The position numbers and the translations under genes were made by a program. Below the pieces are notes generated by a model. The model saw only the letters and a list, made by a program, of their open reading frames with translations. It ran no database searches and had not been told where the DNA came from. Positions 1-64,000 of a stretch of 64,000 nt of DNA are shown piece by piece. How positions within the stretch are numbered: position 1 is the stretch's first letter; each line of letters starts with the position of its first letter. The DNA is taken from the IMG/VR virus record IMGVR_UViG_3300046485_000051, positions 1-64,000 of that record; one strand, given 5' to 3'. This stretch comes from a virus.

Positions 1-131
1 GCATGGAGGACGAGCCAGGAGAATACCTCTTCGGCGGAGCCGCCGGGGAGGAGACCGTAACAGTTGAAATGCAGGTTTCCCGCAGCGGCAAAGATTCGGA
101 CTGGAATACCATCCACGGAGACCCTCGCTAA
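1..131 (+). CDS. 3' end of a gene entering from upstream of the window (or a 43-aa ORF from ATG at 3)
   Basis: Frame is open from the window edge to TAA at 129-131. The next ATG lies 2 nt later. Confidence 0.3.
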   Translation, partial: MEDEPGEYLFGGAAGEETVTVEMQVSRSGKDSDWNTIHGDPR

Positions 132-132
132 T

Positions 133-573
133 ATGAACGCCACTCACCCACTCGACGGTCTCTACCACGCGGCCCTGGGCTTCCCCGCCGGCATCCTCGA
201 AAGGGTTTGCCAGTCGTTCAAGCTGGAGCTGACGCCGCATGCCCGCATGGCGCTAGTCAATGACAAGTTTCTCTCCGAGGCCGTCGCCGATGGCCGCTCA
301 GAATACCCTGGCCGCTCAGAATACCCTGGCCGCTTCAATGCGCCGGACCTCATGCCCGGCCTGGTCTTTGTGCAGCCTTCCCACGTCGTCGAGGTCGAGG
401 TATCGGGCGGAGCCCCGACGAAGGTTCTCGTGCGGCTGCCGGCGACCAGCAAGTTCGACGTGGTGCTGGCGCTCGTGCCGGTCGGCTGGCGCGCTCGCGT
501 TAAGACTCTTTGGCTCAACCGCCGAGCCGACAACCACCAAACCCTAGATACAACCCAATACAGAAAACCATGA
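133..573 (+). CDS. Hypothetical protein carrying a GRSEYP tandem duplication
   Basis: ORF 64..573 trimmed to its first ATG (133), which follows the upstream stop. Its stop overlaps the next start (ATGA at 570-573). Confidence 0.5.
   Translation: MNATHPLDGLYHAALGFPAGILERVCQSFKLELTPHARMALVNDKFLSEAVADGRSEYPGRSEYPGRFNAPDLMPGLVFVQPSHVVEVEVSGGAPTKVLVRLPATSKFDVVLALVPVGWRARVKTLWLNRRADNHQTLDTTQYRKP
292..335 (+). repeat. 18-bp tandem repeat ggccgctcagaataccct, 2.4 copies (encodes GRSEYP-GRSEYP-GR)
   Basis: Perfect copies at 292-309 and 310-327, partial third copy at 328-335. Confidence 0.9.
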
Positions 574-1136
574 AGTTCTACGCTATCCTCATTTCCCTTC
601 TGCTCCTCGCTGCCGGCGCTCGGGCACAGACCAACGTCGCGCTGTCCTGGCCCTGGGCCGGGCCGAATAACACCGACTTCGCCGTCTACGCCTCGACTAG
701 CATAACCAAGCCGCCGGTGTCGTGGTCGCTGCTGACCAACACGACAGAGAAGGCGGTCGTGCTCCAGCGGCGCGTGCGGGCGAGCCGGCCCCAGGAGTAT
801 TACTTCGTGATTGCGAGGTATCTGACCACGCCGCCGGCACCGACAAACTCAACTGTAACCTTGGCCTGGGATGCCAGCACCGGCACGAACGTCGTTGACT
901 ACAAGGTCTACCAGGGCATTGCCAGCGGGACCTACACCAACAGCACCAACTCTAGCGGCCTGTTGACGGTGACGCTGCCAGTTGACCCAAGCGTAGCCAA
1001 CTATTTTGCGGCGACTGCTCTCGCTGATAACGGCCTGGAGAGTGATTTCTCCAACGAGGTCTCCTGCGGGCCAGTATCCCTGCCTTCCACAACAAACCTC
1101 GTTAGCGTGCCGAACCTAGCCATAAAATTACAATAG
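570..1136 (+). CDS. Secreted fibronectin type III-like protein
   Basis: N-terminal signal peptide MKFYAILISLLLLAAGARAQ. FN3-like stretch VTLAWDAS..VVDYKVYQG..YFAATALADNGLESDFSNEV. Confidence 0.65.
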   Translation: MKFYAILISLLLLAAGARAQTNVALSWPWAGPNNTDFAVYASTSITKPPVSWSLLTNTTEKAVVLQRRVRASRPQEYYFVIARYLTTPPAPTNSTVTLAWDASTGTNVVDYKVYQGIASGTYTNSTNSSGLLTVTLPVDPSVANYFAATALADNGLESDFSNEVSCGPVSLPSTTNLVSVPNLAIKLQ

Positions 1137-1138
1137 CC

Positions 1139-1408
1139 ATGAGACCCAACTACACCCCTCAAACAGTAACGCCACAAGAGGCCGAGCGGCTCAACACGAA
1201 ATGCACCTGCGGCCGGGTGAAGCTGGCTAAGCAGAAAGCCTGCTGGCTCTGCACACTGCGAACCTCTGAGAAATCCTGTCACAAGTGCGGGGCGGAGCCG
1301 ATGCCTGGAAAGACACTCTGCCGTGAGTGCGCGCAAAAGGCTGTGCTGGCAGATGCCGCCGATCATCGGCGCTATGTCCTGCTCGCCTGGCCGTCGGCCA
1401 GGCGATAA
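1139..1408 (+). CDS. Cys-rich zinc-ribbon-like protein; probably the N-terminal part of a frameshifted ZnF-LuxR regulator
   Basis: CxC..CxxC..CxxC..CxxC pattern (KCTCG, CWLC, CHKCG, CREC). The C-terminal HRRYVLLA resembles the first helix of a LuxR HTH domain. Confidence 0.5.
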   Translation: MRPNYTPQTVTPQEAERLNTKCTCGRVKLAKQKACWLCTLRTSEKSCHKCGAEPMPGKTLCRECAQKAVLADAADHRRYVLLAWPSARR

Positions 1409-1545
1409 AAGTCGTGGCGCGAGACATGGGGCTGTCTGAGAAGACCGTAGAATACCACTGGGCCGAAGCAAGGAAGCTCTTTGGCCTGCATACCTACGTT
1501 GACGCCTGCCGGTTCGCAATCCGCAATAACCTAATGACCGCCTGA
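1327..1545 (+). CDS. LuxR/GerE-type helix-turn-helix domain ORF, in the -1 frame relative to 1139..1408
   Basis: LAVGQAIKVVARDMGLSEKTVEYHWAEARKLFGLHTYVDACRFAIRNNL aligns with the LuxR C-terminal HTH consensus. GTG start; overlaps the upstream ORF by 82 nt. Confidence 0.55.
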   Translation: MRAKGCAGRCRRSSALCPARLAVGQAIKVVARDMGLSEKTVEYHWAEARKLFGLHTYVDACRFAIRNNLMTA

Positions 1546-1549
1546 ATTT

Positions 1550-2326
1550 ATGGAAAACAAATCAAAGCAAGCCTACAACGTAAACGAACTGCGCGAAGTC
1601 GCCGATGACATGGGCCGAGGCTGGCCTATCACAATGCAGGAAATGTGCCTGGCTCTCGACGATGCCGAGCGCTACCAGAAGCTCAAGGCGCGGCTGCCAG
1701 AGCCCGAGCGCTTAGCCAGCGCGCTGCTGGACTTCTCGAAGGACTGTGAACTGGGCGAGGACCTGGGATACAACGACCGGGAGCCCTGGGCCACACGCCG
1801 CAACATTGTCCGGCAACTCATGCGCGCCGCTGGACTAAACCCGACAAACCTGGACGCCTTTGACAACCCGCTGCCCATGCCGACAGAAGTGGAATGCGTC
1901 GCCGCTCAAGCCGGGGACCCGCTCGACAGAATGCCGGCGGCCCTGTTGGAACCCCGCGAGTGGACTCTGGGCGATATATGGCTGAGCACTGCCGGGTCTA
2001 TAATGACAGTTGTGGAAATCGGAAGCCCAGAAGGGAAACCGGCTTGGGCTATCTGCACGACTGAGGACGGCGTCCGCTTCCTAATCACGCAAGGCTTTGT
2101 GCCGACCGGCTGGACGCATGTGCTCGACGCGAAGAAGCGAGACGCCGCGATAGCCGAGGCAGCGAAGCCAGCGCCGGCCTGCTGCGGCAACTGCAAGCAC
2201 TGGGATATTGCTGGTGAGAATGCCCAGGCGAGGGGCTGGTGCCCGGTCTTCCAATGCCTGACCAGCCGACACTGCATATCGCCTGAGCACGAAAGCATGA
2301 ACTGCCCATACTACTCGCGAGCATGA
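1550..2326 (+). CDS. Hypothetical protein with Cys-rich C-terminus
   Basis: 258-aa ORF in the operon. C-terminal CCGNCKHW..WCPVFQC..HC..NCPYY cluster. Stop overlaps the next start (ATGA). Confidence 0.55.
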   Translation: MENKSKQAYNVNELREVADDMGRGWPITMQEMCLALDDAERYQKLKARLPEPERLASALLDFSKDCELGEDLGYNDREPWATRRNIVRQLMRAAGLNPTNLDAFDNPLPMPTEVECVAAQAGDPLDRMPAALLEPREWTLGDIWLSTAGSIMTVVEIGSPEGKPAWAICTTEDGVRFLITQGFVPTGWTHVLDAKKRDAAIAEAAKPAPACCGNCKHWDIAGENAQARGWCPVFQCLTSRHCISPEHESMNCPYYSRA

Positions 2327-2544
2327 GCGAGCCGCTTTATTTTGAAGGGCCTTTTGCGCCCGAGGAGTTGGTCAAGCGAGCAATCATCAATACAGCATGG
2401 CGCAGCTCGCGCCGGCGGCAGTCGCAACTCTGCTGGGTTATCGCGCACGACCTCTTCGGCCTGGGCTCAACTTCAAGTGTTCGCCTGTGCGAGCGCGTCG
2501 GCATTAACCCGTTCGCCGAGGCCCAGGACATTCTCCCTCACTAA
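2323..2544 (+). CDS. Hypothetical small protein
   Basis: ATGA start/stop overlap with the upstream gene; 73 aa. Confidence 0.45.
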   Translation: MSEPLYFEGPFAPEELVKRAIINTAWRSSRRRQSQLCWVIAHDLFGLGSTSSVRLCERVGINPFAEAQDILPH

Positions 2545-2547
2545 AAT

Positions 2548-2820
2548 ATGGCAACCTTCGGACTTCAATGCGACGCGATTACGCGCAAGGGCAATCGGTG
2601 CAAGCGCAAGAACCACTGGGAAATCCCCTGCACTGCTGTCTATGACGCGCGCTGTAGTTCTTACCGCGCCCAAGAGTATAAACCTGTCCGCCTGTGCCGG
2701 CAGCACGGTCGGGACCAGAGCCAGCACGCCGGCATGGGCCAGGCGCTCGTGCATTGGACAAACGAGGGTCAACGTATTTTTGATTCTTGCTTCGACTCCC
2801 TCGACTCTGCTATGCTGTAA
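2548..2820 (+). CDS. Hypothetical basic Cys-containing protein
   Basis: ATG 4 nt after the upstream stop; 90 aa. Confidence 0.45.
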   Translation: MATFGLQCDAITRKGNRCKRKNHWEIPCTAVYDARCSSYRAQEYKPVRLCRQHGRDQSQHAGMGQALVHWTNEGQRIFDSCFDSLDSAML

Positions 2821-2826
2821 CCCTGG

Positions 2827-3462
2827 ATGGCAAGCTCACGCGCATATCTTTGGCAGGCGGCTTTCGTCGCCTATTGTAACGGGACGCCCGAGGAGGAAAT
2901 CTCTCAGGTGTTCTCAATACCACTCGACACCCTCAACGACCGAATGGCGTTTGAGGGCTGGCGGGCACTGCGCACAAAGATGCCAATGGCGATGACGGTA
3001 ACGGGCGACGCGCAACTGCCGGCGAAGACAGAGGCCAAGCTCGCCGTCATCAATGAGAACCGGCAGAAGAACCTGGCGGTATTCACTGACCTGCGCGACC
3101 GACTGGTCGAGAAGCTGACAGCATGGCGCGACGGAAAGCTCAAGGTCCAGAAGGCTTTCAACTTCAAGGGCATAATCACGACGCACGAGGCCGACCCAGG
3201 CCCAGGCGACTGGGTGAACATCGCGACGTTTGCCCAGACCATTGCGCAGGGCACCTACCGGGCGTTAGGCGATTTCCAGGCGCAGGACAAGCCAGGGCAG
3301 GATGCCATAGGCGGCCAACTGACTGCGCCGGCCGGACCAGCAATTACAATTATCATGCCTGGCGCTGTGGCGTTCCCTCGCGAGGCGCGGGGCGTTGCAG
3401 AGGCCAAGGCTGGCAAGGTCATTGATATTGGGGAAGTGAAACCAGAAGACCCGAAGCCATGA
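2827..3462 (+). CDS. HTH-like N-terminus plus coiled-coil protein; weak candidate small terminase subunit
   Basis: N-terminal AAFVAYCNGTPEEEISQVFSIPLDTLNDRMAFEGW looks like TerS-type HTH regions. It lies 6 kb away from terL. Confidence 0.45.
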   Translation: MASSRAYLWQAAFVAYCNGTPEEEISQVFSIPLDTLNDRMAFEGWRALRTKMPMAMTVTGDAQLPAKTEAKLAVINENRQKNLAVFTDLRDRLVEKLTAWRDGKLKVQKAFNFKGIITTHEADPGPGDWVNIATFAQTIAQGTYRALGDFQAQDKPGQDAIGGQLTAPAGPAITIIMPGAVAFPREARGVAEAKAGKVIDIGEVKPEDPKP

Positions 3463-3677
3463 GCGACGACTACGAGCCCACGCCTGCCTACGCGGCCGAC
3501 TTCGTCAACGAGGCCCTGGATTACATCATCGAGCAGACCCGCTGGGCCAACGCCTTCCCCAAGAAATCGCTGGAGCGCATACGGCTGACGTGTGAAGCAG
3601 TGAAGGCCGGCCAGCCGTTGCCGTTCAAACGGATTCTGAAAGACTTAGGGTCAACCTTGCCGGTGGCGACCCTGTGA
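3459..3677 (+). CDS. Hypothetical small protein
   Basis: ATGA overlap with the upstream gene; 72 aa. Confidence 0.45.
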   Translation: MSDDYEPTPAYAADFVNEALDYIIEQTRWANAFPKKSLERIRLTCEAVKAGQPLPFKRILKDLGSTLPVATL

Positions 3678-3809
3678 AAACTAAAACGCAGTAACCGGAT
3701 TTGTCCGGCGCAGGCGGGAAGTCCCAAGGACGGGATGGCCCCAAGCGAGGCTATAAGCCACCGATGAGAAACCTCTGGGCCACTCATCTGCGCCGTGACT
3801 CTTTTTGTA

Positions 3810-4094
3810 ATGCTTGACACAGAGAAACTGCTTAAGATTGCCAGGCTCGCGCTGGAAATTAATACTATGAAAACAGAAGAACTACTTAATCGCATCCAGG
3901 ACTATCTGAGCAATGGCGGGCTGTTCAACCCCGAACTGATGGAGCCCGACAAGGTGCGCGCTCTACTGCTGGACTGTCGAGACCATATCCAGGCGGAGCC
4001 CCGAACCAGCAAGCCGCCGCTGGGCGTGATGCCGAGAGCCATTTGGATAGAGAAGCACCGGCAGGAGCTTAGCCGAGCCATCCAGGAGCATTGA
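3810..4094 (+). CDS. Hypothetical protein (start uncertain: GTG 3795, ATG 3810 or ATG 3867)
   Basis: ORF 3795..4094 with in-frame ATGs at 3810 and 3867. Confidence 0.4.
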   Translation: MLDTEKLLKIARLALEINTMKTEELLNRIQDYLSNGGLFNPELMEPDKVRALLLDCRDHIQAEPRTSKPPLGVMPRAIWIEKHRQELSRAIQEH

Positions 4095-4149
4095 GCGCCG
4101 GCCTGCATGAGCCGCTCAATGCCTGGTGGACAGAACTCCAATCCCTAGT

Positions 4150-4986
4150 ATGAAACACCGTTATATTGTATATAACCCGCCCTACAACGCCTGCTCGGCC
4201 GGCGTTCGCATGATGCACTACATACCGACGCTGCTCGACATGCTCGGGCTGCCAGTGTTGGTCAAGGAGCCCTGCCAGTTTAATCCCTTGCTGGGCGTGA
4301 CAGCGAGCGCTGGCCCGTTCAACCCCCTGCTGGGCGCGCCGGCAGTAGCTTGCGAGGGCGACGTGGCAATCTATGCGGACTACATCACCGGCAACCCGTT
4401 CGGGGCTGACCGATGCGTCCGCTTCCTGTGTTGCCCTAAGAGCCGGTTTACCGCGCGCCGCCTGGCGGCAGGCGACTGGCCCGGCACAGCCAAAGAGACC
4501 TTCGGGTCCTACCAGGAGGGCTACCTCGAACCGAACGACGGTATGACGCCGGCTGACTGCGTGACAATCCCCACCATCGAGGCCGCAGCTTGGCTGTTTG
4601 CCGAGCCCAAGACAATCCCAGCGCTCCTTTACGTCGGCAATAAAGGCAACGTAAAGGTCGGGCCGGACCTGGAGAACCTGCCGCGCATCGGCTATGGCGG
4701 CGGAGGGCTAGGCGACCGGGAGCGGACGCTCGCCCTGCTGCGCAAGACAGCGGCCATCTACACGACCGACCTGGACACCGTAATGGTCCACGAGGCGGCG
4801 CTGGCGGGCTGTAAGGTGTTCTACGTCCTCGGAAAGGGCGATTACCGCGAGCGCCAGGGCTCCCCAGGCGAGTTGATTAGCCAGGCGATGGGATTTACCA
4901 TGCGGCCTGCTCGCGACGCCGGGAAGGCGGCAACGCTGCACGCCTTGGCCTGCTTTGGGCTCGGGTTGAACCCTGCCGACTTCTAA
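4150..4986 (+). CDS. Hypothetical protein, possibly glycosyltransferase-like (GT-B-like C-terminal EAALAGCKVFYV)
   Basis: ORF 4126..4986 trimmed to ATG 4150. FNPLLG occurs twice. The C-terminal motif resembles the GT1 family E..G.PV region. Weak. Confidence 0.45.
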   Translation: MKHRYIVYNPPYNACSAGVRMMHYIPTLLDMLGLPVLVKEPCQFNPLLGVTASAGPFNPLLGAPAVACEGDVAIYADYITGNPFGADRCVRFLCCPKSRFTARRLAAGDWPGTAKETFGSYQEGYLEPNDGMTPADCVTIPTIEAAAWLFAEPKTIPALLYVGNKGNVKVGPDLENLPRIGYGGGGLGDRERTLALLRKTAAIYTTDLDTVMVHEAALAGCKVFYVLGKGDYRERQGSPGELISQAMGFTMRPARDAGKAATLHALACFGLGLNPADF

Positions 4987-5033
4987 CCCCTGGACGGTGC
5001 TCCGCTGGGCCTAACTGTCTAAATAAAGACACC

Positions 5034-5582
5034 ATGAGCGGAAAGCCACAGTTAGCGCTGGTCTATGTGGTCGAGTGCGAGGGCTGGGTCAAGGTCGGGA
5101 TAACCCGCCACCTAACGCCCAGAATGAGCGTGATGCAGGTCTGCAATCCCTTCCCCATCACAGTCCTGGCAGCCTGGGAGGCCGCAGATGCCGCCGGCGA
5201 GGAAAGGGCCATTCACGCCACGCTGGGAGCGCTGGCGAAGCGCCGGGGCGAGTGGTTCGAGGTAGCCGACCTGCGGACCTTCTGGATGGTTGTCCGGCTA
5301 ATCAGGTGGCGAATGCCCAAGCGGAGCACCGAGCCGAAGGCTAGGCGTAAGCGCGGTGGGCAACCAGGTCTTAGGCGAAGCACCGAGCCCGAACCCAAGC
5401 CCCTCCGATACCAGAGGCCAGGCCGAAGGCGGAGCACCGCAGGCCACCCTAAGCCGCCATTCGTGCCCTACCTCACCAGCAGAAAAGGCCGCTGTAGGGC
5501 AAGCGCGACCGCGCCGACCCTCCCGCCGGCCTCGGTGCTCGAACCCACAATTTCGGGGGCGGAAATAAGCGTAAGTGCCTGA
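5034..5582 (+). CDS. T5orf172 (GIY-YIG-like, MUG113-type) domain protein with a basic repetitive tail
   Basis: LVYVVECEGWVKVGITRHL..EERAIHATLG..RRGEWFEV matches the T5orf172 pattern. The C-terminus has 3 x 18-aa [KR]RST-type repeats. Confidence 0.65.
   Translation: MSGKPQLALVYVVECEGWVKVGITRHLTPRMSVMQVCNPFPITVLAAWEAADAAGEERAIHATLGALAKRRGEWFEVADLRTFWMVVRLIRWRMPKRSTEPKARRKRGGQPGLRRSTEPEPKPLRYQRPGRRRSTAGHPKPPFVPYLTSRKGRCRASATAPTLPPASVLEPTISGAEISVSA
5321..5482 (+). repeat. Imperfect 54-bp (18-aa) repeat x3 inside the T5orf172 gene
   Basis: gcg[ga]agcaccg starts at 5321, 5375 and 5429, an exact 54-nt period. Confidence 0.7.
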
Positions 5583-6065
5583 GCCTAGCGGAGTTCCACC
5601 AACTCTAAATACAACGTATATTGTGCGAACACGCACGCACAAGTGACTGTCAATACAGAGGTTAGCGCGGATGGCTAGATAGGCGCTTGGAGGCACGAGG
5701 GCCTGGTCGCGGGCGGAGCGCCGACCAGGAGCACGAGGAGGCGCGAAGTGTTCGATGATTGCTAAGTGCCGTATTGACAGGCACCTATCTCCACTTTCCT
5801 AAACCTGGTTCCATCCAGGGGTGTCAAAGTGGGCGGGGAGTCACAGACACACTGAGGCACCTACCACCCCCGCCGGCATGCCTGTATCTGGTTGTGAATA
5901 CAGAAGATGCGCCGACGTATTCGCACAGTATTTTAGGGGGTGGGGGTCAAAAATGGGTCCTCCCCTAAGATTCCCGCCCCGGTGCCGGCCCGGAGTTTTC
6001 TACGGGGCTCCGCCCGGCCGCCAGCCAAACCCAAACTCGAAAGTCGAATTCCCCTTTCTCTCTAT
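5583..6065 (+). other. Non-coding region with nested inverted repeats (candidate structured RNA or origin-like element)
   Basis: Outer pair 5619-5629/5920-5930, inner pair 5647-5656/5771-5780, central hairpin 5702-5709/5722-5729, extra hairpin 5933-5939/5962-5968. ORFs here look non-coding. Confidence 0.35.
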
Positions 6066-6140
6066 ACCTTACTTCTTTTTAATTTAAATAATAATAATAG
6101 TAATAATATAAGAAAGAATGAAGTAAGAAAGTGTTTGTAA
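6066..6140. other. AT-rich island with (AAT)n-like run in a GC-rich genome (DNA-unwinding element or UP-element/promoter region)
   Basis: acttctttttaatttaaataataataatagtaataatataagaaagaatgaagtaagaaag lies directly upstream of the 6170 gene. Confidence 0.5.
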
Positions 6141-6169
6141 GAAGCTCCCCCACCTGCTACGCTGTGGTC

Positions 6170-6562
6170 ATGCGATACCTATTCCTTGCTCTCGACACCA
6201 GCACCGGCAAAGGCGACGTGGTTTGCCAAACTGACGACCCTGCGGCTGTAGCCACCGGCTGCCGGGTTCTGTTCGACGCCGTGGCGGCAGCCGGCGCTCC
6301 GCCCAAGCGGACAACCCTGGTGCCCGGTAAACCTGGAGCCAAAGGGAAGCCGCTCCGTGTCATTTCTCTGGCTGAGGACTACGACGGCGTCCTCAAGGTC
6401 GGCGATGCCTTTCCTTCCGGGCGGGACGCGAGCGCCGCTTTGGGGTTCCTCTACAGCGCGGTCTCGATTGCGTTAGCCCAGGCGAAGCACCGGGGAGAGA
6501 CCGCCGCAGTCGTGCGCGGCGTCGAGTTTTCTTACGACGAAGACATTGGCACCGGCAACTGA
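6170..6562 (+). CDS. Small DNA-binding protein with C-terminal NUMOD1-like HTH (paralog of 7981..8421)
   Basis: GDAFPSGRDASAALGF..VSIAL..GETAAVVRGVEFSYDED fits the F.S..eAa..lG....i......G..F.Y pattern. The N-terminus aligns with the paralog only from ATG 6170. Confidence 0.55.
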   Translation: MRYLFLALDTSTGKGDVVCQTDDPAAVATGCRVLFDAVAAAGAPPKRTTLVPGKPGAKGKPLRVISLAEDYDGVLKVGDAFPSGRDASAALGFLYSAVSIALAQAKHRGETAAVVRGVEFSYDEDIGTGN

Positions 6563-6620
6563 AAAAGATTCTTCACGAAATATGTTGACCTCCAGCCGCC
6601 TGATGTTGTAAAGTTGAGTC

Positions 6621-6734
6621 ATGCTTAGCTGTTTTCTTGCCGCGCTCGGCGGCTGTGTGGTCGGTATCACGGGCACCCTGCTCGTCCTGGTGGTCTTCCT
6701 GGCCGCCGGGATGGAGAAGTTGGGAGGACACTGA
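6621..6734 (+). CDS. 37-aa membrane peptide (below the ORF-track cutoff)
   Basis: MLSCFLAALGGCVVGITGTLLVLVVFLAAGMEKLGGH. Its stop is followed 1 nt later by the next ATG. Confidence 0.35.
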   Translation: MLSCFLAALGGCVVGITGTLLVLVVFLAAGMEKLGGH

Positions 6735-6735
6735 T

Positions 6736-6861
6736 ATGGCCTTTTTCACGGTGAGATTTCTCTTCATACCCGTCGCGGTCGTCGCCTATTCGCGGGGAGG
6801 GCTACACTGGCGGGAGCTTCTAGTCTTCGGCTTCCGTGTGGCCTATTGGACCCTGGTTTAA
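6736..6861 (+). CDS. 41-aa membrane peptide
   Basis: MAFFTVRFLFIPVAVVAYSRGGLHWRELLVFGFRVAYWTLV, tightly packed between neighbouring genes. Confidence 0.35.
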   Translation: MAFFTVRFLFIPVAVVAYSRGGLHWRELLVFGFRVAYWTLV

Positions 6862-6862
6862 T

Positions 6863-7126
6863 ATGGCAATCCCCCTTGGCAACTACGCGGGCAAGGGTCC
6901 GCTAAAACACCTGCACTGCTCGACGCGGCTCTTTCGTGCTGAGCATGACCGAATCTTCGGCGGCAAGCCGCACAAGCAACTGAAGCTCAAGCTGGAGGAC
7001 AAGCGTTTGAAGTTCCCGGGTGAGTCCGCCGGCTGCCCTCACCACACTGAGTATCAGGCCAAGCGCCAGCCGCAGTGTAACTGCCAGGTGTGTTGGCGTA
7101 TCTGGCGCGCCCAGAGGGACCGATGA
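6863..7126 (+). CDS. Hypothetical Cys/His-rich small protein
   Basis: ATG 1 nt after the upstream TAA. Carries CPHH..CNCQVC. Confidence 0.45.
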   Translation: MAIPLGNYAGKGPLKHLHCSTRLFRAEHDRIFGGKPHKQLKLKLEDKRLKFPGESAGCPHHTEYQAKRQPQCNCQVCWRIWRAQRDR

Positions 7127-7452
7127 ACGAACTATTCCTTTGTGGCTTCACTTTAGCGCTGGGCTCCCTGCTGCTCCTGGTGCTGGATTTAATCGCGCGG
7201 CAGACTAGACAACAACTCCGAACCGAAAGAAATATTATGGCCAAACTATCCGAACTACCGGGACTCATCAATGGCTGCACTACTCAGTTGCAGGCCGCCG
7301 CCGACCGCATCACTGCTGCCCTGGCGAACCAGACTGACCCTGAACTGAGCCCGACGCTGACCGACAGCCTCAACATCTTGACGACTCAGACCGCCGCTAT
7401 CGTCGCGCTGGTGCCACCCGCGCCCGAGCCGACACCGACTCCCGCGACGTAA
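7123..7452 (+). CDS. Membrane-anchored hypothetical protein
   Basis: ATGA overlap. N-terminal TM segment LFLCGFTLALGSLLLLVLDLI and a Pro-rich C-terminus. Confidence 0.5.
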   Translation: MNELFLCGFTLALGSLLLLVLDLIARQTRQQLRTERNIMAKLSELPGLINGCTTQLQAAADRITAALANQTDPELSPTLTDSLNILTTQTAAIVALVPPAPEPTPTPAT

Positions 7453-7554
7453 ACGATTCAACCGGGTGTGCGAGTGAAACCGCGCGTGTTTCAACCCGAG
7501 AACCCCGAGGCCCTCAAGGTGCGAGCAGTGCCTCCTCGGGAGTGAACTGAGGGA

Positions 7555-7617
7555 TGCCGTCTCGTGACCGAGCCTGGTGCTTTGCCCCGGAGGCGCGGGA
7601 CGGCAGTTTTTGATTTT
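7555..7617 (+). terminator. Putative intrinsic terminator closing the 6170-7452 operon
   Basis: tgccgtc (7555-7561) pairs with gacggca (7599-7605) around a long loop, followed by gtttttgatttt. Confidence 0.4.
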
Positions 7618-7941
7618 ATGATACTTCGAGTGACCTGAGTAGGCTTTAACGGCGGCTGGAGGTTCGACCTTCGGCTCTGCGGGTCCGGGCGGGAATGGAT
7701 GCTAACTTTCTGGAAGTGGCACGTCCGCCTGATTCTTTGATTTTTGGATAGGGGCGCTTTCAGGCCGTCAGGCCGTCAAGCCTCGCGGAGCCCCGACAAG
7801 CGATAGACCTGGTGCGTTGACGCGCACGGAAAAGCATGCCGGTTGAAACCGGAGGTCCCCCTAGGTCGTGGGGTGCGGTTCATAGCCGTATGGTGTAAAA
7901 TTCGCTTCCTTTTCTGCCTCAAAAATAATCACACTTCTTTG

Positions 7942-7970
7942 TTGACACCCTCGCCTGCATAGACTATAAC
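7942..7970 (+). promoter_or_regulatory. Sigma70-type promoter TTGACA-N17-TATAAC
   Basis: -35 at 7942-7947 and -10 at 7965-7970. ATG at 7981 lies 10 nt after the -10 hexamer. Confidence 0.5.
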
Positions 7971-7980
7971 AAGTGACGGT

Positions 7981-8421
7981 ATGACACAGAACAAATTATG
8001 GTCTTTTGTAATCGTGACCCAGGGCGACGGGAAGCCGGGCGATTTGGGTTTTGAAACGCTCTTCAGCACGCGCGATGAAGTAGCGAAGGAAGCGCTCACC
8101 AAAATTCTTTGGGAACAGAATGCGGGTTTCCGCCGGTCCAACCAGACCCGCAACCGCCGGGAGGTAATTGTCACCCACATTGACAAGGCCGAGGCCGAGC
8201 GCTGGCAGAACACCGCCGGCCGGAATGGGCTCAAGGCCAAGCCAGTCAAGACCGGGCACGTCTTTAGCTCCGCAACAGAAGCCTCCGGGCACGTCGGGCT
8301 GCGACACAACGAGGTTGCGATGATTCTCTCGCGCTGCACATCCACGGGGGAAAAGCAGGCGACCGTCCGGGGCGTCACTTTTGCCTACCACGACGATGTG
8401 GCCGAAACAGCGAGCAAGTAA
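7981..8421 (+). CDS. Small DNA-binding protein with C-terminal NUMOD1-like HTH (paralog of 6170..6562)
   Basis: GHVFSSATEASGHVGLRHNEVAMILSR..GEKQATVRGVTFAYHDD. Confidence 0.6.
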   Translation: MTQNKLWSFVIVTQGDGKPGDLGFETLFSTRDEVAKEALTKILWEQNAGFRRSNQTRNRREVIVTHIDKAEAERWQNTAGRNGLKAKPVKTGHVFSSATEASGHVGLRHNEVAMILSRCTSTGEKQATVRGVTFAYHDDVAETASK

Positions 8422-8651
8422 TGAGCGCGTCAAATCAAAACCCCAACTGTGACGGGAGCGGGCCGCACGACCCGGGCGAGGTCCGCGTGCTGCCCCTGGG
8501 CTCGCAGCCCAACCACGGCAACCTGATTCTCTGCCGGCAGTGTTTTGGGCGGGAGCTTAGCTTTCGGCGTGAGCGTAACTGGTCGCTGAGCAAGGACTGC
8601 AAGTTCAAGCTGCCGCCCTGGGAGAGCCTGGAAGTTTACCCCGAGCCGTAA
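8421..8651 (+). CDS. Small Cys-containing (zinc-ribbon-like) protein
   Basis: TAATG overlap with the upstream gene. Carries NCDGSG..CRQC. Confidence 0.5.
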   Translation: MSASNQNPNCDGSGPHDPGEVRVLPLGSQPNHGNLILCRQCFGRELSFRRERNWSLSKDCKFKLPPWESLEVYPEP

Positions 8652-8656
8652 AAGTG

Positions 8657-8672
8657 GGGGAAAAGTTTCCCC
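8657..8672 (+). terminator. Short hairpin GGGGAAA-ag-TTTCCCC after the 8421 gene (weak terminator candidate)
   Basis: 7-bp inverted repeat followed by ttgacttttg. Confidence 0.25.
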
Positions 8673-8728
8673 TTGACTTTTGTCACCATAATTTGTTAAG
8701 CTCTGACAATGAGACCAAGTAAAACATT

Positions 8729-8938
8729 ATGCACGGCCTGAATCAAATCGTTGCCTTGAACGCTGAAAAGAAAAGCTCCTATGAGGGCAGGTTGCCCAGC
8801 CGCGAGCCCCAGGCTCCGCGCAGTATTCCTGTAAGTGAAGCTGACAAAGACAGCGCCTCGGGGAGAAACAACCAGCCCTACAACAAAGGTGGCGAGCCCC
8901 ATACTGGCGGCTGTGGCTGTCCTCCGGGCGCAAAATAA
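8729..8938 (+). CDS. Doubtful 69-aa ORF in the late-leader region
   Basis: ATG ORF, but third-position GC is only about 62% by hand count against about 73% in terL. It may be non-coding leader. Confidence 0.2.
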   Translation: MHGLNQIVALNAEKKSSYEGRLPSREPQAPRSIPVSEADKDSASGRNNQPYNKGGEPHTGGCGCPPGAK

Positions 8939-9040
8939 CTTACCCCGGTGCCAGGTCGGGAGCGCACGAGTGCGCGGAGGTCTTTTTTGTGTTTATCCTC
9001 CCCCTGCCCTGGCACCGGCTGCTTTAACTCAACCACGACT

Positions 9041-9196
9041 ATGGGAATCTTCGGAGCAATTTTTCTTCTGTTGGTCCTGGGCGGTCTCCTTGCCGGTGGC
9101 TACGTCTTTCTGTCGAAGCTGAACGCCGCGACCAAGGTTGCCCCGCTGGTCGATCTGCCGCATAGCCGGTGGACGGCCACGGGAACGTCCAGCTAA
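9041..9196 (+). CDS. 51-aa single-pass membrane peptide
   Basis: MGIFGAIFLLLVLGGLLAGGYVFLSKL... Third-position GC is about 73% by hand count, gene-like. Confidence 0.4.
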   Translation: MGIFGAIFLLLVLGGLLAGGYVFLSKLNAATKVAPLVDLPHSRWTATGTSS

Positions 9197-9208
9197 ATCT
9201 TCGGTGCC

Positions 9209-9253
9209 AGGGAGGATGGGAATGGCATAGGGATGGGGAATCAGGGATAGGGG
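9209..9253 (+). repeat. GGGA/GGGG-rich tract with three AGGGAU(A)GGGG-like units and six G-runs of 3 or more
   Basis: cagggaggatgggaatggcatagggatggggaatcagggatagggg. The last G-run is part of the terminator stem. Confidence 0.8.
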
Positions 9254-9291
9254 CCGCCGTCTGATGAAAAGGTCGGCGGCCCTTTCTGTTT
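9251..9291 (+). terminator. Strong intrinsic terminator ending at the terminase start codon
   Basis: gggccgccg (9251-9259) pairs with cggcggccc (9274-9282), then tttctgttt. ATG of terL is at 9292. Confidence 0.6.
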
Positions 9292-10833
9292 ATGGATACG
9301 GAAAACTGGTATAGACCGAGCAAGCAAATCGCCGAGTTCCACGAGAGCAAGGCCCGTATTCGCGCGCTAATTGGTGGGCGCGGCACCGGGAAGACCACGA
9401 CCATCGCGGTCGAGGCTATTGGGCACTGTCTGCACAACTCCGGTGCGAAGGCGTATATCCTCCGCAAGACCCAGGACTCGAACGAAGACACGACGCTGGA
9501 GACGTTCGAGAAGCAGGTCTTCCCGAACCTCGGGTCTGCTTACCGGGACACCGGGGTTTCACTGTTCAAGAAAGTTGATGGGGGCAAGCAGTTTCGGCTG
9601 CCGTCGCGTCTGGCCGTCGAGAAGTTCAACGAGTGGAAAGCAGCCAACCCGCGCGCGACGAAAGCCCAGACGTTGACCTGGCTCGAAGCGGTGGGGAATA
9701 TCTTCTGCTCGTGGCTCCTGTTCGCCGGTGTGCCCGAGGCGCGCTATCGTGCTTCGCGCTTTCGTGGTTACGAGTGCTCGCTGCTGATTTTTGTCGAGGC
9801 CGACCAGTTGGCCCGGGAAGACCTGGACCTCGGCGTCGCTTGTCTGCGGTGGAAGGGGGCGGACCCGACGACCTGCGATGAAAAGGGATTTATCAAGGAC
9901 GCCGGGGTCGTTCTGGACACCAACCCGCCGAGCCCCCGACATTGGATTGCCAAGCTCGAAGAAGAGTCCCTCGGTGACCCCTCAGTCCGCTTCTGGCACC
10001 TTCGCACGCGCGACAACGCACATAACTTACCCGAAGGCTACGCCGATGGCCTAGAGAGGCAATACCGGAAGAATCCGGCTATGCTGGCGCGGATGGTGAA
10101 CGGCGAATACGCCGAGGCGTTCGACGGGACGCCCGTGCTGCACGAGTTTGCCCAGGAGCACGCGAAGGAGAACCTGCCCTGGCCCAAGGGGGCCTATCTG
10201 ATTCGCGGCTGGGACTTCGGCTCGACCCAGGCCGTCATCTTCTCGGCCTACTGGGCGGAGGGGAACACGGAATACTGGTGGGACCTTCACGAGTTCTTTG
10301 CCCGGCAGTCCGACGTAGACCGTCAATGTAAGGCGGTGCTGGACATTACCCGGACGGCCTTTCCGTTCTGGAATGACCGGTCCATTTGTTCGGGCGTTCG
10401 CGACTACTGCGACCCGGCGGGCAATGCACAGACGGACAAGGGCTCCAGCGTCAACGTGCTGCGGACCTACGGCATCTATCCGGGCTTTATCCGCATGGGG
10501 CTCCAGGAGAGCATCGCGATTTACAACCGGCTGCTGGCGAAGAAGGACGCCTTCGACAAGCCTGTCTATCATCTGGACAAGCTGACGTGTCCGCAGCTTT
10601 TCGTCGCCAGTTCGGGCGGCTACCGGTATCCGGTCGAAGGGGAACCGGGCTTCGGCGGGGACGAGCCACTCAAAGGGCCGAGCGGCGGGGACTATGACCA
10701 CGTCTGTGACGCTAGCCGGTATGCCAAGTTTAACTGCCTGAAGCTCCTCCGAACGGAGGCCGAGCAGTCGAAGAAATCGGTCGGGGCGCTGGCGCACAAG
10801 GCGGCGGCCAACCACAACAAGCGGTATTATTAA
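9292..10833 (+). CDS. terL: Terminase large subunit
   Basis: 513 aa with Walker A IGGRGTGKTT near the N-terminus. Size and position ahead of the portal fit. Confidence 0.85.
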   Translation: MDTENWYRPSKQIAEFHESKARIRALIGGRGTGKTTTIAVEAIGHCLHNSGAKAYILRKTQDSNEDTTLETFEKQVFPNLGSAYRDTGVSLFKKVDGGKQFRLPSRLAVEKFNEWKAANPRATKAQTLTWLEAVGNIFCSWLLFAGVPEARYRASRFRGYECSLLIFVEADQLAREDLDLGVACLRWKGADPTTCDEKGFIKDAGVVLDTNPPSPRHWIAKLEEESLGDPSVRFWHLRTRDNAHNLPEGYADGLERQYRKNPAMLARMVNGEYAEAFDGTPVLHEFAQEHAKENLPWPKGAYLIRGWDFGSTQAVIFSAYWAEGNTEYWWDLHEFFARQSDVDRQCKAVLDITRTAFPFWNDRSICSGVRDYCDPAGNAQTDKGSSVNVLRTYGIYPGFIRMGLQESIAIYNRLLAKKDAFDKPVYHLDKLTCPQLFVASSGGYRYPVEGEPGFGGDEPLKGPSGGDYDHVCDASRYAKFNCLKLLRTEAEQSKKSVGALAHKAAANHNKRYY

Positions 10834-10840
10834 GGTCTGC

Positions 10841-10869
10841 TTGACCGAGGGTATTAAATTCGGTATGCT
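10841..10869 (+). promoter_or_regulatory. Promoter-like TTGACC-N17-TATGCT
   Basis: -35 at 10841-10846 and -10 at 10864-10869. ATG at 10878 is 8 nt downstream. Confidence 0.4.
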
Positions 10870-10877
10870 TGCTGATT

Positions 10878-11180
10878 ATGGACCAGGACACAGAAATCAC
10901 TACACCCGAGGCTGAGACCGCTGCGTCTCTCACGTTAAGCGGCGAGCAGGCCACCGAGTTTCTGGGCCTGGAGCCCGGCGACGAAGTCACTCTTCAGCTT
11001 ACCGGCAAGGACGAGAAGGCCGGCACCGTCACGTTTGAGAAGCTGACCGAGCCTGACGAAGCCGCGCCGGAGGAAGACGAAGCCACCACGGGCGCGGCCG
11101 AGGAGAAGGTCCTCGGCTACAAGCGCCCGAGTGTGAAGAAGGAAACGCCGAAGCTTTCGGCCGAAGACTTAATGAGCTAG
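10878..11180 (+). CDS. Acidic hypothetical protein
   Basis: ORF 10869..11180 trimmed to ATG 10878. Asp/Glu-rich, 100 aa. Confidence 0.5.
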   Translation: MDQDTEITTPEAETAASLTLSGEQATEFLGLEPGDEVTLQLTGKDEKAGTVTFEKLTEPDEAAPEEDEATTGAAEEKVLGYKRPSVKKETPKLSAEDLMS

Positions 11181-11189
11181 GGGGACGCT

Positions 11190-11570
11190 ATGCTGCACTA
11201 TCTGGGACCTGACATGGGGCCGCACGGCCCGGTGACCAACAACCTGCCGCCGGCTGTGCCGGGCTCGATGCCTAGCGGCGTGCCAGGCATTCTGCCTTCG
11301 CCCGCGCCGACACCAGCGCCAGCGATTCAGATGCACTGGGCTCCGCCCCCGCCGAACGCTCTGGCCGCGATTACCAACCGGATGCCGGGCGGCCCGAACG
11401 CCGCGCCTCCGCCGGCACCGCCCCCGCCCGCGCCGGAGTATGCCACGACGACTCAGGATGACGGCTCGATTTTGCTGCATATCCAAAACCCGGACGGCTC
11501 GCTCGGCCCGGTGGTCAAGGTCCTTCCGCCCATCAAGCGCCCAGGCGACAACAAGCCGGCGGCGCAGTAA
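11190..11570 (+). CDS. Proline-rich hypothetical protein
   Basis: 126 aa with PPPP/APAP runs and high third-position GC. Lies between terminase and portal. Confidence 0.5.
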   Translation: MLHYLGPDMGPHGPVTNNLPPAVPGSMPSGVPGILPSPAPTPAPAIQMHWAPPPPNALAAITNRMPGGPNAAPPPAPPPPAPEYATTTQDDGSILLHIQNPDGSLGPVVKVLPPIKRPGDNKPAAQ

Positions 11571-11576
11571 CGCACT

Positions 11577-13712
11577 ATGGACCGCCTCGTCGCCCGCCGG
11601 CTCGATACAGATAAGGACTATCGCTCTCGGCTCGTCAAGCTCGCCAAGGACTATCTGAAGATAGGCCGTGACGCGCTGGCTTATTGGTCGAGCGATTTCG
11701 ACCTGGCCTATGACCTGCTCTCCTGCTACTCGCCCTTGTCGAAGAAGGATATGGAAGCGCTCGAAAGGGGTCATCCGAAGCGGTTCGTGCTGCCGATGAC
11801 GGCGACGCAGATAACGACCATGAGCACATACGTCGCCCAGGTCCTCTTCGGCCAGGAAACCCCGTGGAAGGTGGAAGGCCGCCGGCCCGAGGACGAAGTC
11901 CCTGGCGAGTTTGTTAATCAGCTTTTGCGGTGGAACGCAGAACAACAGCCCACCTATCTGCTTGGCTACCTGTGGTGCCAGGACGCGCTCGCGGTGAACC
12001 GGGGTATCTTCTACAACTCCTGGGCACCTATCATGCGTCCTGAGCTTATCCAGGTGCCCGTGGCGGACCCGACAGACATAGACGAGGCAACCGGCCAGCC
12101 GAGAACGTATCTGCGCCCCACCCGGCGCAACAAGGTCATCGGCAGCTATAATCGTCTTGAGTTGGTTTCGCCTTACGACTTCGTTTGTGACCCGGCCTTA
12201 CCGCTCTGGCGGCAACAGGAAATGAGGTTCAATGGGCATCGGTCGATTATACCGGTGACCGAGCTTCGCCGACGCTCCAAGCTGCCGGTTGACCATCCGG
12301 CTTACGTCATGCCGACTGCGGTCGAGGATTTGGTCGCGAAAGCCAAGAAGGGCGTCGCTCAGAACGACCCCGGCATCCCTTCACTGCCCGGCGTGCAGCC
12401 CAACCCGGCGGAAATCCGAATGAGTCGAACGGCCTACGAGCGCACTCGCGCGCTTCAGCCGACCGGCCAGGTCCAGGCGGACAAGAACGATACCGGCAAT
12501 GTCGAGTGCTGGGAGTTGTGGGTCCGGCTCGTGCCGAGCGATAATCACATTTACGACGACGAGGTTCACGGGGCCGGCACGGGAGCCGGCGGCGCGCTCA
12601 GCGGCCCCCTGGCTGCGACCGAGACGACGGACGAGCCGGTCATCTTCCAGCTTCTCATTGCCGGCGGCGACGTGCTGCTGTCAATCAATGAATCGACCTA
12701 TGCGCACGGCATGTATCCGTATTCGGTGGGCGAAGGCCGGCCGAGCGCGCATTTCCAGTTCTCGCCCGGCTGGGTGCAGATTTTGAAGGGCTTGCAGGAC
12801 TATGTTGACTGGTTGAAGAACCGGCACCAGGAAGCGCTGAGCCGGACCCTGGGCAACATCTTTCTGTATGACCCGGCGATGGTGGACGTGACCGACTTCA
12901 TGGACCCCGATAAGGAGGGTCTGATGATTGCGCTCAAGCCCGAGGCCAACGGCAAGAAGCTCGACGAGGTTTTTAAGCAGATACCGATTAAGGACTTGAC
13001 GGAGAACTTCCTGGAGGAAGCGATGGAGTTTGTGAAGTTCTCGGAGAGCGTCACGGCGGCGGGCTCGGGTATGCAGGGCGTCATCCCGAATGGGGCTGAC
13101 CCCAGCGCGACGCAATTTGCCGGCACGCAGCAGATGGGCGCGGGGAGGATGACTTCCATCGCGCGGCTGCTCTCCTCGCAGGCGCTCGTGCCGCAGGCCA
13201 AGCAGTTTGTCTCGAACTTCCAGCAGTTCATGGACCAGCCGCAAGCGATTCGCTTCAAGCCGACCGACCCGACAGCGGTGCCGGCGGAGTTGGCGGACGC
13301 CGCCTCGGTGACGGTGAGCAAGGACACGATTGCGGGCGAATACGAGTTTGTGGCACACGATGGAACTTTGCCCGGGACGGACGGGCGCAAGGTGGCGGCG
13401 ATTGTCCGGCTGCTCGAAGCGGCGCAGGGTTTCCCTGACGCATTCACTCCGCAGCCCGGCAACATCAACCCGCGCAAGCTGCTCCTGGTCGGGGCCAAGG
13501 CTAGCGGGCTCAATGTCGAGAACTTCGTTTACGATTCGACAACGACCCCGCCGGCAGGTCCTCCCGCGCCGGGCGGGCCAGGCACTCCTCCGCCTCCGCC
13601 GGGGATGCCAATGAATCCCGGGCCGCAGCCGATGGTGCCGGCGCTGCCTGACCTCGGCGCAACAGATTTGACGCCAGTGAACGCACCCCAGCCGAGGCCG
13701 GGAAATGTTTAG
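11577..13712 (+). CDS. Portal (head-to-tail connector) protein
   Basis: 711 aa located between terL and scaffold/capsid. Called mainly from size and position; has a Pro-rich C-terminal tail. Confidence 0.7.
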   Translation: MDRLVARRLDTDKDYRSRLVKLAKDYLKIGRDALAYWSSDFDLAYDLLSCYSPLSKKDMEALERGHPKRFVLPMTATQITTMSTYVAQVLFGQETPWKVEGRRPEDEVPGEFVNQLLRWNAEQQPTYLLGYLWCQDALAVNRGIFYNSWAPIMRPELIQVPVADPTDIDEATGQPRTYLRPTRRNKVIGSYNRLELVSPYDFVCDPALPLWRQQEMRFNGHRSIIPVTELRRRSKLPVDHPAYVMPTAVEDLVAKAKKGVAQNDPGIPSLPGVQPNPAEIRMSRTAYERTRALQPTGQVQADKNDTGNVECWELWVRLVPSDNHIYDDEVHGAGTGAGGALSGPLAATETTDEPVIFQLLIAGGDVLLSINESTYAHGMYPYSVGEGRPSAHFQFSPGWVQILKGLQDYVDWLKNRHQEALSRTLGNIFLYDPAMVDVTDFMDPDKEGLMIALKPEANGKKLDEVFKQIPIKDLTENFLEEAMEFVKFSESVTAAGSGMQGVIPNGADPSATQFAGTQQMGAGRMTSIARLLSSQALVPQAKQFVSNFQQFMDQPQAIRFKPTDPTAVPAELADAASVTVSKDTIAGEYEFVAHDGTLPGTDGRKVAAIVRLLEAAQGFPDAFTPQPGNINPRKLLLVGAKASGLNVENFVYDSTTTPPAGPPAPGGPGTPPPPPGMPMNPGPQPMVPALPDLGATDLTPVNAPQPRPGNV

Positions 13713-14451
13713 GATACTTCTTCGTATGCTCTTGAACGCCCTTCACACTTGCGGGCTTTCCCCTTCCCAACAGATTATCGTTCTGGGACCTCCGGGGCCG
13801 CGAGACCCAGGTCCCACGGTTTTGGAGTCACCTGTTGCCAAGGCCGCGACAGACATAAGCCTGACTGGGTTTACAGTGAACTGGCGGCGAGTCGCCAAAG
13901 CGTCTTCCTACATCATCAAGATTTTCTCGAATGGCGGACCCACGCCGCTATTTGTCTTGAGCGCCTCCGCCGGAGACTCGTCCTTAGCTGTGACGGGACT
14001 CACACAAGGCACCGAATACGATTACCAGGTCTTCGCCCACTACGCGGCCGCCAACGCGGACAGCGGGCCTTCTAACACTGTCGCTGCGATTACAACATCG
14101 CCGCCTGATGTTGCTTACTGGTGGGTCCACGACTATGCCTCAGCCGACCCCAACAGCTTCGTGAGTTTCCCTCTTTTCTCTTCAGCTTATGCCGTCTATG
14201 GAAGCGGGGACGTGGACCACCCGGGTAATTACGTTTTTGGCACGGAGCAGGCTCTCGTGAACTACTTGAGCCCAAGAGAAGACGGCTTGCCCTGGGCGCG
14301 AGTGGTGCTGTATGTCAATGGGCTTGGAGACCTTGAGGGTTGGCTTGGGTCAGATTCCGGGGGGTATTGGGTAACCGAGCCCACGCTCGCACAGGTCGAG
14401 GCTGACCTCTTGGCTTCTCCGACGGCTCCGCCGGGGCTCAACTTCAGTTAA
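13705..14451 (+). CDS. FN3-domain protein (possible head decoration or accessory virion protein)
   Basis: DISLTGFTVNWRRVAKASSYIIKIFSNGG..LAVTGLTQGTEYDYQVFA is FN3-like. Overlaps the portal stop by 8 nt. Confidence 0.55.
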   Translation: MFRILLRMLLNALHTCGLSPSQQIIVLGPPGPRDPGPTVLESPVAKAATDISLTGFTVNWRRVAKASSYIIKIFSNGGPTPLFVLSASAGDSSLAVTGLTQGTEYDYQVFAHYAAANADSGPSNTVAAITTSPPDVAYWWVHDYASADPNSFVSFPLFSSAYAVYGSGDVDHPGNYVFGTEQALVNYLSPREDGLPWARVVLYVNGLGDLEGWLGSDSGGYWVTEPTLAQVEADLLASPTAPPGLNFS

Positions 14452-14462
14452 GCGGATTTCTG

Positions 14463-14491
14463 TTGACGCCGTTTAACTAGGTTGCTAGGTT
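14463..14491 (+). promoter_or_regulatory. Promoter-like TTGACG-N17-TAGGTT (ctaggttg duplicated)
   Basis: -35 at 14463-14468 and -10 at 14486-14491. ATG at 14504. Confidence 0.4.
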
Positions 14492-14503
14492 GGACCTTGT
14501 TAA

Positions 14504-14773
14504 ATGAACGACCTTGGAATTGACCCAAAGAACTTTCGCTACGACTTCGGGCGTGACTGGACAATGTTTCAGGAGACGCGGGTCGCTAAGTTCCTGGTGC
14601 TCTACCTGCGCAGAGAGATTGAGCAGGCGAGGACCGCCCTGGAGCGGGCGACCACCTTCGAGGACGTAAGATTGCAGCAGGGCGCGATCAACGAAGCCCG
14701 GCACCTGCTGACGATTCTGAAAAGCCCCAACGTCATTTCGCAAGTCAACGACGTATTAACAAGCATTAACTAA
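14504..14773 (+). CDS. Hypothetical protein
   Basis: 89-aa ORF directly upstream of the scaffold gene. Confidence 0.5.
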   Translation: MNDLGIDPKNFRYDFGRDWTMFQETRVAKFLVLYLRREIEQARTALERATTFEDVRLQQGAINEARHLLTILKSPNVISQVNDVLTSIN

Positions 14774-14776
14774 CTT

Positions 14777-15892
14777 ATGGCTGAACCTACTACCACTGGA
14801 GGCGCTTCGACGCCTGTAAACGCAACGCCGGAAACGGTAACTCCCGACCGCTTGACGGTCCCGGTATCGGCAATCTTCGACGCGGGCGACCTGACTATGC
14901 CCGGAGGAACAACTCCGCCAGCGCCCGCTGCGGCTCCGGCGGAGGCACCTACGCCAGCGCCCGCTGCGGCTCCGGCGGAGGCACCTACGCCAGCGCCCGC
15001 TGCGGCCCCGGCGGAGACGCCTACACCCGCGCCAGCGCCCGCTGCGGCCCCGGCGGAGACGCCCGTCCAGAAGGTGAAGGTCGGCGGGAAGGAATACACG
15101 CAAGAGGAGTTGGAAAAGCTTCTGGCGGAGCGCGCGGCCCAACCGGCTCCCGCTGTTGTTCCGACACCCGCACCGGCTGCCGCAGCCCCGGCCCCCGCCG
15201 CACCTACGCCCGAGCAGGTCGCTAAGGCTGAGAGCGAGTGGGCCGCCAAGTTCAGCGAGGAAGAGAAGCTCAACTTCGGGCTCTCGACGGAGGAAGTCGA
15301 GACGCTGCTGTCCGGCGGCGAGGACGCGGCCAAGCTCTTCGGTCAGAAGATTACGGACGCCTGCGCGAAGGCTGTCATGCTGGCGCGCAAGAGCATTTAT
15401 GCCGACCTCAACCCGACCCTGGAGCGTATCCAGCGGGACATGACACCGTTGCTGACCAACAACACCCAGGTTGAGCAGGTGGCGGCCGAGCACCAATTTG
15501 TGGCGGCCTACCCTGACTTCAAGGGCCATATCGACACTGCTCGCCAAGTCGGCGAGGCGCTGTTGACCAGGTATCCGGAGCAGTGCGCGGCGATGACGCG
15601 CGAGCAACTGCTGGCAGAGGTCGCGGCCCAGACGGACCGCATTCTCCAAACGGAATTCAAGCGCTGGAATCCGAGTGCGACAGGCACCTGGCGGGAAGCC
15701 GGCAAGACGGCTCCGGCTGCCCCGACGCCGGCCCTCGCAGCACCCGCCGCGCCGGTTCAGCCAGCCGCAGCACCCGCTGCGCCGGCAGTGGCTCCGGTTC
15801 GGGCTCCCGCGTCTAACTCTCCCGCAGCCGTGGCGGTTGGTGGGCAGCCGCAGGGCTGGCACAAGAGCACAGCCAAAAGCCTGGCTGACTAG
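14777..15892 (+). CDS. Scaffolding protein (putative)
   Basis: Ala/Pro/Glu-rich with predicted helical segments. Lies between portal and capsid and contains the PAPAAAPAEAPT repeats. Confidence 0.6.
   Translation: MAEPTTTGGASTPVNATPETVTPDRLTVPVSAIFDAGDLTMPGGTTPPAPAAAPAEAPTPAPAAAPAEAPTPAPAAAPAETPTPAPAPAAAPAETPVQKVKVGGKEYTQEELEKLLAERAAQPAPAVVPTPAPAAAAPAPAAPTPEQVAKAESEWAAKFSEEEKLNFGLSTEEVETLLSGGEDAAKLFGQKITDACAKAVMLARKSIYADLNPTLERIQRDMTPLLTNNTQVEQVAAEHQFVAAYPDFKGHIDTARQVGEALLTRYPEQCAAMTREQLLAEVAAQTDRILQTEFKRWNPSATGTWREAGKTAPAAPTPALAAPAAPVQPAAAPAAPAVAPVRAPASNSPAAVAVGGQPQGWHKSTAKSLAD
14918..15064 (+). repeat. 36-bp tandem repeat (about 4 copies) encoding PAPAAAPAE[AT]PT
   Basis: Units start at 14918, 14954 and 14990, with a fourth after a 6-nt insertion at 15032. 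Confidence 0.85.
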
Positions 15893-15911
15893 GCCGCAGC
15901 TAAGGAAAGAA

Positions 15912-15948
15912 CTCTCCCGCGCAAGCCCGGCGGGAGAGGCTTCTCTTT
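15912..15948 (+). terminator. Intrinsic terminator-like hairpin ending at the next start codon
   Basis: ctctcccgc (15912-15920) pairs with gcgggagag (15930-15938), then gcttctcttt. ATG at 15949. Confidence 0.5.
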
Positions 15949-16668
15949 ATGATTGACCTAGTTTATGTGTTGGGTCCCGGAAGTTCCTGGGGCGACCGGG
16001 AACTTTTCTATTCGCTGCGTAGCGCCCAGGAGCACTTGCGGGGGATGGGGAAGGTTTTCATCGTCGGCACGGCCCCGAAGATTGCGCCGGACTTTGGCGT
16101 CGAGTGGACGCACGTTCCGGTGGAGGATAAGTCTTCCTGGCCGGCGTGCAACATTAACGCTTGCCTGCTGGCGGCCTGCCAGGTGCCGCAGCTATCTGAC
16201 ACTTTCCTGCGGGTGGATGACGACACATTTTTCCTGCGCGCGCAGGACGCCGATACTTTCCCGAATTACTACCGGGGGCTTCTTCCGGAGCACGTTCAGA
16301 TGCTTAGCGACCGCGCCGGCTCGCTCTACTACAAGTCTCTGTTGCGGACGGTTGCCTGGCTCAACGCGCGCCAGGTATCAAATCTTGACTTCGAGGTCCA
16401 CGGTCCGATGCGTTTCGAGAAGGCGAAACTCGGAGCGCTGCTGGCGAGGCTGAAGCCGGAGACCGGATTTCTGAGCCGCTCGCTCTACGGCAATCTTCAC
16501 AATCTTGCGGGCGAGCCAATGTCTGACTCGAAGATAGACCTCTCGCTCTCACCGGGCCAGATTGAGCGCCGGGTCAAGGACCGCCCGTTCTTCTCGGTGG
16601 GCGACCTGGGTTTGACTCACGCGATGCGAACTTTTCTGGGGCAGATATATCCGGGGAGGGTGCCTTGA
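15949..16668 (+). CDS. Stealth-family-like sugar-1-phosphate transferase (CR2-like region)
   Basis: DRELFYSLRSAQEHLRGMGKVFIVG and PQLSDTFLRVDDDTFFLRAQDADTF resemble my recollection of Stealth conserved region 2 (D.ELRYSLRS...IFIVT ... LSE.FIY.NDD.FF). Confidence 0.55.
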   Translation: MIDLVYVLGPGSSWGDRELFYSLRSAQEHLRGMGKVFIVGTAPKIAPDFGVEWTHVPVEDKSSWPACNINACLLAACQVPQLSDTFLRVDDDTFFLRAQDADTFPNYYRGLLPEHVQMLSDRAGSLYYKSLLRTVAWLNARQVSNLDFEVHGPMRFEKAKLGALLARLKPETGFLSRSLYGNLHNLAGEPMSDSKIDLSLSPGQIERRVKDRPFFSVGDLGLTHAMRTFLGQIYPGRVP

Positions 16669-17297
16669 TTTATTACTTCATGCCTTATGACACGCGCGGC
16701 CTGGGCTTCGCTTACAACCGACATTGCGCGCTGGTGCCGGAGGACACTGACTGGATTTGCTTGATGGACATTGACACGATGTTCTTTTCCTCACAGCGCA
16801 TGGGTGAGCAGCTTGAACAAGTCATCACGGAATTTGGCTCGAAGTTCTCCGCGTTTACCTGCGTGACCAACCGGGCTTTCCGCCAGTCGCAGCAGCAGCT
16901 TATGAATATCCGCGATGAGCGCGACCTGGTGAAGCTGAAGCAGCGCGCGGACTTCCAGACGCGCACGCGCCAGGGCAAGGTCGAGGAACTGCGCACGCCG
17001 CTCAACGGACAATTTTTGCTCTTCCCCAAATCACTTTGGCGGCAGTATCCGTTCGCAGAAGTGGGCCGGGCGAAGAAAGCGCCAGGTCATCACATTTTAG
17101 GAATTGACACCGACTGGCGCGAGCGGCTTTACGCCGACGGCCGGCGTATCGGCCTCATTCACCAGCTTATGGCGGTGCATTTCTACCGCATGGACGACCC
17201 AGCGGAGTTGGTTGGGCACTTGCCGAAGGGCAACGAGTGGTGGCGCAAGACCTCGGCGGACCAGCGCGCCCAAAAAATAATCGCAGATGGGTGTTGA
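16665..17297 (+). CDS. GT-A fold (family 2-like) glycosyltransferase
   Basis: IYYFMPYDTRGLGFAYNRHCALVPEDTDWICLMDIDTMF carries a DxD motif. TTG start is preceded by a GGGGAGGG Shine-Dalgarno sequence. Confidence 0.55.
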   Translation: MIYYFMPYDTRGLGFAYNRHCALVPEDTDWICLMDIDTMFFSSQRMGEQLEQVITEFGSKFSAFTCVTNRAFRQSQQQLMNIRDERDLVKLKQRADFQTRTRQGKVEELRTPLNGQFLLFPKSLWRQYPFAEVGRAKKAPGHHILGIDTDWRERLYADGRRIGLIHQLMAVHFYRMDDPAELVGHLPKGNEWWRKTSADQRAQKIIADGC

Positions 17298-17323
17298 CAG
17301 TTTCAGGCGCTTTCCGCTAGGTT
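17294..17323 (+). promoter_or_regulatory. Promoter-like TTGACA-N18-TAGGTT upstream of the capsid gene
   Basis: -35 at 17294-17299 overlaps the GT stop codon. -10 at 17318-17323. Confidence 0.4.
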
Positions 17324-17364
17324 GTTATTAACAACGAGGTAACAGACCATAACAAAAGGGAACT

Positions 17365-18642
17365 ATGAGCGCCGTATCCGGACTACTTTCGAGCACCAAC
17401 GCCAGCGCGGACCTTGATACCAAGGCCGATTTGGTTGGTGAATATCAGGACACAATTTTGGTCCGCAATTCCAAGGGGATGAATGCGGGCAGCACACTGT
17501 TCGGGCTGATGAGCCGGCTGAAAGCCGAGCCCGCCGAGAACACCGAATTCAACTGGTTCGAGCGCGACCCCGTGCGGCGCGAGTTGGCCGCCGACGGTGC
17601 AGTCGCCGCGCCCGTCAGTTCGTGCGTTGCTGGCAGCATCGTCTTTTCCGAGAGCACCACCAGCGGCGACGCCTGGCCTTACCTGGCGCAGGGACATATC
17701 CTCCGCAACGCGCGGACGGGTGAGTATGTCAAGGTGACGGCTACGCCAACCTCGAATACCGTGGCGGTTCTGCGCGCCATCAACAACGCGGGCGTGTTGA
17801 CGGGTTACACCATCAACGACAACGACATTTTCTCCATCGTCACTCTTGGCAAGGACGAGGGCGCGCTCCCCACCCGGTCGAGCTACGAGGAGCCCACCAT
17901 CCTGACGAATTACGTCCAGACCTACAACGCGGTCGTGGAACTGACCAACGCCTTCAAGGCGAACAAGCTGCGTTCTGACCTGGCCGGCCCGTTGAAGGCC
18001 CGGCGCATTCAAGCCCTGGAGAAGATTTCCAAGGACATTGAAGGCTCTTTCCTCCTGGGTGTGAAGAAACGCCTTACCGGCTCGAACGGCTACGAGTATT
18101 ACACGGGCGGTCTCAAAGACGCCGTGGACAAAGCGGTCCCGCACAACTCTCTGAACGGCGGCGGCGCTTCCGGCGTCAACCTGAGCGTGGTGAACGATTG
18201 GATGCAGGGCTTTATGACGGTCGGCAGCGACGCCAAGCTGGCGCTCTGCGGCCCCAAAGCCTACGCGGTCTTCTCGGCCTTCGCCAATTCGGCAACCAAC
18301 GGGTTCCGGATTATGAACCAGGAAAACGTGTTCGGTATGAATATCACGGTCGTCAATACGCCTTTCGGCGAGTTGGACCTGGCATTCCATCCGCTGCTCA
18401 AGGAAATTAACAGCTTCAACGATTGGATGTTTGTCGTTGACCTGGCCCACGTCATGCAGAAGACGATGGAGCCGCTGTTCCTGGAGCCCAATATTCAAAC
18501 ACCGGGACAAGATTCATACAAGGAACAATTTCGCGCCAAGCTCGGCCTCAAGTTGCGCTTCGCGAACGCTTTCGGCTACGCGCACGGTCTCCAGAGCATC
18601 GTGCTCACTGGCGGCGCAGGCGGCGAAAGCTCCAGCGCTTAG
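17365..18642 (+). CDS. Major capsid protein
   Basis: 425 aa downstream of the scaffold, with NTEFNWFERDPVRRE near the N-terminus. Position and size fit; C-terminal tail is LTGGAGGESSSA. Confidence 0.7.
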   Translation: MSAVSGLLSSTNASADLDTKADLVGEYQDTILVRNSKGMNAGSTLFGLMSRLKAEPAENTEFNWFERDPVRRELAADGAVAAPVSSCVAGSIVFSESTTSGDAWPYLAQGHILRNARTGEYVKVTATPTSNTVAVLRAINNAGVLTGYTINDNDIFSIVTLGKDEGALPTRSSYEEPTILTNYVQTYNAVVELTNAFKANKLRSDLAGPLKARRIQALEKISKDIEGSFLLGVKKRLTGSNGYEYYTGGLKDAVDKAVPHNSLNGGGASGVNLSVVNDWMQGFMTVGSDAKLALCGPKAYAVFSAFANSATNGFRIMNQENVFGMNITVVNTPFGELDLAFHPLLKEINSFNDWMFVVDLAHVMQKTMEPLFLEPNIQTPGQDSYKEQFRAKLGLKLRFANAFGYAHGLQSIVLTGGAGGESSSA

Positions 18643-18645
18643 TCC

Positions 18646-18942
18646 GTGGAGAAGGTTATCGTGACCACGGCGGAGGCTCTCCGCCTGGTCAATGACCCGA
18701 GCGCCGGCCCGCCCCCGGCCCGGGCAACAGAGCGGTGGAAGTTCGTTAAGAACTTCGGAGCGGCGGAGGCAGTAAAGTTTCGGGATGGGTCGGAATATCG
18801 GTTCAGGCTCATTCGCAGTAACGGTCCGGGCGAAGGCTATTTGCCGGGGTCGCAGATGGAAACCGACGACGAAGGGCTGGCCCAGAAGTTGCGCGAGGCG
18901 ATGGAGAACCCGGCGACAGGGCTGGTAGAGATAACGATTTAG
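18646..18942 (+). CDS. Hypothetical head-associated protein
   Basis: GTG start 3 nt after the capsid stop; 98 aa. Confidence 0.45.
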   Translation: MEKVIVTTAEALRLVNDPSAGPPPARATERWKFVKNFGAAEAVKFRDGSEYRFRLIRSNGPGEGYLPGSQMETDDEGLAQKLREAMENPATGLVEITI

Positions 18943-18957
18943 TGAAAGGTAACTATT

Positions 18958-19125
18958 ATGAGCGATAATGTAAAGCCGACGTATCCGAAGTCCAGTGTGA
19001 AATCGGGCAACGAAAACAGCGCCTACGCCGAGAAGATTCTGGGCGGGATGCCTCCGAAGAAAAGCGTTGACGCCATCGAGGCGGAGAACACCGTCAAGAA
19101 AGCTCCCGGCTCCGTCGCCAAGTAG
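18958..19125 (+). CDS. 55-aa Lys/Ser-rich peptide (below the ORF-track cutoff)
   Basis: MSDNVKPTYPKSSVKSGNENSAYAEKILGG.., preceded by aaaggtaac and followed by a terminator. Confidence 0.35.
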   Translation: MSDNVKPTYPKSSVKSGNENSAYAEKILGGMPPKKSVDAIEAENTVKKAPGSVAK

Positions 19126-19150
19126 CGCGTGGCGAGCAAGTCTTTGCGTG

Positions 19151-19191
19151 TGCCGCAGGATGCTTAACCGCGTTCTGCGGCATTACTGCTT
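19151..19191 (+). terminator. Intrinsic terminator-like hairpin ending at the next start codon
   Basis: tgccgcag (19151-19158) pairs with ctgcggca (19175-19182), then ttactgctt. ATG at 19192. Confidence 0.5.
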
Positions 19192-19845
19192 ATGAGCCAA
19201 ACTTTTGCACAGTTCAAGGCACGCCTGGCGTCAGGCGTGCAGCGCAGCGATCTGGCTAGCAGCTACGGCCTGTTTATCAACGAGGCACTGCGGGAAATCC
19301 AGAATCGCCGCTCCTGGACGTGCATGAAGGTGGACGCGAGCGTCTCGATTGCGACCGGCACGGGCCGGGAGACGGCGGCGCTGCCAGCGGCCTTCAAGGA
19401 GTTTCAGAGGCGGACGGCGGTCGAGTATGTCGCGGATGACGGCGGCTTCGTCCCGGCCGATGTGGTGACGGAGGAGCAGCAGATTTACCGTATCTGGGCT
19501 TTCGGCGGCACGCCTATGTATACCTGGCCGCCGCGCGTGTTCTTTCTGCACCAGCCGGCGGCGACGTTAGGGGTCTTGGAGCCGCTTTCTCAGGCGCTCA
19601 ACTTCCGCGTGCGCTACTATGGCTATCTGCCCGATCTGTCGGCGGACGGTGACACGTCGCCGCTGATTAATGCTTACCCGCAGATGGTCCTAGCCAAGGC
19701 TAAGGCCATTGCGTTCACGGAAATTGTTGACCCGGTGGCGGCGCAGTTTGAGGAGCTTTTCGAGAAGAAACTGGCCGAGGCCGTAAGGCAAGACGCTTAC
19801 TCCGAAGTCTCGGGCCGGATTACCCGGCTGGGCCAGGGGGTCTAG
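19192..19845 (+). CDS. Virion protein, possible head-tail adaptor or tail tubular A-like
   Basis: 217 aa, first gene after the capsid block. Called by position only. Confidence 0.4.
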   Translation: MSQTFAQFKARLASGVQRSDLASSYGLFINEALREIQNRRSWTCMKVDASVSIATGTGRETAALPAAFKEFQRRTAVEYVADDGGFVPADVVTEEQQIYRIWAFGGTPMYTWPPRVFFLHQPAATLGVLEPLSQALNFRVRYYGYLPDLSADGDTSPLINAYPQMVLAKAKAIAFTEIVDPVAAQFEELFEKKLAEAVRQDAYSEVSGRITRLGQGV

Positions 19846-19846
19846 T

Positions 19847-20257
19847 ATGCGTCGCGCCAAGCCTATCAGCGTGCGGGTGAGGGCTCCGTCGCGGGGCCTG
19901 GTGAGCAGGCTCCCGGGGGAGTCGGCGGACCGGATGCAGGCGCAGGGCGGCCTGGTTCCAGGCACCGAGAAGCGGGCGGCCTCTCGCGCGAGCAACGTGC
20001 GGTATGAGGACGGCGTCGTCTGCAACGCGCCGGGGTATGAGAAGGTCGCGCTCCAGTCGGCATTGCTGGACGGGCTCGTTGCGGCATGGTCGCTGGACGA
20101 GACGGCCGGAAACCGGTTAGACGCTACAGTCAACAACCACTTGCTGACGCCGGTCGAAGGTCTCGACGACCGCACGGGCTTAACGGCAACAGTCGGCAGC
20201 GAGGGCGGCCAGTTTGCACTGGCAGCGGTGTTCCCCGCGCTTTCTGCCTTGCCCTGA
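19847..20257 (+). CDS. Hypothetical virion protein whose C-terminus resembles the start of a LamG domain
   Basis: LVAAWSLDETAGNRLDATVNNHLL resembles the opening strands of LamG_3 domains. Confidence 0.45.
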   Translation: MRRAKPISVRVRAPSRGLVSRLPGESADRMQAQGGLVPGTEKRAASRASNVRYEDGVVCNAPGYEKVALQSALLDGLVAAWSLDETAGNRLDATVNNHLLTPVEGLDDRTGLTATVGSEGGQFALAAVFPALSALP

Positions 20258-20329
20258 GCCCCCCGACGCTGGTAGAGTGGTGGTTGAGGAGCCAGCCCAG
20301 CAGTAACGGGAACAGCGAGAAAGAATTTT

Positions 20330-20908
20330 ATGCCGACCGCAGCAACAGTCACTCTAAGCGAGACAAACGGCCCCACTAGCGCGCCGGTTGTCACTAACGC
20401 AATTTCCACTCTGAACTTTGGGTCAGTGGACGCGCCCGACCTCGACCCGACGAGCTACCCGCTCGTGCAGCGCGCGGATGCGCTGACGTTCTCTTATACG
20501 AAGTGGCTGCGGGTCTACTGCTCTGCTTTTAACGACAGTCATCTTCTAACAAATTTCAAGATGTGGAAGGTGTCGGGCGACCTCAAGGCGTATGAGTATC
20601 TAGGCTATAGTAAATGCCGGAGTGGTGGGGCATATGGGGAGGGCGTTGTGGGGACTGGGTCCGTGGACCCGATGCCCTATAACGGTAGTGGGGCTTGGTT
20701 TTTTTCGGGAATGTCGGCGAGTTATTGGAATACGACCGGGATACCGGTTAGCGAGCCGGCCTCTAATCTGTTTGGGTCTATTGCGGCTAGCGGAGGTTTC
20801 TCGGGCTATGCAGCGATGGCGGTGCAGATAGCGGGCTGGCCGGGCTCGGCTACGCCTCTGGGGCCGCTCAGTCAAAAGGTAATTACTTACCAGTGGGACG
20901 AGTCTTAA
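20330..20908 (+). CDS. Hypothetical virion protein
   Basis: 192-aa ORF in the tail block. Confidence 0.5.
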   Translation: MPTAATVTLSETNGPTSAPVVTNAISTLNFGSVDAPDLDPTSYPLVQRADALTFSYTKWLRVYCSAFNDSHLLTNFKMWKVSGDLKAYEYLGYSKCRSGGAYGEGVVGTGSVDPMPYNGSGAWFFSGMSASYWNTTGIPVSEPASNLFGSIAASGGFSGYAAMAVQIAGWPGSATPLGPLSQKVITYQWDES

Positions 20909-21294
20909 TGACTACTCCTAAAGAAGCTCAACCATTCCTTCCCCGCTGGCGGGCTGGGATAGGGCCACTCAGAGAAGAGGGCAGTGGTCTCTTGTCGGCG
21001 TGCTTGGTTCGCCAGAAGGACCTGCTCGACTATTTCGCCGCCCTAATGGGAAGTTTCACGCTGACAGTGAAGCCGCAAGCGGGGGAAATCTGGGCCGACA
21101 GCCTGCTGGTTCACAAAGGTGCTCCGGCAAAGCTTCTTTGGTTTCGCCGCATGGGCCAGGAGGTAGGCTCGCTCGATAGAAATTCTAGCGCTCCGCGTTG
21201 CTTGTTCTACGGGGTCGGGCTGGATGGCGCGGGAGGCCGGGTCGGCTACCGGATTGCGGAGGACGGGTCAGCGGAGTGGAGCACTGAGCTATGA
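20908..21294 (+). CDS. Hypothetical protein
   Basis: TAATG overlap with the upstream gene. ORF 20893..21294 trimmed to the ATG. Confidence 0.45.
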   Translation: MTTPKEAQPFLPRWRAGIGPLREEGSGLLSACLVRQKDLLDYFAALMGSFTLTVKPQAGEIWADSLLVHKGAPAKLLWFRRMGQEVGSLDRNSSAPRCLFYGVGLDGAGGRVGYRIAEDGSAEWSTEL

Positions 21295-24200
21295 GCACGA
21301 TAGCGCGGACTCTCTATAGCAACGCTACACTTGTTGGGCCGAAGCGCCAGACTCTCACGAGCGACGCGGGGGTCGTGATGCAGCCGAGTGGAACTCTGAC
21401 CAGCGATGCTTCGGTGGTTGCTTTCTCCGGGACTTCACCTTACTTGAGTAACAGCGACACGCCCCTTACACAACTCCACGGCACGTCTTTTACGGTCTCG
21501 GCGTGGCTCAAAGCCTCGGGGACTGGCGCGGCCTTTATCTTTCTGTCTCCGGCTTGGTATTTCTTACTGAGTAACGGGAATCTGTCGTTTGTGGTCCAAA
21601 GCTCGGTATCGGGCGAGACTATGGCGGCTACCGCTCCGCTGCCGGCTTTCGGTGACTGGCATTTCGTCGCGCTCCGGGTGGACTTTCTCAATTCTCTTAT
21701 CAGCATTTACGTGGACGGCACTGTAGCCGGCAGCACTCCGCTTATCTACGCGCCGGATTGCTCGGTATCCTCATTCACCGACTTCTTTCAAGTCGGCTCG
21801 AAGGACCGGGTCAGTATGGGGGATTCCTTATCTGATTTCAGTTTGGACGAAGTCGCTGTCTGGGCACGGGCCTTGTCGGATGCCGAAGTAGATTCGCTTT
21901 GGGCGGACGGCGGCGGGGAGACCTACCCTTTCCTCGGCGGCGCTTTCAACCGGGTCTTTCAGGGTCGCCTAATCAACGACCCGCCGAAGCCTCTCGTCCT
22001 GGGCTCTGACCGCTCGCTCTTGGCAGTGACGCAGCTTTACGACGGTGTCGCGGAAGAGTTTCAGGCGAAGCTGGATTTGCTTTTTTCGGGCAGCAGAGCG
22101 ACCGAGGGCTATCCCTGGGCGGCAGACAACTTCTACGACAAGATTCTTTTCGCCCAGCACGACAACCGCGCTCAGTATTGGACGCCCCCTCTTCCGGCCT
22201 TGGCGTATGACTTGCCTGGGCTTCCTTCAGATGACGCGGCTTGGGATGGGGTCGCCGCATTCGCCGGGCATGTGCTGCTTTGGAAAGAGGACAGGCTCAA
22301 GTGGAGCGACCGGGACGATTTCACGCTCTACATACCGGTTGCGCAGACGGCAATCTCGACGGCGTTGACGCTGGGCCAGGCGTTCAAACAGCCGGCCCCT
22401 GGCGGCTCAGTAGCAGTAACAGTCACTAATCCTATCGCCGCTGTGGGTAGCGTAAACTTGAGCGGGGACGCGAGCTTCGGGTCTATACCGGTCGGGACCA
22501 CCAGCCAGGGAGTGTTGACGATAACCAACACCGGGACGGCACCGGTCAATGTGAAGAACGTTCAGCTTCCTGCTGGGTTCTCCGGCACGTTTTCTACGCC
22601 GGATGGGACCAACGTAGTTCCGCCCGGACAAGCGTTCCCGATGACTGTCACCTTTAATCCGCCGTTGGGGGCTGGGGGGACTTTCGGAGGGAATGCGCAT
22701 ATCTACTCGGATGCGACAGAAGGCACCTGGGATTTCTACATTAGCGGGGTTGGGATTTCCACGGCTCCTCATGTTGTTCTGAGTGGAGTGCTTGACTTCG
22801 GGCCGGTCAAGGCGGACAGCCATAATTATTCGCTGACTAGCGCGCTCATTATTCAGAACACCGGCAATGCCCCACTTCATGTCACCGGTCTGACAATGCC
22901 GGCCTCTGTTTTTTCCGGTAACTGGGTCGGGACAGTCCCCGCTATGAGCGGCAGCGGTGTCCCCGGACAGCAGATAGTTAATGTTACGTTTACGCCCGGA
23001 AAGACTGTGGCGGAGTATAGCGGGGTCATCACTGTGAAGGTCGCTTCCAGCGACCACGCTTCCGGAGTTTTGACTATAGGGGCATCGGGCTCGGGTATCT
23101 CCAGCTTTTCAAAGTCGGCAATCTTTGTTACTGACATGGGGACTTGCCAGTTCGGCCCCCGCGTGGCCGGCTCGTATACCGGGACTTTGCGGGTTTACAA
23201 TCCGACAAGTTTTGCCTTCCAGGTTATTGGCATCGCGCACCCAGACGGGTTCACGACGAGCTACGCGACCCCTACTGTTATCCCTACTTTTGGGCATGCC
23301 GATTTCACTGTGACCTACTCGGCGGCAGCCGGAGTAGCAGCCGCCGGCTCGCTTACGGTGTCCGTCAACCACCCTGCGCCGGGGCTGAATACGTGCGGTG
23401 TCTCGGGGACTGGCATAGCAAGCGGAAGCGCCCTGACGCTCTCTGGCAATCTGAATTTCGGGGATACTCCGGTCGGCGGCTCGGCGCAGGCGTCTCTGAC
23501 GATAAAGAATTCCGGCTCGACGACCGTCAACATTACTTCGATTTCTTTTGATACCTCGCTAGCGGGCGCAGTCTCGGGAACTTTGGCCGGCCCGATTGCA
23601 CCCGGAGTATCCCAGACCGTGGCTATAGCCTTCAGGCCGACTACAACCAGCACCTATACAGGAAATTTGACGGTCAACACTGTCGAGACGATTACTGGCA
23701 ATGTGTTCCCTGTCTCCGGCACCGGGTTTAATCTATCGCAGCCGTTGGCCCTTGTAGCTGACCAGGTCGTGTCTCTTGAAGATACACGCGACGGGCGGAC
23801 TTACTATAACTTCTACACCGTGGTCAGCATGGCGGATACCGCGTTGACCCTGACGCTGATGGACTTAACGGGTGGCACGCCTGCGGGTTTGAGCATCCCA
23901 GCCGACGGTCGGCAGTTCTTCACGGTGGACGCTAACGAGGCCGGCGAGACGCGAGTCGTCGGCGCAGGGATGAATGGACCTATCTTCCAGGTAGTGCCGC
24001 AAGGAGACTACGCGTATATCTTCAAAGAGCGCTCGATTCAGAGCGTGCAATACACGGGCCTGGGCAGCGGCACGTTCTTCGTCCACAACGAAGTCAGCAA
24101 TGAGGGGCTGATAGGGCGTGAGGCACTTTGCGAACGCGGTGACGCGATTGTCTTTCTCGGGCACCGGGAGCTTTACATTTACCAGGGTGGCCCGAGCCCG

Positions 24201-24899
24201 GTGCCGGTTTGCCAGCAGACAACGCGCGAACTGTTTACCGAGCTTGACCGGTCGCGAGCAGGGGCTATCCGTCTGTTCCACAACGAGAGCCGCAAAGAAG
24301 TCTGGGTCAAGTATCCAACTCTCGGCGGGGGTTTCCGGGTCCTGGTCTGGAACTACGTCGAAGACTCGGCGACGTTCGACGACTACAAACCGGCAGTCGA
24401 GTTTACCGGGTTAGGCTTGGTGGACTGGCCGACGGACGACGCTACGGGCTCGGCGATTGAGCGGATTTGTGTGTTAGGCAACGCCGACGGCAACCTCCGG
24501 GTGCATGGGCGGGTGTATTCACGCGACGGTGCGGGTTATCTGGCCGCGTCTGAAACGATGGACTTTGACCTCGGCGAGCCCGACATTTGGAAGTATGTTG
24601 ACGTAGTGGTTTTGGGGCTCGAAGTGAAAGCGCCGGAGACCGCGTCGCGTTACATGGCGGTCCAAATAGGCACACGGGCGTCTTTGAGCGGCTACTCCAA
24701 TGCGCCTGACGAGGACGGCAGTATAACATGGACTGCACCGCAGCAGGTCCTTGTCAACGGGCACGCGCCGGTCCCGGTGAAGGTCAACCCAGGTGGGGCC
24801 GGCAGGTATCTGCGGGTCCGTTTTTCGAGCAGCGACCCCGGCGTCCAGTGGCGGGTCTCGTCGTTCGAGGTTCACTGCCGACCTGGAGGATACTACTAG
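21291..24899 (+). CDS. Large tail protein: N-terminal LamG, four Ig-like repeats, C-terminal nozzle/tail-tubular-B-like region
   Basis: LamG-like FTVSAWLKA..DWHFVALRVD..LDEVAVWARALSDAEV. Four ~108-aa repeats each ending SG[VST]G[IF] (about 22437-23735). C-terminal part resembles a beta-propeller. Confidence 0.7.
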   Translation: MSTIARTLYSNATLVGPKRQTLTSDAGVVMQPSGTLTSDASVVAFSGTSPYLSNSDTPLTQLHGTSFTVSAWLKASGTGAAFIFLSPAWYFLLSNGNLSFVVQSSVSGETMAATAPLPAFGDWHFVALRVDFLNSLISIYVDGTVAGSTPLIYAPDCSVSSFTDFFQVGSKDRVSMGDSLSDFSLDEVAVWARALSDAEVDSLWADGGGETYPFLGGAFNRVFQGRLINDPPKPLVLGSDRSLLAVTQLYDGVAEEFQAKLDLLFSGSRATEGYPWAADNFYDKILFAQHDNRAQYWTPPLPALAYDLPGLPSDDAAWDGVAAFAGHVLLWKEDRLKWSDRDDFTLYIPVAQTAISTALTLGQAFKQPAPGGSVAVTVTNPIAAVGSVNLSGDASFGSIPVGTTSQGVLTITNTGTAPVNVKNVQLPAGFSGTFSTPDGTNVVPPGQAFPMTVTFNPPLGAGGTFGGNAHIYSDATEGTWDFYISGVGISTAPHVVLSGVLDFGPVKADSHNYSLTSALIIQNTGNAPLHVTGLTMPASVFSGNWVGTVPAMSGSGVPGQQIVNVTFTPGKTVAEYSGVITVKVASSDHASGVLTIGASGSGISSFSKSAIFVTDMGTCQFGPRVAGSYTGTLRVYNPTSFAFQVIGIAHPDGFTTSYATPTVIPTFGHADFTVTYSAAAGVAAAGSLTVSVNHPAPGLNTCGVSGTGIASGSALTLSGNLNFGDTPVGGSAQASLTIKNSGSTTVNITSISFDTSLAGAVSGTLAGPIAPGVSQTVAIAFRPTTTSTYTGNLTVNTVETITGNVFPVSGTGFNLSQPLALVADQVVSLEDTRDGRTYYNFYTVVSMADTALTLTLMDLTGGTPAGLSIPADGRQFFTVDANEAGETRVVGAGMNGPIFQVVPQGDYAYIFKERSIQSVQYTGLGSGTFFVHNEVSNEGLIGREALCERGDAIVFLGHRELYIYQGGPSPVPVCQQTTRELFTELDRSRAGAIRLFHNESRKEVWVKYPTLGGGFRVLVWNYVEDSATFDDYKPAVEFTGLGLVDWPTDDATGSAIERICVLGNADGNLRVHGRVYSRDGAGYLAASETMDFDLGEPDIWKYVDVVVLGLEVKAPETASRYMAVQIGTRASLSGYSNAPDEDGSITWTAPQQVLVNGHAPVPVKVNPGGAGRYLRVRFSSSDPGVQWRVSSFEVHCRPGGYY

Positions 24900-24901
24900 G
24901 T

Positions 24902-26647
24902 ATGCCGACGCTTATCACGCTGCCGGCGTCACCCAAGCCCGCGCGGACGCTGGCTGAGCTTAGTCAGGCGATCACGGTCTGGACGCGCCAGGCGGAGCAG
25001 GCTATTCGTAAGGTCGCGTCGGTCGCTGATACCTCGCCCACCAGCCAGCTTGCCGGGCCGAGCCAGACGGGGCTGCTGTCGGCGTCGGATTGGCTGGTCT
25101 TCAACGCCAAGCAGGCGGCGGGGTCTTACCTGGTGGACGCTCCCAGCGACGGCGCAGTTTACGGGAGGCGGAATGGTGCTTGGTCGGCGGCGAGCGCGGG
25201 TGGCATAGCGGACGCGCCTAGTGACGGGACTTATTACAGCCGGAAGGATGCGGACTGGGCACATTTGCCGGCGGCGAGCGGGAGCACGGCGGGGCTGCTC
25301 TCGGCGGCGGATTGGAGCACCTTCACCGGGAAACAACCGGCGGGGTCCTACTTGACCGACGCGGCGAGCGATGGTAATAGCTACGCCCGGAAGAACGGGG
25401 CTTGGGCAGCGATCGGGACTGCGAGCGGCTCGGTAACCGGGCTGCTCTCTTCGTCCGACTGGACGACTTTCAACGGCAAGCAGGCCGCGCTGGTCGCAGC
25501 AGACTCGACGCATAACGGCTATCTAACCTCTGCTGATTGGGCCACGTTCAACAGTAAGCAGGCTGCCGGCAGCTACGTAACGGAGGCCGCTTCCGATGGC
25601 ACCTATTACACCCGGAAGGACGGGGTTTGGGCTCATCTGCCCAACGCGACAGGCTCGGTTATCGGTCTCTTATCCTCGACCGACTGGACGACGTTCAACA
25701 GCAAACAGGCGGCTTTGGTCCAGGCCGATGCAGCGCACGCCGGATACCTCTCTTCGACCGATTGGAGCACGTTTAATGGCAAGCAGGCTGCGCTGGTGGC
25801 GGCTGATGCGACGCACGCCGGTTACCTTACCTCGGCCGACTGGACGACTTTCAACAGCAAGCAGGCCGCCGGCAGTTATGTGACAGACGCCACCCACGAC
25901 GGGACCTATTACACGCTCAAGGATGGCGCGTGGGCTCACCTACCTTCTGCCTCAAGCTCGGTTACTGGTCTCTTGTCCTCGACGGACTGGGGCACCTTTA
26001 ACGGTAAGCAGGCGACGTTGGTAGCGGCCGACGCTACACACAGCGGCTATCTGACCTCTACGGACTGGGCAGCATTTAATGGGAAGCAGGCGACACTAGT
26101 AGCGGCAGATGCGACGTATAACGGTTACCTTACCTCTTCTGATTGGTCTACTTTTAACAACAAGCAGGCCACACTGGTCGTAGCCGACGCGACGCACAAC
26201 GGTTATCTGTCCTCGACCGATTGGTCTACCTTCTATAGCAAGCAGGCCGCCGGTTCCTATCTGACGGATGCCGCAGGGAGTATTAGCGCCGACAGTAAAT
26301 TTTACACCCGCAAGAACGGGGCTTGGTCCTCGCTACCTATTGCCGGAGCCTTCACTGCCGGGCTGCTCCAAGCCAGTGATTGGATAATTTTTAACGCTAA
26401 GACTGCCGCCAACCCAATTAATGGGGTTACCTATGTCCGCAAGGACGATGCCTGGATAGTCCCACCTACCGCGTCGGGCTCAGTTGCCGGGTTTCTCTCC
26501 GCCGCAGACTGGACGACGTTCAACAGCAAACAGGCCGCCGGCTCCTACCTCACAGACGCGGCGAGTGACGGGAAGACTTACGGCCGAAACAATGGCGCTT
26601 GGGCAGTGGTCGCTACTGATATTCTCAGTGTCCAGGTTTTCAGCTAA
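24902..26647 (+). CDS. Tail fibre built from two interleaved repeat motifs
   Basis: 13 copies of G[LY]L[ST]..DW.[TI]F[NTY].K[QT]-type motifs and 8 copies of DG..Y.RK.G.W. ATG follows 2 nt after the upstream stop. Confidence 0.7.
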   Translation: MPTLITLPASPKPARTLAELSQAITVWTRQAEQAIRKVASVADTSPTSQLAGPSQTGLLSASDWLVFNAKQAAGSYLVDAPSDGAVYGRRNGAWSAASAGGIADAPSDGTYYSRKDADWAHLPAASGSTAGLLSAADWSTFTGKQPAGSYLTDAASDGNSYARKNGAWAAIGTASGSVTGLLSSSDWTTFNGKQAALVAADSTHNGYLTSADWATFNSKQAAGSYVTEAASDGTYYTRKDGVWAHLPNATGSVIGLLSSTDWTTFNSKQAALVQADAAHAGYLSSTDWSTFNGKQAALVAADATHAGYLTSADWTTFNSKQAAGSYVTDATHDGTYYTLKDGAWAHLPSASSSVTGLLSSTDWGTFNGKQATLVAADATHSGYLTSTDWAAFNGKQATLVAADATYNGYLTSSDWSTFNNKQATLVVADATHNGYLSSTDWSTFYSKQAAGSYLTDAAGSISADSKFYTRKNGAWSSLPIAGAFTAGLLQASDWIIFNAKTAANPINGVTYVRKDDAWIVPPTASGSVAGFLSAADWTTFNSKQAAGSYLTDAASDGKTYGRNNGAWAVVATDILSVQVFS

Positions 26648-26653
26648 GACTTT

Positions 26654-27007
26654 ATGGCAACATTTACGAAGAAGAGTCTGTCCGGTAGCACGACCGGGCT
26701 GCAAATTAAAGTCACGGGCGCGTCAGCGGGGGCGGCAGTGACAATCCATACGGCGGTCGCCGGCACGAGCAGCTTGGACGAGGTTTGGATTTATGCCTAC
26801 AACGAGGATACGGTCGCACGGCTGCTCTCGATTCAGTGGGGCGGCACGACAGAGCCGGACAACGTAATCCGAACAGTGATACCCCCGAAGTCTGGCCGGG
26901 TCCTGGTGGTGGATGGTATGCTCCTTCAAAACGGGCTGCTTGTAAAGGCTTATGCAGACGCCGCGAACATGATAATTCTGGATGGGTTCGTAAACAACAT
27001 TGCATGA
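26654..27007 (+). CDS. Hypothetical small beta-rich protein (tail-fibre associated by position)
   Basis: 117-aa ORF immediately after the fibre gene. Confidence 0.5.
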   Translation: MATFTKKSLSGSTTGLQIKVTGASAGAAVTIHTAVAGTSSLDEVWIYAYNEDTVARLLSIQWGGTTEPDNVIRTVIPPKSGRVLVVDGMLLQNGLLVKAYADAANMIILDGFVNNIA

Positions 27008-27888
27008 GCAGCGTTCACACTTTCCGACGGCATCGGCGCTACTCGCTCGGCGAATACGCCCAAGACGTGGCCTCGGCAGCGGTCCAGAACTGGGTCGCCC
27101 GTGTTTCAGTTTACGGAGGCGCTACTCCTTCGGCGACGACCCAGTCGGTGCTCTCCGTCTTCTATGCCGGACTGGTGAACACAGGGCTGCTGCCGCTCAT
27201 GCGGTCGGTGAATTGCTTCGTGCCGGACAGCCTGCCGGCGGCGCTAACTCCGCTGGTCTGCGCGGCGGGGCTGGCTTCGTGGAATAACCACGCCTTCGTG
27301 TCTGGGGACGTGTCTTCTGCCGGGCTCGCTGCGCAGAGCGCCAAGTATCTCGATACCGGAGTAGTTCCTGCCTTGTGTTTGGCCGGAGACAACGCTGGAC
27401 TGACGGTCTATTTGTCGGTAGCCGAGACTGCCCAGGGGGTTGTGGCCCTCGGGTGCACGAGTGCGTCTGGCTCTTTTCAACTTCTCCCCCGGCTTATTCT
27501 GACCAGGTCGGCGTTTGAAGCCTTCGCTACTACTGGCACTCTCGGCACAGGATGGGTTTACGCGACTAATGCTACCTGGGCGGGGTTCTTGTCTGGCAGC
27601 ATTACTCCTGGGCCGGCCCTCGCCCTCTACAAGGCGAACTCCGGCGGCTTCTCCACGCTGGCGACCGGGAGCATAGCGGCTGGCTCTTGCCCGACTGAAG
27701 TGCCTGTCTACTGTTTCGCGTCTTGCTCGAATGCTTCTTACGACTATTTTGGTGGGCCTCAAGGAAACCTCACGGTCAGCAAGCTCTCCTTCGCAGCCGT
27801 TCACGCTGGCCTGACGGCGGCGCAAACGCAGACGCTCTACAACCTGGTCCAGGCGATGCGGACCGGGCTGGGCGGCGGATACGTGTAA
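27004..27888 (+). CDS. Hypothetical tail-associated protein
   Basis: ATGA overlap. ORF 26785..27888 trimmed to ATG 27004. Confidence 0.5.
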   Translation: MSSVHTFRRHRRYSLGEYAQDVASAAVQNWVARVSVYGGATPSATTQSVLSVFYAGLVNTGLLPLMRSVNCFVPDSLPAALTPLVCAAGLASWNNHAFVSGDVSSAGLAAQSAKYLDTGVVPALCLAGDNAGLTVYLSVAETAQGVVALGCTSASGSFQLLPRLILTRSAFEAFATTGTLGTGWVYATNATWAGFLSGSITPGPALALYKANSGGFSTLATGSIAAGSCPTEVPVYCFASCSNASYDYFGGPQGNLTVSKLSFAAVHAGLTAAQTQTLYNLVQAMRTGLGGGYV

Positions 27889-27921
27889 TGTGTTGACATG
27901 GTCAACACATCTGGCCATAAT
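27889..27921 (+). promoter_or_regulatory. Promoter TTGACA-N17-CATAAT embedded in a 9-bp perfect palindrome
   Basis: tgtgttgac-atg-gtcaacaca spans 27889-27909. -10 at 27916-27921. ATG at 27928 is 6 nt after the -10. Confidence 0.45.
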
Positions 27922-27927
27922 AGGACA

Positions 27928-28104
27928 ATGGAAATCAAACTTTCCCTGTCTGAGACTGATGCGGAGAACTTGGCAAAGCTGTTAGACGCCGCTGTGCGCG
28001 CGGAGGGCCTGTCGGCAGCAGAGGCGGCCTTACCCATTTTTCGCCGCTTGCGGATGGCAGCGGATGAAGCCAGAAAGCAGGAGACTGATGCCGTTCGTTC
28101 TTGA
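27928..28104 (+). CDS. Hypothetical 58-aa protein (probably leaderless)
   Basis: ORF 27898..28104 trimmed to the ATG that fits the promoter geometry. Confidence 0.4.
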   Translation: MEIKLSLSETDAENLAKLLDAAVRAEGLSAAEAALPIFRRLRMAADEARKQETDAVRS

Positions 28105-28522
28105 GACCGCCTGGCAGGAAATCTCGAAGGGCGACGCTGGCGCGGCGGAGTTTTGCCGCACGTTCTACGCCTGGACGCAGAGCTTCGATGACTTGATAGA
28201 CCGCGACAAGTCTCTGCGGGTGGACGAGGCTGTTTTGGCTCAGGTCGCGCTGCTGGCCAACGTGGCGACCAGCTCGTTTGTTCAGGCGAACCGGGACACC
28301 TTGTTGCCGGTTATCTCAGTCAGCGCCCTGGCCTACATTGCCTCGGAGGACCGCAAGAACAACCCCGACGTAGTCGAGCGGATGACGGCCCAAGTGCTCA
28401 AATCCGAATATGTCAACGTCTTCCTGACCGTGGCGCTTATTGTTGGCGGCTGGGAGCACGCGCTCACCATGAGCCGGCGCTACCGGGAATACAACTTCGA
28501 CGTGGAGCCGGTTAAGGTCTGA
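28088..28522 (+). CDS. Hypothetical protein (start 28064 or 28088)
   Basis: 152-aa ORF that overlaps the upstream gene. Confidence 0.45.
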   Translation: MPFVLETAWQEISKGDAGAAEFCRTFYAWTQSFDDLIDRDKSLRVDEAVLAQVALLANVATSSFVQANRDTLLPVISVSALAYIASEDRKNNPDVVERMTAQVLKSEYVNVFLTVALIVGGWEHALTMSRRYREYNFDVEPVKV

Positions 28523-28532
28523 CGGTTTGACC

Positions 28533-28561
28533 TTGTCAAGCAGAGGGGTTTCGGGTAGTTT
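28533..28561 (+). promoter_or_regulatory. Promoter-like TTGTCA-N17-TAGTTT (GGGTAGTTTGGG box)
   Basis: -10 at 28556-28561. An SD-like GTGAGGA precedes ATG 28576. Confidence 0.35.
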
Positions 28562-28575
28562 GGGGGTGAGGATTT

Positions 28576-29292
28576 ATGGGATTCTGCGACAACAAACAAA
28601 GCGGGAACACGCAATACCAATACCAGGACCCCCTTGGCCCGACTTCTATTGGGCCGGGCGGGCATCCCGTGTATTCTGCGACTGGCGCGCCCCAGATGCG
28701 CAGCCAGGTATTCAACTACCTGAGCGGCGCAATGCCACAGATGGCGCAGGCCGGCCAGGATTACGCGGCGGCGTTGAAGGGCGCGGCCTCGAATGCCGGC
28801 TGGGGCCAGGAGGCCAAGCTCGCGCAGGACACGCTGGCGGGCAAGTATCTGAATGGGAGCCCGCAGCTTGACCGAGCCCTGGCGACTAACCGCGCGGCGG
28901 CCCAGGCAGACGCGGCCAACCAGACGGCGCGTATCCGGAGCGGCTACGGAAAGAACGGGATGGGCTTCTCGACGGCGAGCCAGCAGGCGGACCAGTCTAA
29001 TCGGGCTTCGGCAAACGCCCAGGCGAACCAGACCAACACCCAGGCGTATTTGCAGAACTACCTGGCGGAGCGGGGCAACCAGAACAACGCCGGCAGCATG
29101 CTCGCGCAGGCGGTCGGGACTCCGTTGAATTACATGGGCGGCGTTTCCGGCGCATACGCGAGCCCGCTGGGCCAAATCGGCAACATTCTGAGCGCTCTCA
29201 GCAGCGGCGGCCAGTCGATTGCGACCAACTCGCACGCGATTGACTCACCCTCGGCGGGGTCGAGCGTGCTGTCGGGGATTGGTTCGCTGTAA
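28576..29292 (+). CDS. Internal virion protein candidate (Gln/Asn/Ala-rich)
   Basis: Position after the tail genes and low-complexity Q/N/A composition typical of podoviral internal proteins. Confidence 0.5.
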   Translation: MGFCDNKQSGNTQYQYQDPLGPTSIGPGGHPVYSATGAPQMRSQVFNYLSGAMPQMAQAGQDYAAALKGAASNAGWGQEAKLAQDTLAGKYLNGSPQLDRALATNRAAAQADAANQTARIRSGYGKNGMGFSTASQQADQSNRASANAQANQTNTQAYLQNYLAERGNQNNAGSMLAQAVGTPLNYMGGVSGAYASPLGQIGNILSALSSGGQSIATNSHAIDSPSAGSSVLSGIGSL

Positions 29293-29305
29293 CCAGCTTT
29301 GACTT

Positions 29306-29626
29306 ATGGCACTGAACTATTTGGGGAACGACTACGGGGACGAGGCTGGCGGCGGGCAAGGATTTCCTGGCGGCGGGAATGACTATGGCGGCGAGCTTGC
29401 TGGGCCTGCGGGAGCGTCTCCTCTAGCTCAGCCTGGCTTCTTGGAGAATTTGAAGGGGGCGCTACTACGTGCTTCGGCGATGGGCGGCGGGGCGGCCGGT
29501 ATGGCCGCTGCTGTGAGCCCGGGCTTTTACAACGGGGTCTCGAAGACGAAGGGTGGCCAGAATGGCGGCAGCGGACTGTTGTCTAAGTTTGGCTCTTCTG
29601 CGGCTGGTGGGTCAGGCTCCTTCTAA
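29306..29626 (+). CDS. Gly-rich small virion protein candidate
   Basis: 106 aa with GGG runs. Confidence 0.5.
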   Translation: MALNYLGNDYGDEAGGGQGFPGGGNDYGGELAGPAGASPLAQPGFLENLKGALLRASAMGGGAAGMAAAVSPGFYNGVSKTKGGQNGGSGLLSKFGSSAAGGSGSF

Positions 29627-29635
29627 GGTTCTACT

Positions 29636-31108
29636 ATGAGTGCAGCAAGCGACAATGCTCTTTCGGCCAGTCAAGCCCGCCAGGGGCTCCTGGGTCTCGG
29701 CGGCTTTATTCAAGGTCTGCGCGAGTGGCAGGTCCAGAAGCCTTTGCTCCAAGCACAGGCGGCGCAGATGAGCGCGCAGCCGGGCCTGGTGCAGGCGCAG
29801 ACGGATGTAGCCAAAGCGAACGCCGCCGCGTTGAAGCAGCAGACCGATCAGCAGAAGCAACTTTTTGAAGCGTGGGGCCTGAAGGCCGCACAGGCGCGCG
29901 CTAACGCTCTCAGTGGCCTTGGCTTTGGTTCTGGCGATGGGAGCGGGCCGTCGCTCTTTACCCCCGGGGACAAGAGCGTCAGTCCTTTTGGGCCACCGGT
30001 CACGGAGCCAGGCGCGCCTTCCGCCGGCTTCGGGGGTGCTCCTAATTTCCTGGACGTTTCTCGCGGGCTGCCGCCGACTATCTCGGCCCCAGGCTCGACG
30101 AAGCCTTTCCAGTTGGCGGGCCGGTCGGGAATCGCCACCACCCTAAACCCGGCTGGCGAAATCGAATTTGGACCCGGCTCTCTCAGTCCCGAGTTGAAGT
30201 CTCAGATTGACAACGACCCGGCGACAACCTGGTCGCAGGCGGACCCGATGACGCGCAAGGCAATCGAAGGTTATCTGAAGTCCAACGCCGCAGCGCTCGG
30301 TAACCGTGAGTCAGCGGCGAAGCTGGTGGACGCAAAGCGCAGCGCCTCCTACGGCAACACTACGGAGCAGAAGGAGCATCGAGACTTTGCTCTCAATGCG
30401 TCGCTGCTGTCGCACCGGCTCAACCAATATGACGACGTAGTCGCGAAGCACGGCAACTGGAACAACACACTCGGCACGCGCGACCCGGAGGCGACGGCGA
30501 AGTTGTCTTCGCTGCCGATGGATATTTCGGAGAACTGGAATAAGGTGTCCAACCCGGGCGCGACGCTCCGCGAGGGCCTTGTCCACCTGGGCAAGGAGAA
30601 TCAAATACCCGCTGGTTTCTGGACGCTAAGCAACACGACCCGCGCGGGAATCAAGCAGACCAAGTCAGTCCTGGCCGAGTATGTCCGGGCCTACGAGAAC
30701 CTGGCAGCCACACGGGCACCGATTGAAGGGCTCTCGGCAGACGTGCGTAAGGCTGTCGGGCCGACAGAAGCGTCCAAGCGGTTTGAACAGCAGTTTGGCG
30801 TTCCCGTCCCGACGGACGAGGGGGCCTATCAGCCTGAGCCGGCGGCCGCTAAGCCGGCACCGAAGGGCGCGGGGGACAGCACACAGCCCGGGACTTCCGG
30901 CACCGCTGGCCCCGAGGCTGCGGTCGAGGTCAAGACTCAGCAACAATATGAAAGCCTGGCCCCGGGCACCTGGTATAAAGACAGCACTGGCGCGGTAAAG
31001 CAGAAGTCCGGGGCTCGCCCGACCGTGAACACAGGAAGCACAGCCGGCGCTCCTAAAGGGCCGTCTTTGCCGGCCTTGACGCTCAGCCCAGTATTGAAGC
31101 CTCGCTAG
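29636..31108 (+). CDS. Internal virion protein candidate
   Basis: 490 aa with a coiled-coil Q/A-rich N-terminus, directly ahead of the giant ORF. Confidence 0.55.
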   Translation: MSAASDNALSASQARQGLLGLGGFIQGLREWQVQKPLLQAQAAQMSAQPGLVQAQTDVAKANAAALKQQTDQQKQLFEAWGLKAAQARANALSGLGFGSGDGSGPSLFTPGDKSVSPFGPPVTEPGAPSAGFGGAPNFLDVSRGLPPTISAPGSTKPFQLAGRSGIATTLNPAGEIEFGPGSLSPELKSQIDNDPATTWSQADPMTRKAIEGYLKSNAAALGNRESAAKLVDAKRSASYGNTTEQKEHRDFALNASLLSHRLNQYDDVVAKHGNWNNTLGTRDPEATAKLSSLPMDISENWNKVSNPGATLREGLVHLGKENQIPAGFWTLSNTTRAGIKQTKSVLAEYVRAYENLAATRAPIEGLSADVRKAVGPTEASKRFEQQFGVPVPTDEGAYQPEPAAAKPAPKGAGDSTQPGTSGTAGPEAAVEVKTQQQYESLAPGTWYKDSTGAVKQKSGARPTVNTGSTAGAPKGPSLPALTLSPVLKPR

Positions 31109-31374
31109 TTGCGGGGCTTGAAGGTTGCGTAGAGCACGAAGGCCAGCAGGCCGACGTAAAAGGCAACGCGCCAGTAGGCTACCACCAGGTATGCTACAAC
31201 GGCGAGGGCGACGAGAATGCCGGCCCATTTGAGCTTCGGGTAGGCATATTCTTTAGCACCACCCACCAGGGCGGCAAAGATGACCGGCCAGGGCTCCCGC
31301 GTTCGCGGCGGACAGACCCATAGTTCGGGATGTTCCCGGCGGGACTTCTCGGCAGCTTCAGCAGATAGACTCAT
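31105..31374 (-). CDS. Two-TM membrane protein on the opposite strand (moron-like)
   Basis: PVIFAALVGGA and GILVALAVVAYLVVAYWRVAFYVGLLAFVLYA. It is the only minus-strand gene inside the late block. Start taken at ATG 31374. Confidence 0.5.
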   Translation of the reverse strand: MSLSAEAAEKSRREHPELWVCPPRTREPWPVIFAALVGGAKEYAYPKLKWAGILVALAVVAYLVVAYWRVAFYVGLLAFVLYATFKPRN

Positions 31375-31456
31375 ACGGGGCAAGCCTTTCAGAAGATTGC
31401 TCGCCTGTCAACTGAAAAGGGCGGCCCTGGGTTTAACAACGTCAGCGAATTTGATG

Positions 31457-31485
31457 TTGAAAAGCTGGCTGGATTCGGGTAGTCT
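31457..31485 (+). promoter_or_regulatory. Promoter-like TTGAAA-N17-TAGTCT (GGGTAGTCTGG box)
   Basis: -10 at 31480-31485. ATG of the giant ORF at 31494 is 8 nt later. Confidence 0.4.
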
Positions 31486-31493
31486 GGTCCGAT

Positions 31494-34400
31494 ATGGCTG
31501 CTGATTTCATTGGCCCCGACACCGACCTCGCCGCCCCTCAGACTCCGGGGAAACCCGAAGGCTTCGTAGGGCCTGACTCCGACACTACCGCCTCTTTTGT
31601 GGGGCCGAAGTCTGATGCGGCTCAGCCCGAGGATATTCGTGGGCGGATGCAGGACCCAAAGTTCTGGCCGTCGAATGACCAGTGGCGCGCGCTTTACGAG
31701 AGCGAGAAGAACAAGCCTTCCGACCGCCTGGGCGCGGTAGCGCGGGGCTTGAAGGGCATCGCGGCATTGCCCGGCCAGGCGTGGGACGAAGCTTCGGCCG
31801 AGGCCGCTCAGGGCAAGCCAGGGCACTTTCTGCAACGCGAGGCGGCGGTCGTTCCTGAAGCACTGGGCCAACTTGCGCGGATGGTTATAGACCCGGTCGC
31901 GGATTTCGTGCTGGCCCCTCCTCACTCCACGAACGAAGAGCAGGCTTTTCAGAACTGGAAAGAGGAACAGGGCAACAAGCTGGCTCGGTCTCGGATGCCG
32001 GCCTCGGCTCCGTGGACGCGGACCTGGCGGGAACCGGTCGAGGGTGAGGACCCCGAACAGGCCGCCGTGCAGCCGTTCCAAGCGGCCTCGACTATCGCCA
32101 GCCTTGGTGTGCCTATCGGGGCGGCTACCGGGCCGGCGCTGAAGTATCTGGGCGCGGCGGGGCCGGCGGCTACTGCCGGCAAGACTCTCGTGCAGTCCGC
32201 TATTGAGGGCGCGGCGGGGCCGGCGACTAAGGCGTTGGGCGAGCGGGCTGCCGGCGCTGTCGGCGCTGCGGTCGAGAACACGGGCAAGCTGGCTAAGGTC
32301 GTAGGCGGGGCTCCGCGCAAACTAATCAACAAGGCCGCCGAGGCTATCACCGGCCCGGAAATGGCAAAGCCGCTGGCTGGCGGTATCGCGGGCGCACTGC
32401 TGCACAATCCTGTTGCCCAGGGCTTGGCAACTGCCGAAGGTGTTGGCACAGGCGTCGCGAAGGCCGGCGAGCTTATCCAGAAGGTGGCGGGAGCCTCTGC
32501 GGCTGGGCCTGGCCGCTTTGCTAACCTCCTCAAGAACCCGGCGACTCCTACCTGGATACGCGGGACAATCGGCTCATTGACAGCCGGCGCTGCGGGCATA
32601 GTCGTGCCTGCCGCCAAGTCGATAGTGAAAGGTGCAGTCGGTGGTGCTGCTGTCGGTGCCGGACTGAACGCTGCGAACGGTGAAGACCCCTGGGAAGGCG
32701 CGGGCGCGGGCCTGGCCTTGGGCGGAGGTTTCGGATTGGCCGGTGCCGGCGAGGTCAGGAAGGGCGACGTATTCAAGAACCGCGTCGCCGGGCTCACCGA
32801 GCTTATGCGGTCCAACCTGGACGCAGGTGTCACTCCTGAGACTCTGGCGAAGGTGCCGGATGCGGCGGCGCTGGCGGCGTCAGACCTGCCCTATCTGGGA
32901 ATCAAGGATGCGCAAGGGCGAGACCTCAAGGTCCGTTTCGCCGACGAAAAGACAGACACGTCTCTGGCCGGCCAGGATGGCTACTACGACCGGGGCCAGC
33001 ATACCATTGTGATGAACGCCGACGCGCTCCAGCGCAGCCCGGCGGCCTGGGGCTCGCTGTTCCACGAGGTTCTTCATCCGTTGATGGAGAGCGAGGTTGC
33101 CAACCGTCCCGAGTTAAAGGGCCAAGTGGACGCGGCGCTGGCGAAGAACGGCCAGACGCTCGACGAGGCGAAGCGCGCCTACGCTTCTGCGCACTTGGCG
33201 GAGCAACTTAAAGGCAGCACGCCCGAGGCGGCCAAGGCTACGATAGACCAATGGGTCACGGCGCAGGACCAAGCTTCCGCCGTGAACAACAAGGGCGATG
33301 CAAACCATTGGGTTTACTCTGAACTGTTGGCCGAGGCTGGCCGCTGTGCGCTGGGTGGTCTCGGCGACATAGTCAGGCCCGAGGGCGCAATCAATAGGGC
33401 GCTGGCCCCGTCGGTGAGCAAGATTCTTGGGAACGTCTTAGAGCGCATGGGCATAGGCTCCCGGCCGGGGCCGAAGCCCGGCACAGTCATTCCTGGATTT
33501 CAGAACGTGGCGGAGGACCCGTCGCTTCGCAAGGCCGTCTATAGCCTTCTGAGGAATCAACGGGATTTTGCGCCGGGTATCTCGAAGGGGGCTCCGCAGG
33601 AAGTCCGGCTCACGCCGCAGGACGTGGGTGGGGCGAAGCTTCCAGTCAGCGGCCAGACGGCGCAGGACTATCTGCGCGAGACTAGGCCCGGCTCGGGCCG
33701 GTATGAAGTGCGCCCGAAGGCCGAGCAACGAAAGGCCGAGCGAGACCGGAAGGCGGTCATGGAGCGCATATTTCCGACGACGGGCACGGCGCTGCCGGCG
33801 AACGATGCCAGCGACGCGATGGCGCTGCGCACGCGCGCAGACGGCTCCGCAGAGCGGCGCGGCAGGGTGCTGGGCGATGCTTTCTATCAGGACCCGAACG
33901 TCAGCGACTCGATGAAGCAGACGGCGGCAATCTTTGAGGCGATGATTAACAAGGGTGGGGCCTTCGAGGGCTGGTATAACAAAACCCACAAGAACGGCAT
34001 CGCCAGCCTGAAGGACCTCGTCTCTGAGTATAAGCGCGGCGTCCGGCCTTACGAGTTTTTCATGGACAAGCACGGGCACCTTCTGGTGCGCAGCTTCGAC
34101 ATGGGTCACGCGGAGGACGTGAAGCTCGGCGAGTGGGCACAACGCACTGGGCCGGTGAGCCTGGAGCTTTGGGGCAACGACCCGGCAGCGGCGAAGGTTG
34201 ACCTGGTGACTTACACCGACAACCTGGCGTCCGGCCGGCCGGGTGCCGATAGCATCGGCGAGAAGAAACGCGACGTATTGAACGCGCTGGTCTTCGGCGA
34301 CAACGCCGCGAACCGAGACGCCAACCCACTGCGGAAGAACCTCAAGAGCGCGAAGGCCAGGGAAGGTTTGGTCCGGTCTTACCGGATTGACCGGGTCGAG

Positions 34401-37400
34401 ACGGCGAAGCCGAGCCCGAGTGACTTGCACACTCCGGACTATCGCCGGGGCGTCTTCAATTTCTCCCCATCAGCCGACCCGCGCGCTGTCAAGCTGGCTG
34501 CCGTCATGGACGAATCGACGGGCAAGATTTATGAAGGCCCGTATCATGCTGCCGCTGCCGAAAAGTATTGGGAGACGAAGTTTCCCGGTGACGAGACCAA
34601 CGCTCTGCGGGCCTGGAATAGCGTGCCCGAGTTGAAAGAGGGCTTCATCACTAACAGCGGCGAGTTTCTGGACCGCGACCAGGCATTTCAGCGAGCCACG
34701 GAGCTAAATCAGTATAAGCCGACGGCGCGCGACGACGGACAGCTTGAGTCCACCCGGTTCAATCACCAGCGGGAACTACAGGCCGCCGGCTTCGCGCCAG
34801 ACGTGAGATATTCCCCGGCAGCGGAGGATAAGGTTGCCCAGGTCGGCCAGAACATTGTAGACCAGGCCGGCGAAGAGCGGCGCTTCTCTCCGGCCACGAA
34901 GTTTGTTGACAACCAGCCGTCTGATGTTAATAATCGCGGCGTGAAGAAATTGCCGCACGCCGTCGGGGAAGGCTCCGTCCGAGTTATCCACCTGAGCAGC
35001 CGGGGAGACCTGAAGACCGTCAATCCCCGTTACTTCGGCAAAGGGGCGGCCAACACGACCGACCTACGGGGCGGCAACAAATCCTTTTTCTTCGTCGAGG
35101 GCTCGCCCCTGGGCGCGGATGCCAACATCTTCAGCCAGGGCGGCTACAACGCCTTCACGGCGGAGCTAGACGGCTCGAAGCTTTACGACTTGCGCGCCGG
35201 CAAGCCGGACCCGCTGGGCTACTATAGCGGGGTAAACCGGGAGAAGGCCGACGACCTGGTCCGCCGGAAAGGCTACCACGGCATTCTGGTCGAGACCGGC
35301 AAGGGTGACGGGCGCAACGTCGTCCTGATGTATCGCGCGGTCCCGGTCAAGCCGGCGGGCAACTTCTATGGCGACGTTGCCCGGCCGCTGGCGACCCAAG
35401 CGAAGTCTGGGCTGACGTTCAAGGACTTCTTCTCGCAGGCAACGAAGGGCGCGGTCGGCAAATCTACGGTGCCCTGGGAGCCGATAATGGACCTGGGCGG
35501 AGACAAGGCATTCCGCGCCGAGCAGGCCAAGCACACCGGCAACTTCGACGAGCATATTGCGAAGTCCATCCCGGGCTTCCGCGAGACCCAGGTCCGCACG
35601 GGCTCCGCGATTGTCAAGACGTTTGGCAAGGGCGCGGACATGCTCGACATTGCCGCCAGCGAGGGCAGTTACGCGAAGACGATTTCTGCACGCTCGAACG
35701 GCAGTATCAAGACAGTGTCGCTCGACCCAAATCCGGACATGGCGCAATTCTTTGCCAAGCAGAGCAAGGTCCCCGGAGCGAACTACGACACGTCCGCCTT
35801 CTTGCAGGGCTTCGAGGACAACGGCAAAGTCGTGCCGGCCTATAACCCGACGAAGCGGTTCGACGTGGTTCACGAGTCGATGGGCTTCCAGTTTATCAGC
35901 CCCGACCGAGAGCCTCAGTTTGCTGAGGCCAAGCGGTTGATGAAGCCGGACGGCGTGTTCCTGACCGAGGAGAAGGTCCGTAATGGTGCCTGGGCGGCGA
36001 ATGAGGCTAAGAAGGATGCCGGCTACAAGGCCAAATTTTTTACGGGCGAGGAGCTTGCGAAAAAGAATGAGGTCGTCGGCTTCCAGCAGTCTGAGCAGGA
36101 GACCCAGAAGGTCGGGATGCTCGACAACATGGTTACCGACGTAGACCTCGAAGCCGCCCTGGCTAAGAACTTCAAGCACGTTGTTCAATATTGGGACTCG
36201 GGGAATTTCAGGGGCTACGCGGCGAGCGACAACCCGGCGGTCCTGGCGAAGCTTGTAAAAAACATGGGCGACCTGCGGACTGACTATAGCACGGTCGAGA
36301 CTCCGCGCACGGTCGGCGAAAAGCCCGAAGGAAAGCAGTTCTCCCCAGCGCACGCAGACTACAAGGGCGAGGGCGAAGGCGAAGCCGCGCGGCCCGAGCA
36401 GTTCCACGCGGTCGGCTCGTTCGACAAGCTGGGCAAACTGACGGCGGCGCTTAACCCTTCGGGCGGCTACGCCAGCGAGAACGAGAACGCTGGAGGCCGC
36501 GCTCCCTGGCGCTATGACGCCGGCACCAAAGCGGTCTCCTGGCCGAGCGGATTGCCTGCGACCTCGAAGCGCAACGCTGTGGCTGCCTGGTTGAAGGAAC
36601 GCGGCTACCCGGTCGAGACCCATACCAGGGCTGCGACTGATTTTGCCTACAGCCCGAGCGCTGCGGCCGGAAAGTTCCAGGATGCTATCGGCTCCATCGC
36701 GGAAGACGGCGAGGTCAAGGGCGTCACCAACTCAGGCGGCGATTTCTTGAGCCACGCCGCTAACGCAGTCACGGGGGACAACTCCTGGCGCTACGACGCG
36801 GCCAGCAAGACTGTGGGCTGGTGGGCCGGCCTGCCCAACGCTAAGACTCAGGACATAGTCAAGGCATGGCTGGAAAAGAAGGGTTTCGCGGTGGAGCACC
36901 AGAAGGCGGTCGGCTACAACGCCGGCTCCCATTTTGCTTTCAGCCCGGCGGCTCCGGTCTTCTATTCGCAACTCGAAAAGACGGTCGATGCGAAGTTCTC
37001 CGGCAAGGAAATGCCGGCGGCGCAACTGGCGGCGCTCCTGCGCAATCCGCAGAACGGCGTCAAGGCCGAGGAGTTGAAATGGTCCGGGCTGGACGACTAT
37101 TTGAAGTCCAAAGGCCGTGTGACGAAGGCAGAGGTCCAGGAGTTTCTGAAGGCCAACGCCGTGCAGGTCAAGGAAGTGCAGAAGGGCACTAACCCCGAGC
37201 ATGAAGCGGCCGAGAAGGCTGCGGAAGACATTCGCGTCGAAATGGACCGCAAGTATGGTCCTAACTGGTATTATGACGACCGGTTCATCAACAGCCCCGA
37301 CCGCGCGCGGTTGCGCGAGGCTGACGAGCGCTTGCACGACGCCCAAACGATGGGCAAGACTGACACCAAGTTCGAGAACTACCAACTCCCCGGCGGCGAG

Positions 37401-39731
37401 AACTACCGGGAGCTTCTGTTTACGCTGCCAGAACAGGGAAAGTTGGTTTACACTAAGGAGAATGTCATCCCGGAAGAAGGACCGGAAACTAATAGCCGGT
37501 ATAATCATCTGTTTTGGTTTTTCCGCACGCCGGACAACGTGCTGCAAATCTCAAAGTCAAAGCACCCAAGCCAGGAAGCCGCGCTTGATTATATCCTGCG
37601 CGAGAAGCAGCCGGCGACGCGCTACGAGCACAATTTCAAGTCCCCGCACTGGGACGAGCCGAACGTCCTGGCGCACACGCGCCTGAATGACCGGACGGAC
37701 AGCGCTGGCAAGCCCGGCCTCTTCTGTGAGGAAATTCAGAGCGACTGGCACCAGAAGGGGCGGAAGGAAGGATACCGTGTTAATCTGACTCCGGAGCAGC
37801 AGGAGCTAGATGCACTAGTCAAACGGATTAGCTTAAACGGGTGGGAGAGTTTGACCCGCGAAGAACGGGCAAGAAAACACGAGCTTGTGAGGAGCGGGGT
37901 AGGCGAGTCTTTGATGGGGAAGAGCGGCAACGAAGGCGTCCCGGATGCTCCTTTCAAAGGCACCTGGCAGGAGCTTGTCTTCCGCAGGCTCGTTCGCATG
38001 GCCGCCGAGCAGGGCAAGGACTGGCTGGGCTGGACGACCGGCGACCAGCAGGCCGAGCGCTATGACTTGAGCAAGCAGGTTGACGCTGTGGACGTTCACT
38101 TGATGCCCAATGATGACAACCGGGGCAAGTATCTGGTGGAAGCCATACAGGGTCGCAACGCTGTTGTCAGCGAGCGCTGCGAAGACCTTGCTGCTGTCGA
38201 GCGGCTCATCGGCAAGGACCTCGCCAAGCAAGTCGCCGAGCAGAAAGAGCCCTTCCATAAATACACCGGGACCGACCTCAAGGTCGGCGGCGAGGGCATG
38301 AAAGGCTTCTACGACAAGATGCTCGTGGACTACGCCAACAAGTTCGGCAAGAAGTTCGGGGCCAAGGTTGAGGACCGCAACATTCCTTCAACCTCGCACG
38401 GCCAGAGTTACTACGCCGAGCAAAACCCCGAGGGGAATTGGACCGTTTACGAGAACACATCTAGCGGACCAGCCGCCTACGATGACGCACCCACTAAGCA
38501 AGCTGCGGACAGGATTTTGAAGAAACTCCTCGGAACGCAGACCATAATTCACTCTCTGCCCATCACGCCGGAAATGAAGGCCAGCGTTGTCGGCCAGGGC
38601 GTGCAGATGTTCTCCCCTGCTGCCGAGAAGGCTCCTGAACAGGGCCGGCTGGACCTGGGCCTCCCCTCGTTTTCAAACGTGGGCGGTATGACGAAGGCCC
38701 AGATAGTCGAGCGCTTCCCCGAAGCCGTGAAGGCCGGCGCGCGAGACGAAAAGCACGATTACAACATCGTCGGCGCTCCGCTGGTGAAAGGGCTCCCTCA
38801 CGACCAGGCCGTCAAGACCTACGCGGATAAGCTCGAAGGCGAAGCCAAGAAGTGGCTGGACCATCCGGCCTTCCAGTCGGGGCTCCGCTGGTATTCCGAA
38901 TTTACGCCGCTGCTCAAGAAGCACTTCGGCAAGGACGCGAACCTCATGGCCGAGCTTCTGGCGGCGACCAGCAAGCGGACCAATCCGGCGGTAAACTTTG
39001 GTTTCGCTCAGGACGCGCTGGAGCTTAACCGGCGCGGGCACTACAAGAAGCTCGTGGCGAAGTTCGAGCAGGGGGTGAAGATGGCTGAGAACGGGACGCT
39101 GGAGCGGTGGTATAAAACCCGGCTCACAAAGGGCCTGGTTGACAACCCGCCGAAGGTAGCCGGCCCGGGCACCTGGCTGGGCCACTGGGTTAAGGCCCAT
39201 GACCTCTTTCCTCGCCAGAGCAACGGGAAGCTCTTCGGCATGTCGTCGGGGGCGGTGTTGCAAGTGCTGGCCCGCCGCTGGCTGGAGTTGAACAAGGGGC
39301 CGAAGGTGGCGAACTTCGTCAAGAACCTGCTGGGCACAGGCCACGAGGCGACCGTTGACGTGTGGTCGGCGCGCGACCTGCGCCGGCTGGGCTACGAGGG
39401 TCAGCCCGGGCATGAGAAGTGGCGCATTCTGCCGATGAATGAGACTGGTGTCAGTGACGCGGATTTTACCTTCTCGCAGAAGGTATTCCGCCAGGCCGCA
39501 ACTCAGATGGGTTTGAAGCCGGACGCTCTCCAGGGTGGTATGTGGTTCGCGGAGAAGTCGCGCTGGGAGGATAACGGCTGGGCTCCGCTGGACCTGGGCG
39601 ACTACCGCAAGGAAATCAAGAAGACCGGGCTGCTGCGCGCCGGAGTCGGCCAGCGGCTCGCGACTCACGCTCAGGAAGTGAAATCCAACCGGGCCGCGCA
39701 CCCCGAGCAAGCTTTGTTATTTAACCGTTGA
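31494..39731 (+). CDS. 2745-aa polyvalent internal-virion/ejection protein (zincin HExxH, class I SAM methyltransferase and unassigned modules)
   Basis: Uninterrupted 8238-nt ORF. HEVLH at 33063-33077. MTase motifs FDEHIAKSIPGF, DMLDIAASEGSY, RFDVVHESMGFQFI and LMKPDGVFL at about 35520-36010. Ala/Gly-rich N-terminal third. Confidence 0.85.
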   Translation: MAADFIGPDTDLAAPQTPGKPEGFVGPDSDTTASFVGPKSDAAQPEDIRGRMQDPKFWPSNDQWRALYESEKNKPSDRLGAVARGLKGIAALPGQAWDEASAEAAQGKPGHFLQREAAVVPEALGQLARMVIDPVADFVLAPPHSTNEEQAFQNWKEEQGNKLARSRMPASAPWTRTWREPVEGEDPEQAAVQPFQAASTIASLGVPIGAATGPALKYLGAAGPAATAGKTLVQSAIEGAAGPATKALGERAAGAVGAAVENTGKLAKVVGGAPRKLINKAAEAITGPEMAKPLAGGIAGALLHNPVAQGLATAEGVGTGVAKAGELIQKVAGASAAGPGRFANLLKNPATPTWIRGTIGSLTAGAAGIVVPAAKSIVKGAVGGAAVGAGLNAANGEDPWEGAGAGLALGGGFGLAGAGEVRKGDVFKNRVAGLTELMRSNLDAGVTPETLAKVPDAAALAASDLPYLGIKDAQGRDLKVRFADEKTDTSLAGQDGYYDRGQHTIVMNADALQRSPAAWGSLFHEVLHPLMESEVANRPELKGQVDAALAKNGQTLDEAKRAYASAHLAEQLKGSTPEAAKATIDQWVTAQDQASAVNNKGDANHWVYSELLAEAGRCALGGLGDIVRPEGAINRALAPSVSKILGNVLERMGIGSRPGPKPGTVIPGFQNVAEDPSLRKAVYSLLRNQRDFAPGISKGAPQEVRLTPQDVGGAKLPVSGQTAQDYLRETRPGSGRYEVRPKAEQRKAERDRKAVMERIFPTTGTALPANDASDAMALRTRADGSAERRGRVLGDAFYQDPNVSDSMKQTAAIFEAMINKGGAFEGWYNKTHKNGIASLKDLVSEYKRGVRPYEFFMDKHGHLLVRSFDMGHAEDVKLGEWAQRTGPVSLELWGNDPAAAKVDLVTYTDNLASGRPGADSIGEKKRDVLNALVFGDNAANRDANPLRKNLKSAKAREGLVRSYRIDRVETAKPSPSDLHTPDYRRGVFNFSPSADPRAVKLAAVMDESTGKIYEGPYHAAAAEKYWETKFPGDETNALRAWNSVPELKEGFITNSGEFLDRDQAFQRATELNQYKPTARDDGQLESTRFNHQRELQAAGFAPDVRYSPAAEDKVAQVGQNIVDQAGEERRFSPATKFVDNQPSDVNNRGVKKLPHAVGEGSVRVIHLSSRGDLKTVNPRYFGKGAANTTDLRGGNKSFFFVEGSPLGADANIFSQGGYNAFTAELDGSKLYDLRAGKPDPLGYYSGVNREKADDLVRRKGYHGILVETGKGDGRNVVLMYRAVPVKPAGNFYGDVARPLATQAKSGLTFKDFFSQATKGAVGKSTVPWEPIMDLGGDKAFRAEQAKHTGNFDEHIAKSIPGFRETQVRTGSAIVKTFGKGADMLDIAASEGSYAKTISARSNGSIKTVSLDPNPDMAQFFAKQSKVPGANYDTSAFLQGFEDNGKVVPAYNPTKRFDVVHESMGFQFISPDREPQFAEAKRLMKPDGVFLTEEKVRNGAWAANEAKKDAGYKAKFFTGEELAKKNEVVGFQQSEQETQKVGMLDNMVTDVDLEAALAKNFKHVVQYWDSGNFRGYAASDNPAVLAKLVKNMGDLRTDYSTVETPRTVGEKPEGKQFSPAHADYKGEGEGEAARPEQFHAVGSFDKLGKLTAALNPSGGYASENENAGGRAPWRYDAGTKAVSWPSGLPATSKRNAVAAWLKERGYPVETHTRAATDFAYSPSAAAGKFQDAIGSIAEDGEVKGVTNSGGDFLSHAANAVTGDNSWRYDAASKTVGWWAGLPNAKTQDIVKAWLEKKGFAVEHQKAVGYNAGSHFAFSPAAPVFYSQLEKTVDAKFSGKEMPAAQLAALLRNPQNGVKAEELKWSGLDDYLKSKGRVTKAEVQEFLKANAVQVKEVQKGTNPEHEAAEKAAEDIRVEMDRKYGPNWYYDDRFINSPDRARLREADERLHDAQTMGKTDTKFENYQLPGGENYRELLFTLPEQGKLVYTKENVIPEEGPETNSRYNHLFWFFRTPDNVLQISKSKHPSQEAALDYILREKQPATRYEHNFKSPHWDEPNVLAHTRLNDRTDSAGKPGLFCEEIQSDWHQKGRKEGYRVNLTPEQQELDALVKRISLNGWESLTREERARKHELVRSGVGESLMGKSGNEGVPDAPFKGTWQELVFRRLVRMAAEQGKDWLGWTTGDQQAERYDLSKQVDAVDVHLMPNDDNRGKYLVEAIQGRNAVVSERCEDLAAVERLIGKDLAKQVAEQKEPFHKYTGTDLKVGGEGMKGFYDKMLVDYANKFGKKFGAKVEDRNIPSTSHGQSYYAEQNPEGNWTVYENTSSGPAAYDDAPTKQAADRILKKLLGTQTIIHSLPITPEMKASVVGQGVQMFSPAAEKAPEQGRLDLGLPSFSNVGGMTKAQIVERFPEAVKAGARDEKHDYNIVGAPLVKGLPHDQAVKTYADKLEGEAKKWLDHPAFQSGLRWYSEFTPLLKKHFGKDANLMAELLAATSKRTNPAVNFGFAQDALELNRRGHYKKLVAKFEQGVKMAENGTLERWYKTRLTKGLVDNPPKVAGPGTWLGHWVKAHDLFPRQSNGKLFGMSSGAVLQVLARRWLELNKGPKVANFVKNLLGTGHEATVDVWSARDLRRLGYEGQPGHEKWRILPMNETGVSDADFTFSQKVFRQAATQMGLKPDALQGGMWFAEKSRWEDNGWAPLDLGDYRKEIKKTGLLRAGVGQRLATHAQEVKSNRAAHPEQALLFNR

Positions 39732-39755
39732 CAGCAACCGGAAAAAGCTTAAAGT
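39728..39755 (+). promoter_or_regulatory. Promoter-like TTGACA-N16-TAAAGT overlapping the giant ORF stop
   Basis: -35 at 39728-39733 and -10 at 39750-39755. Confidence 0.3.
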
Positions 39756-39764
39756 ATGGGCACT

Positions 39765-39953
39765 ATGAAGAAGCCGCTGAACCTGTTCACGCCGGACCAA
39801 AAGACCGCACTGGTTGAGGGAGCCCGGGCCGCCCACGGTCGCCCCAAGGACGGGGGCTTCTGGGACGAGTTTGCTGCGGTCGTGGTGCCCGCCGGCCAAG
39901 CGCTGGCGGTGAAGGAGTTCTCAGCCCACAAGGGCAAGGCCAAAAATAACTAG
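39765..39953 (+). CDS. Hypothetical 62-aa protein (alternative start ATG 39756)
   Basis: MKKPLNLFTPDQKTALVEGARAAHG.. ATG 39765 lies 9 nt after the -10. Confidence 0.4.
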   Translation: MKKPLNLFTPDQKTALVEGARAAHGRPKDGGFWDEFAAVVVPAGQALAVKEFSAHKGKAKNN

Positions 39954-39969
39954 GTCCGGCAATCTGACC

Positions 39970-39998
39970 TTGATAAAGCGCCCGCCCCCTGGTAGTTT
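39970..39998 (+). promoter_or_regulatory. Promoter-like TTGATA-N17-TAGTTT (GGTAGTTTGG box)
   Basis: -35 at 39970-39975 and -10 at 39993-39998. GTG at 40005. Confidence 0.4.
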
Positions 39999-40004
39999 GG
40001 AAGG

Positions 40005-40478
40005 GTGGAGCTTTTCAACTCGCCGGCAGTGGTGCTGGCAATCGACCCAGGACTTTCAGGAGCGGTCTGCCGTTTAGGCGGCGGGCACTTCGACCTGCGG
40101 CGGGACTTCAAGGTGGGCGCTGATATTGCCCGGGCGATTCGCGATCTGGCCGGCGGAGTGACTCACGCGGTTATGGAATTCGTCCACGCCATGCCGGGCC
40201 AAGGGGTTTGCTCGATGTTCAGTTTTGGTCGATCTTCAGGGGTGGCGGACGGGGCTCTGGCGCTTTGCGTGGCGGTGCCGGTTGAGCAAGTATCTCCTCA
40301 AAAGTGGCAAGGGTTCTTTCGTCAACGGCTAGACATTCCGAAAGGGGCTGATTTCGATTCGCGCGCAGTGGCATCCAGTATCCTCCCAATGAGCGTGCCA
40401 TACCTCAAGCGTAAGCTCGACCACAACAGCGCCGATGCTATTTTGATTGCTGCCTGGAAGCTTTTGTCTCCCGTTTGA
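40005..40478 (+). CDS. RuvC-like Holliday junction resolvase
   Basis: VLAIDPGLSGA, VMEFVH and DHNSADAILIA supply the catalytic acidic residues in RuvC order. Start is uncertain (GTG 40005, 40029 or 40032). Confidence 0.7.
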   Translation: MELFNSPAVVLAIDPGLSGAVCRLGGGHFDLRRDFKVGADIARAIRDLAGGVTHAVMEFVHAMPGQGVCSMFSFGRSSGVADGALALCVAVPVEQVSPQKWQGFFRQRLDIPKGADFDSRAVASSILPMSVPYLKRKLDHNSADAILIAAWKLLSPV

Positions 40479-40812
40479 AGGCCAGGATGCCGTCCACGAT
40501 GGTCGAGGAGGCTTCCGCCAGCAGTTCTTCGGCCTGTCCGTCTTCCAGGTTGAGCCGCAGATAGCGCGCCAGGGTCAGAACGGCGTGATAGGTCTCGTGG
40601 ACGACCGTCGCCAGCGGCATGTCTTGCCGGTTGAAATGGAGTTCTGCGAATATGTCGTCCTGGACCCCGGGACGGGCGCAGAAGGCGGCGATGGTGTCGT
40701 CCTTGTCGCCGCTAAGGGCTCTGTGGGCTTGGTGGAGCTTCGCCCGGTTCGAGTGGATGGTCACCCCGACCTGGAGGGTGGTAAACGGGCCGGCGTCGAA
40801 TGTTCTTCTCAT
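40438..40812 (-). CDS. Small HExxH (zincin-like) protein
   Basis: VVHETYHAV motif; 124 aa. Last gene of the minus-strand block. Its 3' end overlaps the RuvC-like gene by 41 nt (convergent). Confidence 0.5.
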   Translation of the reverse strand: MRRTFDAGPFTTLQVGVTIHSNRAKLHQAHRALSGDKDDTIAAFCARPGVQDDIFAELHFNRQDMPLATVVHETYHAVLTLARYLRLNLEDGQAEELLAEASSTIVDGILAFKRETKASRQQSK

Positions 40813-40960
40813 AAAGCACCCTTTCAGACCTGGTCAGCCGGCGGTAGGTTCGCTGGTCGGGACAGGTTTCTGCTAAAATGACCATGCCCGCCCAGCCGGC
40901 GGAGCCTACGGCCAGGTCCTTACCTAGCCAGCAATGCTTCTGTCCTGCCCCGTAAGCCAT
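40712..40960 (-). CDS. Doubtful 82-aa ORF coupled to the lipoprotein gene
   Basis: TAATG overlap with the upstream stop supports it. The last 100 nt overlap the HExxH gene and read as low-complexity sequence. Confidence 0.2.
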   Translation of the reverse strand: MAYGAGQKHCWLGKDLAVGSAGWAGMVILAETCPDQRTYRRLTRSERVLYEKNIRRRPVYHPPGRGDHPLEPGEAPPSPQSP

Positions 40961-41958
40961 TAGATGGACGCGGGGGGTGTGACGACAGCCGGCGGAGCCT
41001 CCGGGCTCGTAGAAGGCCCTACAGCGCTCGCTGGCTGGGCCGTCTGGCTGACCGTTACCTGAACAGAACCGGTCGAAACGGTGGTTTGAGACCCGCCGGC
41101 ACCCGCCGGGGTGGAAATATTGACTTGTGCGGTCGGAATAGCCGCTGTAGCAGGTATATTTCCCGAGCCCAGCGCCGGGGTGACAGGGACAGTGCTCGGC
41201 GTCGAGGAGGCGACCTGCTTTGTCAGGCTGGTTACGACGGCCTGCACGTCCTGGCTCTGGGCTTCCTGGTGCGCCCGGCTGAAGAGGTCAGAAACGAGGG
41301 CCTTGGCGTCTGCCGGCAGTTTGCTGGTCTCCAGGTAAGACTTGAAGCGTTCGCCGCCGGCCACAACCTCGGCCATGCCCTTGGAAAGCACCGAGGAGGC
41401 TACCCGGCCGACCACGTTGACGCCGGCACCGACTGCTGGATTGATGGAGCCGTAGATTTTGAGGCCGCCCCAGAGCAGCGCTATCAGGAGGATAGGGCCG
41501 ACGATAACCAGCGCCATGTTAGTAAAGTAGCCGAGTTGCAGGAAGCCGGTGCCTTCAATCTTCTTGCCGACTTCGGGCTCGACCTTCTCGCGGTAGGTCT
41601 CGATCTTTTCGTTGAGCTTGGCCTGGTCCTTGTGGAGGGTCTGCACTAGCTCAGGCATCGGCCCAATGAACGGCTTCTCTGCCGGCCCGAGGGATTCGGT
41701 GAGGGCCTCGGCCGCCCCGTGGGCTTCGGCCGCCGGCACCAGAATGTTTGTGCTGGAATTTTCTTTGAGGGCGGCCACCTTGACCTCCTCAGTCTTCACG
41801 GCGACATACTGGGCTGCCTGGCGCTGGTGCTCGACCATGACCTTCGGGGCTTCGGGCACTGGCTTAACCTTCTTTTGGCCGTATTCGACTTTCTTAGGTA
41901 ATAGAGAGCAACCACTGAGCAGGGCAAGAGAAAGGCAGATGGAGAGAAGCTTTTTCAT
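40960..41958 (-). CDS. Lipoprotein with central TM segment and Ser/Thr/Pro/Ala-rich tail (unimolecular-spanin-like topology)
   Basis: Lipobox in MKKLLSICLSLALLSGC. TM segment FTNMALVIVGPILLIALLWGGLKIY. ATGA overlap with the holin-like gene. Confidence 0.65.
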   Translation of the reverse strand: MKKLLSICLSLALLSGCSLLPKKVEYGQKKVKPVPEAPKVMVEHQRQAAQYVAVKTEEVKVAALKENSSTNILVPAAEAHGAAEALTESLGPAEKPFIGPMPELVQTLHKDQAKLNEKIETYREKVEPEVGKKIEGTGFLQLGYFTNMALVIVGPILLIALLWGGLKIYGSINPAVGAGVNVVGRVASSVLSKGMAEVVAGGERFKSYLETSKLPADAKALVSDLFSRAHQEAQSQDVQAVVTSLTKQVASSTPSTVPVTPALGSGNIPATAAIPTAQVNISTPAGAGGSQTTVSTGSVQVTVSQTAQPASAVGPSTSPEAPPAVVTPPASI

Positions 41959-42194
41959 AAAGGGGATGGCGGATTTTTGACGGCGATATTGGTATGATGG
42001 TGACGTTGTTCACGCTCCCACTTGTGGCGCTGTATGCGCCAGGTGTAGAAGCCAGCGCCGAAGCCAAAGGCGGCTCCCAGGAAGGAAAGGATAGGGGTAG
42101 CGGCTTGCAGCCACGTCACCAAGGCAGCGCTTGTGCCCGTGAAGCTGGCCAGGATGCCGACACTGGGCCGCCGTTCGAGAAATTCAACTAGCAT
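41955..42194 (-). CDS. Holin-like two-TM protein
   Basis: VGILASFTGTSAALVTWL and PILSFLGAAFGFGAGFYTW followed by a basic tail RIQRHKWEREQRHHH. GGAGG SD lies upstream. Confidence 0.5.
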   Translation of the reverse strand: MLVEFLERRPSVGILASFTGTSAALVTWLQAATPILSFLGAAFGFGAGFYTWRIQRHKWEREQRHHHTNIAVKNPPSPL

Positions 42195-42233
42195 AAGTTA
42201 TTGACCTCCCTGCACTGGGTCACGACAAACAGC

Positions 42234-42737
42234 CTAGCTGACCGCTGGGGCGGAGTCAATCAGGAAGCGGGTTAGGTATGCGGCAGCTTTTGCGAGACGC
42301 TCTGCCTTTTCGGAGAAGTAAGAGAGTCCCCAGTTGCAGCGGAAGCAGAGCAGGCCCCGGACCCGGCCTGTCTCGTGGTCATGGTCCACGGCAAGCCGCT
42401 TCTTCAAACCCGGCGGTCGCCCACAGATGGCACAGCCGCCGCCCTGGTCTTTCAGCATCCTTGTGTAATCGTCCGGCGTCAGCCCATACACGCGCAGGCT
42501 GCGAGCCTTCTGGTGCTCCCGGTCGTATTTTGCTTGCCATCGGGCTTTGATAGCGCGGCTGCGCTCGGTGTTCTCCTTACACCAGTTGAGACAGTTCTGT
42601 CTCTGCCGGTGCGCGTAACTGGGGTTTACTTCCCTGAGCCAGCCGTCGTAGCAGGATTTGCATAGGCCCCTCGCCCAGATAACCCTGCTTGGGTGACAGG
42701 GCGCTGGTTTCGACTTGCGCGTATCTAGGGAGCCCAT
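42234..42737 (-). CDS. Endonuclease VII family (HNH-type) nuclease
   Basis: YGLTPDDYTRMLKDQGGGCAICG..LAVDHDHETGRVRGLLCFRCNWGL matches the Endonuclease_7 pattern. Confidence 0.75.
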   Translation of the reverse strand: MGSLDTRKSKPAPCHPSRVIWARGLCKSCYDGWLREVNPSYAHRQRQNCLNWCKENTERSRAIKARWQAKYDREHQKARSLRVYGLTPDDYTRMLKDQGGGCAICGRPPGLKKRLAVDHDHETGRVRGLLCFRCNWGLSYFSEKAERLAKAAAYLTRFLIDSAPAVS

Positions 42738-42738
42738 G

Positions 42739-43491
42739 CTAGCCGGTCAAAAGGCCGTTTATTATACGGTCGTCCGTGCCCCTCTTGTATTTCTGAAACC
42801 AGAGAAGTGTGAAGGCGTGCCAAGCCACTTGCGCAAGGTGGTGATTACCTAACTCGTCTCGCTCCTCGCCGCGCCACCAGGCCCACAGATGGCGATTGAG
42901 CGCCCCAAAAGACAACCGCCACGAGTAGCCTTTAGCCCAGTTATTGTCAGCGTATTTCTTCGCCCCGCGCCCATAGACCTCCGCCAGTTCCCACAACGGC
43001 TCGCCAGGAATCAGGTCAAAGCGCTGGAGCTTCTGCCCCTTCTGTCCGCCGGTTGTCGGGTCGGTAACACGGACCTCGCCTGATGCTGTAGCAGGGGGCT
43101 CTTGCCAGGTCTCAAACTTCACTCGGTCAGTCTCGTAATTTGCGACAGGAGCAAGCCGTGTTGCCCCTTGCCAGTCCAGAATAGATTTTTCTGCCTTAGC
43201 CCCGGTGGACCGTTCCCAACCGTCGAGCGCGACATAGTAGGCGCATGTCCGGAGCGCCTCAATATCGCGCGTAATTATGTCGTCTAGGTTCAGGCCCTCC
43301 GCGATGGAGTTCCAGTCGAAGTCGTGCGGTAGCAAGAGTGCGTCGAAGCCGTTTTCCCGGTCCAGTTGGGCAGGGTTGACAGGCTCCAGCTCCACCCGGC
43401 GCAGTTCTTCTGCCATGCTGTCGAACGCCGGAAAGTTATATAGGGACTTGCCCCGCATGGGGCCAAGGATATAAACGCGGGTATTACTCAT
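42739..43491 (-). CDS. Fusion of a DUF4406 (nucleoside 2-deoxyribosyltransferase-like) domain and a phage all-alpha NTP pyrophosphohydrolase-like domain
   Basis: N-terminal VYILGPMRGKSLYNFPAF..VNPA..DGWERSTGAKAE. C-terminal GGQKGQKLQRFDLIP..GAKKYADNNWAKG..LNRHLWAWWRGEERDELGNHHLAQVAWH. Confidence 0.55.
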   Translation of the reverse strand: MSNTRVYILGPMRGKSLYNFPAFDSMAEELRRVELEPVNPAQLDRENGFDALLLPHDFDWNSIAEGLNLDDIITRDIEALRTCAYYVALDGWERSTGAKAEKSILDWQGATRLAPVANYETDRVKFETWQEPPATASGEVRVTDPTTGGQKGQKLQRFDLIPGEPLWELAEVYGRGAKKYADNNWAKGYSWRLSFGALNRHLWAWWRGEERDELGNHHLAQVAWHAFTLLWFQKYKRGTDDRIINGLLTG

Positions 43492-43868
43492 GCGAAGAGG
43501 AGGTAAGCGCCTTTGACGCGGTCGAATATGATTCGTTTGATGGTGACGCCGGCTAGCTGCGCCAGCTTGGTATCGAGGCTCTTCGGAGTCTCGCGAATGT
43601 CTAGGGTTACGGCTAGGGTAAGCTCCTCGACCGGTGTGCGTAGGGCTTCGGCAATCCTGAGCTTGTGATATTCCTCCGACAGCGCTGCGCAGCGCTGCGC
43701 GTAGTCGTGGTAGGCCGATAGCTGCGGTCTGAACTGGTCGAACAGTTCGAGGAGCTTCGTGCGGGTCTCGTCCGCAGTCGGCGTGAGGGTAACTGCACCC
43801 ACAAGGGGCGCGTTGTGTTGTGCCGCCGTTTGGGGAAACGGCACGAGGTTATTTGGTGTGTCTTCCAT
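43488..43868 (-). CDS. Hypothetical protein
   Basis: ORF 43488..43925 trimmed to ATG 43868, just after the upstream stop. Confidence 0.45.
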   Translation of the reverse strand: MEDTPNNLVPFPQTAAQHNAPLVGAVTLTPTADETRTKLLELFDQFRPQLSAYHDYAQRCAALSEEYHKLRIAEALRTPVEELTLAVTLDIRETPKSLDTKLAQLAGVTIKRIIFDRVKGAYLLFA

Positions 43869-43872
43869 AAAA

Positions 43873-44151
43873 TCAGGTGAACATTTGCAGGCAGCTTCCA
43901 TCGAACCGGACGCCGCAGCGGACAAGCTCGATGACCTGCTCCTCGGTGATTACCTTCGCGAGGTCCTCGGGCTCGACCCCGAGCCAAATCTCGTCGTGCT
44001 CTGAGTGACAGATTAGGTCGGCTGTGCCCGGCACGAGTCTGTCAAGCAACAGGAAAGCGTGAACGTCCGGCCGACTGCTGAGCTTGTTTGCCACACGGCC
44101 GAACTTGATATACTCGTCGGTGTATTTGTCGAATAGTGCTTTGAGGTCCAT
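43873..44151 (-). CDS. Hypothetical protein
   Basis: 92-aa ORF in the operon. Confidence 0.45.
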   Translation of the reverse strand: MDLKALFDKYTDEYIKFGRVANKLSSRPDVHAFLLLDRLVPGTADLICHSEHDEIWLGVEPEDLAKVITEEQVIELVRCGVRFDGSCLQMFT

Positions 44152-44155
44152 AAAA

Positions 44156-45442
44156 TCAGTGCATCGAGAATTCTGCCGGGATGGCGTAGGGCGCTACCGC
44201 GCCAACCTCGGCAAACTTGAGGCTAATGTCATAGGTCGCGGTCTTCCCATACTGCGGGTGCATGAAGAAAAACTTCTGCGAAGGGTCCGCCGGGGTGAAC
44301 ATTTCCGAGAGCCCGAATTCGTCCACGCCGGGAAAGCCACCGTTCACGAGCACGCTACCGGTGGCGTGCGGCAGAACAATGTCGCGGTGAAGGTGCCCGA
44401 CCAGATAGTAGTTGGGGGCCTTCTTTCCGTATTTGTTCATCAACTGCGTGGCCGTGCTGACCAGGCGGCCGACAGCGTGGTTCGGGATGCCCAGATTCTT
44501 GTCGCCGCCGCGCAGGCTGTCGCCGTGGGCGCAGAAGAACTCGAAGCCCTGCACGTCGAAGCGCTGGTAGGGCTGCGCGTCAAGGGTCCATTGGATGTTC
44601 TTCACGTCGCGGACCAGTTCGCGAATGAGCGCATAGAGGAACTTGTCGAAGTTGCTGTAGCGGTTCTTGGTGGGCATCCGCTTTTGGTTCTGGAATCGGG
44701 TATGATTGCCGACCACGTCATAGACGCGCACCAGCGGGAAGTGCGGGGCGAGGTTACGAAGGAACTGGGCCAGGACGTGGGCTCCGCAGTAAAACTGGTT
44801 GAATACCGGGTCCAGTTGGCCGGCCTCGTTCGAGTGCGCCAGCGCGCCGTCCAGCATATCGCCGAGCATGGCGATGACAAGCTCCGGGACCTCGGTAGTG
44901 ACGTGATTCTCGGTAATCGAGAGGACTGACTCCTCAAGATACTTGAGCCGCGCCATGAAGGTGTTGAAGTTGTAGGTTCCGAAGCTGAGCGTCTGGCTCG
45001 GGCTCGTGCTCTTGCCGATATGAGTGTCCGAGAGTTGCAGCAGCGCGGACTGGGGCTGCCCCGAACTGCGGCGCTTGCTCTTCCACACGGACGGCAGCGA
45101 CGTGTAGCTTCTCGGGGCCAGGCTGGCGACCTGGGCGACCAGGCGCTCGACGACGTTCTCGGCCTTGAGGAGCTTCTGATACTTCGAGTTGAGAGAGCCA
45201 AACTGCTCGTGCCAATAAGCTTCGTCCTGCTTTTCGAGGTCCTGGGCAACGCTCGACTCAGACGCAGGGACCGGCGGCAGTTCTGTCCGAATGCCAAGCT
45301 CGCACCGCTTATTGCGAACGGCCTGGTAGGTGCGCTTACAGGCAGCGGCAGCTTCCGCATGGGTGAGGCGGCTGCGCAGGACTGTGACTTCTTCGGGCGT
45401 CCACCTGGACCGATGTTTATTAAGGTCAGTTGATTTGTTCAT
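44156..45442 (-). CDS. Calcineurin-like metallophosphoesterase with N-terminal Myb/SANT-like HTH
   Basis: LSDTHIG, MLGDMLDG, VVGNHTR, CAHGD and GHLHRD motifs occur in the expected order. N-terminal WTPEEVTVLRSRL. Confidence 0.7.
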   Translation of the reverse strand: MNKSTDLNKHRSRWTPEEVTVLRSRLTHAEAAAACKRTYQAVRNKRCELGIRTELPPVPASESSVAQDLEKQDEAYWHEQFGSLNSKYQKLLKAENVVERLVAQVASLAPRSYTSLPSVWKSKRRSSGQPQSALLQLSDTHIGKSTSPSQTLSFGTYNFNTFMARLKYLEESVLSITENHVTTEVPELVIAMLGDMLDGALAHSNEAGQLDPVFNQFYCGAHVLAQFLRNLAPHFPLVRVYDVVGNHTRFQNQKRMPTKNRYSNFDKFLYALIRELVRDVKNIQWTLDAQPYQRFDVQGFEFFCAHGDSLRGGDKNLGIPNHAVGRLVSTATQLMNKYGKKAPNYYLVGHLHRDIVLPHATGSVLVNGGFPGVDEFGLSEMFTPADPSQKFFFMHPQYGKTATYDISLKFAEVGAVAPYAIPAEFSMH

Positions 45443-45449
45443 GTTAAAT

Positions 45450-47294
45450 TCACTTGGTATAAGCAGTGCAGAATTCGCCTTCAACGCCCAGGGGCAGGTC
45501 GGCGGCCCACTCGGGCGGGGTGGTCATAATCCGGATGGCTTCTTCGCGGGCCTCCTCTTTTGAGTCAATCGGGATTTCCAGAATCACTTCATCATGGACC
45601 GTGAAGGCCACGCGGAGCCCCGCTTCTTCCAGGCGCACGATAGCCGAGGCGAGGAGGTCTCTAGCCATTCTCTGGGTGACGTTCTCGGTGAGGGTGCCGC
45701 CCCAGAGCCGATTCTGTTTGCTGGTGAAACCAAAATCGCCTTTGGTTACGTATCCCTGGTGACCTCCCCCAGTTCCCCGGATGTTGAAATACTGGAGCAG
45801 GTCGCCGGAAGGCATTTCCATTGCCAGGTGGTGCGACTTATCCCGCGCGGCGTTCGCTATCAGGTTGTCGAGCCGGTTCCATAGCTTGACGATTTCCCGA
45901 TTGTCCACGCGGAAGCCGGCGACAATCTTCTTCGACTCCTCGGGCGTGATGCTGCCGCCGTTGGTGCGGACGTAGTCCTCGAACTTGGCCGAGCCCATCC
46001 CGTAGCCCAGGCCGAGCACTCGGTTTTTCAACAGGGTGTAGCGCTTCTTGCCCAGAGCCTCTTTGATGGTGCCGGGCTCGCCGCGCCAGCCCTCAGACTT
46101 CATCGCGAAGGCTTCATAGACGGAATAGCCCTTGCGCATGGCGTCGAGCATTTCGTTGTTCTCGGCCAGCCAGTTCAAGCAGCGCGGTTCCACTTGGGCA
46201 TAGTCGAGCGGCAGGAAAAGATGCCCGGGGCGCGGGACGACCCAGTTGCGGCTCCAGACGGTTTCCTTTTTCGTGACTTCGTTGTCCGGGTGCCCACCGG
46301 GCATCGTCACGACTTCCCGCGTTACCAGCGGTTCCTTGTCGAGGTTCTGAATGTTAAACCCCTTGCTGGACCATCGGCGCGTATGCGGAGCCCCGCAATA
46401 GAGCATGTCCAGCGGCATAATTCCGTCTTCAGTGACGCGGGCCTTAAGTGACTCGATTTTGCAAAGCATGGTGTTCGAGCGGCGGTAGCGGCGCATGCTT
46501 CCGACCAGGCCGGCCAGTTCGGCGTTGTCGGTCATCAAGTCAGAACACTCCTCGTCTGTTTTTGCCAGGCTCTTCGGGACTTCGATGCCTCGGCTGGCGC
46601 AATGGCGCGCGAGGGCTTGGTAGGAGAGCGGCGGAAAGTCGGCGTGCCAGGGCAGCGCTTTGAACGCCTCGAACCGCATGGCTTCGAGCTTAGTCTTGTC
46701 AGAGTCTACTAGCTCGACGTTGATGGCGACGCCGCGCCGGTTGATAGCGCGCGTGTGGGCCGCGATCCTCTCCTCAATCAGCGACATAGGAGGCAGCTTC
46801 GCCAAGCACTCGGCTTCCTTGATGCAATCGTTGTTGCAATACTCCTGGACCTGGTTCTTCGAGGGCAGGCCGCTGTCCGCGCTGGGCTCGTCGGGCAGGT
46901 CCTCGTAGCGGACGCCCTTCATCACGTCGCGCGTCTTCTTATCTACCTTCTCACCCAGGACGACGCCGGCCAAGCTGGCGAGGTTGCGGGGGTGCTGGTT
47001 GAAGGCCGCCAGGTCGAGCAGGCAAAACCACTCCTGCTTGAAGGCCGGCCAATACTTCTCCCACCAGGCTTGGTCAAAGTTTGAGTTGGCGGCGACTGGG
47101 CGGACCGCCGGGTCGGCGGCCAGGTTGGCGCAAAGCTCGCCCATTTCCGCCAGCGTGCCACATTGGGCTTGTCCGTCCACGAGGACACCGACGACGTAGG
47201 CGTCAGCGGCGGCGACGTAGTTGGGCGTGCCCTGGTTGACGACAGAAATGTCCTTGTCGTAATAGGTCTCGAAGTCAATAACTGCGTTTTTCAT
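45450..47294 (-). CDS. Family A DNA polymerase with 3'-5' exonuclease domain
   Basis: Exo motifs VIDFETY, NSNFDQAWW and YCNND. Pol motifs LDYAQVEPRCL (A), RYTLLKNRVLGLGYGMG (B) and FTVHDEVILE (C). Confidence 0.85.
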   Translation of the reverse strand: MKNAVIDFETYYDKDISVVNQGTPNYVAAADAYVVGVLVDGQAQCGTLAEMGELCANLAADPAVRPVAANSNFDQAWWEKYWPAFKQEWFCLLDLAAFNQHPRNLASLAGVVLGEKVDKKTRDVMKGVRYEDLPDEPSADSGLPSKNQVQEYCNNDCIKEAECLAKLPPMSLIEERIAAHTRAINRRGVAINVELVDSDKTKLEAMRFEAFKALPWHADFPPLSYQALARHCASRGIEVPKSLAKTDEECSDLMTDNAELAGLVGSMRRYRRSNTMLCKIESLKARVTEDGIMPLDMLYCGAPHTRRWSSKGFNIQNLDKEPLVTREVVTMPGGHPDNEVTKKETVWSRNWVVPRPGHLFLPLDYAQVEPRCLNWLAENNEMLDAMRKGYSVYEAFAMKSEGWRGEPGTIKEALGKKRYTLLKNRVLGLGYGMGSAKFEDYVRTNGGSITPEESKKIVAGFRVDNREIVKLWNRLDNLIANAARDKSHHLAMEMPSGDLLQYFNIRGTGGGHQGYVTKGDFGFTSKQNRLWGGTLTENVTQRMARDLLASAIVRLEEAGLRVAFTVHDEVILEIPIDSKEEAREEAIRIMTTPPEWAADLPLGVEGEFCTAYTK

Positions 47295-49450
47295 ATTGTG
47301 TTCTTTGTGATGATAAATTCACGGCCGGCACCGATGGAGTGCCTGACGAGGTTGACGCCCTGCTTGGCGAGCACGGTCAAGCTTTTCGCTATCTTCTGCT
47401 GGTCCCACTTCTGCGCGATGCCGGCGGTGCCGGGGTTGTTCTGCAAGGCCGATAAGAGAGCGGTCGGGGTGCCGCGCCATTCTTTCACTGTGGCGTCAGT
47501 CCAGTAGGCATCCTGGTCAATCCACATTCCGATTAGGTCGCCGAGGTTGCTGGCGAAGGTCTGGTTATGGGAAAGCTCCAGAATGACGGGGTCGTAGTAG
47601 CTCTTGATGCCCATGCGGTCATGCGACAGGATTTCTGCCGGCGTTTGATACACGTTGAGCAACCACCAGCAGAAGGCCGGGCGCTCTTTTGCCAGTATGG
47701 CCTCTAGCTCGTGCTGCGGCGGGAAGACGCCCTTGTAGGGCTGCGAGGCGAAGAACATCATCTTGTCTTTGGTGTTGGCCTCGACCTCGGGGAGCATCCC
47801 GACGCTGCCGGGGTCGTCATTCAAGGTGACGAAAATCCTGCCGTTCCAGTAAATGGTAACGGGCTTCTGGAATTTCGCATGGAACTTGTGTGACGGGTTG
47901 ACGACGAAACCCTTTAGCTTCGCGTTCATGCGGCGGCGCGCGGCTTCAGTCGCCGGGCTGTCTTCATCGTTCACGGCCCAGAGGGCCGACTCGAAAAGCT
48001 CCGAGTTGAAGCTCGTTTCGCCGAGCATGTTCTCAATCGGGTTGGCAACGCGATTGCCCAGGAGGGGCTTGGCGATATGCAGACAGATAAGCGTCTTGCC
48101 GTTGTTCTTGGGGCCACAAAGGAAGATGGCTTGGCCCATGAGCGGGCGACCGTCAAGAAGCATACTGTAGCCGCGTTGCAGCCATGAGAGCCAATGGTCG
48201 AGAGGCAAGAACTCCGGTCGTGGGAAGTGGCCTGACAGCAGACCCCAGTGAAAAGGGAAGTCCGCTGTCGTGCCGGTCAAGCCCTTCACAGGCTGCGCCG
48301 GGTTCAGGTTGGCGGTGTTCAAAATACGTTCGCCGTCAACCTCGACAATGCCGGGCGGGTGGTTAATCAGAGGCGCTGCGCCGATGACGCGGTTATGCAC
48401 CTGAATGTGGCTCAGCACACGGCCGGCGTCGGACTGGGTCGCGCCACGGGGCACTTTGTCGCTCAGGCCGCGCCCGGTAAGCCGCAGCAGCGCGTCACAG
48501 CGGGCAATACTGTCCCAGCGCTTGCCGCTGGGTTCCCAGTAGTTCTTGCCGTCGAAGAGAAGGCCCTCGCCGGCCCGGCCCAGGTTGAGAATCTTTTGCT
48601 CCTCGCACCAGTCGCGGCCAAAGATGGCCTCCCACTTGACGAAGGGCTCGTTACCAGTGAAGCAGAGCATGCCGTCGGGTTTCACCTGACAGCCGGTTTC
48701 GTTGTCCGCCTTCGGGTCCCAGAAGCGGAGACCCTGGGCGTCGAGCTTGAAGTCACCCTGCCAGCGCCCGGGGAATTGTTCCTGGGCCTTGGCGGCAATG
48801 GTCTCCATCGGGATTTCGCCCTTGTCGAAGATACTCAGTTTCTTGCTGACCTCGCAGACGATGCCGAAGAGGAACTCTTTGGAAAGAAAGTGCGTCGGCT
48901 CCTGCTTGTCCTGGCCGGCTCCGTCAACCACTTCCCAATGCGCGCCGTTGGTCCAGAGTTGGCTGGGCTTGGTCGAGGCAGGGTCATAGCCGGCCAGGAG
49001 GGTCGGCACGCCGAGCTTCTCAAAGAGCAGCTTGAAGAAAGCCTCGCAGAACTCGGCGGAGGGCATGAGGATGCCGCACTCGAACACCCAGATTAGCCGG
49101 CCCTTTTTACTGAGGGACTGCTCGAAGAAAGCGGGGCGAAAGTTGGCCGGCTTTTGGTCGATGTAGCCAAAGACGACCGCCGAGTCGGCTACCATGTCGT
49201 AGTCAGCGACCGCTCCGAACACCGTCTGAGGCGGGTTGTCTTTGGAAATCCGTTTGCTGGCGATCACGCCCTTGACCGGGGTATAGACATTCCACGCGGT
49301 CGCCGGCTTTAGCATATCCAGGCGGCGCTTTGACTTCGGGATGGTCAAGTATTTGTTTTCCGCGTCGGGGGTATTGAAATCCCAGGGCGCACCCTCGACC
49401 AGGGTGTCAACGACCAGATTCTTCGCGCAAAGGAAATTCAAAGGGGCCAT
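47291..49450 (-). CDS. DNA primase/helicase (D5/P4-type SF3 NTPase C-terminal half)
   Basis: Walker A FLCGPKNNGKTLI and Walker B-like LWAVNDED. 719 aa; ATGA overlap with the polymerase gene. Confidence 0.65.
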   Translation of the reverse strand: MAPLNFLCAKNLVVDTLVEGAPWDFNTPDAENKYLTIPKSKRRLDMLKPATAWNVYTPVKGVIASKRISKDNPPQTVFGAVADYDMVADSAVVFGYIDQKPANFRPAFFEQSLSKKGRLIWVFECGILMPSAEFCEAFFKLLFEKLGVPTLLAGYDPASTKPSQLWTNGAHWEVVDGAGQDKQEPTHFLSKEFLFGIVCEVSKKLSIFDKGEIPMETIAAKAQEQFPGRWQGDFKLDAQGLRFWDPKADNETGCQVKPDGMLCFTGNEPFVKWEAIFGRDWCEEQKILNLGRAGEGLLFDGKNYWEPSGKRWDSIARCDALLRLTGRGLSDKVPRGATQSDAGRVLSHIQVHNRVIGAAPLINHPPGIVEVDGERILNTANLNPAQPVKGLTGTTADFPFHWGLLSGHFPRPEFLPLDHWLSWLQRGYSMLLDGRPLMGQAIFLCGPKNNGKTLICLHIAKPLLGNRVANPIENMLGETSFNSELFESALWAVNDEDSPATEAARRRMNAKLKGFVVNPSHKFHAKFQKPVTIYWNGRIFVTLNDDPGSVGMLPEVEANTKDKMMFFASQPYKGVFPPQHELEAILAKERPAFCWWLLNVYQTPAEILSHDRMGIKSYYDPVILELSHNQTFASNLGDLIGMWIDQDAYWTDATVKEWRGTPTALLSALQNNPGTAGIAQKWDQQKIAKSLTVLAKQGVNLVRHSIGAGREFIITKNTI

Positions 49451-49547
49451 AGAAAAATTAGTGCTGTCTCTCCAGCGTCACGCCTAGGTTGCAGTGCCGG
49501 CGTTCGCGCGGTTCCTTCCCCGAGTATGACGGCGGGGAGGAAATCCG

Positions 49548-50588
49548 TTATTCAGCAGCGACAGCCTCGCCCGAGGTCGAGACAAGCTGCTCGCAGTAAC
49601 CGCGAACCTCGGGGCCGGTCTCTTCCTTGGAAAGGAGCTTCACGACGGGCCGCCACGGGTTGAAGTTGCCGGCCTGGACCTTGGCGAAGTTGAGAGTCCA
49701 GACATTTTTCCACAGCATGGGCCGCTTGATGACCTGGCCCCGGGGGTTCTTCAACACCTGACCGGCGTCATCAAGAACCGGGACAAGCAGGCTTGTCAGG
49801 CTCGTGTTGAAGATGACCTTCGCTGAAGAGCGGAAGGCTCCTCCGGCGGCATAGTAGACGGCGACGCCGTAGCTCTTGCCGTCCAACTCCAGCGCGAAAG
49901 CCGGGTGGTCGCTGTTCTCGGGCTTCTCCAGAAGGAAGATGCACCGGGACGACGGCTCCCAGAAGTTACCCGGGCGCTGGTCGTCGACCCAGCGGGTCGT
50001 CCCGCCCAGGTCTTCGACTTCCTGGAGGCTGTTCACTACGCGCGGCATTTCGCCGGCCTGGGCGTCTTCCTGGCTGAGCTTCTCGCGGAATTGCTTGGTC
50101 AGCGTGACCGGCACGAAGCGGATAGCGGTATTCTTGGCACCCGGCACTACGCTGGGCGGCGGGAGGAGTTGCTCGTCGGCATAAACGATGGTGCCGTTGT
50201 CGAACATCTTCGACATTTCGCCGGAGCCCTGGACGAGCTTCAACTGCGGGAAGCGGAGGTCGTCGGCACCCCATTCGCCTTCCACGCCGTCAACGTGATA
50301 CTGTGAGGCCGGCCGGCTTACTGCGGTGTTCTGCGGCCGCGTGGCGACTGCCTGAGAGGGCTCCTGCGCGTCAGCTTGCACTGGCTGCTGGAGCGCCCCG
50401 GTGTGGTCGGCCAGAAGGGTGTTTTCAAGACCCTGCTCGGCTGCCGGTGTCGCGGTGTTCACGCACTCGACTTTGACGCCCTCAACCTCGACGACCTGGG
50501 CCTCGACAGTCGTGGCTGAGGTAGCGGGCTGCGGAGTCGCCGGGGGCGCGACGGTTACGGTGCTTTTTCGGACGGTTGCTGTTATCAT
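49548..50588 (-). CDS. Hypothetical replication/recombination-module protein (possibly ssDNA-binding; unassigned)
   Basis: 346-aa ORF between the nuclease and the primase-helicase. Confidence 0.5.
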   Translation of the reverse strand: MITATVRKSTVTVAPPATPQPATSATTVEAQVVEVEGVKVECVNTATPAAEQGLENTLLADHTGALQQPVQADAQEPSQAVATRPQNTAVSRPASQYHVDGVEGEWGADDLRFPQLKLVQGSGEMSKMFDNGTIVYADEQLLPPPSVVPGAKNTAIRFVPVTLTKQFREKLSQEDAQAGEMPRVVNSLQEVEDLGGTTRWVDDQRPGNFWEPSSRCIFLLEKPENSDHPAFALELDGKSYGVAVYYAAGGAFRSSAKVIFNTSLTSLLVPVLDDAGQVLKNPRGQVIKRPMLWKNVWTLNFAKVQAGNFNPWRPVVKLLSKEETGPEVRGYCEQLVSTSGEAVAAE

Positions 50589-50590
50589 AA

Positions 50591-51910
50591 TTATACTTTC
50601 TCGATTTGCTTTGTTACTTCTTTCTTTTGTTTCAGAAACCGGATTTTGTAGTCCGGTCGGCTAAGGAGCCCGTGCGCTTCCAGGGTTGAGCAGGTCTGCT
50701 CCCAGGCGGCTTTCTTGGTCAACTTCTCGCCGCGCGCTCGGGAGACTTCGACCAGCGCGTTCTTCGCGATGGTTTCCAGTTTCCCGAGAGCGAGCTTTGC
50801 CGCTCCGAGGATTTCCTCGGGCGAGCAAAATTCTTTGAGGGCCTCGGCGACTTCTGGAGCGGAGCCCAGGACGCGGTCGGCGCTGCGCTCCTGGACTTCA
50901 TAATGGACCTCGGTGCCGTCGGGCAAAGTGCAGTGGATTTCTCCTCCGTTGGTCTCGGCGATTTCAAAAGCTCGGGCTTTGATTTCGTCCAGGCCGCTCT
51001 CGATTATGTCCACCCAGTAGCGCGCCAGGGCCACGTCTTCGGGCTTGGTCAACTCCAGGCCCTTGAAGGACGGCGGCGTCGGCAGGCCGGCGTAGCGCGT
51101 GGCAGCAATGGCCCGATGGTTTGAAAGGACGGTGCAGCCTCCTGCCAGGGCGCAGTATTGGCAGTAGTGGCCCGGCTTCATGTAGCGCTGGGCATCCTGC
51201 GGGTTGGCTTTGACAAACTCGGCGCGCTCGATGACCTCGGCGAGCCGGGTGTAGAGCGCGTGAATATCCCGGCGCTCGAAAACTTTGGATGTGACCCAGT
51301 TAAGCTTCGGCTGAACGAATTCGACGCCGATGCGGTCCAGGTTGCGATACTTCAGGAAGCAACCGAGAGCGTAATTGATACCTTGCAGGTTGTCACTGGC
51401 TGGGCGGACAGGCACCTGCCCGAATTTGAAGTCCTGGACAATCCCCACGTTGCTGAACACGTAGAGAACATCGAGGAAGCCCCGGTTAAGTTCGGTGCCG
51501 TCGGGGTGGGTGACACTAACGGAAATTTCAGTAATGACGGCGGTAGGCTTCCGAGCCAGGAACGTATCCACACGTTTGCAGCAGAAGCGAAGGTAATCAA
51601 TTTCTTCATCGGTCAATTCGTGCTTTTTGGTGAGCCAGGCGGCGACTTGCTCCAGCGTGGTCTTATGTGCGCCCTTGTTCACCAGCGCTATCATGTCTTC
51701 CATGAGACCATGCAAGAAGGTCCCCTGCTCTGCCGCTTCACTGGTGCCACTCCTGGACGTGAAGCCGGCGCAGTCGTCCAGGTAGTTCATCTTGGACGGG
51801 CCGTATTTATGGTGGCTGCGCGTCTGGACTGTCTCAGGCGGCGGGATGACAGCCGGCAACAGTGCAGGAGTGCTTTCGGTCGGTGCGGGGGCAACAGTGG
51901 TTTCGTTCAT
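50591..51910 (-). CDS. PD-(D/E)XK nuclease of the Cas4/RecB type with a Cys cluster
   Basis: LDVLYVF..IVQDFKFGQ gives D..(D/E)xK. Cys in YLDDCAG plus CQYCALAGGC gives the C...CxxCx5C pattern of Fe-S Cas4-like nucleases. Confidence 0.7.
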   Translation of the reverse strand: MNETTVAPAPTESTPALLPAVIPPPETVQTRSHHKYGPSKMNYLDDCAGFTSRSGTSEAAEQGTFLHGLMEDMIALVNKGAHKTTLEQVAAWLTKKHELTDEEIDYLRFCCKRVDTFLARKPTAVITEISVSVTHPDGTELNRGFLDVLYVFSNVGIVQDFKFGQVPVRPASDNLQGINYALGCFLKYRNLDRIGVEFVQPKLNWVTSKVFERRDIHALYTRLAEVIERAEFVKANPQDAQRYMKPGHYCQYCALAGGCTVLSNHRAIAATRYAGLPTPPSFKGLELTKPEDVALARYWVDIIESGLDEIKARAFEIAETNGGEIHCTLPDGTEVHYEVQERSADRVLGSAPEVAEALKEFCSPEEILGAAKLALGKLETIAKNALVEVSRARGEKLTKKAAWEQTCSTLEAHGLLSRPDYKIRFLKQKKEVTKQIEKV

Positions 51911-51947
51911 TTAATGTGGTCAGCTTAACAGACCTTAATAAACTACG

Positions 51948-53381
51948 TCAACACAAAAAATCGGAATCATTCAGAACGTCGAGATTAAAACTCTTCTGGG
52001 CGAGGCGCTCGGCGACAGTTTCCTCGTAGGTATCCGCGAAGTAAGTCGAGAATTGGAGCGAGCTTGCCCCACCGTCGCGGTTGACGCGGCCTGTGACCTG
52101 CTTGAACTGGCGACCGCTCTCGCAGGGCGAAATAAAAGTTGTGCGCTCGATCTGCCCGGTCGGGTCGTGCATGTTCGCGGACTCACCGCCGGCCTGAATG
52201 TTGCAGACCAGGGCGTCGAGTTGGTTGGCCTGGAATTGCTCCAGGTAGCGGAAGCGCTCGGTCTCGCCTTTCTTGCCGGCCTGCTCGCCGCTGATATAGC
52301 CGACCTTGTCGTTGCCGAATACTTTACGCAGGCCGTCAAAGAGCATGTGCAACGGCTCGGTGAAGTTGACAAAGATAACAACCTTGCTGGTCTGCGCGTA
52401 GTCGCTCGCCAGGTCTACCAGATGCGGCACCTTGAGCTTCTCCAGGCCCAGGCGGCACTTGATGGTGTCCTCTAGGGCGCTGGCTCCGTTGGCGTCATGC
52501 AGAGCGCTGGCGAGCTTCTTGGCCTTGCCGGTGTCGTCGGTCAGCAGCTTAATGTCAAGGACGGTTTTGGGGAAGTCGGGGATTTCTGCCTTGCGGATAC
52601 GCGCGCCGTGAAGGGGAAAGATTTCGCCGTGCAGGCGCTCGAAGGCTTTCTTCTGCTTCTCCCTGTCGGCGGAGAAATCAAAACCGCCGAAGGTCCCAGG
52701 TGTGCATCCGTGGCGCATGAGCCAGGACATATAATTCAAACGACTCGGCGGGGCCTTCTTGCTAAGCCCGTGCAGGCCGAGCGCGAAGCCCAGGGCCTTC
52801 ATCTGTCGCGGGTCGTCCGCCGCTGTGGCCGAGAGCGCGAGCACAAATTGAGCTTGACGCTTGGCAGCAATCAGCAGCTTCGAGTTTAGCGAAGTCGCCC
52901 CGCCGCAGCGGTGGGCCTCGTCAAAAATGATAAGAGCGTAGGCATTCTTCCAGCGGATGAAGCTACCCTGGCCCCAGGGGACTTCCTCGACCCAGTTGGT
53001 CGTCGCGACTGCACGCGGGGGTTGCGGTTCGGGGCGGAATTCAAGCGGCCAGCCGGCAGCATCAAAATCGGCATTCCACTTCTGCCGGGCCGTCTCGTAA
53101 GCGGCCTGAGCGACCGGGTCAACCGCGCGCCGGCCCCGAAGCTTCTCGTAGTTTACAAACTCCATGTCCACGCCGACGAGCTTGCCAAGGTGCTCCCAGC
53201 CGGCGCGCGAGGTCTTCGGGCCAATAACCAGCGGGACAACGCCCAACGCCTTGCAGATGAACAACGCGACGACCGTCTTACCGGTCCCGGTGTCCGAGGC
53301 GTCGAGCGCAGCCCCGTTCTTCTGAAGAATAGAAAGGAGCCGCACATAATGCGGCTCCTGATACGAACGGAGTTGAATCAT
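51948..53381 (-). CDS. SNF2/DEAD-like superfamily 2 helicase
   Basis: DASDTGTGKTVVAL (motif I), IIFDEAHRCGG (DEAH box) and TGRVNRDG (motif VI). Confidence 0.75.
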   Translation of the reverse strand: MIQLRSYQEPHYVRLLSILQKNGAALDASDTGTGKTVVALFICKALGVVPLVIGPKTSRAGWEHLGKLVGVDMEFVNYEKLRGRRAVDPVAQAAYETARQKWNADFDAAGWPLEFRPEPQPPRAVATTNWVEEVPWGQGSFIRWKNAYALIIFDEAHRCGGATSLNSKLLIAAKRQAQFVLALSATAADDPRQMKALGFALGLHGLSKKAPPSRLNYMSWLMRHGCTPGTFGGFDFSADREKQKKAFERLHGEIFPLHGARIRKAEIPDFPKTVLDIKLLTDDTGKAKKLASALHDANGASALEDTIKCRLGLEKLKVPHLVDLASDYAQTSKVVIFVNFTEPLHMLFDGLRKVFGNDKVGYISGEQAGKKGETERFRYLEQFQANQLDALVCNIQAGGESANMHDPTGQIERTTFISPCESGRQFKQVTGRVNRDGGASSLQFSTYFADTYEETVAERLAQKSFNLDVLNDSDFLC

Positions 53382-53684
53382 CTATTCAGCCAGGGCCATT
53401 CCCAGCAGCAAGCCCAGCCCTGCCGCTTTCAGCCGGTCGAGGCTGAAGCCCATCTGGACACCCTGGCCTTCGGCTGGCGTAATTTCTACGCCCACGGCCT
53501 CGCGGTCGCCGGGGTCCAGGCCGATACTGACTTTCATGGTCGAACCGTCCTGGCTCTGGGCCACGAAACCGGGCCGAGTCTGCCGGAATATGGCGGGCTG
53601 CGCAGGTGCCGGCGCTGGTGTTGCTGTTTTCGGAGGCGCTACACGCGCCACTCGCTTCTTCGTTTTGATTTTGCTTTTAGGCAT
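53382..53684 (-). CDS. Hypothetical protein
   Basis: 100 aa. Its stop abuts the SNF2 start codon. Confidence 0.45.
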   Translation of the reverse strand: MPKSKIKTKKRVARVAPPKTATPAPAPAQPAIFRQTRPGFVAQSQDGSTMKVSIGLDPGDREAVGVEITPAEGQGVQMGFSLDRLKAAGLGLLLGMALAE

Positions 53685-53687
53685 AGA

Positions 53688-54194
53688 TTAGGCAGTTGCT
53701 AACGAGAGGGCCGGTGCGGGGAATGGCTTACTCCGCAGCAGATGTGGCGTAGCGTCGCGCCAGGGTCTACCGCCGACATTGTGGCGCTTCAGTTCAAAGG
53801 CGAGTAGCTTCCCCGCCTGGAAGGCCCCGGCGATCTTGGCGCGCAGGAGTTTGACGGTCGAGTCGGCGAGCTTCTTGCCGCTGATAAGCTTCGCGGAGCA
53901 CCGGGCACGGACGCGCGGAATGCGTCGAGCGAGCTTGGCTAGCTGGTAGATGGTGTGCTTCTCCGTCCGGAGTTGGAAGCGCTCGACCGGGCCGGTGTAG
54001 GCTTCCGGCATCGGCGACAGGAACGGCTTCCGGCGGGCGATGACTTGCCACTCGCGGTGCAGGTCTCGGCGCGACGGCGCTTTAGGCTCGGGGTGGTAGT
54101 CGCCCGGGGCGATGAATTTCATACGGCTGCTGCCGAGTTTCTGATAGGCTTTCCAGGCGGCTTTCTGTTCAGGACTGTTGTTTTTATTACTCAT
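53688..54194 (-). CDS. Hypothetical basic protein
   Basis: 168-aa ORF. Confidence 0.45.
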   Translation of the reverse strand: MSNKNNSPEQKAAWKAYQKLGSSRMKFIAPGDYHPEPKAPSRRDLHREWQVIARRKPFLSPMPEAYTGPVERFQLRTEKHTIYQLAKLARRIPRVRARCSAKLISGKKLADSTVKLLRAKIAGAFQAGKLLAFELKRHNVGGRPWRDATPHLLRSKPFPAPALSLATA

Positions 54195-54236
54195 AATTGA
54201 TGTTAGTTTCGTTAATATTAGTTAAGAGAAAGTGAA

Positions 54237-54262
54237 GCGGAGGAGGGTCGGACTCCCCCGCT
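54237..54262 (-). repeat. 26-nt hairpin element, copy 1 (gcggaggagggtcggactcccccgct on the plus strand)
   Basis: Identical to 55072-55097. On the minus-strand RNA it forms a 9-bp stem with one G-U pair and a 7-nt loop, followed by a U-rich ttcactttctctt. Confidence 0.85.
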
Positions 54263-54269
54263 ATAGTTT

Positions 54270-55049
54270 TTAGTAAGCTTCAGCTTCTTCGCGGGTGATA
54301 AAGAAGTGAATGCCGCTAGAGCATTCAATCATGGGGTCTGGGTCGAAGGTATCCGGGCGCACGATCTGGCCCACGGCATACATGAAAGAATAGTCGTGCT
54401 GCGAGTGCCCTTCCCCTTCGAGGACGACTGCATACTCAGCGCGACACTTTCGCCCGATAAGGCCCCCGACACGCTTGGCCGCCGCCGGTATTTGGAGCTT
54501 GGAAATAGTCCCACCAGAAAGCTGTTTCCAGCCTACCAGGTCGCCTTCTGGCAGTATGGTGCGCTGCGAAAGCAGCTTGGACAGGTCGGCCCCGGACAGG
54601 TTGGCCCCGAACAGGTCGGCCCCGGACAGGTTGGCCCCGAACAGGTTGGCCCCGGACAGGTCGGCCCCGGACAGGTTGGCCCCGAACAGGTCGGCCCCGG
54701 ACAGGTTGGCCCCGGACAGGTTGGCCCCGAACAGGTTGGCCCCGAACAGGTCGGCCCCGGACAGGCTGGCCCCGGACAGGTCGGCCCTGGACAGGTTGGC
54801 CCCGGACAGGTCGGCCCTGGACAGGTTGGCCCCGAACAGGTTGGCCCCGGACAGGTTGGCCCCGGACAGGTTGGCCCCGGACAGGTCGGCCCTGGACAGG
54901 TTGGCCCCGGACAGGTCGGCCCCGGACAGGTCGGCCCCGGACAGGTTGGCTTTAGCAGCTATTGCCACCACCACGGCAGCGCCCAGGTATTCGGCATCCG
55001 TCTCGAAGAGAGTAGAGCCTGAATAGCGGTGTTTAATTTGAATCTTCAT
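54270..55049 (-). CDS. Pentapeptide-repeat protein (25 near-perfect A[ND]L[SF][GRK] units) with a globular C-terminal domain
   Basis: [25 protein letters not shown]... The C-terminal domain ends [16 protein letters not shown]. Confidence 0.8.
54576..54950 (-). repeat. 15-nt periodic coding repeat x25 (pentapeptide array)
   Basis: cccggacaggt[tc]ggc-type units back to back over 375 nt. Confidence 0.9.
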
Positions 55050-55071
55050 ATTGTGCTTTAGTAAGGGGTTG

Positions 55072-55097
55072 GCGGAGGAGGGTCGGACTCCCCCGCT
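55072..55097 (-). repeat. 26-nt hairpin element, copy 2
   Basis: Identical to 54237-54262. Lies 12 nt after the DUF932-like stop and 22 nt before the pentapeptide ATG. Confidence 0.85.
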
Positions 55098-55109
55098 GGG
55101 GTTAAAGTC

Positions 55110-56219
55110 TTAGGCCACGAGTGCAATCAGCTTGCCGGCGCGGGTCTCCAGGTCAATCCGGCTGTCCACAAACTCGTAACCCCGGGCGTGGGCCGTCAGG
55201 CCGTTGACGAGGTCCCAGAGGTTGTCGCACTGGCCCTCTTCCTCGGTCGCCAGAGCGAACGCACCGCGAACCTCGGGCCGGGTGAAGCCATACTTGAGGC
55301 CAAAGGGAATCAGGGCGTCCGCGCCCTTCTTGCCGTCCTCGAACGGGAGGCGGTAAGCCTTGGCCTTGCGGACCTGGTCCTCGACGGGCTTCGCGCTGGC
55401 GTTGGTGTATTCGAGCAAGCGGGGGAAAGCCTCGTTGTCGAACCGGGCCGGCGCGCCCTGGCTGTGGCGGATAACCAACTCCGTAATGTCCTCGGCACCC
55501 CAGACAATATGGTTGCCGCAGGCATAGCGGAATAGGAAGGTCTTCAGACCGAAGCTCTTCGCGCCGGTCTCACTGTTCCAGACGAAGAAACCGCGATTGA
55601 GTTGGTCCCGGTCGCCGCCGCCGTCAACGATGCTGCCACCGTCAATCATAAAGGCGAAAACGTCATGGTCGCTGGCGTAAAGGCCGGAGTGCTTGCCGCT
55701 CCAATCTTTGGGGTTGAAGAACTTGCCACCGGACTTATCGACGATGCGCTGGACGGCGGCCACTACGTCGGCATCCCAAATGCGCCCGTAGGTGGTGCTG
55801 GTGACGGCGTTCAGGGTGTCAGAGGCGCTGCTCTCGCTCTCGACGGTGAGGAGCCGCAACTCTTCCTTGTCGGCCTGCTTGAGCGAGTGGTTAAGGTTCT
55901 GCGCGACCAGGTCGGTCGGCAGGTTGCGGAGGTAGCCGGCGGGGGCACCGATGCGCTGGCACAACTGGCCGAAGGCCCAGCTGGTCGGCGAGACAACCGC
56001 GCCGGAGCCGTTGGAGACAATTTCGACGCCCTTCTCACCGGCGGCCCGGACAGATACGTCCTGGAGCTTCGCGACCTTGCTGCGGCTGCGCGAGCGCCGG
56101 TCTGTAACCGACTGCGCAAGGGCGGCGAGGGTCTCGAAGCGCTGGTCCGCCGGCCGGTTCATCCACTGGGCGTTCGCGTCGTAGAGGTTTACGTTACTGT
56201 GTTTATTTACTGCGTTCAT
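55110..56219 (-). CDS. DUF932-like (phage/plasmid TIGR03299-type) protein
   Basis: GFFVWNSETGAKSFGLKTFLFRYACGNHIVWG resembles the DUF932 core (..NShDGs....fR.vC.Ng). Confidence 0.6.
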   Translation of the reverse strand: MNAVNKHSNVNLYDANAQWMNRPADQRFETLAALAQSVTDRRSRSRSKVAKLQDVSVRAAGEKGVEIVSNGSGAVVSPTSWAFGQLCQRIGAPAGYLRNLPTDLVAQNLNHSLKQADKEELRLLTVESESSASDTLNAVTSTTYGRIWDADVVAAVQRIVDKSGGKFFNPKDWSGKHSGLYASDHDVFAFMIDGGSIVDGGGDRDQLNRGFFVWNSETGAKSFGLKTFLFRYACGNHIVWGAEDITELVIRHSQGAPARFDNEAFPRLLEYTNASAKPVEDQVRKAKAYRLPFEDGKKGADALIPFGLKYGFTRPEVRGAFALATEEEGQCDNLWDLVNGLTAHARGYEFVDSRIDLETRAGKLIALVA

Positions 56220-56290
56220 TTTTCAGTTCTTTCGTTTTACGTGTTTTCGTTATGCGGTGGCGCTATCTATTAACGTCATCGACTGCCATC

Positions 56291-56318
56291 ACATTAACAA
56301 ACTCCCAAGAACCGTCAA
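56291..56318 (-). promoter_or_regulatory. Early promoter-like TTGACG-N16-TAATGT carrying the AGTTTGTTAATGT box
   Basis: On the minus strand, -35 is plus 56313-56318 and -10 is plus 56291-56296. Confidence 0.4.
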
Positions 56319-56348
56319 CAAATATCTTCAACAATCTTTTAGAATCTT

Positions 56349-56510
56349 TTACGAGGCTACAATAGAGCGGCTAATGAGCCATGCCAGCCACGCGGCCATG
56401 CCGAGCATTGTCAGCGCGGCTACCCATAAGGGCCAGAGCGGCGGAGGAGACCAGTCGCCGCAGTCCGGCCACGGCAGCGCGAATTCTGGGTTCTTGTGGT
56501 AGGCGCTCAT
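56349..56510 (-). CDS. 53-aa Trp/Pro-rich membrane peptide (doubtful)
   Basis: MSAYHKNPEFALPWPDCGDWSPPPLWPLWVAALTMLGMAAWLAWLI.., trimmed from ORF 56349..56564. Confidence 0.3.
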   Translation of the reverse strand: MSAYHKNPEFALPWPDCGDWSPPPLWPLWVAALTMLGMAAWLAWLISRSIVAS

Positions 56511-56634
56511 TTCCGGAAGAGGTTTCGGAGTGACCGGCTCCAGAGCCAGACGCAGACAGACCAAACGAGAGCGACGATTGCCACGTTGAAAGCGTGGTGC
56601 GTCGAGACCGGCAAAGTGTGGGCAATAGGAGGAG

Positions 56635-57459
56635 TCATACCTTCACCCCGTCGGCCTGGAGAGACTTTTGGTAATAGTAGGCGTTCACATTGGGCCAGAG
56701 GTTGCGCAACGAGTTGGGGGCGTTGGTGGCAAACCGATGAATGTAGGCGAAGCCCTCTTTGTCGCCGTCCAGGCGGTCGAGCATCACGTCGTAAAAGCTG
56801 GCGCTGTTGATGTGGTCGTAGCAGGCCAGGTGCTCAGCCCCAAACGCATACGCCTGAAGCTCAGTGCTTGTCAACATCCCGTAGAGGTTGGCGCAGCAGT
56901 CCCAGAAGACCGGTTTGCCCTCGATGAACTTAATGTCAGTCATAAAGGGGTTGCAGGGACAATACTCGCCAGCCTCCCGGTAAGTCCAGGGATACACTTC
57001 CTTGATGCGGCGGCGGAGCCCCGACGGGTTCGGGAAGAACATAAAGCTGGTGTGGATGCGGGGCACCGACACGCACTGCGCGAAATCATTCCAAATGCGC
57101 GGGACGTAGTAGCCGGCCAGCAAGGTATCCCCCGGAAACTCCCAGCCCTCACAGGGCTGCCAAAAAACAGTGTCGGCGTCCAGGATGACCAGTTGGTCGT
57201 CGGCCTGCTCGACCTGCCGGCTAATCCAGTCGGCCAGGTGGACCTTCTCAGGCAGCAGATGCCAGGCACAGCCGGCGTCAATCGCCTTCTGGGCGACCCT
57301 GGCCGTGGTGTCAATTCGCAGGTCGCCGGTCGGGGGGTTTATGTCCACACTGATATGCGCGGTCGGGAAGCCGACCCGGAGGCTGTCAAAGCAGAGCGTG
57401 CAGGCGTTGAAGTGTTCAGGCTTGGGGACGGTTACCAGGATTTTGACGGAGAGTTTCAT
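56635..57459 (-). CDS. Nucleotide-sugar transferase-like protein (DxD motif)
   Basis: LVILDADTVFW after a predicted Rossmann-like N-terminus (KILVTVPKPE). ORF trimmed to ATG 57459. Confidence 0.45.
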   Translation of the reverse strand: MKLSVKILVTVPKPEHFNACTLCFDSLRVGFPTAHISVDINPPTGDLRIDTTARVAQKAIDAGCAWHLLPEKVHLADWISRQVEQADDQLVILDADTVFWQPCEGWEFPGDTLLAGYYVPRIWNDFAQCVSVPRIHTSFMFFPNPSGLRRRIKEVYPWTYREAGEYCPCNPFMTDIKFIEGKPVFWDCCANLYGMLTSTELQAYAFGAEHLACYDHINSASFYDVMLDRLDGDKEGFAYIHRFATNAPNSLRNLWPNVNAYYYQKSLQADGVKV

Positions 57460-57573
57460 TCGTAGATAAAATAAGGGCGGTCGCAGCCGGGGGTAACCCG
57501 GGCTACTCTTTTGGGGGTGCCGGCCAGTGGGAGGGCGTCTGGGCCGCCAGCCGGACGGCGGACCCAAATAGGC

Positions 57574-57789
57574 TTAGCGTTCGGTGACGCGCGCTGGGTG
57601 ATAGCTTCGAGAATTTTTGTAACGAGCTTGCGCATGGTTCTTCTTGCGAGCGGCCTCGCGAATGCGCTTGGCGCACTTCGGGCCGTGGTTCTTGGTCAAC
57701 AGCGGTTCCTTGCCGCACAGTATGCACAGCCCTTGACGCCGCCGGTCTTCCTGCCATTTCTGTTGCCGGCTCTGCTTGATGTTCCTCAT
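57574..57789 (-). CDS. Basic zinc-ribbon-like small protein
   Basis: CILCG...HGPKC within a Lys/Arg-rich 71-aa protein. ATG lies 8 nt after the -10. Confidence 0.45.
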   Translation of the reverse strand: MRNIKQSRQQKWQEDRRRQGLCILCGKEPLLTKNHGPKCAKRIREAARKKNHAQARYKNSRSYHPARVTER

Positions 57790-57797
57790 TAACCTCA

Positions 57798-57826
57798 ATC
57801 ATAAGGACATTAACAAACTCCGTCAA
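57798..57826 (-). promoter_or_regulatory. Early promoter TTGACG-N17-TATGAT
   Basis: On the minus strand, -35 is plus 57821-57826 and -10 is plus 57798-57803. It contains the 15-nt box at 57807-57821. Confidence 0.45.
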
Positions 57827-58181
57827 CAGAATTGAGGACGGCTTTCCGGCGCTTGCGCAGCCGGTCGCGTGTCCGGACCACGTTCTGCCTCTGCTCGGTC
57901 AGCCGGAGCTTTTCGACGGCGACGCGGTAGCAGTCATCAATGGCGGACTGCCGGAAGCTGTCGGGGGAGCCGTCACCGGTCAACCAACGCCGCAGGGCAG
58001 AGCCGTTCATGTCGAGGGCGTCCGCTGCCTTGGTCTGGCTGCCGGCCATCCGGATAATCAGCCGCAGCTTGTGCAAAAGGCATTCCCGAAAGGAGGGCAA
58101 CTCCTGGAAGCCGGGCGGAGCCTCGCCCTGGACCAGGGCCGGCTCTCCGTAGCCGGGGCGGTAGGCTTCAGCTAAAGGCAT
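57810..58181 (-). CDS. Cro/CI-like helix-turn-helix regulator
   Basis: GSQTKAADALDMNGSALRRWLTG is an HTH. ORF 57810..58268 trimmed to ATG 58181. Confidence 0.55.
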   Translation of the reverse strand: MPLAEAYRPGYGEPALVQGEAPPGFQELPSFRECLLHKLRLIIRMAGSQTKAADALDMNGSALRRWLTGDGSPDSFRQSAIDDCYRVAVEKLRLTEQRQNVVRTRDRLRKRRKAVLNSVDGVC

Positions 58182-58458
58182 AGGCAACCTCGTCCTCCTC
58201 TGGTGACGGCCAGCCCTGGCGAATGTCCCGCTGCTTGCGCAGGACCTTGTGAAGGAACTCGGCGACACCGGCCGGAGCCAGGAAGGTGGGGTCGTCGAAC
58301 TTGACGATGCTGCCGCCTTGCAGCGAGGGGAACACCAGGCGCTTTTGGAAGATTAGGAATATCCGGTTGAGGGGAGTCAGCCAGAATTCGATTTCTCCGA
58401 TGTGGTGGAATCGCGTGCTCCCGTCTTTTGGGGCTTGTTGCTGGTCTCTATGCTTCAT
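58168..58458 (-). CDS. Hypothetical early protein
   Basis: 96-aa ORF, translationally coupled to its neighbours. Confidence 0.45.
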   Translation of the reverse strand: MKHRDQQQAPKDGSTRFHHIGEIEFWLTPLNRIFLIFQKRLVFPSLQGGSIVKFDDPTFLAPAGVAEFLHKVLRKQRDIRQGWPSPEEDEVAYAFS

Positions 58459-58748
58459 AGTTCGACGCGCAGAGCCGGCGCTTGGTGGGGCATGAGTTGA
58501 TTGCTGAACGCTAGGACCTTGCTAGTCGCCTGGTGGACAGCAAGGACGACCAGGTCCTTCTCCAGAGCCTCGTTAAGCATCTTGACTGTGGCCTCTGGCG
58601 TGAGGATGCGAAACTCTTCGTCCTGGGTATGGGCGAGCCAAAGGTTGTTTGGTTGGGGGTCGAAGCGCAAGGGCTTCGGTGCGATTTGAATGGTATAGCG
58701 CCACTCGGAATTGACAGCGACAAAGCTGTCGGTTGTGTGCATGGGCAT
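58455..58748 (-). CDS. Hypothetical early protein
   Basis: 97-aa ORF with ATGA overlap downstream. Confidence 0.45.
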   Translation of the reverse strand: MPMHTTDSFVAVNSEWRYTIQIAPKPLRFDPQPNNLWLAHTQDEEFRILTPEATVKMLNEALEKDLVVLAVHQATSKVLAFSNQLMPHQAPALRVEL

Positions 58749-58868
58749 ACTGTTACGACTTTCTGACTCTACTTCTACGCGGCCCTGGAACTTCTCACCG
58801 CTGACGGGGTCGGGCTACGCCCCGGGCGGAGGCTCGATGCTGTTATTAACATCATCAAGCTTGGTGAC

Positions 58869-58897
58869 ATTAAATACTAAACTTCTGGGACGGTCAA
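58869..58897 (-). promoter_or_regulatory. Early promoter-like TTGACC-N17-TTTAAT
   Basis: On the minus strand, -35 is plus 58892-58897 and -10 is plus 58869-58874. It carries a degenerate copy of the early box. Confidence 0.35.
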
Positions 58898-58980
58898 CAG
58901 ATTTCTTTATTTTTCTTCGACACCGTGGGGGAACCACCCCGGGGGACCTCCCCCATACCGAAACCCCCAGCAAACACGGC

Positions 58981-59169
58981 CTATTTTGCTTTAATCAGGC
59001 CGGCTTGCCTCAGTTCTTTTTCGACTAAGTCGAGGTCGAAGCGGACGATTCTTCCGATTTTAAGGAAGGAAATTCTCCGTGCCTGCATCCAGTTGGTGAT
59101 GGTCCGCTCAGTTACCGCGTAGCGGGCCGCCAACTCCGGCTTGGTCACAATCTGATTTAGTGTTTGCAT
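58981..59169 (-). CDS. xis: Excisionase-family (MerR-like HTH) DNA-binding protein
   Basis: MQTLNQIVTKPELAARYAVTERTITNWMQARRISFLKIGRIVRFDLDLVEKEL; 62 aa; divergent from int. Confidence 0.7.
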   Translation of the reverse strand: MQTLNQIVTKPELAARYAVTERTITNWMQARRISFLKIGRIVRFDLDLVEKELRQAGLIKAK

Positions 59170-59177
59170 TAGCGGGG

Positions 59178-59190
59178 GGTGTTTTACACC
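59178..59190. promoter_or_regulatory. Palindromic operator-like site GGTGT-TTT-ACACC
   Basis: Lies 9 nt upstream of the xis ATG. Exact reverse complement of the site at 59316-59328. Confidence 0.5.
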
Positions 59191-59315
59191 TATGGCAATG
59201 GGAACTAAACTAGGTAATTCCTTGCTTTTGCCCGGTGGGGAAATCCCCTCCGTAGGGCTACAGCCAGTGCTGGGCTTGGCATTCCACGCTTGCGGGTAAG
59301 CGGATTGCGTGCGAC

Positions 59316-59328
59316 GGTGTAAAACACC
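59316..59328. promoter_or_regulatory. Palindromic operator-like site GGTGT-AAA-ACACC
   Basis: Partner of 59178-59190. Followed by an A10 run at 59334-59343. Confidence 0.5.
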
Positions 59329-59364
59329 GTGAGAAAAAAAAAAGCTGTAAAGAAACCTGCGAGA

Positions 59365-59610
59365 ATGGGATTGACGACCCTCGGCGAACGCCACTACCTT
59401 CCCGACGTGCCGAACAAACGAAGGGCTGGGATGGTCTTTCTGGGCGGTTGGGTGCCGAAAGCCTGGAAAGACAGTCTAAAGGAAGTCGCTGCCCGGGAGA
59501 CGGGCGGAAACCTAGCGCTTGCTGCTAAACACCTAATCGAAGAAGCCCTGGCGGGCCGGGAGGAAACCCAGAAGCGGCCCAAGAAGAAAGCGGCAAAGCG
59601 TGTCGGCTAA
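59365..59610 (+). CDS. Ribbon-helix-helix (CopG/Arc-like) protein
   Basis: MVFLGGWVPKAWKDSLKEVAARETGGNLALAAKHLIEEAL fits a strand-helix-helix layout. ORF trimmed to ATG 59365. Confidence 0.5.
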   Translation: MGLTTLGERHYLPDVPNKRRAGMVFLGGWVPKAWKDSLKEVAARETGGNLALAAKHLIEEALAGREETQKRPKKKAAKRVG

Positions 59611-60796
59611 AGTCACTGTCAAGCGAGGCTCGGTATCTGTCCCCGTCTATCACACACCCGGCCCGCGCGGCGATGGCTGGACGGTGGCCTTTCGCGAGCC
59701 CGACGGCACCCGGCGGCGTATCTTTCGGGCTTCCCTGGTAGGAGCTAAGCAGGAGGCTGAAGTCATCGCGACGCGCCTGGCCAACGTGCCGGACACCCTG
59801 GTCGGCCCCGAGGCGCGCGAAGCTGGACAGGCTGCACAAGCAGCCCAGGCCGCCGGCATGACGCTGCTGGAAGCCGTCCAGGAGTGCTGCGGGGCCAAGG
59901 CGAAGCTCAAGGGCAAGGCCACGCTGGACACCGCTATCGACTACTTCCTAGCCCGGCACGTCGAGGAGCCGGCCCAGGTCTCGCTCGTTCAGATTTGCGA
60001 GGAGTTTCTCCGCCAGCAGGAGCAAGACGGACTCAATGAGCGCTACCGCGTGGAGCTTCTCCGCCAGCTTCGGCCATTCTGCGCGGACCTCGCCTGTCCT
60101 CCGGCGACCTTAACCGCCCGGCTGATTGATGACTGGTTGCGCGCCAGTCAAAAAGCGCACGCTTGGACGGGCAGAACGCGCAACCACTGCCGGGCGGCAA
60201 TTTCAAACATGCTCAACTTCGCGAAGCGACGCGGACACCTTCCCCGCGACTGGGCAGAAATGCCGTTCGTGCCCAAGGCCGTAGAAGAGGACGGGGAAAT
60301 CGGGATTTACTCTCCCGAGGACCTGGCGAAAATTCTAGCCAAGCCGATTGAGGTGGACCTCCTGCCCCTGGTTGTCCTCGGGGCGTTCACCGGGGCGCGG
60401 CCCAGCGAAATTCTGCGGCTGGGCTGGGAGGACTTTCACTGGGAGAGCGGCGAGCTATTCGTCGGCCAGGGTAAGGTAAGGACTGCCGGCCACCGAATAG
60501 CGCCGCTCTTGCCGGCGTGCGCGGCTTGGCTTCACCCGGTCCGCAAGACTTCGGGCCGGGTGACGGCGTTCGAGTTCTACGCGCCAGCGCTCGTCGGGCT
60601 TGTGCGGAGCGCTGGGGTAGCTTCCATCCAGGACGGCTTGCGCCACTCCTTCATAACCTATCGGCGTGCGGTGACTAAGGACCTGGCAAAGGTCAGCGGC
60701 GAGGTCGGCACTAATCCTGGCACCCTCACGAAACGCTACTGCCGACCCGTGAAACAGGCGGACGCGGAAGCGTGGTTCTCTCTGCGCCCGTCCTGA
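59600..60796 (+). CDS. int: Tyrosine recombinase/integrase
   Basis: GARPSEILRLGWEDF, HRIAPLLP, GLRHSFITYR and a C-terminal LTKRYCRP supply R..H.xR..Y residues in the usual order. GTG start. Confidence 0.8.
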   Translation: MSAKVTVKRGSVSVPVYHTPGPRGDGWTVAFREPDGTRRRIFRASLVGAKQEAEVIATRLANVPDTLVGPEAREAGQAAQAAQAAGMTLLEAVQECCGAKAKLKGKATLDTAIDYFLARHVEEPAQVSLVQICEEFLRQQEQDGLNERYRVELLRQLRPFCADLACPPATLTARLIDDWLRASQKAHAWTGRTRNHCRAAISNMLNFAKRRGHLPRDWAEMPFVPKAVEEDGEIGIYSPEDLAKILAKPIEVDLLPLVVLGAFTGARPSEILRLGWEDFHWESGELFVGQGKVRTAGHRIAPLLPACAAWLHPVRKTSGRVTAFEFYAPALVGLVRSAGVASIQDGLRHSFITYRRAVTKDLAKVSGEVGTNPGTLTKRYCRPVKQADAEAWFSLRPS

Positions 60797-61058
60797 CAAT
60801 CCTGACAGACTGTTTTCCCGTTGTTGCCCTCCGGTTCCAACTTGATATTAAATGCCTGCTCCGCATTGCTTAGAAATCAAGCGGATTGCTAGGCAGTTTG
60901 TTAATATCAGGAAATATGATTTGCAGTTAAGGAAGGTGCGTGGTGGCCGAGACCCTGGACACCCACCGAAGGCCCGTATTTATTGACTGAAACCTCGGTT
61001 ATTAAGGTCATCGCCTATCACCTTATTGAATCCTGTCCTGACTAAAACCTGACAATTC
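60797..61058. other. Candidate attP region
   Basis: 262-bp AT-richer non-coding stretch directly after int. Same-orientation CCTGAC(A) repeats at 60792, 60801, 61037 and 61048. Confidence 0.4.
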
Positions 61059-61301
61059 TCAAAGCAGGTGTTTCATGGCCTCTTCGATGGTGTCCCAGCC
61101 GGTCCGGTAGCGCGCATAGCCAGTGGCCCGGTTCCAGCCGCACTTGAAGAGGGTCTTCTCGGCGAAGCGGAGGGACTCCGGCAGGGTGACATAGCAGACC
61201 TCAGTCGGGGCCTCGACAATCAACTCCCACGAGCCGCCGGGCAGTTCGGTCAGCCCGGGGCCGTAAATGACTATCGGGACGCTGGGGTCTTCGTCACTCA
61301 T
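61059..61301 (-). CDS. Hypothetical protein
   Basis: 80-aa ORF with ATGA coupling to the upstream gene. Confidence 0.45.
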   Translation of the reverse strand: MSDEDPSVPIVIYGPGLTELPGGSWELIVEAPTEVCYVTLPESLRFAEKTLFKCGWNRATGYARYRTGWDTIEEAMKHLL

Positions 61302-61477
61302 ACTCTCGTTTGGTCTAGTTCGACGTTGCAGCCTAGCCAGGCGTCGCGTGCCATGTCCAAGCCTTTCTGTTGCAGCAGTTGACCATCGGCGAACAGAATA
61401 CCCTGGTCGGTCTTGACTTCAAGGACAACCGTCGGCGGGTCCGTGCGGTTGTCGATGTAGGTATAGACGGCGGTCAT
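61298..61477 (-). CDS. Hypothetical protein
   Basis: Trimmed to ATG 61477, which overlaps the upstream stop (ATGA). Confidence 0.4.
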   Translation of the reverse strand: MTAVYTYIDNRTDPPTVVLEVKTDQGILFADGQLLQQKGLDMARDAWLGCNVELDQTRV

Positions 61478-61926
61478 GTCTTGTGCTGTTCTGCCCACTC
61501 GGCCAGGGTAAGCTGGCGCGCCGGGGCCATGATGACGGCTTCCTGGGTGTCATAGTCAAACTCTTGGAAGGCTCCCTTGCCGGCCTTCTCGACGGCCTTG
61601 CGGACCTTGCGAGTGCTGGCGTCAGTAAGCTTGAGGACCAGGCCCGAAGCGCCGGCCCGGACTGCGACATGGAAGCGCTCGACTTCTTTGTCCTCAACGA
61701 CCAGGACCTCCTTCGGGTCAGTGATGACACGTGAGGGCGCGGCCTCAGCCCGCCAGGGATGCGGCTTCGGTGTAAGCGTTCCGTCCACCTGACGTAACGG
61801 CGTGCTCCAGGACTGGTCCAGGTTGCCGAAGTCAATGCTGCGCCACACAGCAATGCCGCCACGGGTGCGAATCCAGCTAAGAAACTTCGGCGCGTTCTCC
61901 AGTTGGCAATAGTGAGGCTCGCTCAT
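61474..61926 (-). CDS. Hypothetical protein
   Basis: 150-aa ORF, coupled. Confidence 0.45.
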   Translation of the reverse strand: MSEPHYCQLENAPKFLSWIRTRGGIAVWRSIDFGNLDQSWSTPLRQVDGTLTPKPHPWRAEAAPSRVITDPKEVLVVEDKEVERFHVAVRAGASGLVLKLTDASTRKVRKAVEKAGKGAFQEFDYDTQEAVIMAPARQLTLAEWAEQHKT

Positions 61927-62291
61927 AACCCTAGGACGAAGGCCGGCACTCCCCAGCGCCGAGCCTCGTGCTCGATAACAACAATGCTTTCAGTCTTCGC
62001 GACGATGCCAACAGTCTTGCCGAGTAGCTGCTCTGCGAAGCGCGACGCTAGACCGGCGGCCGTCAGCGCTTCGAGGGCGCGCGGCGTGTTCTGGATGGTC
62101 GCTGCCCGGCGAGCAGCCGAGAGCCCTCTCACGTTTGATGCCTCGTTCTCCCAGGCCCGAGTGACGGCGAGCCCGTTGATAGAAGGAGCCGGCGGTCGGG
62201 CCGGGTCCCAAGGCTTCCTCATTTCCACCGAACGTGTCGGGCTCTTCGACAAGTCGGCCAGTGCAATTTTGAGTTTCTTTAGTGCTTTCAT
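61923..62291 (-). CDS. Hypothetical protein
   Basis: 122-aa ORF. Confidence 0.45.
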   Translation of the reverse strand: MKALKKLKIALADLSKSPTRSVEMRKPWDPARPPAPSINGLAVTRAWENEASNVRGLSAARRAATIQNTPRALEALTAAGLASRFAEQLLGKTVGIVAKTESIVVIEHEARRWGVPAFVLGL

Positions 62292-62294
62292 TTT

Positions 62295-62489
62295 TCAGTT
62301 CTCCATGTCTGCCCAGGTGGGCTTGCGCGTGGCCATCGCCTCGGCCCGGATTACGTCCAGGTCGTGGCAGCGAGCGCTGTAGCGCAGGTTGCTGGCGAAG
62401 CGCCGGAAGGCTTTGCCTGGGCGGCAGCCTCGTGCGCGGATTGAGGTTTCGAGGGTTTGAACGTGTCGGTCTGTTGTTAGTATGCTCAT
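62295..62489 (-). CDS. Hypothetical 64-aa protein
   Basis: ORF 62295..62750 trimmed to ATG 62489. The longer N-terminus overlaps the next gene and reads as Arg/Pro/Thr junk. Confidence 0.4.
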   Translation of the reverse strand: MSILTTDRHVQTLETSIRARGCRPGKAFRRFASNLRYSARCHDLDVIRAEAMATRKPTWADMEN

Positions 62490-62493
62490 AAGT

Positions 62494-62838
62494 TTATCTG
62501 TAGAATTTAGCGTGCGGAATGATTTCAAGAACGTCCTGCTTGGCCTTCTCGCGGGACGTGGCGCGGGTGAAGACCTCGATGGCGAAGCCGTGCTTATCGT
62601 AGGCAGCGGCTCGGTAGATGGCGGTGCCCCGGGTGTAGCCCCAGTATGCGCCGCCCTGGTCGTAGTCGCCGTCAACGAGACGGAGCTTACGCAGGTAGAG
62701 CCTGGGCGTGGCCAGCAATGGGTTCTTTGGCAGCACGTCGCGCCGGCCAAGCATCGCGCCTGAGCAGTGCTTGACGTTGTTGTCGTCGTAGAAGTAGCGC
62801 AGCCCGTTGCCGAGCGGCGGATAGTTGGAGTCTTTCAT
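62494..62838 (-). CDS. Hypothetical protein (GGAYWGY motif)
   Basis: 114-aa ORF containing LRLVDGDYDQGGAYWGY. Confidence 0.5.
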   Translation of the reverse strand: MKDSNYPPLGNGLRYFYDDNNVKHCSGAMLGRRDVLPKNPLLATPRLYLRKLRLVDGDYDQGGAYWGYTRGTAIYRAAAYDKHGFAIEVFTRATSREKAKQDVLEIIPHAKFYR

Positions 62839-63122
62839 AAATCAGTTTTGATGGGGAAGAGCGGCCCGATTTCGACTTGAGCGCCGCGCGCCAGGGCTGC
62901 CTCTAGGTCGCGCTTCAGCTTGGTTACAAAGGTCTTGTTATTGTGGTCGCCGACCTGCGCAGGTATGGCGGCCTTGTTGATGTGAATCGCGCAATACATC
63001 CCGACGAAGTAGGATTGCAGCAGAAACCTCACTTCGTAGCCGTTTGGCTCTACGACGTTGACGAAAGTGGGGTAGTTCACCCCTGGCCTAATTGTCTTCA
63101 GTGTTTCAAGTGTAGCTGGCAT
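62835..63122 (-). CDS. Hypothetical protein
   Basis: Trimmed to ATG 63122, directly after the upstream stop. Confidence 0.45.
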   Translation of the reverse strand: MPATLETLKTIRPGVNYPTFVNVVEPNGYEVRFLLQSYFVGMYCAIHINKAAIPAQVGDHNNKTFVTKLKRDLEAALARGAQVEIGPLFPIKTDL

Positions 63123-63123
63123 G

Positions 63124-63468
63124 TCAGCGTGTCCTCCCCAAGGTCTTGCCGCAACTCGGCTGGCGCTGGACCTTGTTCTGGATAATCCTCGCGACCCAGT
63201 CGTCCAGGAGTTGGCCGGCGCGGTCGCGCAGGAGACCGGTGACGAAGGTCTCGTCCGGCGGAAGCGGGTCGAAGATTTGCGTCGGCGCTTTGGCGCGTAG
63301 TGCGCGGAGGAGCGCTTCAACGTCAGCCTTAACCTCGTCAACGAAGTCCTGGCTGACTCGGCTAAACCGGTCAACCTTGAACTTGGCGGAGCACCGCAGC
63401 GCGTGGGCGCGGATGGCGCTCTCGTTGAGGTAGCGCTGGCTGGAGAGGTCTATGGTGTTGTCGTTCAT
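63124..63468 (-). CDS. Hypothetical protein
   Basis: 114-aa ORF. Confidence 0.45.
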   Translation of the reverse strand: MNDNTIDLSSQRYLNESAIRAHALRCSAKFKVDRFSRVSQDFVDEVKADVEALLRALRAKAPTQIFDPLPPDETFVTGLLRDRAGQLLDDWVARIIQNKVQRQPSCGKTLGRTR

Positions 63469-63472
63469 AAGA

Positions 63473-63697
63473 TTAGCGGCTCAGGGTCAGCCCGGCGTCA
63501 ACTGCGAGCGTCCAAAGGCCCGCAGCATACCGCGCTTCAACTGCCAGGTTCGGCCCCAGGTATTGGTGCTCACCATCCGCCAGGCAGTGGTCTTCCAGCC
63601 AGCAGCGGGCGGCCTCTGTTTGTGGGCAGAAGAGGTAAAGAGAGCCGTGGTCCTCTAGCCGGAAGTCAGTAGGGGGAACTTTGTTTTTAATGCTCAT
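63473..63697 (-). CDS. Hypothetical 74-aa protein
   Basis: Trimmed to ATG 63697. Confidence 0.4.
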   Translation of the reverse strand: MSIKNKVPPTDFRLEDHGSLYLFCPQTEAARCWLEDHCLADGEHQYLGPNLAVEARYAAGLWTLAVDAGLTLSR

Positions 63698-63701
63698 AAT
63701 G

Positions 63702-64000
63702 TTAGCGGGGTAAGCAGACGTGAATGACTGCGCAGTCGACGAGCTTGCCGTCGGGCAGTTGAAACAAGCAGGAGGACGTGAAGGCCCGGTAGCTTTTCCC
63801 GTTGAGCGAGACCCGGCCTTCCAACTCGTGGCCGGCCTGCCGGGCGTGCGACAGCGTGCGGACGCCATAGACGGTTATCTGGTGGCGCACTTCTGTGGCC
63901 GATGAGACGCTGAAATCCTGCGAGCACGCCAGCGCCGTGTAACTGAGCGGCTGCTGCCAAGGCCCGAAGGTCTTCAGCTTGCCGAGCTTCTGGCCGGCGG
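63702..64000 (-). CDS. Hypothetical protein, 5' end beyond the window edge
   Basis: Hand translation shows the frame stays open from 63890 to 64000 (..QKLGKLKTFGPWQQPLSYTALACSQDFSVSSATE..). Confidence 0.4.
   Translation of the reverse strand, partial: AGQKLGKLKTFGPWQQPLSYTALACSQDFSVSSATEVRHQITVYGVRTLSHARQAGHELEGRVSLNGKSYRAFTSSCLFQLPDGKLVDCAVIHVCLPR

Follow-up and report, generated by a model that had tools for sequence, protein, structure and literature searches.

Two conserved small genes and two terminator-like hairpins precede the terminase gene in a clade of uncultivated phages

Layout of the region upstream of terL

In the viral DNA analysed here (positions 1 to 64,000 of IMG/VR record IMGVR_UViG_3300046485_000051, a 64-kb stretch called the window below), 640 nt (8652-9291) separate a 76-aa gene from the terminase gene terL. 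What do these nucleotides hold, and how is terL transcribed behind them? The first-pass annotation had described an untranslated, structured RNA leader without a convincing long open reading frame (ORF), containing a small hairpin, an 11-bp inverted repeat with a third copy of its arm, a G-rich tract and a terminator. Every one of these sequence elements was found where the annotation had placed it, with the small hairpin at 8656-8672, and the Pfam and PHROG matches bear out that the gene after the region is a terminase. The leader itself has to be given up, because most of the region is coding: two ORFs, 8729-8938 and 9041-9196, together take up 366 of the 640 nt. The region is not an empty RNA leader but two conserved small genes between two conserved terminator-like hairpins, and it is probably the tail of a short operon. 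The elements, given here in 5' to 3' order, would lead from the promoter at 8673 through ORF69, T1, the membrane-peptide gene, the G-rich tract and T2 with its U-tract into terL.

8656-8672, plus strand: small hairpin GGGGGAAAAGTTTCCCC, directly 3' of the stop of the 76-aa gene and adjoining the -35 box of the promoter at 8673
8673-8702, plus strand: sigma-70-like promoter (TTGACT, 18 nt, TAAGCT), 27 nt upstream of the ORF69 ATG
8729-8938, plus strand: ORF69, a conserved small protein of 69 aa with the core motif LPN.EPQAPRSIP...NN.PYN.GG
8945-9018, plus strand: T1, a two-tier hairpin with outer stem 8945-8960/9003-9018
9041-9196, plus strand: gene of a 51-aa single-pass membrane peptide, an N-terminal transmembrane helix followed by a polar tail
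9202-9217, plus strand: third copy of the T1 5' arm, CGGTGCCAGGG followed by AGGAT, complementary to 8995-9017
9209-9253, plus strand: G-rich tract that includes TAGGG (9228, 9248) and GGGGAA (9235)
9249-9284, plus strand: T2, a GC-rich terminator-like hairpin with core stem 9251-9259/9274-9282, its base extended by A-U and G-U pairs
9283-9291, plus strand: U-tract of T2, TTTCTGTTT, the sole sequence upstream of the terL ATG at 9292, without a Shine-Dalgarno motif
9292-10833, plus strand: terL, large terminase subunit, 513 aa (Pfam Terminase_6N, 1.2e-9; PHROG 2, 1.2e-28)
10841-10880, plus strand: conserved post-terL promoter (TTGACC, 17 nt, TATGCT, 8 nt, ATG at 10878)

Nucleotide alignment of the region with its relatives gave almost no match, and the relatives were therefore compared by architecture. 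A blastn search of the INPHARED phages returned nothing, and a TerL scan of the GTDB genomes returned no prophage relative, so that the host is not assignable. The hairpin at 8656-8672 resembles a weak terminator, and at the equivalent place L052 shows one of other sequence (GGCGAG/CTCGCC). No riboswitch or leader family was recognized by Rfam: with permissive settings for 7500-10500 and six relatives, and with gathering thresholds for the entire window, its scans gave chance matches only. ARAGORN found no tRNA within the window. A tRNA-Met was matched by Rfam in relatives. The relatives also carry a basic "middle" gene of about 52 aa, which has no homologue in the window.

Two conserved small genes

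The protein encoded by ORF69 is kept in relatives despite near-zero blastn similarity. Matches were found by tblastn in L001, L002/3, L005/6, L023 and L024, and with a profile search the family grew to at least 37 protein clusters (50-81 aa), none of which bears a name other than hypothetical. In every one of the 11 looked-up contigs that reach terL, the gene precedes it by 130-550 nt (L053 stops just inside terL). Searches of Pfam, PHROG and PDB with ORF69 gave no match, and the protein has no arginine-rich motif. It is predicted to be largely disordered, with one short helix in an AlphaFold model of low confidence (pTM 0.21).

Peptides of 43-58 aa homologous to the 51-aa peptide are encoded at the equivalent position in at least seven lineages (L001, L023, L024, L028, L045, L047 and L048); the view that the region has no convincing long ORF is thus not borne out. 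The only PDB matches of the peptide are other transmembrane helices, and it is a conserved transmembrane protein, not a regulatory leader peptide. Eight lineages (L002, L005, L044, L049, L050, L051, L052 and L053) lack the gene. T2 adjoins the terL ATG in seven of these eight, the exception being L049, whose only hairpin is 60 nt upstream.

The T2 hairpin at the terL start codon

The 9-bp GC stem of T2 leads through its U-tract straight to the terL ATG, as the first-pass annotation had it. With a stability of -25.2 kcal/mol and a core made entirely of G-C pairs, T2 is the most stable match of a hairpin-plus-T-tract scan across the window, and the folding of 9245-9295 (-27.4 kcal/mol) has a z-score of -4.2; a permissive terminator scan with 60-nt folds had too much noise to provide a background control. 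A hairpin with a U-tract abutting the terL ATG was recognized in 15 lineages, namely WIN (the label of the window itself), L001, L002, L005, L023, L024, L028, L044, L045, L047, L048, L050, L051, L052 and L053. Their stem sequences differ and complementarity is retained, in flanking DNA that is otherwise unalignable. Two-sided changes occur in all 8 pairs of the core, with 22 extra pair types, counted on arm-only constructs in which a fixed spacer replaces the loops. In these counts the information lies solely in the variety of pair types; the large share of paired positions arises partly by construction, the arms having been picked by folding each sequence. Very strong-looking terminators are present in some relatives (U8, L044).

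The start codon of terL lies 9-13 nt from the GC core and 6-13 nt from the base of the extended stem in the 15 lineages, whereas the spacing between the upstream stop codon and the stem is variable (17-88 nt). In L046 and L049 the hairpin is 26-60 nt from the start codon and retains its U-tract, which is therefore a part of the hairpin, and AAGGAG or GGAGG then precedes the start. Where the hairpin abuts the ATG, the U-tract appears to replace the Shine-Dalgarno motif. Both T1 and T2 are stable and GC-rich, and the U-tract of T2 follows its stem directly, within the 0-2 nt asked of an intrinsic terminator and in the orientation of the gene upstream. T2 shows all the sequence hallmarks of such a terminator, by rules that come from model bacteria and may not be those of the host. 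A second junction at which a terminator abuts a start codon lies at 15912-15949, and others are found in L023 and L050. Terminator-controlled entry into terL, as had been proposed, is plausible given the conservation of the T2 structure in 15 lineages; the pairing switch that was part of the same proposal fell, as described below.

The T1 hairpin

The perfect 11-bp inverted repeat 8945-8955/9008-9018 is present and can be extended to 8945-8960/9003-9018. This outer stem of T1 encloses inner hairpin A (8962-8975) and inner hairpin B (8976-9001), the latter with a U-rich loop (8981-8996) that includes a T6 run. None of 200 shuffles was as stable as the folding of 8940-9025 (-43.4 kcal/mol, z = -4.8). 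Two-tier hairpins exist at the equivalent position in 11 lineages (L002, L023, L024, L044, L045, L047, L048, L049, L050, L051 and L053), and all of these but L023 share a U-rich loop close to UUUUCAUGUUUU. The stem sequences differ among lineages, with double changes in all 12 stem pairs, counted and limited in the same way as those of T2. MAFFT with RNAalifold gave no structure for the inner hairpins because the arms are out of register, and Rfam gave no match to T1. The tail of T1 is weak in the window (CTGCTTTAAC) and more clearly U-rich in L023, L045, L047, L048 and L049. T1 is missing in L005 and replaced by a tRNA-shaped fold in L001, and L052 has no U-rich loop; all three retain T2.

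The G-rich tract

Six runs of at least three G were counted in the tract at 9209-9253, as had been noted before. A canonical G-quadruplex motif, four or more runs of at least three G with loops of 1-7 nt, is found at 9230-9253, but only the window and its closest relative L052 have it among 17 lineages, the 15 others lacking it, which speaks against the G-quadruplex suggested earlier. Shorter motifs are enriched: the 110-nt stretches that precede terL in the 17 lineages contain 17 copies of TAGGG, compared with 0.8 in random windows (maximum 8 in 5000 trials), and 7 of 14 spacers have GGGGAA, where 0.21 would be expected. Where present, TAGGG is repeated one to four times, and nine of the 17 lineages have none. 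In L053 there are three exact 10-nt tandem units, each equal to one helical turn. A CsrA-type protein sponge, as suggested earlier, would call for several GGA motifs in hairpin loops and for a CsrA in the host. Units with GGA are present; one predicted loop, 9210-9222, carries AGGAUG, and the units differ from relative to relative, with TAGGGCA in L053.

Promoters and the translation start of terL

The pattern TTGACT-N16-19-TARGCT occurs twice in the window, against 0.04 expected, and a promoter of the same type (TTGACG-N17-TTAAGCT) stands ahead of the minus-strand gene 50591-51910. The promoter at 8673 is kept at the nucleotide level in L052 and L001 and was not found in most relatives. Between 8703 and 10841 there is no sigma-70-like promoter, by promoter rules that come from model bacteria and may not be the host's; the earlier statement that no room is left for a terL promoter after the terminator thus agrees with the absence of such a promoter between T2 and terL. 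Visual inspection for a sigma-70 promoter within T1 or T2, or a -10 box that would give a leaderless terL mRNA, yielded none consistent across lineages. The -10 box of the post-terL promoter is only 8 nt from the ATG at 10878, which implies a near-leaderless mRNA for the next gene. This arrangement (-35 TTGACn, -10 TAnnnT, ATG 7-11 nt on) is shared by L001, L002, L005, L023, L044, L046, L049, L050 (with a weaker -35), L051 and L052, and thus by at least 11 lineages including the window. A 2745-aa protein has methyltransferase and DUF matches only and none to an RNA-polymerase family, so that nothing points to phage-specific promoters.

Most genes of the window have no Shine-Dalgarno motif and an A/U-rich upstream sequence. 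The split Shine-Dalgarno/hairpin model, as in T4 gene 38, was dropped for this reason.

Transcription of terL

The reading that we favour, at a probability of about 0.55, is that T1 and T2 are intrinsic terminators that close a short upstream operon, and that terL is expressed by read-through, either constitutive or factor-assisted. On plus-strand RNA the two hairpins would act as Rho-independent terminators. As terL seems to have no promoter of its own and the next one comes only after its stop codon, it would be transcribed only by polymerases that pass both T1 and T2, and terminase is most likely made from read-through transcripts alone. Such dependence would hold terminase mRNA scarce in comparison with that of the upstream small genes. 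The U-tract of T2 would at the same time be the region where translation of terL starts, A/U-rich and with no Shine-Dalgarno motif, and this dual use would explain the fixed distance between stem and ATG. The order of the elements, their conservation and the stems that stay complementary while their sequence changes between lineages are observed; that transcription does end at the hairpins, and that read-through feeds terL, we infer. Several intrinsic terminators are read through in the long late operon of phage Xp10 (PMC4513864). Two strong tandem terminators would leave very little terL mRNA unless termination were suppressed, and simple termination fails to explain the conservation of the T1 loop, the enrichment of TAGGG and GGGGAA and the strict synteny of ORF69.

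An alternative that we consider unlikely is a factor-dependent antitermination gate: T1 and T2 would be efficient until a phage factor makes RNA polymerase terminator-resistant, and terL would thereby be timed. The factor might be Q-, N- or p7-like, and ORF69 is a possible candidate, with the conserved T1 loop as its target. The tandem terminators look strong and have no promoter after them, and the conserved promoter about 600 nt upstream (WIN, L052 and L001) makes the layout resemble lambda PR'-tR'. The T1 loop, conserved on varying stems, has the look of a protein-recognised RNA hairpin, and ORF69 is small, predicted to be disordered and strictly syntenic. Small phage antiterminators are on record, such as the 7-kDa p7 of Xp10 (PMC4513864) and gp39 of P23-45 (PMC3351154). 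However, ORF69 resembles no known antiterminator in its Pfam, PHROG and PDB searches and has no arginine-rich motif, the 8673 promoter was seen in a minority of the relatives, and L052, L001 and L005 have T2 in spite of their altered or missing T1. It is rather improbable that T1 is a new cis-acting RNA forming with ORF69 an N/nut- or p7-like processive antitermination device, which would time the terminase by allowing the host RNA polymerase to pass both hairpins. In that device the TAGGG/GGGGAA tract might offer an additional platform for binding.

We also think it improbable that the hairpins serve mainly in mRNA processing, stability or translation. T1 might then be, for instance, an intercistronic site of the RNase III type, and T2 might protect a 5' or 3' end and place ribosomes on the Shine-Dalgarno-less AUG. 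The stacked stems of T1, about 20 bp with internal loops, resemble the RNase III sites of phage T7. T2 is anchored on the start codon and not on the upstream stop, and only lineages whose hairpin is distant from the start have a Shine-Dalgarno motif. Against this, the 9-14-bp stems of T2 are short for RNase III, and U-tracts follow even hairpins that are far from start codons (L046, L049 and the T1 elements), which is a terminator signature.

At the DNA level, the TAGGG repeats and possibly the hairpins would be packaging (pac/cos) signals for the terminase beside its own gene. Their place immediately upstream of terL, the strong enrichment of TAGGG in one to four repeats, the helical-turn units of L053 and the want of a small terminase subunit by family search (Pfam, PHROG) among the terL-adjacent genes tested are in keeping with such a role. 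We nevertheless regard it as quite improbable, as TAGGG is missing in 9/17 lineages, contig ends gave no evidence, and complementary stems of differing sequence with strand-specific U-tracts argue for an RNA function of the hairpins.

The remaining proposal, from the first-pass annotation, was an RNA-switch attenuator in which 9008-9018 pairs with either 8945-8955 or 9202-9212 and thereby decides whether T2 forms. A third exact copy of CGGTGCCAGG does lie at 9202-9211, the three exact copies of this 10-mer in the 64-kb window being confined to 8946-9211, within 270 nt; the complementarity reaches further (8995-9002/9210-9217), and the duplex of the T1 3' half with the spacer after the peptide ORF has a z-score of -2.6 against dinucleotide shuffles, 1% of which were as good. 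However, that duplex was not above shuffles in L023, L024, L045, L047 and L048, and six relatives yielded no third copy; with the alternative pairing above chance in the window only, a conserved switch is unsupported, under the condition (repeats not conserved in relatives) that the first-pass annotation itself had named as refuting it. The third copy lies outside the T2 stem, so that the terminator would stay intact under either pairing, and it stands amid repeats of the peptide-ORF start (AATCTTCGG at 9046/9196 and ATGGGAAT at 9041/9216), which suggests a duplication scar. Moreover, the minimum-free-energy fold retains the local T1 hairpin, T1 is directly beside T2 in lineages without the peptide gene, and we found neither a conserved antiterminator exclusive with T2 nor a sensor peptide, ligand or tRNA aptamer (Rfam, permissive thresholds). 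The switch is thus hardly credible.

Significance

In this clade of uncultivated SU10-like phages from soil and peat, terL would be insulated from both neighbouring transcription units, and the tandem terminators before it, together with the near-leaderless-mRNA promoter behind it, suggest a dedicated way to limit or time the terminase. The locus adds two families of small proteins that had no annotation, a structured RNA motif that is not in Rfam and an enriched G-rich motif. It is also a warning for annotation, since "empty leaders" in such phages may hide real micro-genes, and it suggests that a terminator and a translation start region can share sequence in hosts where Shine-Dalgarno motifs are seldom used.

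Comparison with known systems

The trp, pyrBI and T-box attenuators and riboswitch platforms likewise place a terminator just upstream of the regulated start codon. Here, however, there is no conserved antiterminator alternative, aptamer or Rfam match, and the upstream peptide is the conserved membrane protein instead of a leader peptide. As in HK022 put and the boxB of lambda N-nut, T1 is a predicted structured RNA upstream of a putative terminator, with a conserved loop on lineage-variable stems. Its fold (about 60-75 nt, a stem within a stem with a U-rich loop of 12-16 nt) differs from the two tandem put stem-loops and from the GNRA-like pentaloop of boxB; ORF69 has no arginine-rich motif.

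The intrinsic terminator T-phi of phage T7 is a leaky gate inside a phage operon. T-phi and the terminators of the Xp10 late operon (PMC4513864), like those proposed here, combine a GC hairpin with a U-tract between co-directional genes, the downstream ones depending on read-through. The present case differs from them in that the U-tract runs straight into the terL start codon and in that terL alone lies between the putative terminator and the promoter after it. In lambda, PR' is constitutive and its transcripts are terminated just downstream (PMC7547250). The terL locus shares with PR'-tR' and Q a promoter followed by one or more terminators before morphogenesis or terminase genes, with no later promoter ahead of the gated gene. 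However, no Q homologue (Pfam and PHROG, neighbouring small ORFs tested) or Q-binding element was found here, the promoter is kept in three lineages only, two protein-coding genes stand between promoter and terminator, and the gate would cover terL only instead of a whole late operon.

Small genes upstream of the terminase gene

The gene downstream of hairpin T2 (described below) is, as annotated, the large terminase gene (terL; 9292-10833, + strand). The first-pass annotation saw no convincing ORF before terL, which does not hold: two small genes, ORF69 (69 aa; 8729-8938, + strand) and a 51-aa peptide gene (9041-9196, + strand), are conserved, and the region is mostly coding. TerL relatives were taken from IMG/VR and JGI metagenomes, and their contigs are numbered L001 to L053. 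The DNA similarity of the region to these relatives is almost nil, even against the closest, L052 (78% TerL identity). Homologues of ORF69 were recognized by tblastn in L001, L002/3, L005/6, L023 and L024, and a profile of six members reached 37 protein clusters (50-81 aa), all hypothetical or unnamed; no match was found in Pfam, PHROG or PDB. A gene of this family lies 130-550 nt upstream of terL, in the same orientation, in all 11 of the looked-up contigs that reach terL, and an SU10-type portal follows downstream wherever the locus extends that far (L045, L046 and L047). The family shares the core LPN.EPQAPRSIP...NN.PYN.GG, and the AlphaFold model of ORF69 is mostly coil (pTM 0.21).

The 51-aa ORF encodes a membrane helix at its N-terminus followed by a polar tail, and homologous peptides of 43-58 aa occupy the same position in L001, L023, L024, L028, L045, L047 and L048. 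Many relatives carry a further gene (~52 aa, basic) after the ORF69 homologue; this "middle" gene is absent from the window. Directly before the promoter at 8673 lies a 76-aa ORF (8421-8651) with four cysteines (C10, C38, C41 and C60), possibly a zinc ribbon, for which neither a family match nor a homologue in the relatives was found.

Two conserved hairpins

As first annotated, the terL ATG at 9292 is preceded by TTTCTGTTT and, before that, by a 9-bp all-GC stem (9251-9259/9274-9282). This hairpin, T2, is the most stable match of a hairpin and T-tract scan of the window (z = -4.2). GC-rich hairpins with U-rich tails precede the terL ATG in 15 lineages (the window, L001, L002, L005, L023, L024, L028, L044, L045, L047, L048, L050, L051, L052 and L053), at 9-13 nt from the GC core and 6-13 nt from the base of the extended stem. 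The stem keeps a fixed spacing to the ATG but not to the preceding stop codon, which is 17 to 88 nt away. Stem sequences vary between lineages, for example GGGCCGCC, GGGCGGCT, CGCCGGCA, GGTGCCGC, CAGCCCGG and CGACCGAT. In arm-only constructs, each of the eight core pairs had changed in both arms, 22 extra pair types were counted, and the covariation score was reached by none of 500 shuffles; since folding was used to choose the arms, the percentage paired is uninformative and pair-type diversity alone counts. By sequence comparison, T2 is conserved by structure. L046 and L049 have the hairpin farther off, 26-60 nt before the start, with the U-tail kept and AAGGAG or GGAGG standing before the start codon. 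Among distant TerL relatives (at most 64% identity, e.g. L007), a coding gene runs into terL with no hairpin.

The perfect 11-bp inverted repeat at 8945-8955/9008-9018 was confirmed and extends to 16 positions on each side, forming the outer stem of a two-tier hairpin, T1:

8945-8960/9003-9018, + strand: T1 outer stem, enclosing further stems
8962-8975, + strand: inner hairpin A
8976-9001, + strand: inner hairpin B, with a 16-nt loop carrying a T6 run

The region 8940-9025 folds at -43.4 kcal/mol (z = -4.8), and none of 200 shuffles was as stable. Two-tier hairpins occur at the equivalent position, after ORF69 or the middle gene and before the peptide gene or T2, in L002, L023, L024, L044, L045, L047, L048, L049, L050, L051 and L053. 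Both the outer and the inner stems vary in sequence from lineage to lineage, with double changes in 12 of the 12 stem pairs counted, and the inner loop keeps approximately UUUUCAUGUUUU except in L023, where it is U/G-rich. A strict search for U-rich-loop hairpins in the window and the loci through L050 returned the T1 sites and only one other, and T1 had no Rfam match. A CUUAC-like pentamer follows the preceding stop codon near T1 in eight lineages. L052 has a hairpin without the U-rich loop at this place, and no T1-like hairpin was seen in L005.

In the place of T1, L001 (3126-3245) has a tRNA-shaped fold with a 7-bp acceptor-like stem, a T-arm-like GGTTGGAATCC and long insertions, called by neither ARAGORN nor Rfam. 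Genes for tRNA-Met are scattered around terL in relatives (L002, 5997-6072; L045, just after terL; L023, 2043-2115, sharing the spacer with T1).

Promoters and transcription context

Sigma-70-like promoters of the form TTGACn-17/18-TAnnnT were recognized at four places:

8673: promoter of this form
42259, - strand: promoter of this form
51943, - strand: promoter of this form
10841 (10841-10880): promoter of this form, directly after the terL stop

The annotated small hairpin at 8656-8672, directly followed by TTGACTTTTG, is kept together with the 8673 promoter in L052 and L001. The post-terL promoter, whose -10 box is followed by an ATG after only 7-11 nt, is found in the window, L001, L002, L005, L023, L044, L046, L049, L050 (with a weaker -35), L051 and L052; the gene after terL, the first head-morphogenesis gene, would therefore have its own promoter and a near-leaderless mRNA. 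No promoter-like site was found between 8703 and 10841, so that terL appears boxed between terminators and a promoter. None of the 36 window ORFs scanned matched an RNA-polymerase family. The majority of window genes are preceded by A/U-rich sequence and have no Shine-Dalgarno motif.

A second junction like that of T2 and terL lies at 15912-15949, where a 9-bp GC hairpin and GCTTCTCTTT lead into the ATG of gene 15949-16668, and similar ones precede the L023 ORF69 homologue (1653-1709) and a 239-aa gene of L050 (2214-2279); a hairpin and U-tract adjoining the ATG seem to be a general design among these phages. Just upstream of the studied region, some 530 nt without a credible ORF (7452-7980) hold two strong hairpins with U-tracts (7555-7605, then GTTTTTGATTTT; 7681-7735, then TTTGATTTTTGG) and a promoter-like site (TTGACA-17-TATAAC) that stops 10 nt short of ATG 7981; this stretch looks like another operon boundary.

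Interpretation

Several T1 copies have a U-rich tail, and therefore T1, too, looks like a terminator. We somewhat favor (probability about 0.55) the reading that T1 and T2 are intrinsic terminators: they would close a short operon starting at 8673 (possibly also at 7942), terL would be expressed solely via read-through transcripts, and the U-tract of T2 would serve a second time as the Shine-Dalgarno-less start region of terL. The main rival, in which read-through depends on a phage factor, is rather unlikely; small antiterminators do have precedent in Xp10 p7, from a phage with intrinsic terminators inside its late operon (PMC4513864), and in P23-45 gp39 (PMC3351154). For this rival, the layout analogue is lambda PR'-tR' (PMC7547250). 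Speculatively, ORF69 and the conserved T1 loop are a candidate antitermination pair.

The terminator look of T1 does not account for its conserved loop sequence. That the hairpins serve RNA processing, stability or translation seems improbable.

The G-rich tract before T2 (9209-9253) has the six runs of three or more G first noted there. A canonical G4 motif was present in the window and L052 only. GGGGAA occurs in seven of 14 pre-T2 spacers (0.21 expected), and TAGGG, a motif picked after inspection of the data, was counted 17 times among 17 lineages in the 110 nt preceding terL (mean 0.8 and maximum 8 in 5000 random-window trials). The T2 loop of L053 carries three tandem 10-nt CCTAGGGCAR units, and in predicted folds the U-tract pairs with purines adjoining the stem. 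The tract may serve, as RNA or as DNA, as a platform for protein binding; that the TAGGG repeats are DNA packaging signals is quite improbable.

An RNA-switch attenuator is very improbable. The proposed switch between alternative pairings, for which conservation or covariation of the repeats in relatives was the annotation's own criterion, is not supported. The 64-kb window does contain CGGTGCCAGG in three exact copies and no more, always inside 8946-9211. The third copy, at 9202-9212 with a possible extension to 9217, can pair with 8995-9017, and the duplex that it forms with the 3' half of T1 in the window beats 99% of dinucleotide shuffles in stability. The same test gave chance-level values in L023, L024, L045, L047 and L048, and no third copy was found in six relatives. 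The alternative pairing would leave the T2 arms untouched, and T1 stays local in the minimum-free-energy fold. Fragments of the peptide-ORF start (9041-9057) recur around the third copy (9194-9223), namely AATCTTCGG at 9046/9196 and ATGGGAAT at 9041/9216, the latter opening a 4-codon mini-ORF (ATG GGA ATG GCA TAG) after the peptide-ORF stop. The position of the third copy among these repeats suggests a partial duplication scar.

Other features of the window and relatives

The terL of L005 (3968-5971) and L006 encodes 667 aa owing to an inserted intein-like segment (CFSGDT...LVSN, then C), and in the relative with P0024 terL encodes 654 aa and has an HNH gene upstream of it. About 25 copies of a 15-nt tandem repeat (54489-55025, in the region 54237-55097) lie inside a minus-strand ORF (54270-55049), and the same 26-nt hairpin sequence, GCGGAGGAGGGTCGGACTCCCCCGCT, stands on either side (at 54237 and 55072). 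A weak phage-integrase-family match (59600-60796; 22.6 bits) is below the Pfam cutoff, and L051 has a resolvase/recombinase upstream. A temperate lifestyle is possible for these phages.

Comparison with known systems

The kinds of components are already known: intrinsic terminators, sigma-70 promoters and small phage genes. What is new, as judged from sequence, is the conserved arrangement, with terL as the sole gene behind putative tandem terminators and a U-tract fused to its start codon, together with a hairpin with a conserved U-rich loop not in Rfam and two unannotated micro-protein families.

Follow-up and report, generated by a model that had tools for sequence, protein, structure and literature searches.

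Organisation of the locus

The window analysed here, a 64,000-nucleotide stretch of a viral genome (IMG/VR record IMGVR_UViG_3300046485_000051), belongs to a SU10-like phage with a GC content of ~60%. At the nucleotide level the region had no match among deposited phages, and metagenomes are the only source of this phage. The capsid protein had no prophage copy in 185,579 reference genomes. A weak integrase-like match is present at positions 59600-60796 of the window. Two sugar-transferase-like genes, reported by an earlier sequence-only reading, are found in the head module exactly as it had placed them, and together they are referred to below as the cassette. The features of the locus are as follows.

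14777..15892, forward strand: putative scaffolding protein, 371 aa, with Ala/Pro-rich repeats, the upstream neighbour of the cassette; label from position and composition only
15912..15948, forward strand: terminator-like GC hairpin (arms 15912-15920 and 15930-15938) with a T-rich run, followed by the ATG of ORF1
15949..16668, forward strand: ORF1, compact Stealth-like putative hexose-1-phosphate transferase, 239 aa, ATG start
16665..17297, forward strand: ORF2, GT-A-fold putative glycosyltransferase, 210 aa, TTG start
17294..17323, forward strand: sigma-70-like promoter box of the capsid gene, TTGACA (17294-17299), 18-nt spacer, TAGGTT (17318-17323)
17365..18642, forward strand: SU10-type major capsid protein, 425 aa (Pfam SU10_MCP, E 2.4e-27)
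18604..18639, forward strand: Gly/Ser tail at the C-terminus of the capsid protein, LTGGAGGESSSA, proposed as the acceptor
18646..18942, forward strand: conserved 98-aa protein directly 3' of the capsid gene, with homologues at the same place in all relatives compared

The motifs quoted for the two enzymes (DRELFYSLRS...KVFIVG, LSDTFLRVDDDTFF and WICLMDIDTMF) were all found. The name "scaffold" for the product of 14777-15892 is consistent with its position and composition, while Pfam and PHROG searches gave no family match; its homologues lie in the same interval, between portal and capsid genes, in all relatives compared. The start of ORF2 and the stop of ORF1 overlap by 4 nt (TTGA), an arrangement of translational coupling.

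The purine-rich 3' arm of the upstream hairpin (GGGAGAGG) is the sole Shine-Dalgarno-like sequence for ORF1. The hairpin has a fold energy of -24 kcal/mol, with a z-score of only -1.8 versus shuffles, and was not called by a simple terminator scan because its loop is 9 nt long. It is nevertheless credible, since a GC hairpin with a T-run is found 3' of the scaffold gene in most relatives inspected, with and without the cassette, in differing sequences. Downstream, the -35 hexamer TTGACA overlaps the ORF2 stop codon. The box TTGACA-N18-TAGGTT did not pass a strict consensus promoter scan; it is kept in relatives carrying the enzyme pair, and weaker versions are found in relatives that lack the pair. 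Both assignments thus rest on conservation across relatives, the strict scan having called neither. As both signals are present in relatives without the pair, they belong to the scaffold gene and the capsid gene and predate the cassette, which is an insertion between them. The bracketing of the cassette by a terminator and a promoter, as originally described, therefore stands as far as the signals are concerned, which are real and conserved, and falls as far as they were taken for features of the cassette.

The order of scaffold, Stealth-like gene, glycosyltransferase, optional extra sugar genes and capsid is shared by L001, L004, L005, L006 and L115 (60-80% identical). The extra genes at this site encode glycosyltransferases, a split transketolase-like enzyme, a UDP-sugar dehydrogenase, an epimerase and a methyltransferase, most of the extra proteins having no Pfam match or a sub-threshold one.

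ORF1 is a compact Stealth-like protein

Against Pfam Stealth_CR2 (PF11380), ORF1 scores 27.1 bits (E 4.8e-6), below the gathering cut-off of 39.4 bits; the same family is matched by all 24 members of the ORF1 family at E <= 1 (best 5.9e-10). A single-sequence search of the PDB was marginal, and a profile and a predicted structure were needed. The family profile matches the catalytic domain of GNPTAB (GlcNAc-1-phosphotransferase, E 5.4e-15) and CpsY (E 1.8e-8). The AF2 model (pLDDT 94.5) is a compact domain, and its best 12 Foldseek matches in the PDB are all chains of CpsY (8j2n) or of GlcNAc-1-phosphotransferase (GNPT), with E values between 3e-10 and 2e-6, ahead of the GT-A enzymes. The profile and Foldseek comparison proposed with the sequence-only reading thus returned a Stealth fold for ORF1, as it did a GT-A fold for ORF2 (see below).

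The residues invariant in the family alignment are E18, S22, L23, S25, N68, D91, D92, H151, P153 and K158. The CR1 of Stealth proteins, with which the catalytic core begins, has the sequence IDVVYTF or one close to it (PMC10668966); ORF1 has the CR1-like motif IDLVYVL at residues 2-8, in which D3, V5 and Y6 vary little or not at all among 24 homologues. In CR2, the most conserved region with about 100 residues, the motifs ELxYSLRS and xDD are kept. The invariant D91 and D92 align with the LNDD of GNPTAB, where the metal-binding Asp pair of CR2 is D407/D408 (N322/D324 in CpsY; PMC9388126, PMC10668966). For CR3, the invariant H151-x-P153 aligns with the HMPH of GNPTAB; in the known enzymes this region supplies the catalytic His (GNPTAB H956) and an essential Arg (CpsY R419, GNPTAB R986; PMC9388126, PMC10668966). 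By conservation, R174 (Arg/Lys in homologues) is a candidate for the CR3 Arg, the profile alignment ending at residue 165.

Two regions are different from the known enzymes. The near-universal CR4 tetrapeptide C[LI]ND (CLND/CIND) is absent from ORF1, the C-terminal region of which reads FFSVGDLGL; Pfam Stealth_CR4 finds only 6 of the 24 homologues, with weak scores (best E 0.0085), and the window protein is not among them. The position opposite the sugar-contacting Glu (CpsY E305, GNPTAB E389), placed by reading the alignment register and not by structural superposition, is Cys or Lys and apparently not conserved. With this Glu apparently not conserved and the CLND missing, the donor sugar and even the chemistry are uncertain. 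The defining reaction of the Stealth family is hexose-1-phosphate transfer from a UDP-sugar, in which UMP is released. The Stealth-like identity noticed at the outset is borne out by profile and fold; ORF1, which lacks the CR4 tetrapeptide and has a CR2 score under the Pfam threshold, belongs to a distinct compact Stealth-like family rather than to textbook Stealth. Unlike CpsY and GNPTAB, it has only ~240 aa, without spacer segments or accessory domains, and it is phage-encoded and capsid-linked, whereas the known members act on glycans and not directly on protein Ser.

ORF1 also shows an end-to-end match to phrog_7999 (E 4e-28), which has no functional annotation. The large, unannotated Stealth-like family takes in more than 2,000 clusters at 50% identity as well as PHROG 7999 and gp6 of cluster K mycobacteriophages; in deposited phage genomes its members go under the name hypothetical protein.

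ORF2 has a GT-A fold

ORF2 has no match in Pfam or NCBIfam. Its matches are PHROG clusters only, namely phrog_14179 (glycosyltransferase, E 7e-25) and phrog_26101 (glycosyltransferase); like PHROG 7999, these are sequence clusters without characterised members. The single-sequence PDB search was uninformative here, and again a profile and a predicted structure were needed. In the AF2 model (pLDDT 87) ORF2 is a compact domain. The top Foldseek matches in the PDB are UDP-glucose pyrophosphorylases (E ~1e-4, TM ~0.45), with LARGE1, hyaluronan synthase, B4GALNT1 and GalNAc-T2 also among the matches. In the viral structure library BFVD, GT-A glycosyltransferases account for almost all matches (best TMq 0.78). 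A DxD-type acidic motif, D35-I-D37, follows the strand formed by residues 30-34, and both Asp residues are invariant in 18 homologues; it would correspond either to the uridine-binding Asp or to the metal-binding DxD. The GT-A fold and DxD core that had been read from the sequence are thus present in the model, and a glycosyltransferase role is putative.

Elsewhere, among 79 more distant phage loci (L007-L085), 17 have both the Stealth-like gene and an ORF2-like glycosyltransferase; the two lie side by side in most of the 17 and within ~4 kb of each other in the others. In L054 and L073 the two domains are fused. Many phages have their Stealth-like gene upstream of the terminase gene rather than beside the capsid gene.

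The capsid tail and its co-occurrence with the enzymes

Among the head and neck proteins of the window, only the capsid protein has a Gly/Ser C-terminal tail. Its relatives, 60-82% identical, differ at this end. All 5 pair-carrying loci with a complete capsid gene have a Ser-bearing C-terminal extension of 4-27 residues, the tail-bearing SU10-type capsids forming one clade with L004 separate. The capsid ends are ...IVLTGGAGGESSSA in the window, ...INAGTGSSGSSSS in L115, ...VVSGGVGAEGSSGQGSSGDLITESL in L006, ...VASGGSGTEGSSGSRSTDADRIESVSF in L005 and ...IHSGS in L004. In about 10 lineages without the pair, where the search for a Stealth-like gene covered just ±8-10 kb around the capsid gene, the protein stops 1-3 residues past the conserved ...FGYAxxLxxI core (tail-less in L090, L091, L096, L097, L100, L101, L102, L104 and L105). 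The capsid of L119 has a similar long tail; its contig begins inside the cassette, with no sequence upstream to show a Stealth-like gene. L120 has a glycosyltransferase alone and a capsid without a tail.

A similar contrast is observed in an unrelated, HK97-type capsid family. All 5 loci with a Stealth-like gene, which form one clade, add a 5-residue Ser-ended extension after ...TGVK, whereas the 13 loci of the same family without this gene, each with 8.4 kb or more of sequence on the upstream side, end exactly at ...TGVK (0/13 extended). In one phage of the extended group the Stealth-like gene lies directly 3' of the capsid gene. Because the tail-bearing capsids cluster in few clades, the association in the SU10-type and HK97-type families amounts to about 2-3 independent evolutionary contrasts, which is how it should be read, and not to the raw counts. 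A terminal capsid Ser was rejected as diagnostic by itself, a second HK97-type family being mixed: many of its capsids have the end ...KTAAS too, with no Stealth-like gene nearby.

Proposed function

As the relatives carrying the Stealth-like enzyme have a Ser-bearing capsid tail and those without a nearby enzyme do not, the capsid is probably decorated with (phospho)sugars. The two enzymes would be made late and at low level and would (phospho)glycosylate the virion, most likely at the exposed Gly/Ser tail of the major capsid protein, a reading to which we give a probability of about one half. The tail had been suggested as an acceptor from the window alone; it is present and co-occurs with the enzymes across relatives, and this, with the similar contrast in the HK97-type family, gives real though indirect support for its acceptor role. 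In addition, an ORF2-type glycosyltransferase is fused in L120 and L121 to a copy of the conserved domain of the 98-aa protein encoded after the capsid gene, which suggests recruitment to the head.

Apparently without a promoter of its own, the cassette would be transcribed only through read-through of the scaffold terminator, which would supply catalytic amounts of the enzymes late in infection, with the capsid gene under its own promoter. The Stealth-like enzyme would move a sugar-1-phosphate from a nucleotide sugar to the Ser hydroxyl of the tail, or, alternatively, to a sugar first placed there by ORF2. The product would be a phosphodiester-linked glycan on every capsid subunit, and relatives with extra sugar genes at the cassette site would make more elaborate glycans. 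The likely benefit would be an altered capsid surface, with effects on shielding, stability or adhesion. The analogy is with the glycosylated capsids of mycobacteriophages, in which the C-termini of capsid and tail-tube proteins are reported to carry glycans (Freeman et al. 2023, as summarised in PMC12619734 and PMC12363180).

A more far-reaching form of this proposal, which we put forward only tentatively and consider doubtful, is that the ~240-aa phage Stealth-like family places sugar-1-phosphate directly on the hydroxyl groups of Ser residues at the extreme C-terminus of major capsid proteins, recurrently in SU10-type and HK97-type lineages and with or without partner glycosyltransferases. 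We know of no such protein O-phosphoglycosylation in bacteriophages.

Alternative explanations

The enzymes could instead alter a host surface polysaccharide (capsule, O-antigen or a teichoic-acid-like polymer), leading to seroconversion or receptor masking, so that the infected or lysogenic cell is protected or the progeny are kept from re-adsorbing to debris. Every Stealth enzyme so far characterised from bacteria has a polysaccharide as its target (PMC10668966). In other phages the neighbours of Stealth-like genes include a polysaccharide pyruvyl transferase and a putative rhamnosyltransferase, and the integrase-like match in the window makes lysogeny possible. Prophage seroconversion cassettes and morons share with this cassette the accessory sugar-modifying genes at a variable insertion hotspot. 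Morons typically bring along both a promoter and a terminator, and it is the prophage that expresses them. The layout here is the reverse, within a late head operon: the ORF1 start abuts the T-run of the scaffold terminator, and the sole promoter-like box lies downstream and belongs to the next gene. In addition, ORF1 and ORF2 match no membrane-protein family in Pfam or PHROG, both models being compact, and the co-occurrence with the capsid tail in two unrelated capsid families is left unexplained. Host-surface modification is therefore rather unlikely.

The target could also be another virion or assembly protein: the 98-aa protein, the fn3-domain protein encoded at 13705-14451 or the tail fibres. 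Glycosylation of both capsid and tail tube is described for mycobacteriophages in the literature cited above. The fusion of the glycosyltransferase to the domain of the 98-aa protein in L120 and L121 occurs, in L120, next to the tail-less capsid. The C-terminal domain of the fusion protein P0031, present on two independent contigs, is 41% identical to the 98-aa protein (E 1e-17). The C-terminal extension of another glycosyltransferase variant (P0042) was considered as a further relative of the 98-aa protein and rejected as unrelated. Such a target is unlikely, given that the Gly/Ser tail is confined to the capsid protein within the head and neck set of the window and that it tracks the Stealth-like gene across relatives.

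That ORF2 is a sugar-1-phosphate nucleotidyltransferase making the activated donor for the Stealth-like enzyme is improbable. The pyrophosphorylases that head its PDB matches are weak hits with a TM-score no better than that of the GT-A glycosyltransferases, which make up nearly all BFVD matches; the matching PHROGs are annotated as glycosyltransferases, and neither Pfam nor NCBIfam gave a nucleotidyltransferase family.

Modification of the phage DNA, e.g. as (phospho)glycosylated hydroxymethylated bases, has precedents in the glycosyltransferases of DNA-hypermodifying phages (Pyle et al. 2024, as cited second-hand) and in the position of the ORF1 homologue gp115 of Gordonia phage OneUp among replication genes, and is very improbable here, as no hydroxymethylase or thymidylate-synthase-like family was found in the subset of replication-region ORFs scanned, DNA-modification genes do not typically occupy a scaffold-capsid site of a late operon, and the association with the capsid tail would be unexplained.

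Comparison with known virion glycosylation

With the systems of the actinobacteriophages Che8, Corndog and Myrna (Freeman et al. 2023, as summarised in PMC12619734 and PMC12363180), the locus has in common phage-encoded glycosyltransferases, a capsid C-terminal extension as acceptor (predicted in our case) and dispensable accessory enzymes with a patchy distribution among related phages. The co-variation of transferases and capsid C-terminal extension known for the Che8/Corndog type is also seen here, in few independent contrasts. The differences lie in the SU10-like lineage and in the enzymes, a Stealth-like putative phosphotransferase and an unclassified GT-A protein; the modification is predicted from the genes alone, and with a phosphodiester linkage its chemistry would differ as well.

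If the proposal is correct, capsid glycosylation reaches a different phage group, the chemistry differs in that a Stealth-type enzyme attaches the sugar through a phosphodiester, and a large family of "hypothetical proteins" (PHROG 7999, with thousands of metagenomic members) gains a function. To our knowledge, the only phages with demonstrated virion glycosylation are a few actinobacteriophages; in these it changes recognition by antibodies, an effect relevant to phage therapy. The combination of a Stealth-like gene with a short Ser-bearing C-terminal extension of the capsid protein provides a testable sequence rule, and short peptide tags together with a small soluble transferase could serve capsid-surface engineering.

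As regards possible homology with the transferases Che8 gp110 and Corndog gp38, a tblastn search of deposited phages with ORF1 and ORF2 had no cluster F or cluster O mycobacteriophages among the matches listed. The capsid tails of cluster K mycobacteriophages showed no clear contrast: Ekdilam, which is absent from the tblastn matches of the Stealth-like gene, has a capsid ending in AAPGGGS. Cultured phages with a Stealth-like gene do exist in this cluster, e.g. Fionnbharth, the capsid of which ends in TPDAGSGS.

Position and context of the gene pair

The window covers 64 kb of a 65.4-kb JGI metagenome contig. Family searches identify an SU10-type head module in it, with ORF1 and ORF2 both placed between the scaffold and capsid genes.

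Genes of the head module
9292-10833: large terminase, SU10-type head module
11577-13712: portal, SU10-type head module
14777-15892: putative scaffold (label positional, no family match)
15949-16668: ORF1, 239 aa
16665-17297: ORF2, 210 aa, TTG start
17365-18642: major capsid protein (Pfam SU10_MCP, E = 2.4e-27)
19192-19845: adaptor, SU10-type head module

The ORF calls coincide exactly with the two genes proposed in the sequence-only reading, and all motifs quoted there were found, as was the capsid C-terminus, LTGGAGGESSSA. The start of ORF2 overlaps the stop of ORF1 by 4 nt. In the database copy, ORF2 agrees from end to end without a difference, and ORF1 likewise, except that its start was called later (207 aa). 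The GC content and GC3 of the pair equal those of the neighboring genes, and a recent foreign origin therefore has no compositional sign.

The gene at 13705-14451 (+) overlaps the end of the portal gene. Its 248-aa product contains a fibronectin type III domain (E = 3e-5, just under the threshold) and could serve as decoration of the head or neck. In one relative this position holds a 422-aa gene whose LRR match is faint, in another (L001) a 133-aa gene without a match.

ORF1 is a compact Stealth-like protein

On its own, ORF1 matches a single Pfam family, Stealth_CR2, below the threshold (E = 4.8e-6, 27.1 vs 39.4 bits), as well as PHROG 7999, which carries no annotation (labelled 'unknown function'). 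A single-sequence search of the PDB gave three marginal matches, all of them Stealth enzymes. The profile of the family alignment (24 homologues) matches the catalytic domain of GlcNAc-1-phosphotransferase with an E value of 5.4e-15 (residues 10-165), and also Drosophila GNPT and M. tuberculosis CpsY; Stealth_CR2 is matched by all 24 members. The AlphaFold model has high confidence (pLDDT 94.5), and CpsY or GNPT chains make up its 12 best structural matches, with GT-A enzymes ranking lower. Profile and fold thus agree on the resemblance to Stealth proteins.

The invariant residues of ORF1 correspond to features and residue roles published for the Stealth family (PMC10668966, PMC9388126). ORF1 carries the CR1-like IDLVYVL and the ELxYSLRS motif, its D91/D92 pair aligns with N-D407-D408 of GNPTAB, and H151-x-P153 aligns with the GNPTAB HMPH motif, which holds H956. 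Unlike canonical Stealth proteins, ORF1 has no spacer segments or accessory domains, lacks the near-universal CR4 tetrapeptide CLND/CIND, and has Cys or Lys opposite the sugar-contacting Glu (read from the alignment register, not from a structural superposition). These three departures place ORF1 in a distinct, compact Stealth-like family, apart from canonical Stealth proteins; the kinship first proposed is retained. Judged by homology, its chemistry would be sugar-1-phosphate transfer.

At 50% identity, the family comprises 7,104 clusters at E ≤ 0.001 and 2,016 at E ≤ 1e-30; most of the best 150 stand alone, with a length of 230-250 aa. An ORF1-like protein is encoded on at least 283 IMG/VR viral contigs. 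In deposited phages the homologues are annotated as hypothetical proteins (e.g. gp6 of cluster K mycobacteriophages and gp115 of Gordonia phage OneUp), and a search of the literature on phage Stealth proteins yielded nothing relevant. Reference genomes, scanned with the capsid protein, showed no prophage copy of the phage. In other phages with a Stealth-like gene, its usual place is ahead of the terminase, 2-8 kb upstream of the capsid gene, and a polysaccharide pyruvyl transferase, a putative rhamnosyltransferase and a DNA methylase are frequent neighbors.

The cluster K homologue is present in 25 mycobacteriophage records, upstream of the terminase genes. One of them, gp6 of Mycobacterium phage Fionnbharth (L086, 1273-1959), is likewise annotated as hypothetical, and the capsid protein of this phage ends in TPDAGSGS. 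Fionnbharth is a cultured system, in which the capsid-decoration hypothesis is testable. The cluster K phages gave no clean capsid-tail contrast.

ORF2 is a GT-A-fold partner of ORF1

No family match was found for ORF2 in Pfam or NCBIfam, and it matches PHROG families annotated as glycosyltransferase (E = 7e-25). The ORF2 model (pLDDT 87) matches nucleotide-diphospho-sugar transferases: the top PDB matches comprise both UDP-glucose pyrophosphorylases and GT-A glycosyltransferases, whose TM-scores are similar and modest, and almost all matches in a viral structure library are GT-A glycosyltransferases. D35 and D37, in the GT-A core originally assigned, are invariant across the homologue alignment.

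Among 79 more distant phage loci (L007-L085), 17 have an ORF2-like gene in addition to the Stealth-like one, mostly adjacent to it and otherwise within ~4 kb. In two of the loci (L054 and L073) both are joined in one polypeptide, with the glycosyltransferase at residues 1-178 and the Stealth-like domain at ~404-649. ORF2 is tied to ORF1 by the 4-nt overlap, by co-occurrence and by these fusions.

A relative of ORF2, gp166 of phage phi92, lies within a block of four glycosyltransferase genes. The closest relatives in cultured phages belong to such blocks, located near the endolysin gene in phi92-like phages. In Escherichia phage phi92 the four genes are consecutive (gp163-gp166; L087, 5001-8177), and the record annotates no function for the block.

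Insertion site and transcription signals

The scaffold gene is followed by a hairpin (15912-15938) of unremarkable energy (z = -1.8) and a T-rich run. Most relatives inspected, cassette-bearing or not, likewise have a GC hairpin with a T-run 3' of the scaffold gene, differing in sequence. All cassette-bearing relatives share a conserved leader and TTGACA-N17/18-TAGGTT upstream of the capsid gene, and weaker versions of this box occur in relatives without the cassette. The bracketing by hairpin and promoter noted earlier is therefore real, but both signals are ancestral and not specific to the cassette, which is inserted between them. In cassette-bearing phages the ORF1 start codon directly follows the T-run, the sole Shine-Dalgarno-like sequence for ORF1 is the 3' arm of the hairpin, and the -35 hexamer of the capsid promoter overlaps the ORF2 stop codon.

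This layout leaves the cassette without a promoter of its own. In the simplest reading, late transcription of the head operon would read through the terminator into the cassette; expression there would be lower than that of the scaffold gene, with the capsid gene driven by its own promoter.

In another relative (L103, 720-1640), an HNH endonuclease-like ORF fills the gap between scaffold and capsid genes, indicating that this gap is a general insertion hotspot. An extra GT92-like gene is found at the site in L006. Two relatives carry an expanded cassette (L005, 3568-6709; L119, 1247-4598), with all extras placed after the pair and before the capsid gene: a second ORF2 paralogue, a GT92/GT2-like protein, two unknown proteins, and a transketolase-like thiamine-diphosphate enzyme, split into its N and pyrimidine-binding halves as separate genes. 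In a 91-kb relative (L004, 1625-4830), sugar genes lie next to the pair, just upstream of the scaffold gene: an FkbM/RfbT-like methyltransferase, an NAD-dependent epimerase and a UDP-glucose/GDP-mannose dehydrogenase (split, on the opposite strand). They imply a phage-encoded supply of modified nucleotide sugars.

Capsid tails in relatives with and without the pair

Viral and metagenome collections supplied relatives of the capsid protein, and relatives of the two enzymes were gathered as well. Wherever the pair occurs with a complete capsid gene, the conserved core (...FGYAxxLxxI) is followed by an extension of 4 to 27 residues that includes serines.

Capsid C-termini in phages with the pair
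Window: ...IVLTGGAGGESSSA, pair present
L115: ...INAGTGSSGSSSS, pair present
L006: ...VVSGGVGAEGSSGQGSSGDLITESL, pair present
L005: ...VASGGSGTEGSSGSRSTDADRIESVSF, pair present
L004: ...IHSGS, pair present

L119 has a similar long tail; its contig begins inside the cassette, past the place where a Stealth-like gene would lie. Where scaffold and capsid genes are adjacent and no pair lies within 8 kb (L090, L091, L096, L097, L100, L101, L102, L104 and L105; searched over ±8-10 kb), the capsid protein stops 1-3 residues past the core, as do all other capsid fragments recovered. In a neighbor-joining tree the long-tail capsids form one clade, and L004 stands apart, beside L105 and L120, both without a Stealth-like gene. 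Raw counts therefore overstate the independent events, and the independent evolutionary contrasts are few.

In one HK97-type capsid family, all five Stealth-carrying loci add five residues ending in Ser after ...TGVK (VVTSS, VEVAS, VEAAS, GPAGS), and all 13 loci without a Stealth-like gene (at least 8.4 kb of upstream sequence) stop at ...TGVK. The five form one deep clade (~45% identical), within which the gene has moved, lying directly after the capsid gene in L038/L201. The association of the tail with the Stealth-like gene, which supports the tail as acceptor indirectly, is seen in the SU10-type and in one HK97-type family; a second HK97-type family is mixed. A terminal Ser was rejected as a clean marker, since many ...KTAAS capsids there have no Stealth-like gene nearby.

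Proposed function and alternatives

We propose, with a probability of about 0.5, that a late, low-level enzyme pair decorates the C-terminal tail of the capsid protein with a glycan containing sugar-phosphate. Virion glycosylation is already known: C-terminal extensions of capsid and tail-tube proteins are O-glycosylated in the mycobacteriophages Che8, Corndog and Myrna (Freeman et al. 2023, cited through PMC12619734 and PMC12363180), a parallel to the decoration proposed here. The more specific idea, that a widespread phage enzyme family directly O-phosphoglycosylates Ser at capsid tips, is tentative.

Modification of the host surface polysaccharide is unlikely. Known bacterial Stealth enzymes do work on polysaccharides, and the phage may be temperate, as a 398-aa protein (59600-60796, +) has a sub-threshold Phage_integrase match (E = 1e-4, 22.6 vs 27.1 bits); however, the cassette lies in a late operon without its own promoter and is associated with the capsid tail.

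That the target is another virion protein seems quite unlikely. In one phage (L120, 1596-2426; L121, 501-1331), a glycosyltransferase of the ORF2 type carries, as a fusion, a copy of the domain conserved in the small post-capsid protein (41% identity, E = 1e-17). The fusion may point to recruitment to the head, in line with the main reading, or to the post-capsid protein as an alternative substrate. This phage has the glycosyltransferase only: its 4.2-kb contig holds no Stealth-like gene, and its capsid has no Ser tail. Its stand-alone post-capsid protein has a long Pro/Ala/Thr-rich N-terminal extension.

A role of ORF2 as a nucleotidyltransferase making the donor, suggested by the pyrophosphorylases among its top PDB matches, is improbable beside its agreement with GT-A enzymes. 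Modification of DNA is very improbable, with no hydroxymethylase-like gene among the replication proteins scanned.

Other features of the window

42739-43491 (-): 250-aa protein, DUF4406 and dATP/dGTP diphosphohydrolase N-terminal domain (Pfam dGTP_diPhyd_N, E = 2e-31)
31494-39731 (+): single 2,745-aa ORF downstream of the tail genes, with a high GC3 (0.77)
54270-55049 (-): pentapeptide-repeat protein fused to DUF5758 (E = 2e-47 and 3e-19)

The domain combination of the first is presumably MazZ-type. MazZ-type enzymes accompany PurZ in phages with 2-aminoadenine replacing adenine; no adenylosuccinate-synthetase-like PurZ was found among the window ORFs scanned, a part of the total. The 2,745-aa ORF possibly encodes a very large virion protein or ejection protein. 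The pentapeptide-repeat gene lies in the early/replication arm.

Follow-up and report, generated by a model that had tools for sequence, protein, structure and literature searches.

A giant phage polyvalent protein with a conserved N-terminal module bearing a putative zincin and a recurrent peptide mark at its module borders

The analyzed window, the 64,000 nucleotides of DNA at positions 1 to 64,000 of the IMG/VR virus record IMGVR_UViG_3300046485_000051, contains an 8.2-kb open reading frame whose product, judged from its sequence, is a phage-type polyvalent protein in which a specific peptide mark, [FY]-S-P, sets the modules apart; this mark was overlooked in an earlier sequence-only reading of the same DNA. 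The protein is organized as a constant N-terminal module (module A), a shuffled middle cassette, and a DUF7178-containing module that comes last. The middle cassette comprises module B, an ART-PolyVal-like module (C), a CmoA-like S-adenosylmethionine (SAM) methyltransferase (D), two WRYDA repeats (E1 and E2), and a 560-aa module (F). It is very probable that the protein is packaged and ejected, with module A as a constant head and the modules behind it as shuffled cargo. We lean modestly toward the full sequence of events in which the packaged and ejected polyprotein is also cut by its own zincin at the FSP marks.

Reading frame, locus, and protein class

The reading frame runs without an internal stop codon, as had been read from the sequence, over 31494..39731 (+); it begins at the first in-frame start codon and encodes 2,745 aa plus a stop. 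The identical 2,745-aa protein is recorded on a 65,420-bp JGI contig, and two independent assemblies (L001 and L002) carry orthologous giants of 2,277 and 2,984 aa at the same position, so an assembly artifact is unlikely. A nucleotide search of GenBank phages with this DNA returned no match, tblastn returned three partial matches only, and a profile search of the contigs of reference bacterial genomes found no relative of module A.

The giant gene is the last gene of the structural/virion operon, a position conserved in the query phage, L001, and L002. The gene order is that of phage SU10, with terminase, portal, capsid, and tail genes followed by genes for small proteins, the gene for the largest protein, and then convergent replication genes. 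An SU10-type adaptor gene at 19192..19845 (+) (PF24175, 60.5 bits, E=4e-16) provides the reference point for comparison with the virion module of kuraviruses, this adaptor family being common to the query phage and SU10, a Kuravirus. In SU10, the products of the operon's last five genes (gp20 to gp24) are present in virions and are gone from genome-released particles (PMC9509320). Like the query, SU10 gp24 (1,473 aa) is the product of the largest gene in its virion operon, which follows several smaller genes, closes the operon, and directly precedes convergent replication genes; it differs in being about half the size of the query, and comparison of the query or module A with gp24 revealed no similarity (hhalign probability of 0.1%, BLASTP E of 0.36 or worse). 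Since module A has no similarity to SU10 gp24, an ejection role rests on position. The polyvalent protein gp47 of phi24B (2,811 aa) has been detected in virions by mass spectrometry, and we infer packaging and ejection of the query by analogy with SU10 gp20 to gp24 and phi24B gp47.

Three genes upstream at 28576..31108 (+), encoding 238, 106, and 490 aa, are by their position candidates for co-ejected proteins. In two related phages, a trio of similar size is found at the corresponding position, with 54 to 56% identity between the 238-aa protein and its counterparts in these phages, and the first two proteins of the trio (238 and 106 aa) are rich in G/A/Q/N. A small minus-strand open reading frame at 31105..31383 (-) lies between these genes and the giant gene, and because it interrupts the operon upstream, the giant gene may be transcribed separately. 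The giant gene had been credited with its own promoter-like site, which was not recovered: a sigma-70 scan gave no site between 31108 and 31494, and visual inspection yielded nothing better than a weak match, TTGAAA-17-TAGTCT, whose end is 7 nt upstream of the giant gene's ATG. The break in the operon would also suit an unpackaged, cytoplasmic multi-enzyme protein that is made during infection and adjoins the virion genes by chance. This explanation is improbable in view of the conservation of the locus in three phages, its correspondence to the block of ejection proteins in SU10, the placement of module A and tandem repeats at the N-terminal end, and the precedent set by the virion detection of phi24B gp47.

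The assignment to the polyvalent class, proposed previously, is supported by giant homologs, by the unrelated activities joined in the query, and by the virion-operon position. Each of the 28 homologs recovered with the full-length query is itself a giant, 1,900 to 4,600 aa in length, and their precomputed Pfam domains include ART-PolyVal (PF18760), LPD1, LPD5, LPD38, the ParB-like PF18763, RadC, GGDEF, and PF13871/PF13872. Such domains are polyvalent hallmarks according to Iyer et al. 2017 (PMC5512222), the hallmark entries found in the homologs being PF18760, PF18796, PF18799, PF18857, PF18763, and PF04002. The query itself has no LPD or ART-PolyVal match in Pfam; it joins a putative zincin, a SAM methyltransferase, and an ART-like domain to four further unrelated modules. 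Polyvalent proteins such as phi24B gp47 and PTXU04 gp25 (2,198 aa), the latter required for infection, are likewise giants joining unrelated enzymatic domains, and polyvalent proteins described by Iyer et al. also carry a zincin and are encoded beside late virion genes (PMC5512222). Comparison of relatives, which had been suggested as a check on module swapping, revealed 35 different module orders among 97 proteins, with modules shuffled independently and the order in the query unique. The placement of module A first and DUF7178 last is a feature of the query family that is not mentioned in the accessible text of Iyer et al. 2017 (PMC5512222).

The size of the protein and its Ala/Gly-rich stretch could also be those of a giant with a single function, for instance a tape-measure protein or a virion RNA polymerase of the N4 type, and a match of all segments to one known single-function protein, with the N4-type polymerase as the example, had been named as a result that would overturn the polyvalent assignment. 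No RNA polymerase or tape-measure match was found in Pfam, PHROGs, NCBIfam, or PDB, and a PDB sequence search with the whole protein returned nothing usable. Because neither an RNA polymerase nor another single-function match was found, that refutation fails. The independent shuffling of modules among relatives and the SU10-type adaptor (SU10 is a short-tailed phage) also argue against a single-function giant, for which we see hardly any room; the module analysis refutes both the tape measure and the virion RNA polymerase as explanations, and they were rejected.

The N-terminal module and the cargo modules

The protein begins with three short repeats of F[IV]GP[DK][ST]D (aa 5 to 41; 31506..31616, +), which read, as had been noted, FIGPDTD, FVGPDSD, and FVGPKSD at aa 5, 24, and 35. 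The N termini of relatives carry 2 to 4 tandem short repeats with other sequences (FDPxxAGA, GLFDDLI, and DPWE). The first ~1,000 aa form a single conserved N-terminal module, which refines the earlier picture of loose effectors. Module A, at residues ~210 to 995, is common to about 97 protein clusters, and query residues 110 to 1309 are matched by 378 clusters. The module lies at the N-terminal end, at approximately residues 200 to 1100, in most of the 150 matches listed, a few of which are fragments, and it was not found in Pfam, PHROGs, or PDB.

The earlier description of an Ala/Gly-rich, glycine-zipper-like stretch (aa ~195 to 430; 32076..32783, +) holds for the composition, with an A+G content of 41 to 45% over aa ~200 to 400 and 32% over aa 401 to 500. 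The likeness to a glycine zipper is one of composition only, as only one window of 19 aa has a Kyte-Doolittle score above 1.4. Residues P352, W354, G384, G388, G404, and G410 of this part are conserved in relatives, and it may possibly contact a membrane or channel.

The putative zincin core (aa 432 to 625; 32787..33368, +) consists of three strands, an HExxH helix, and a helix bearing E610 and E614. The HEVLH motif that had been recognized earlier occupies aa 524 to 528 (33063..33077, +) and is identified by motif and conservation: HExxH is present in 96 of 96 relatives, with H524 and H528 retained in 96/96 and E525 in 95/96, and the downstream glutamates E610 and E614 are conserved in 97% and 82% of module A relatives. 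An HExxH motif together with a downstream Glu on a second helix, with helices predicted at these places, is the gluzincin-type arrangement. An AF2 model of the core (pLDDT of 81.9) places three strands before the HExxH helix, followed by the Glu-bearing helix. The module A profile has a weak match to IrrE (3dte) over about 36 residues of the strand-plus-HExxH region (E=0.016). As in module A, the ImmA/IrrE (M78) zincins have a strand ending in N that is followed by the HExxH helix; in contrast, the candidate third ligand of module A lies about 82 residues downstream, and Foldseek did not return IrrE. A Foldseek search of PDB with the core model gave nothing significant (best E=1.3), with M1 aminopeptidases at a probability of 0.15 or less. 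Because Foldseek gave no significant PDB match, the zincin assignment rests on motif conservation, predicted topology, and the weak match to IrrE. The most conserved subdomain of module A (aa 780 to 989; 33831..34460, +) contains the conserved residues W893, D903, Y907, N910, K925, N930, N944-P-L-R947, R964, D966, R967, and N989, and neither this subdomain nor the module A profile had a PDB match beyond IrrE.

Behind module A, module B (aa 993 to 1105; 34470..34808, +) is a mobile domain of ~110 aa with the motifs AAVxD..GxIYxGxxH and GFxTxxGxFLxRxEA, and its profile matched only designed repeat proteins in PDB. Module C (aa 1145 to 1305; 34926..35408, +) is tentatively assigned as a divergent ART-PolyVal-like domain from its sequence profile. 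Residues H1166, Y1231, and D1232 are invariant and Y1261 is near-invariant; alignment of the module C profile to the ART-PolyVal alignment with hhalign gave 95.9% and E=5.8e-9, with only the last 44 columns aligning confidently, and short relatives bearing module C have weak Pfam matches to ART-PolyVal. ART-PolyVal has its catalytic His, Tyr, and Asp in strands 1, 2, and 5; its GYDG reads GYHG in the query, so that the Asp is a His, at a position that is not conserved across module C, and the module C profile found nothing usable in PDB.

Module D (aa 1306 to 1615; 35409..36338, +) is predicted to have a class I SAM-dependent methyltransferase fold of the CmoA/YecO type. The earlier recognition of a SAM methyltransferase is confirmed by scores above the Pfam gathering thresholds for Methyltransf_11 (28.7 versus 21.2 bits), Methyltransf_25 (28.2 versus 27 bits), and Ubie_methyltran (22.7 versus 20.1 bits). 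Module D has in common with CmoA/YecO (carboxy-SAM synthase) the N-terminal FDEHIAKSIPGF motif and differs in an additional conserved C-terminal extension of ~100 aa. Profile scores were weak against YecO (1im8; E=0.0056 over 167 positions) and E. coli CmoA (E=0.19), the NCBIfam CmoA model had no match in the query, and PHROG 4752, which the query matches, is labeled "tRNA methyltransferase." Module D was also compared with the DNA N6-adenine methylase that is paired with an SNF2 helicase in polyvalent proteins, and this identity was ruled out: there is no helicase domain and no NPPY-type motif, (D/N)PP(Y/F) being the motif of DNA N6-adenine methylases, and the nearest relatives are CmoA-like.

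The two WRYDA modules described before are present, with the motif at aa 1672 in E1 (aa 1619 to 1718; 36348..36647, +) and at aa 1765 in E2 (aa 1722 to 1815; 36657..36938, +); the repeats are 39% identical (E=2e-16). Module F (aa 1819 to 2372; 36948..38609, +) is a module of ~560 aa that is common in polyvalent proteins and was found in 57 of the 177 proteins collected. It contains the previously reported EEIQSDWHQKGRKEGY, at aa 2079 to 2094, and the motifs HWDEPNxLAH...EEIQSDWHQxGR, RYDLSKQ, and GGEGMKGFYD. A structural model of module F matched 27 giant phage proteins in BFVD, some of them named as ART-PolyVal-like or LPD-containing. Foldseek of this model against PDB gave no match below E=0.1; the top matches, all GNAT acetyltransferases, were nonsignificant (probability of 0.47 or less) and are a hint only of a GNAT-like fold, and the module F profile found nothing usable among PDB sequences. 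The roughly 370-aa C-terminal module seen earlier is present at aa 2373 to 2745, within which the DUF7178-containing cap, module G, occupies aa 2376 to 2745 (38619..39728, +). DUF7178 is the last mapped module wherever it is present and has many invariant polar residues; the module G profile found nothing usable in PDB.

A peptide mark at module borders

The motif [FY]-S-P occurs in seven copies in the query, each at a module border defined by homology, and the stricter pattern [FYWM]SP[AST] selects the same seven sites versus 0.15 expected. The first mark, FSP at aa 990 to 992 (34461..34469, +), is preceded by N989 and closes module A. It is followed by YSP at aa 1106 to 1108 (34809..34817, +), FSP at aa 1131 to 1133 (34884..34892, +), FSP at aa 1616 to 1618 (36339..36347, +), YSP at aa 1719 to 1721 (36648..36656, +), FSP at aa 1816 to 1818 (36939..36947, +), and FSP at aa 2373 to 2375 (38610..38618, +). 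No FSP lies between module C and module D, where there is only the FKDFFS with which module D begins. At the end of module A, N989 is conserved in 100% and P992 in 98% of 97 to 99 relatives. The marks fall where pLDDT is below 50, at the ends of both structural models, where low values are expected anyway.

The mark is tied to module A. Proteins bearing module A contain 222 copies of FSP versus 23.1 expected (9.6-fold), at 1.98 per 1,000 aa downstream of module A versus 0.24 inside it, whereas polyvalent proteins that have module F and lack module A contain 6 versus 6.6 expected (0.9-fold). FSP density is 7.4-fold higher outside module cores, and stand-alone copies of module C are missing the mark. 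The codons differ between FSP copies, so selection acts on the peptide, and a DNA-level repeat was rejected as the source of the marks. FSP as a part of domain folds was also rejected, since nonhomologous modules share it and stand-alone module C is without it.

Cleavage at the marks, if it occurs, need not be the work of the protein's own zincin. In many phages, internal proteins are matured by a prohead protease, T4 gp21 and phiKZ gp175 being examples, and FSP could be cut by a head-maturation protease of this kind or by a host enzyme. A scan of the structural genes detected no protease family, the other proteins of this phage are not enriched in [FY]SP (3 versus 3.8 expected), and FSP co-occurs with the module A zincin, all of which makes cutting by another protease a poor prospect.

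Possible delivery and self-processing

In the mechanism that we propose, the giant protein, of 298 kDa when intact, would be a late product that enters the head along with the other proteins encoded at the end of the operon and leaves through the tail when the phage infects a cell. Module A would be the constant part, supplying packaging or ejection competence together with the protease. The lineage-specific cargo behind it would consist of module B, the ART-like domain fused to the CmoA-like SAM enzyme, the two WRYDA modules, module F, and the DUF7178 cap, each cargo unit bounded by [FY]-S-P. The zincin would cleave the marks either inside the capsid or once the protein has been delivered; if all of them were cut, the result would be about seven products of ~105, 13, 53, 11, 10, 63, and 42 kDa, and the freed products may act on host targets. 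That the zincin itself cuts at FSP is plausible, at somewhat less than even chances. More tentatively still, the protein may represent a family of phage "polyproteins," ejected proteins of ~300 kDa in which the protein's own zincin recognizes [NQ]-F-S-P between interchangeable effector cassettes.

Injection of polyvalent proteins, followed by autoprocessing through their zincins, was predicted by Iyer et al. 2017 (PMC5512222). The accessible text of that paper names no cleavage signal for zincin processing of injected polyvalent proteins, and the FSP mark is apparently not described in it, as the word "linker" is absent and "cleavage site" appears only in a reference title (PMC5512222). Among the proteins that it covers, DdrB and DarB of phage P1 are head-packaged anti-restriction proteins, and DdrB, which contains a zincin, undergoes proteolytic processing (PMC5512222); in contrast to the query, they have other domains and no reported repeated cut-site motif, and P1 is contractile-tailed. 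According to the same paper, zincin-bearing proteins can also travel uncut, as do N4 virion RNA polymerase, ArdC, and TraC1 (PMC5512222), and the uncut transfer of the first two counts against self-cleavage of the query.

The query could accordingly be ejected in one piece, with FSP serving as a hinge or threading signal, for example for unfolding and refolding in the tail, and with the zincin acting on a host target such as a repressor or defense protein, as for IrrE and ImmA, or on the cell wall. IrrE, the best sequence match of the zincin among solved structures, is a site-specific protease of a regulator, and a cell-wall role has been suggested by the phi24B authors for the phi24B metallopeptidase. 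In addition, proteins made solely of module A still end in N-x-S-P, so the motif at the first mark may belong to module A and not be a cut site. However, a generic hinge would not require an invariant tripeptide, or one whose occurrence follows that of a single protease family, as is the case for FSP, and, to our knowledge, peptidoglycan is not usually cleaved by HExxH zincins. Delivery of an uncut protein is unlikely on balance, although it deserves more weight than cutting by another protease.

MARTX toxins and viral polyproteins provide a likeness to the proposed self-cutting protein: in these systems, the delivered polypeptide's own protease cuts short recurring linker motifs and frees several effectors. 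The likeness is in working only, as their proteases are unrelated cysteine or serine enzymes, delivery takes other routes, and there is no homology. If cutting by the zincin at FSP is correct, the query would be a phage equivalent of MARTX toxins and of the polyproteins of RNA viruses, delivering seven or more separate enzymes from one gene. Recombination could then exchange its cassettes with no need for packaging or release signals to evolve anew, and cassettes B, WRYDA, F, and DUF7178 would represent previously unknown effector families.

A mark found at the borders of modules, in association with one zincin family and not elsewhere, makes the 2017 processing prediction directly testable, and the combination of a fixed head with variable cargo suggests a natural scaffold for protein delivery into bacteria. 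The units defined by FSP could be assembled into a catalog of candidate counter-defense effectors. FSP also offers a ruler, read from the primary structure, for dividing giants into domains, including stretches without a known family; it lies within a few residues of modules in P0002, P0030, P0031, P0033, P0037, and P0038.

Genomic setting of the giant gene

The open reading frame (ORF) at 31494..39731 (+) is unbroken, starts at the first start codon past the preceding stop, and encodes a protein of 2745 aa. By analogy with studied phages, this is quite probably a packaged and ejected polyvalent protein whose head stays constant while its cargo is shuffled. An identical copy is recorded on a 65,420-bp JGI contig, where it is annotated merely as a "SAM-dependent methyltransferase," and orthologous giants of 2277 and 2984 aa occupy the same slot in two independent assemblies (L001 and L002, respectively). 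The motifs quoted in the sequence-only reading are all present where it placed them: three F[IV]GP[DK][ST]D repeats (aa 5, 24, and 35), an Ala+Gly-rich stretch (41-45% over aa ~200-400 and 32% over aa 401-500), HEVLH (aa 524-528; nt 33063-33077), a pair of WRYDA repeats (sharing 39% identity; E=2e-16), EEIQSDWHQKGRKEGY (aa 2079-2094), and a C-terminal module some 370 aa long. Its methyltransferase assignment held, with Pfam gathering scores exceeded for Methyltransf_11, Methyltransf_25, and Ubie_methyltran. The gene's own promoter, which it had also proposed, was not reproduced, as a sigma-70 scan was empty from 31108 to 31494.

Between the upstream gene at 29636-31108 and the giant ORF is a small minus-strand ORF (31105..31383) whose product is hydrophobic in its C-terminal half; at the counterpart position L001 has a 59-aa minus-strand gene without sequence similarity to it. 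Within the giant ORF, past the third junction mark and before module C, is a strong sigma-70-like site (34906-34934, +; TTGACA-17-AATAAT, 11/12) that, if real, could drive separate expression of the C-terminal cargo; three such sites were found in this region against 1.7 expected, so that chance is possible. Another (39728-39755, +; TTGACA-16-TAAAGT, 10/12) overlaps the giant ORF's stop codon, upstream of a 65-aa ORF and RuvC.

The window holds most of one phage genome. The plus strand encodes the terminase (9292), portal (11577-13712), major capsid protein (17365), a 1202-aa Ig/lectin-rich structural protein (21291-24899), a 639-aa fibre-like protein (24728-26647), and, after the giant gene, RuvC (40005), and the replication block (DNA polymerase A, helicase, and exonucleases) is on the minus strand. 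As listed, the structural and fibre-like ORFs overlap by 172 nt (24728-24899), and the real start of the latter is probably further downstream. A 239-aa ORF in the head-gene block (15949-16668, +) has a sub-threshold Pfam match (27.1 bits versus 39.4) to Stealth_CR2, a region conserved in Stealth proteins. The terminase and capsid protein are at most 27% identical to those of cultured phages (tblastn), and no nucleotide match for the giant gene was found among GenBank phages; by these comparisons all cultured phages are distant from this one.

The ORF at 19192-19845 (+) encodes an SU10-type adaptor (PF24175; 60.5 bits versus a threshold of 27), and the portal matches SU10_portal weakly, just under the Pfam threshold. 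The window presents an uncultured phage of 60% GC with a kuravirus-like virion module and the overall genome plan of Escherichia coli phage SU10, a short-tailed kuravirus. Past the tail genes, SU10 encodes gp20-24 (260, 350, 322, 551, and 1473 aa), which are ejection proteins because they are in virions but missing, by proteomics, from genome-released particles (PMC9509320). SU10 gp24 is the last plus-strand gene ahead of the convergent replication genes, and the giant gene fills a like slot. Module A, the N-terminal head of the giant protein, has no detectable similarity to gp24, so assignment of the giant gene to an ejection locus is an argument from position and a shared adaptor family, not from homology. 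In the window, the slot is filled by four genes (152, 238, 106, and 490 aa) and then the giant one, and L001 and L002 show the same layout. Identity to the counterparts at those two loci is 47-56% for the 152-aa and 238-aa proteins (54-56% for the latter); the 490-aa protein matches weakly and only in L002, and for the 106-aa protein neither locus gives a match. The 238-aa and 106-aa proteins (28576-29292 and 29306-29626, +) are low-complexity sequences rich in Gly, Ala, Gln, and Asn for which no family match was found, and are candidate small ejection proteins.

Head, cargo, and cap modules

A search with the full-length query found 28 homologues, every one a giant of 1900-4600 aa, and their precomputed Pfam annotations include ART-PolyVal, LPD1, LPD5, LPD38, PF18763 (ParB-like), RadC, GGDEF, PF13871/PF13872, and 2',5' RNA ligase. 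Most of these domain types are covered by the 2017 survey that described polyvalent proteins (PMC5512222). A Pfam scan of the query itself found none of the homologues' domains; its modules are common to proteins that do carry polyvalent Pfam domains. Experimental precedents for polyvalent giants in short-tailed phages are phi24B gp47 (2811 aa; LPD1/5/38 plus a metallopeptidase), which mass spectrometry shows to be abundant in virions and for which an ejection role has been proposed (bioRxiv 10.64898/2026.04.10.717836), and PTXU04 gp25 (2198 aa), which is needed for infection (PMC11879866). With the class recognised since 2017, the bare finding is another member of it; what is new, as judged from sequence, is the module A family, the architecture of head, cargo, and cap, and a tripeptide mark, FSP, that tracks the zincin.

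Modules were mapped by BLAST and HMMER comparison of the query with 176 relatives. Module A (aa 1 to ~990) belongs to a large and, by the searches run, purely metagenomic family that was absent from Pfam, PHROGs, PDB, GenBank phages, and GTDB reference genomes. When 1.84 billion cluster representatives were scanned by HMMER using aa 110-1309, 378 clusters matched; in most of the 150 matches listed the part corresponding to aa ~210-995 is N-terminal (residues ~200-1100), a few being fragments, and the module A proteins among them span 1000-3300 aa, some consisting of module A only. Across 96 relatives (27-47% identity), H524 and H528 are 100%, E525 99%, and E610 97% conserved. Modelled with AlphaFold from a 17-sequence alignment, aa 432-996 (pLDDT 81.9, pTM 0.66) show three strands before the HExxH helix and, further on, a helix bearing E610 and E614, which is the zincin arrangement given by the 2017 survey (PMC5512222). 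The module A profile matches IrrE over the strand-plus-HExxH region (E=0.016), and Foldseek found no significant neighbour of the core model in PDB. The C-terminal third (aa 780-989), for which no relative of known kind was found, is the best-conserved part, and at the end of the module stands N-[LFYM]-[ST]-P, whose Asn is 100% and Pro 98% conserved. Only 4 of 95 relatives have the exact F[IV]GP repeat; many of the N-termini inspected carry two to four tandem short repeats of other sequence, which suggests a possible conserved role in multivalent docking.

Module B (aa 993-1105) is a mobile domain of ~110 aa with no function assigned. Module C (aa 1145-1305) is also mobile and stands alone as proteins of 138-178 aa. 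Its profile aligns to ART-PolyVal with 95.9% probability (E=5.8e-9), confidently over the last 44 columns only, and weak Pfam ART-PolyVal matches come from two short relatives that contain module C (143 and 289 aa). His1166 and Tyr1231-Asp1232 are invariant, and the Asp of the ART-PolyVal GYDG motif is His in the query; module C is tentatively called ART-PolyVal-like, as a candidate member of that family. Module D (aa 1306-1615) has a class I SAM-dependent fold whose closest solved relatives are YecO (E=0.0056) and CmoA (E=0.19); it is distinct from the DNA adenine methylase usual in polyvalent proteins. Modules E1 and E2 (aa 1619-1815) are WRYDA domains found elsewhere among the relatives only in P0038 and P0120. 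Module F (aa 1819-2372) accounts for most of the homologues found with the full-length query (23 of 28), more than any other module. Its model (pLDDT 73) has 27 significant BFVD matches, all to giant proteins of uncultured phages, and none in PDB; the weak top matches in both databases are GNAT acetyltransferases, so that a GNAT-like fold is a lead only. Module G (aa 2376-2745), which includes DUF7178, comes last among the mapped modules of every architecture having it. The 97 module A proteins show 35 different module orders, A-B-C-D-E-F-G being seen once; the family thus keeps its head, and often its tail, constant and exchanges what lies between.

The FSP junction mark and possible processing

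[FY]-S-P occurs seven times in the query (aa 990, 1106, 1131, 1616, 1719, 1816, and 2373), always at borders set independently by homology; the stricter [FYWM]SP[AST] finds the same sites, against 0.15 expected from shuffles. The seven copies differ in their codons, so the selection is on the peptide, and the mark's context favours [QN] at -1 and A/E/D at +3. Proteins with the module A zincin contain 222 FSP versus 23.1 expected, at densities of 0.24 per 1000 aa within A and 1.98 downstream of it, whereas the 23 polyvalent proteins with module F but without module A contain 6 versus 6.6 expected. In an unbiased tripeptide count FSP was the most enriched high-count tripeptide of the module A set, and nothing comparable emerged from the module F set lacking A. 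FSP is 7.4-fold denser outside module cores and lies within 60 residues upstream of 71 of 156 module starts. Six relatives (P0002, P0030, P0031, P0033, P0037, and P0038) have modules bracketed to within a few residues, as in P0031: FSP1272, C[1277-1433], FSP1433; FSP2077, F[2084-2798], FSP2799; FSP2941, G[2941-3309]. The mark is absent from stand-alone copies of module C and is not enriched in the phage's other proteins ([FY]SP, 3 versus 3.8 expected).

In the simplest account, the protein's own zincin would recognise the mark, and the giant would therefore be a polyprotein. Many zincins prefer a bulky hydrophobic residue just past the cut, and this account fits that preference. It also agrees with a general prediction of the 2017 survey (PMC5512222). 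Against it, proteins that are module A only retain the terminal N-x-S-P, the C|D border is the sole module border in the query without FSP, and other delivered bearers of zincins, N4 virion RNA polymerase and ArdC, go uncut according to the same survey (PMC5512222). The main rival is that the protein stays uncut, with FSP as a hinge and the zincin attacking host proteins; we consider cutting at FSP by the protein's own zincin plausible but somewhat short of an even chance. Together, the mark and zincin give experimenters a concrete and cheap way into the autoprocessing proposed for polyvalent proteins, and FSP would supply a sequence rule for splitting them into candidate effectors.

At the start of module D (35409-35435, +; aa 1306-1314), G..F..FFS is invariant in 5 of 5 homologues (FKDFFS in the query) and may represent a degenerate form of the mark at this C|D border. 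Five relatives without module A (P0012, P0015, P0016, P0017, and P0020) have a recurring D-L-F-G between recognisable regions, which might be a junction or docking motif of a different lineage.
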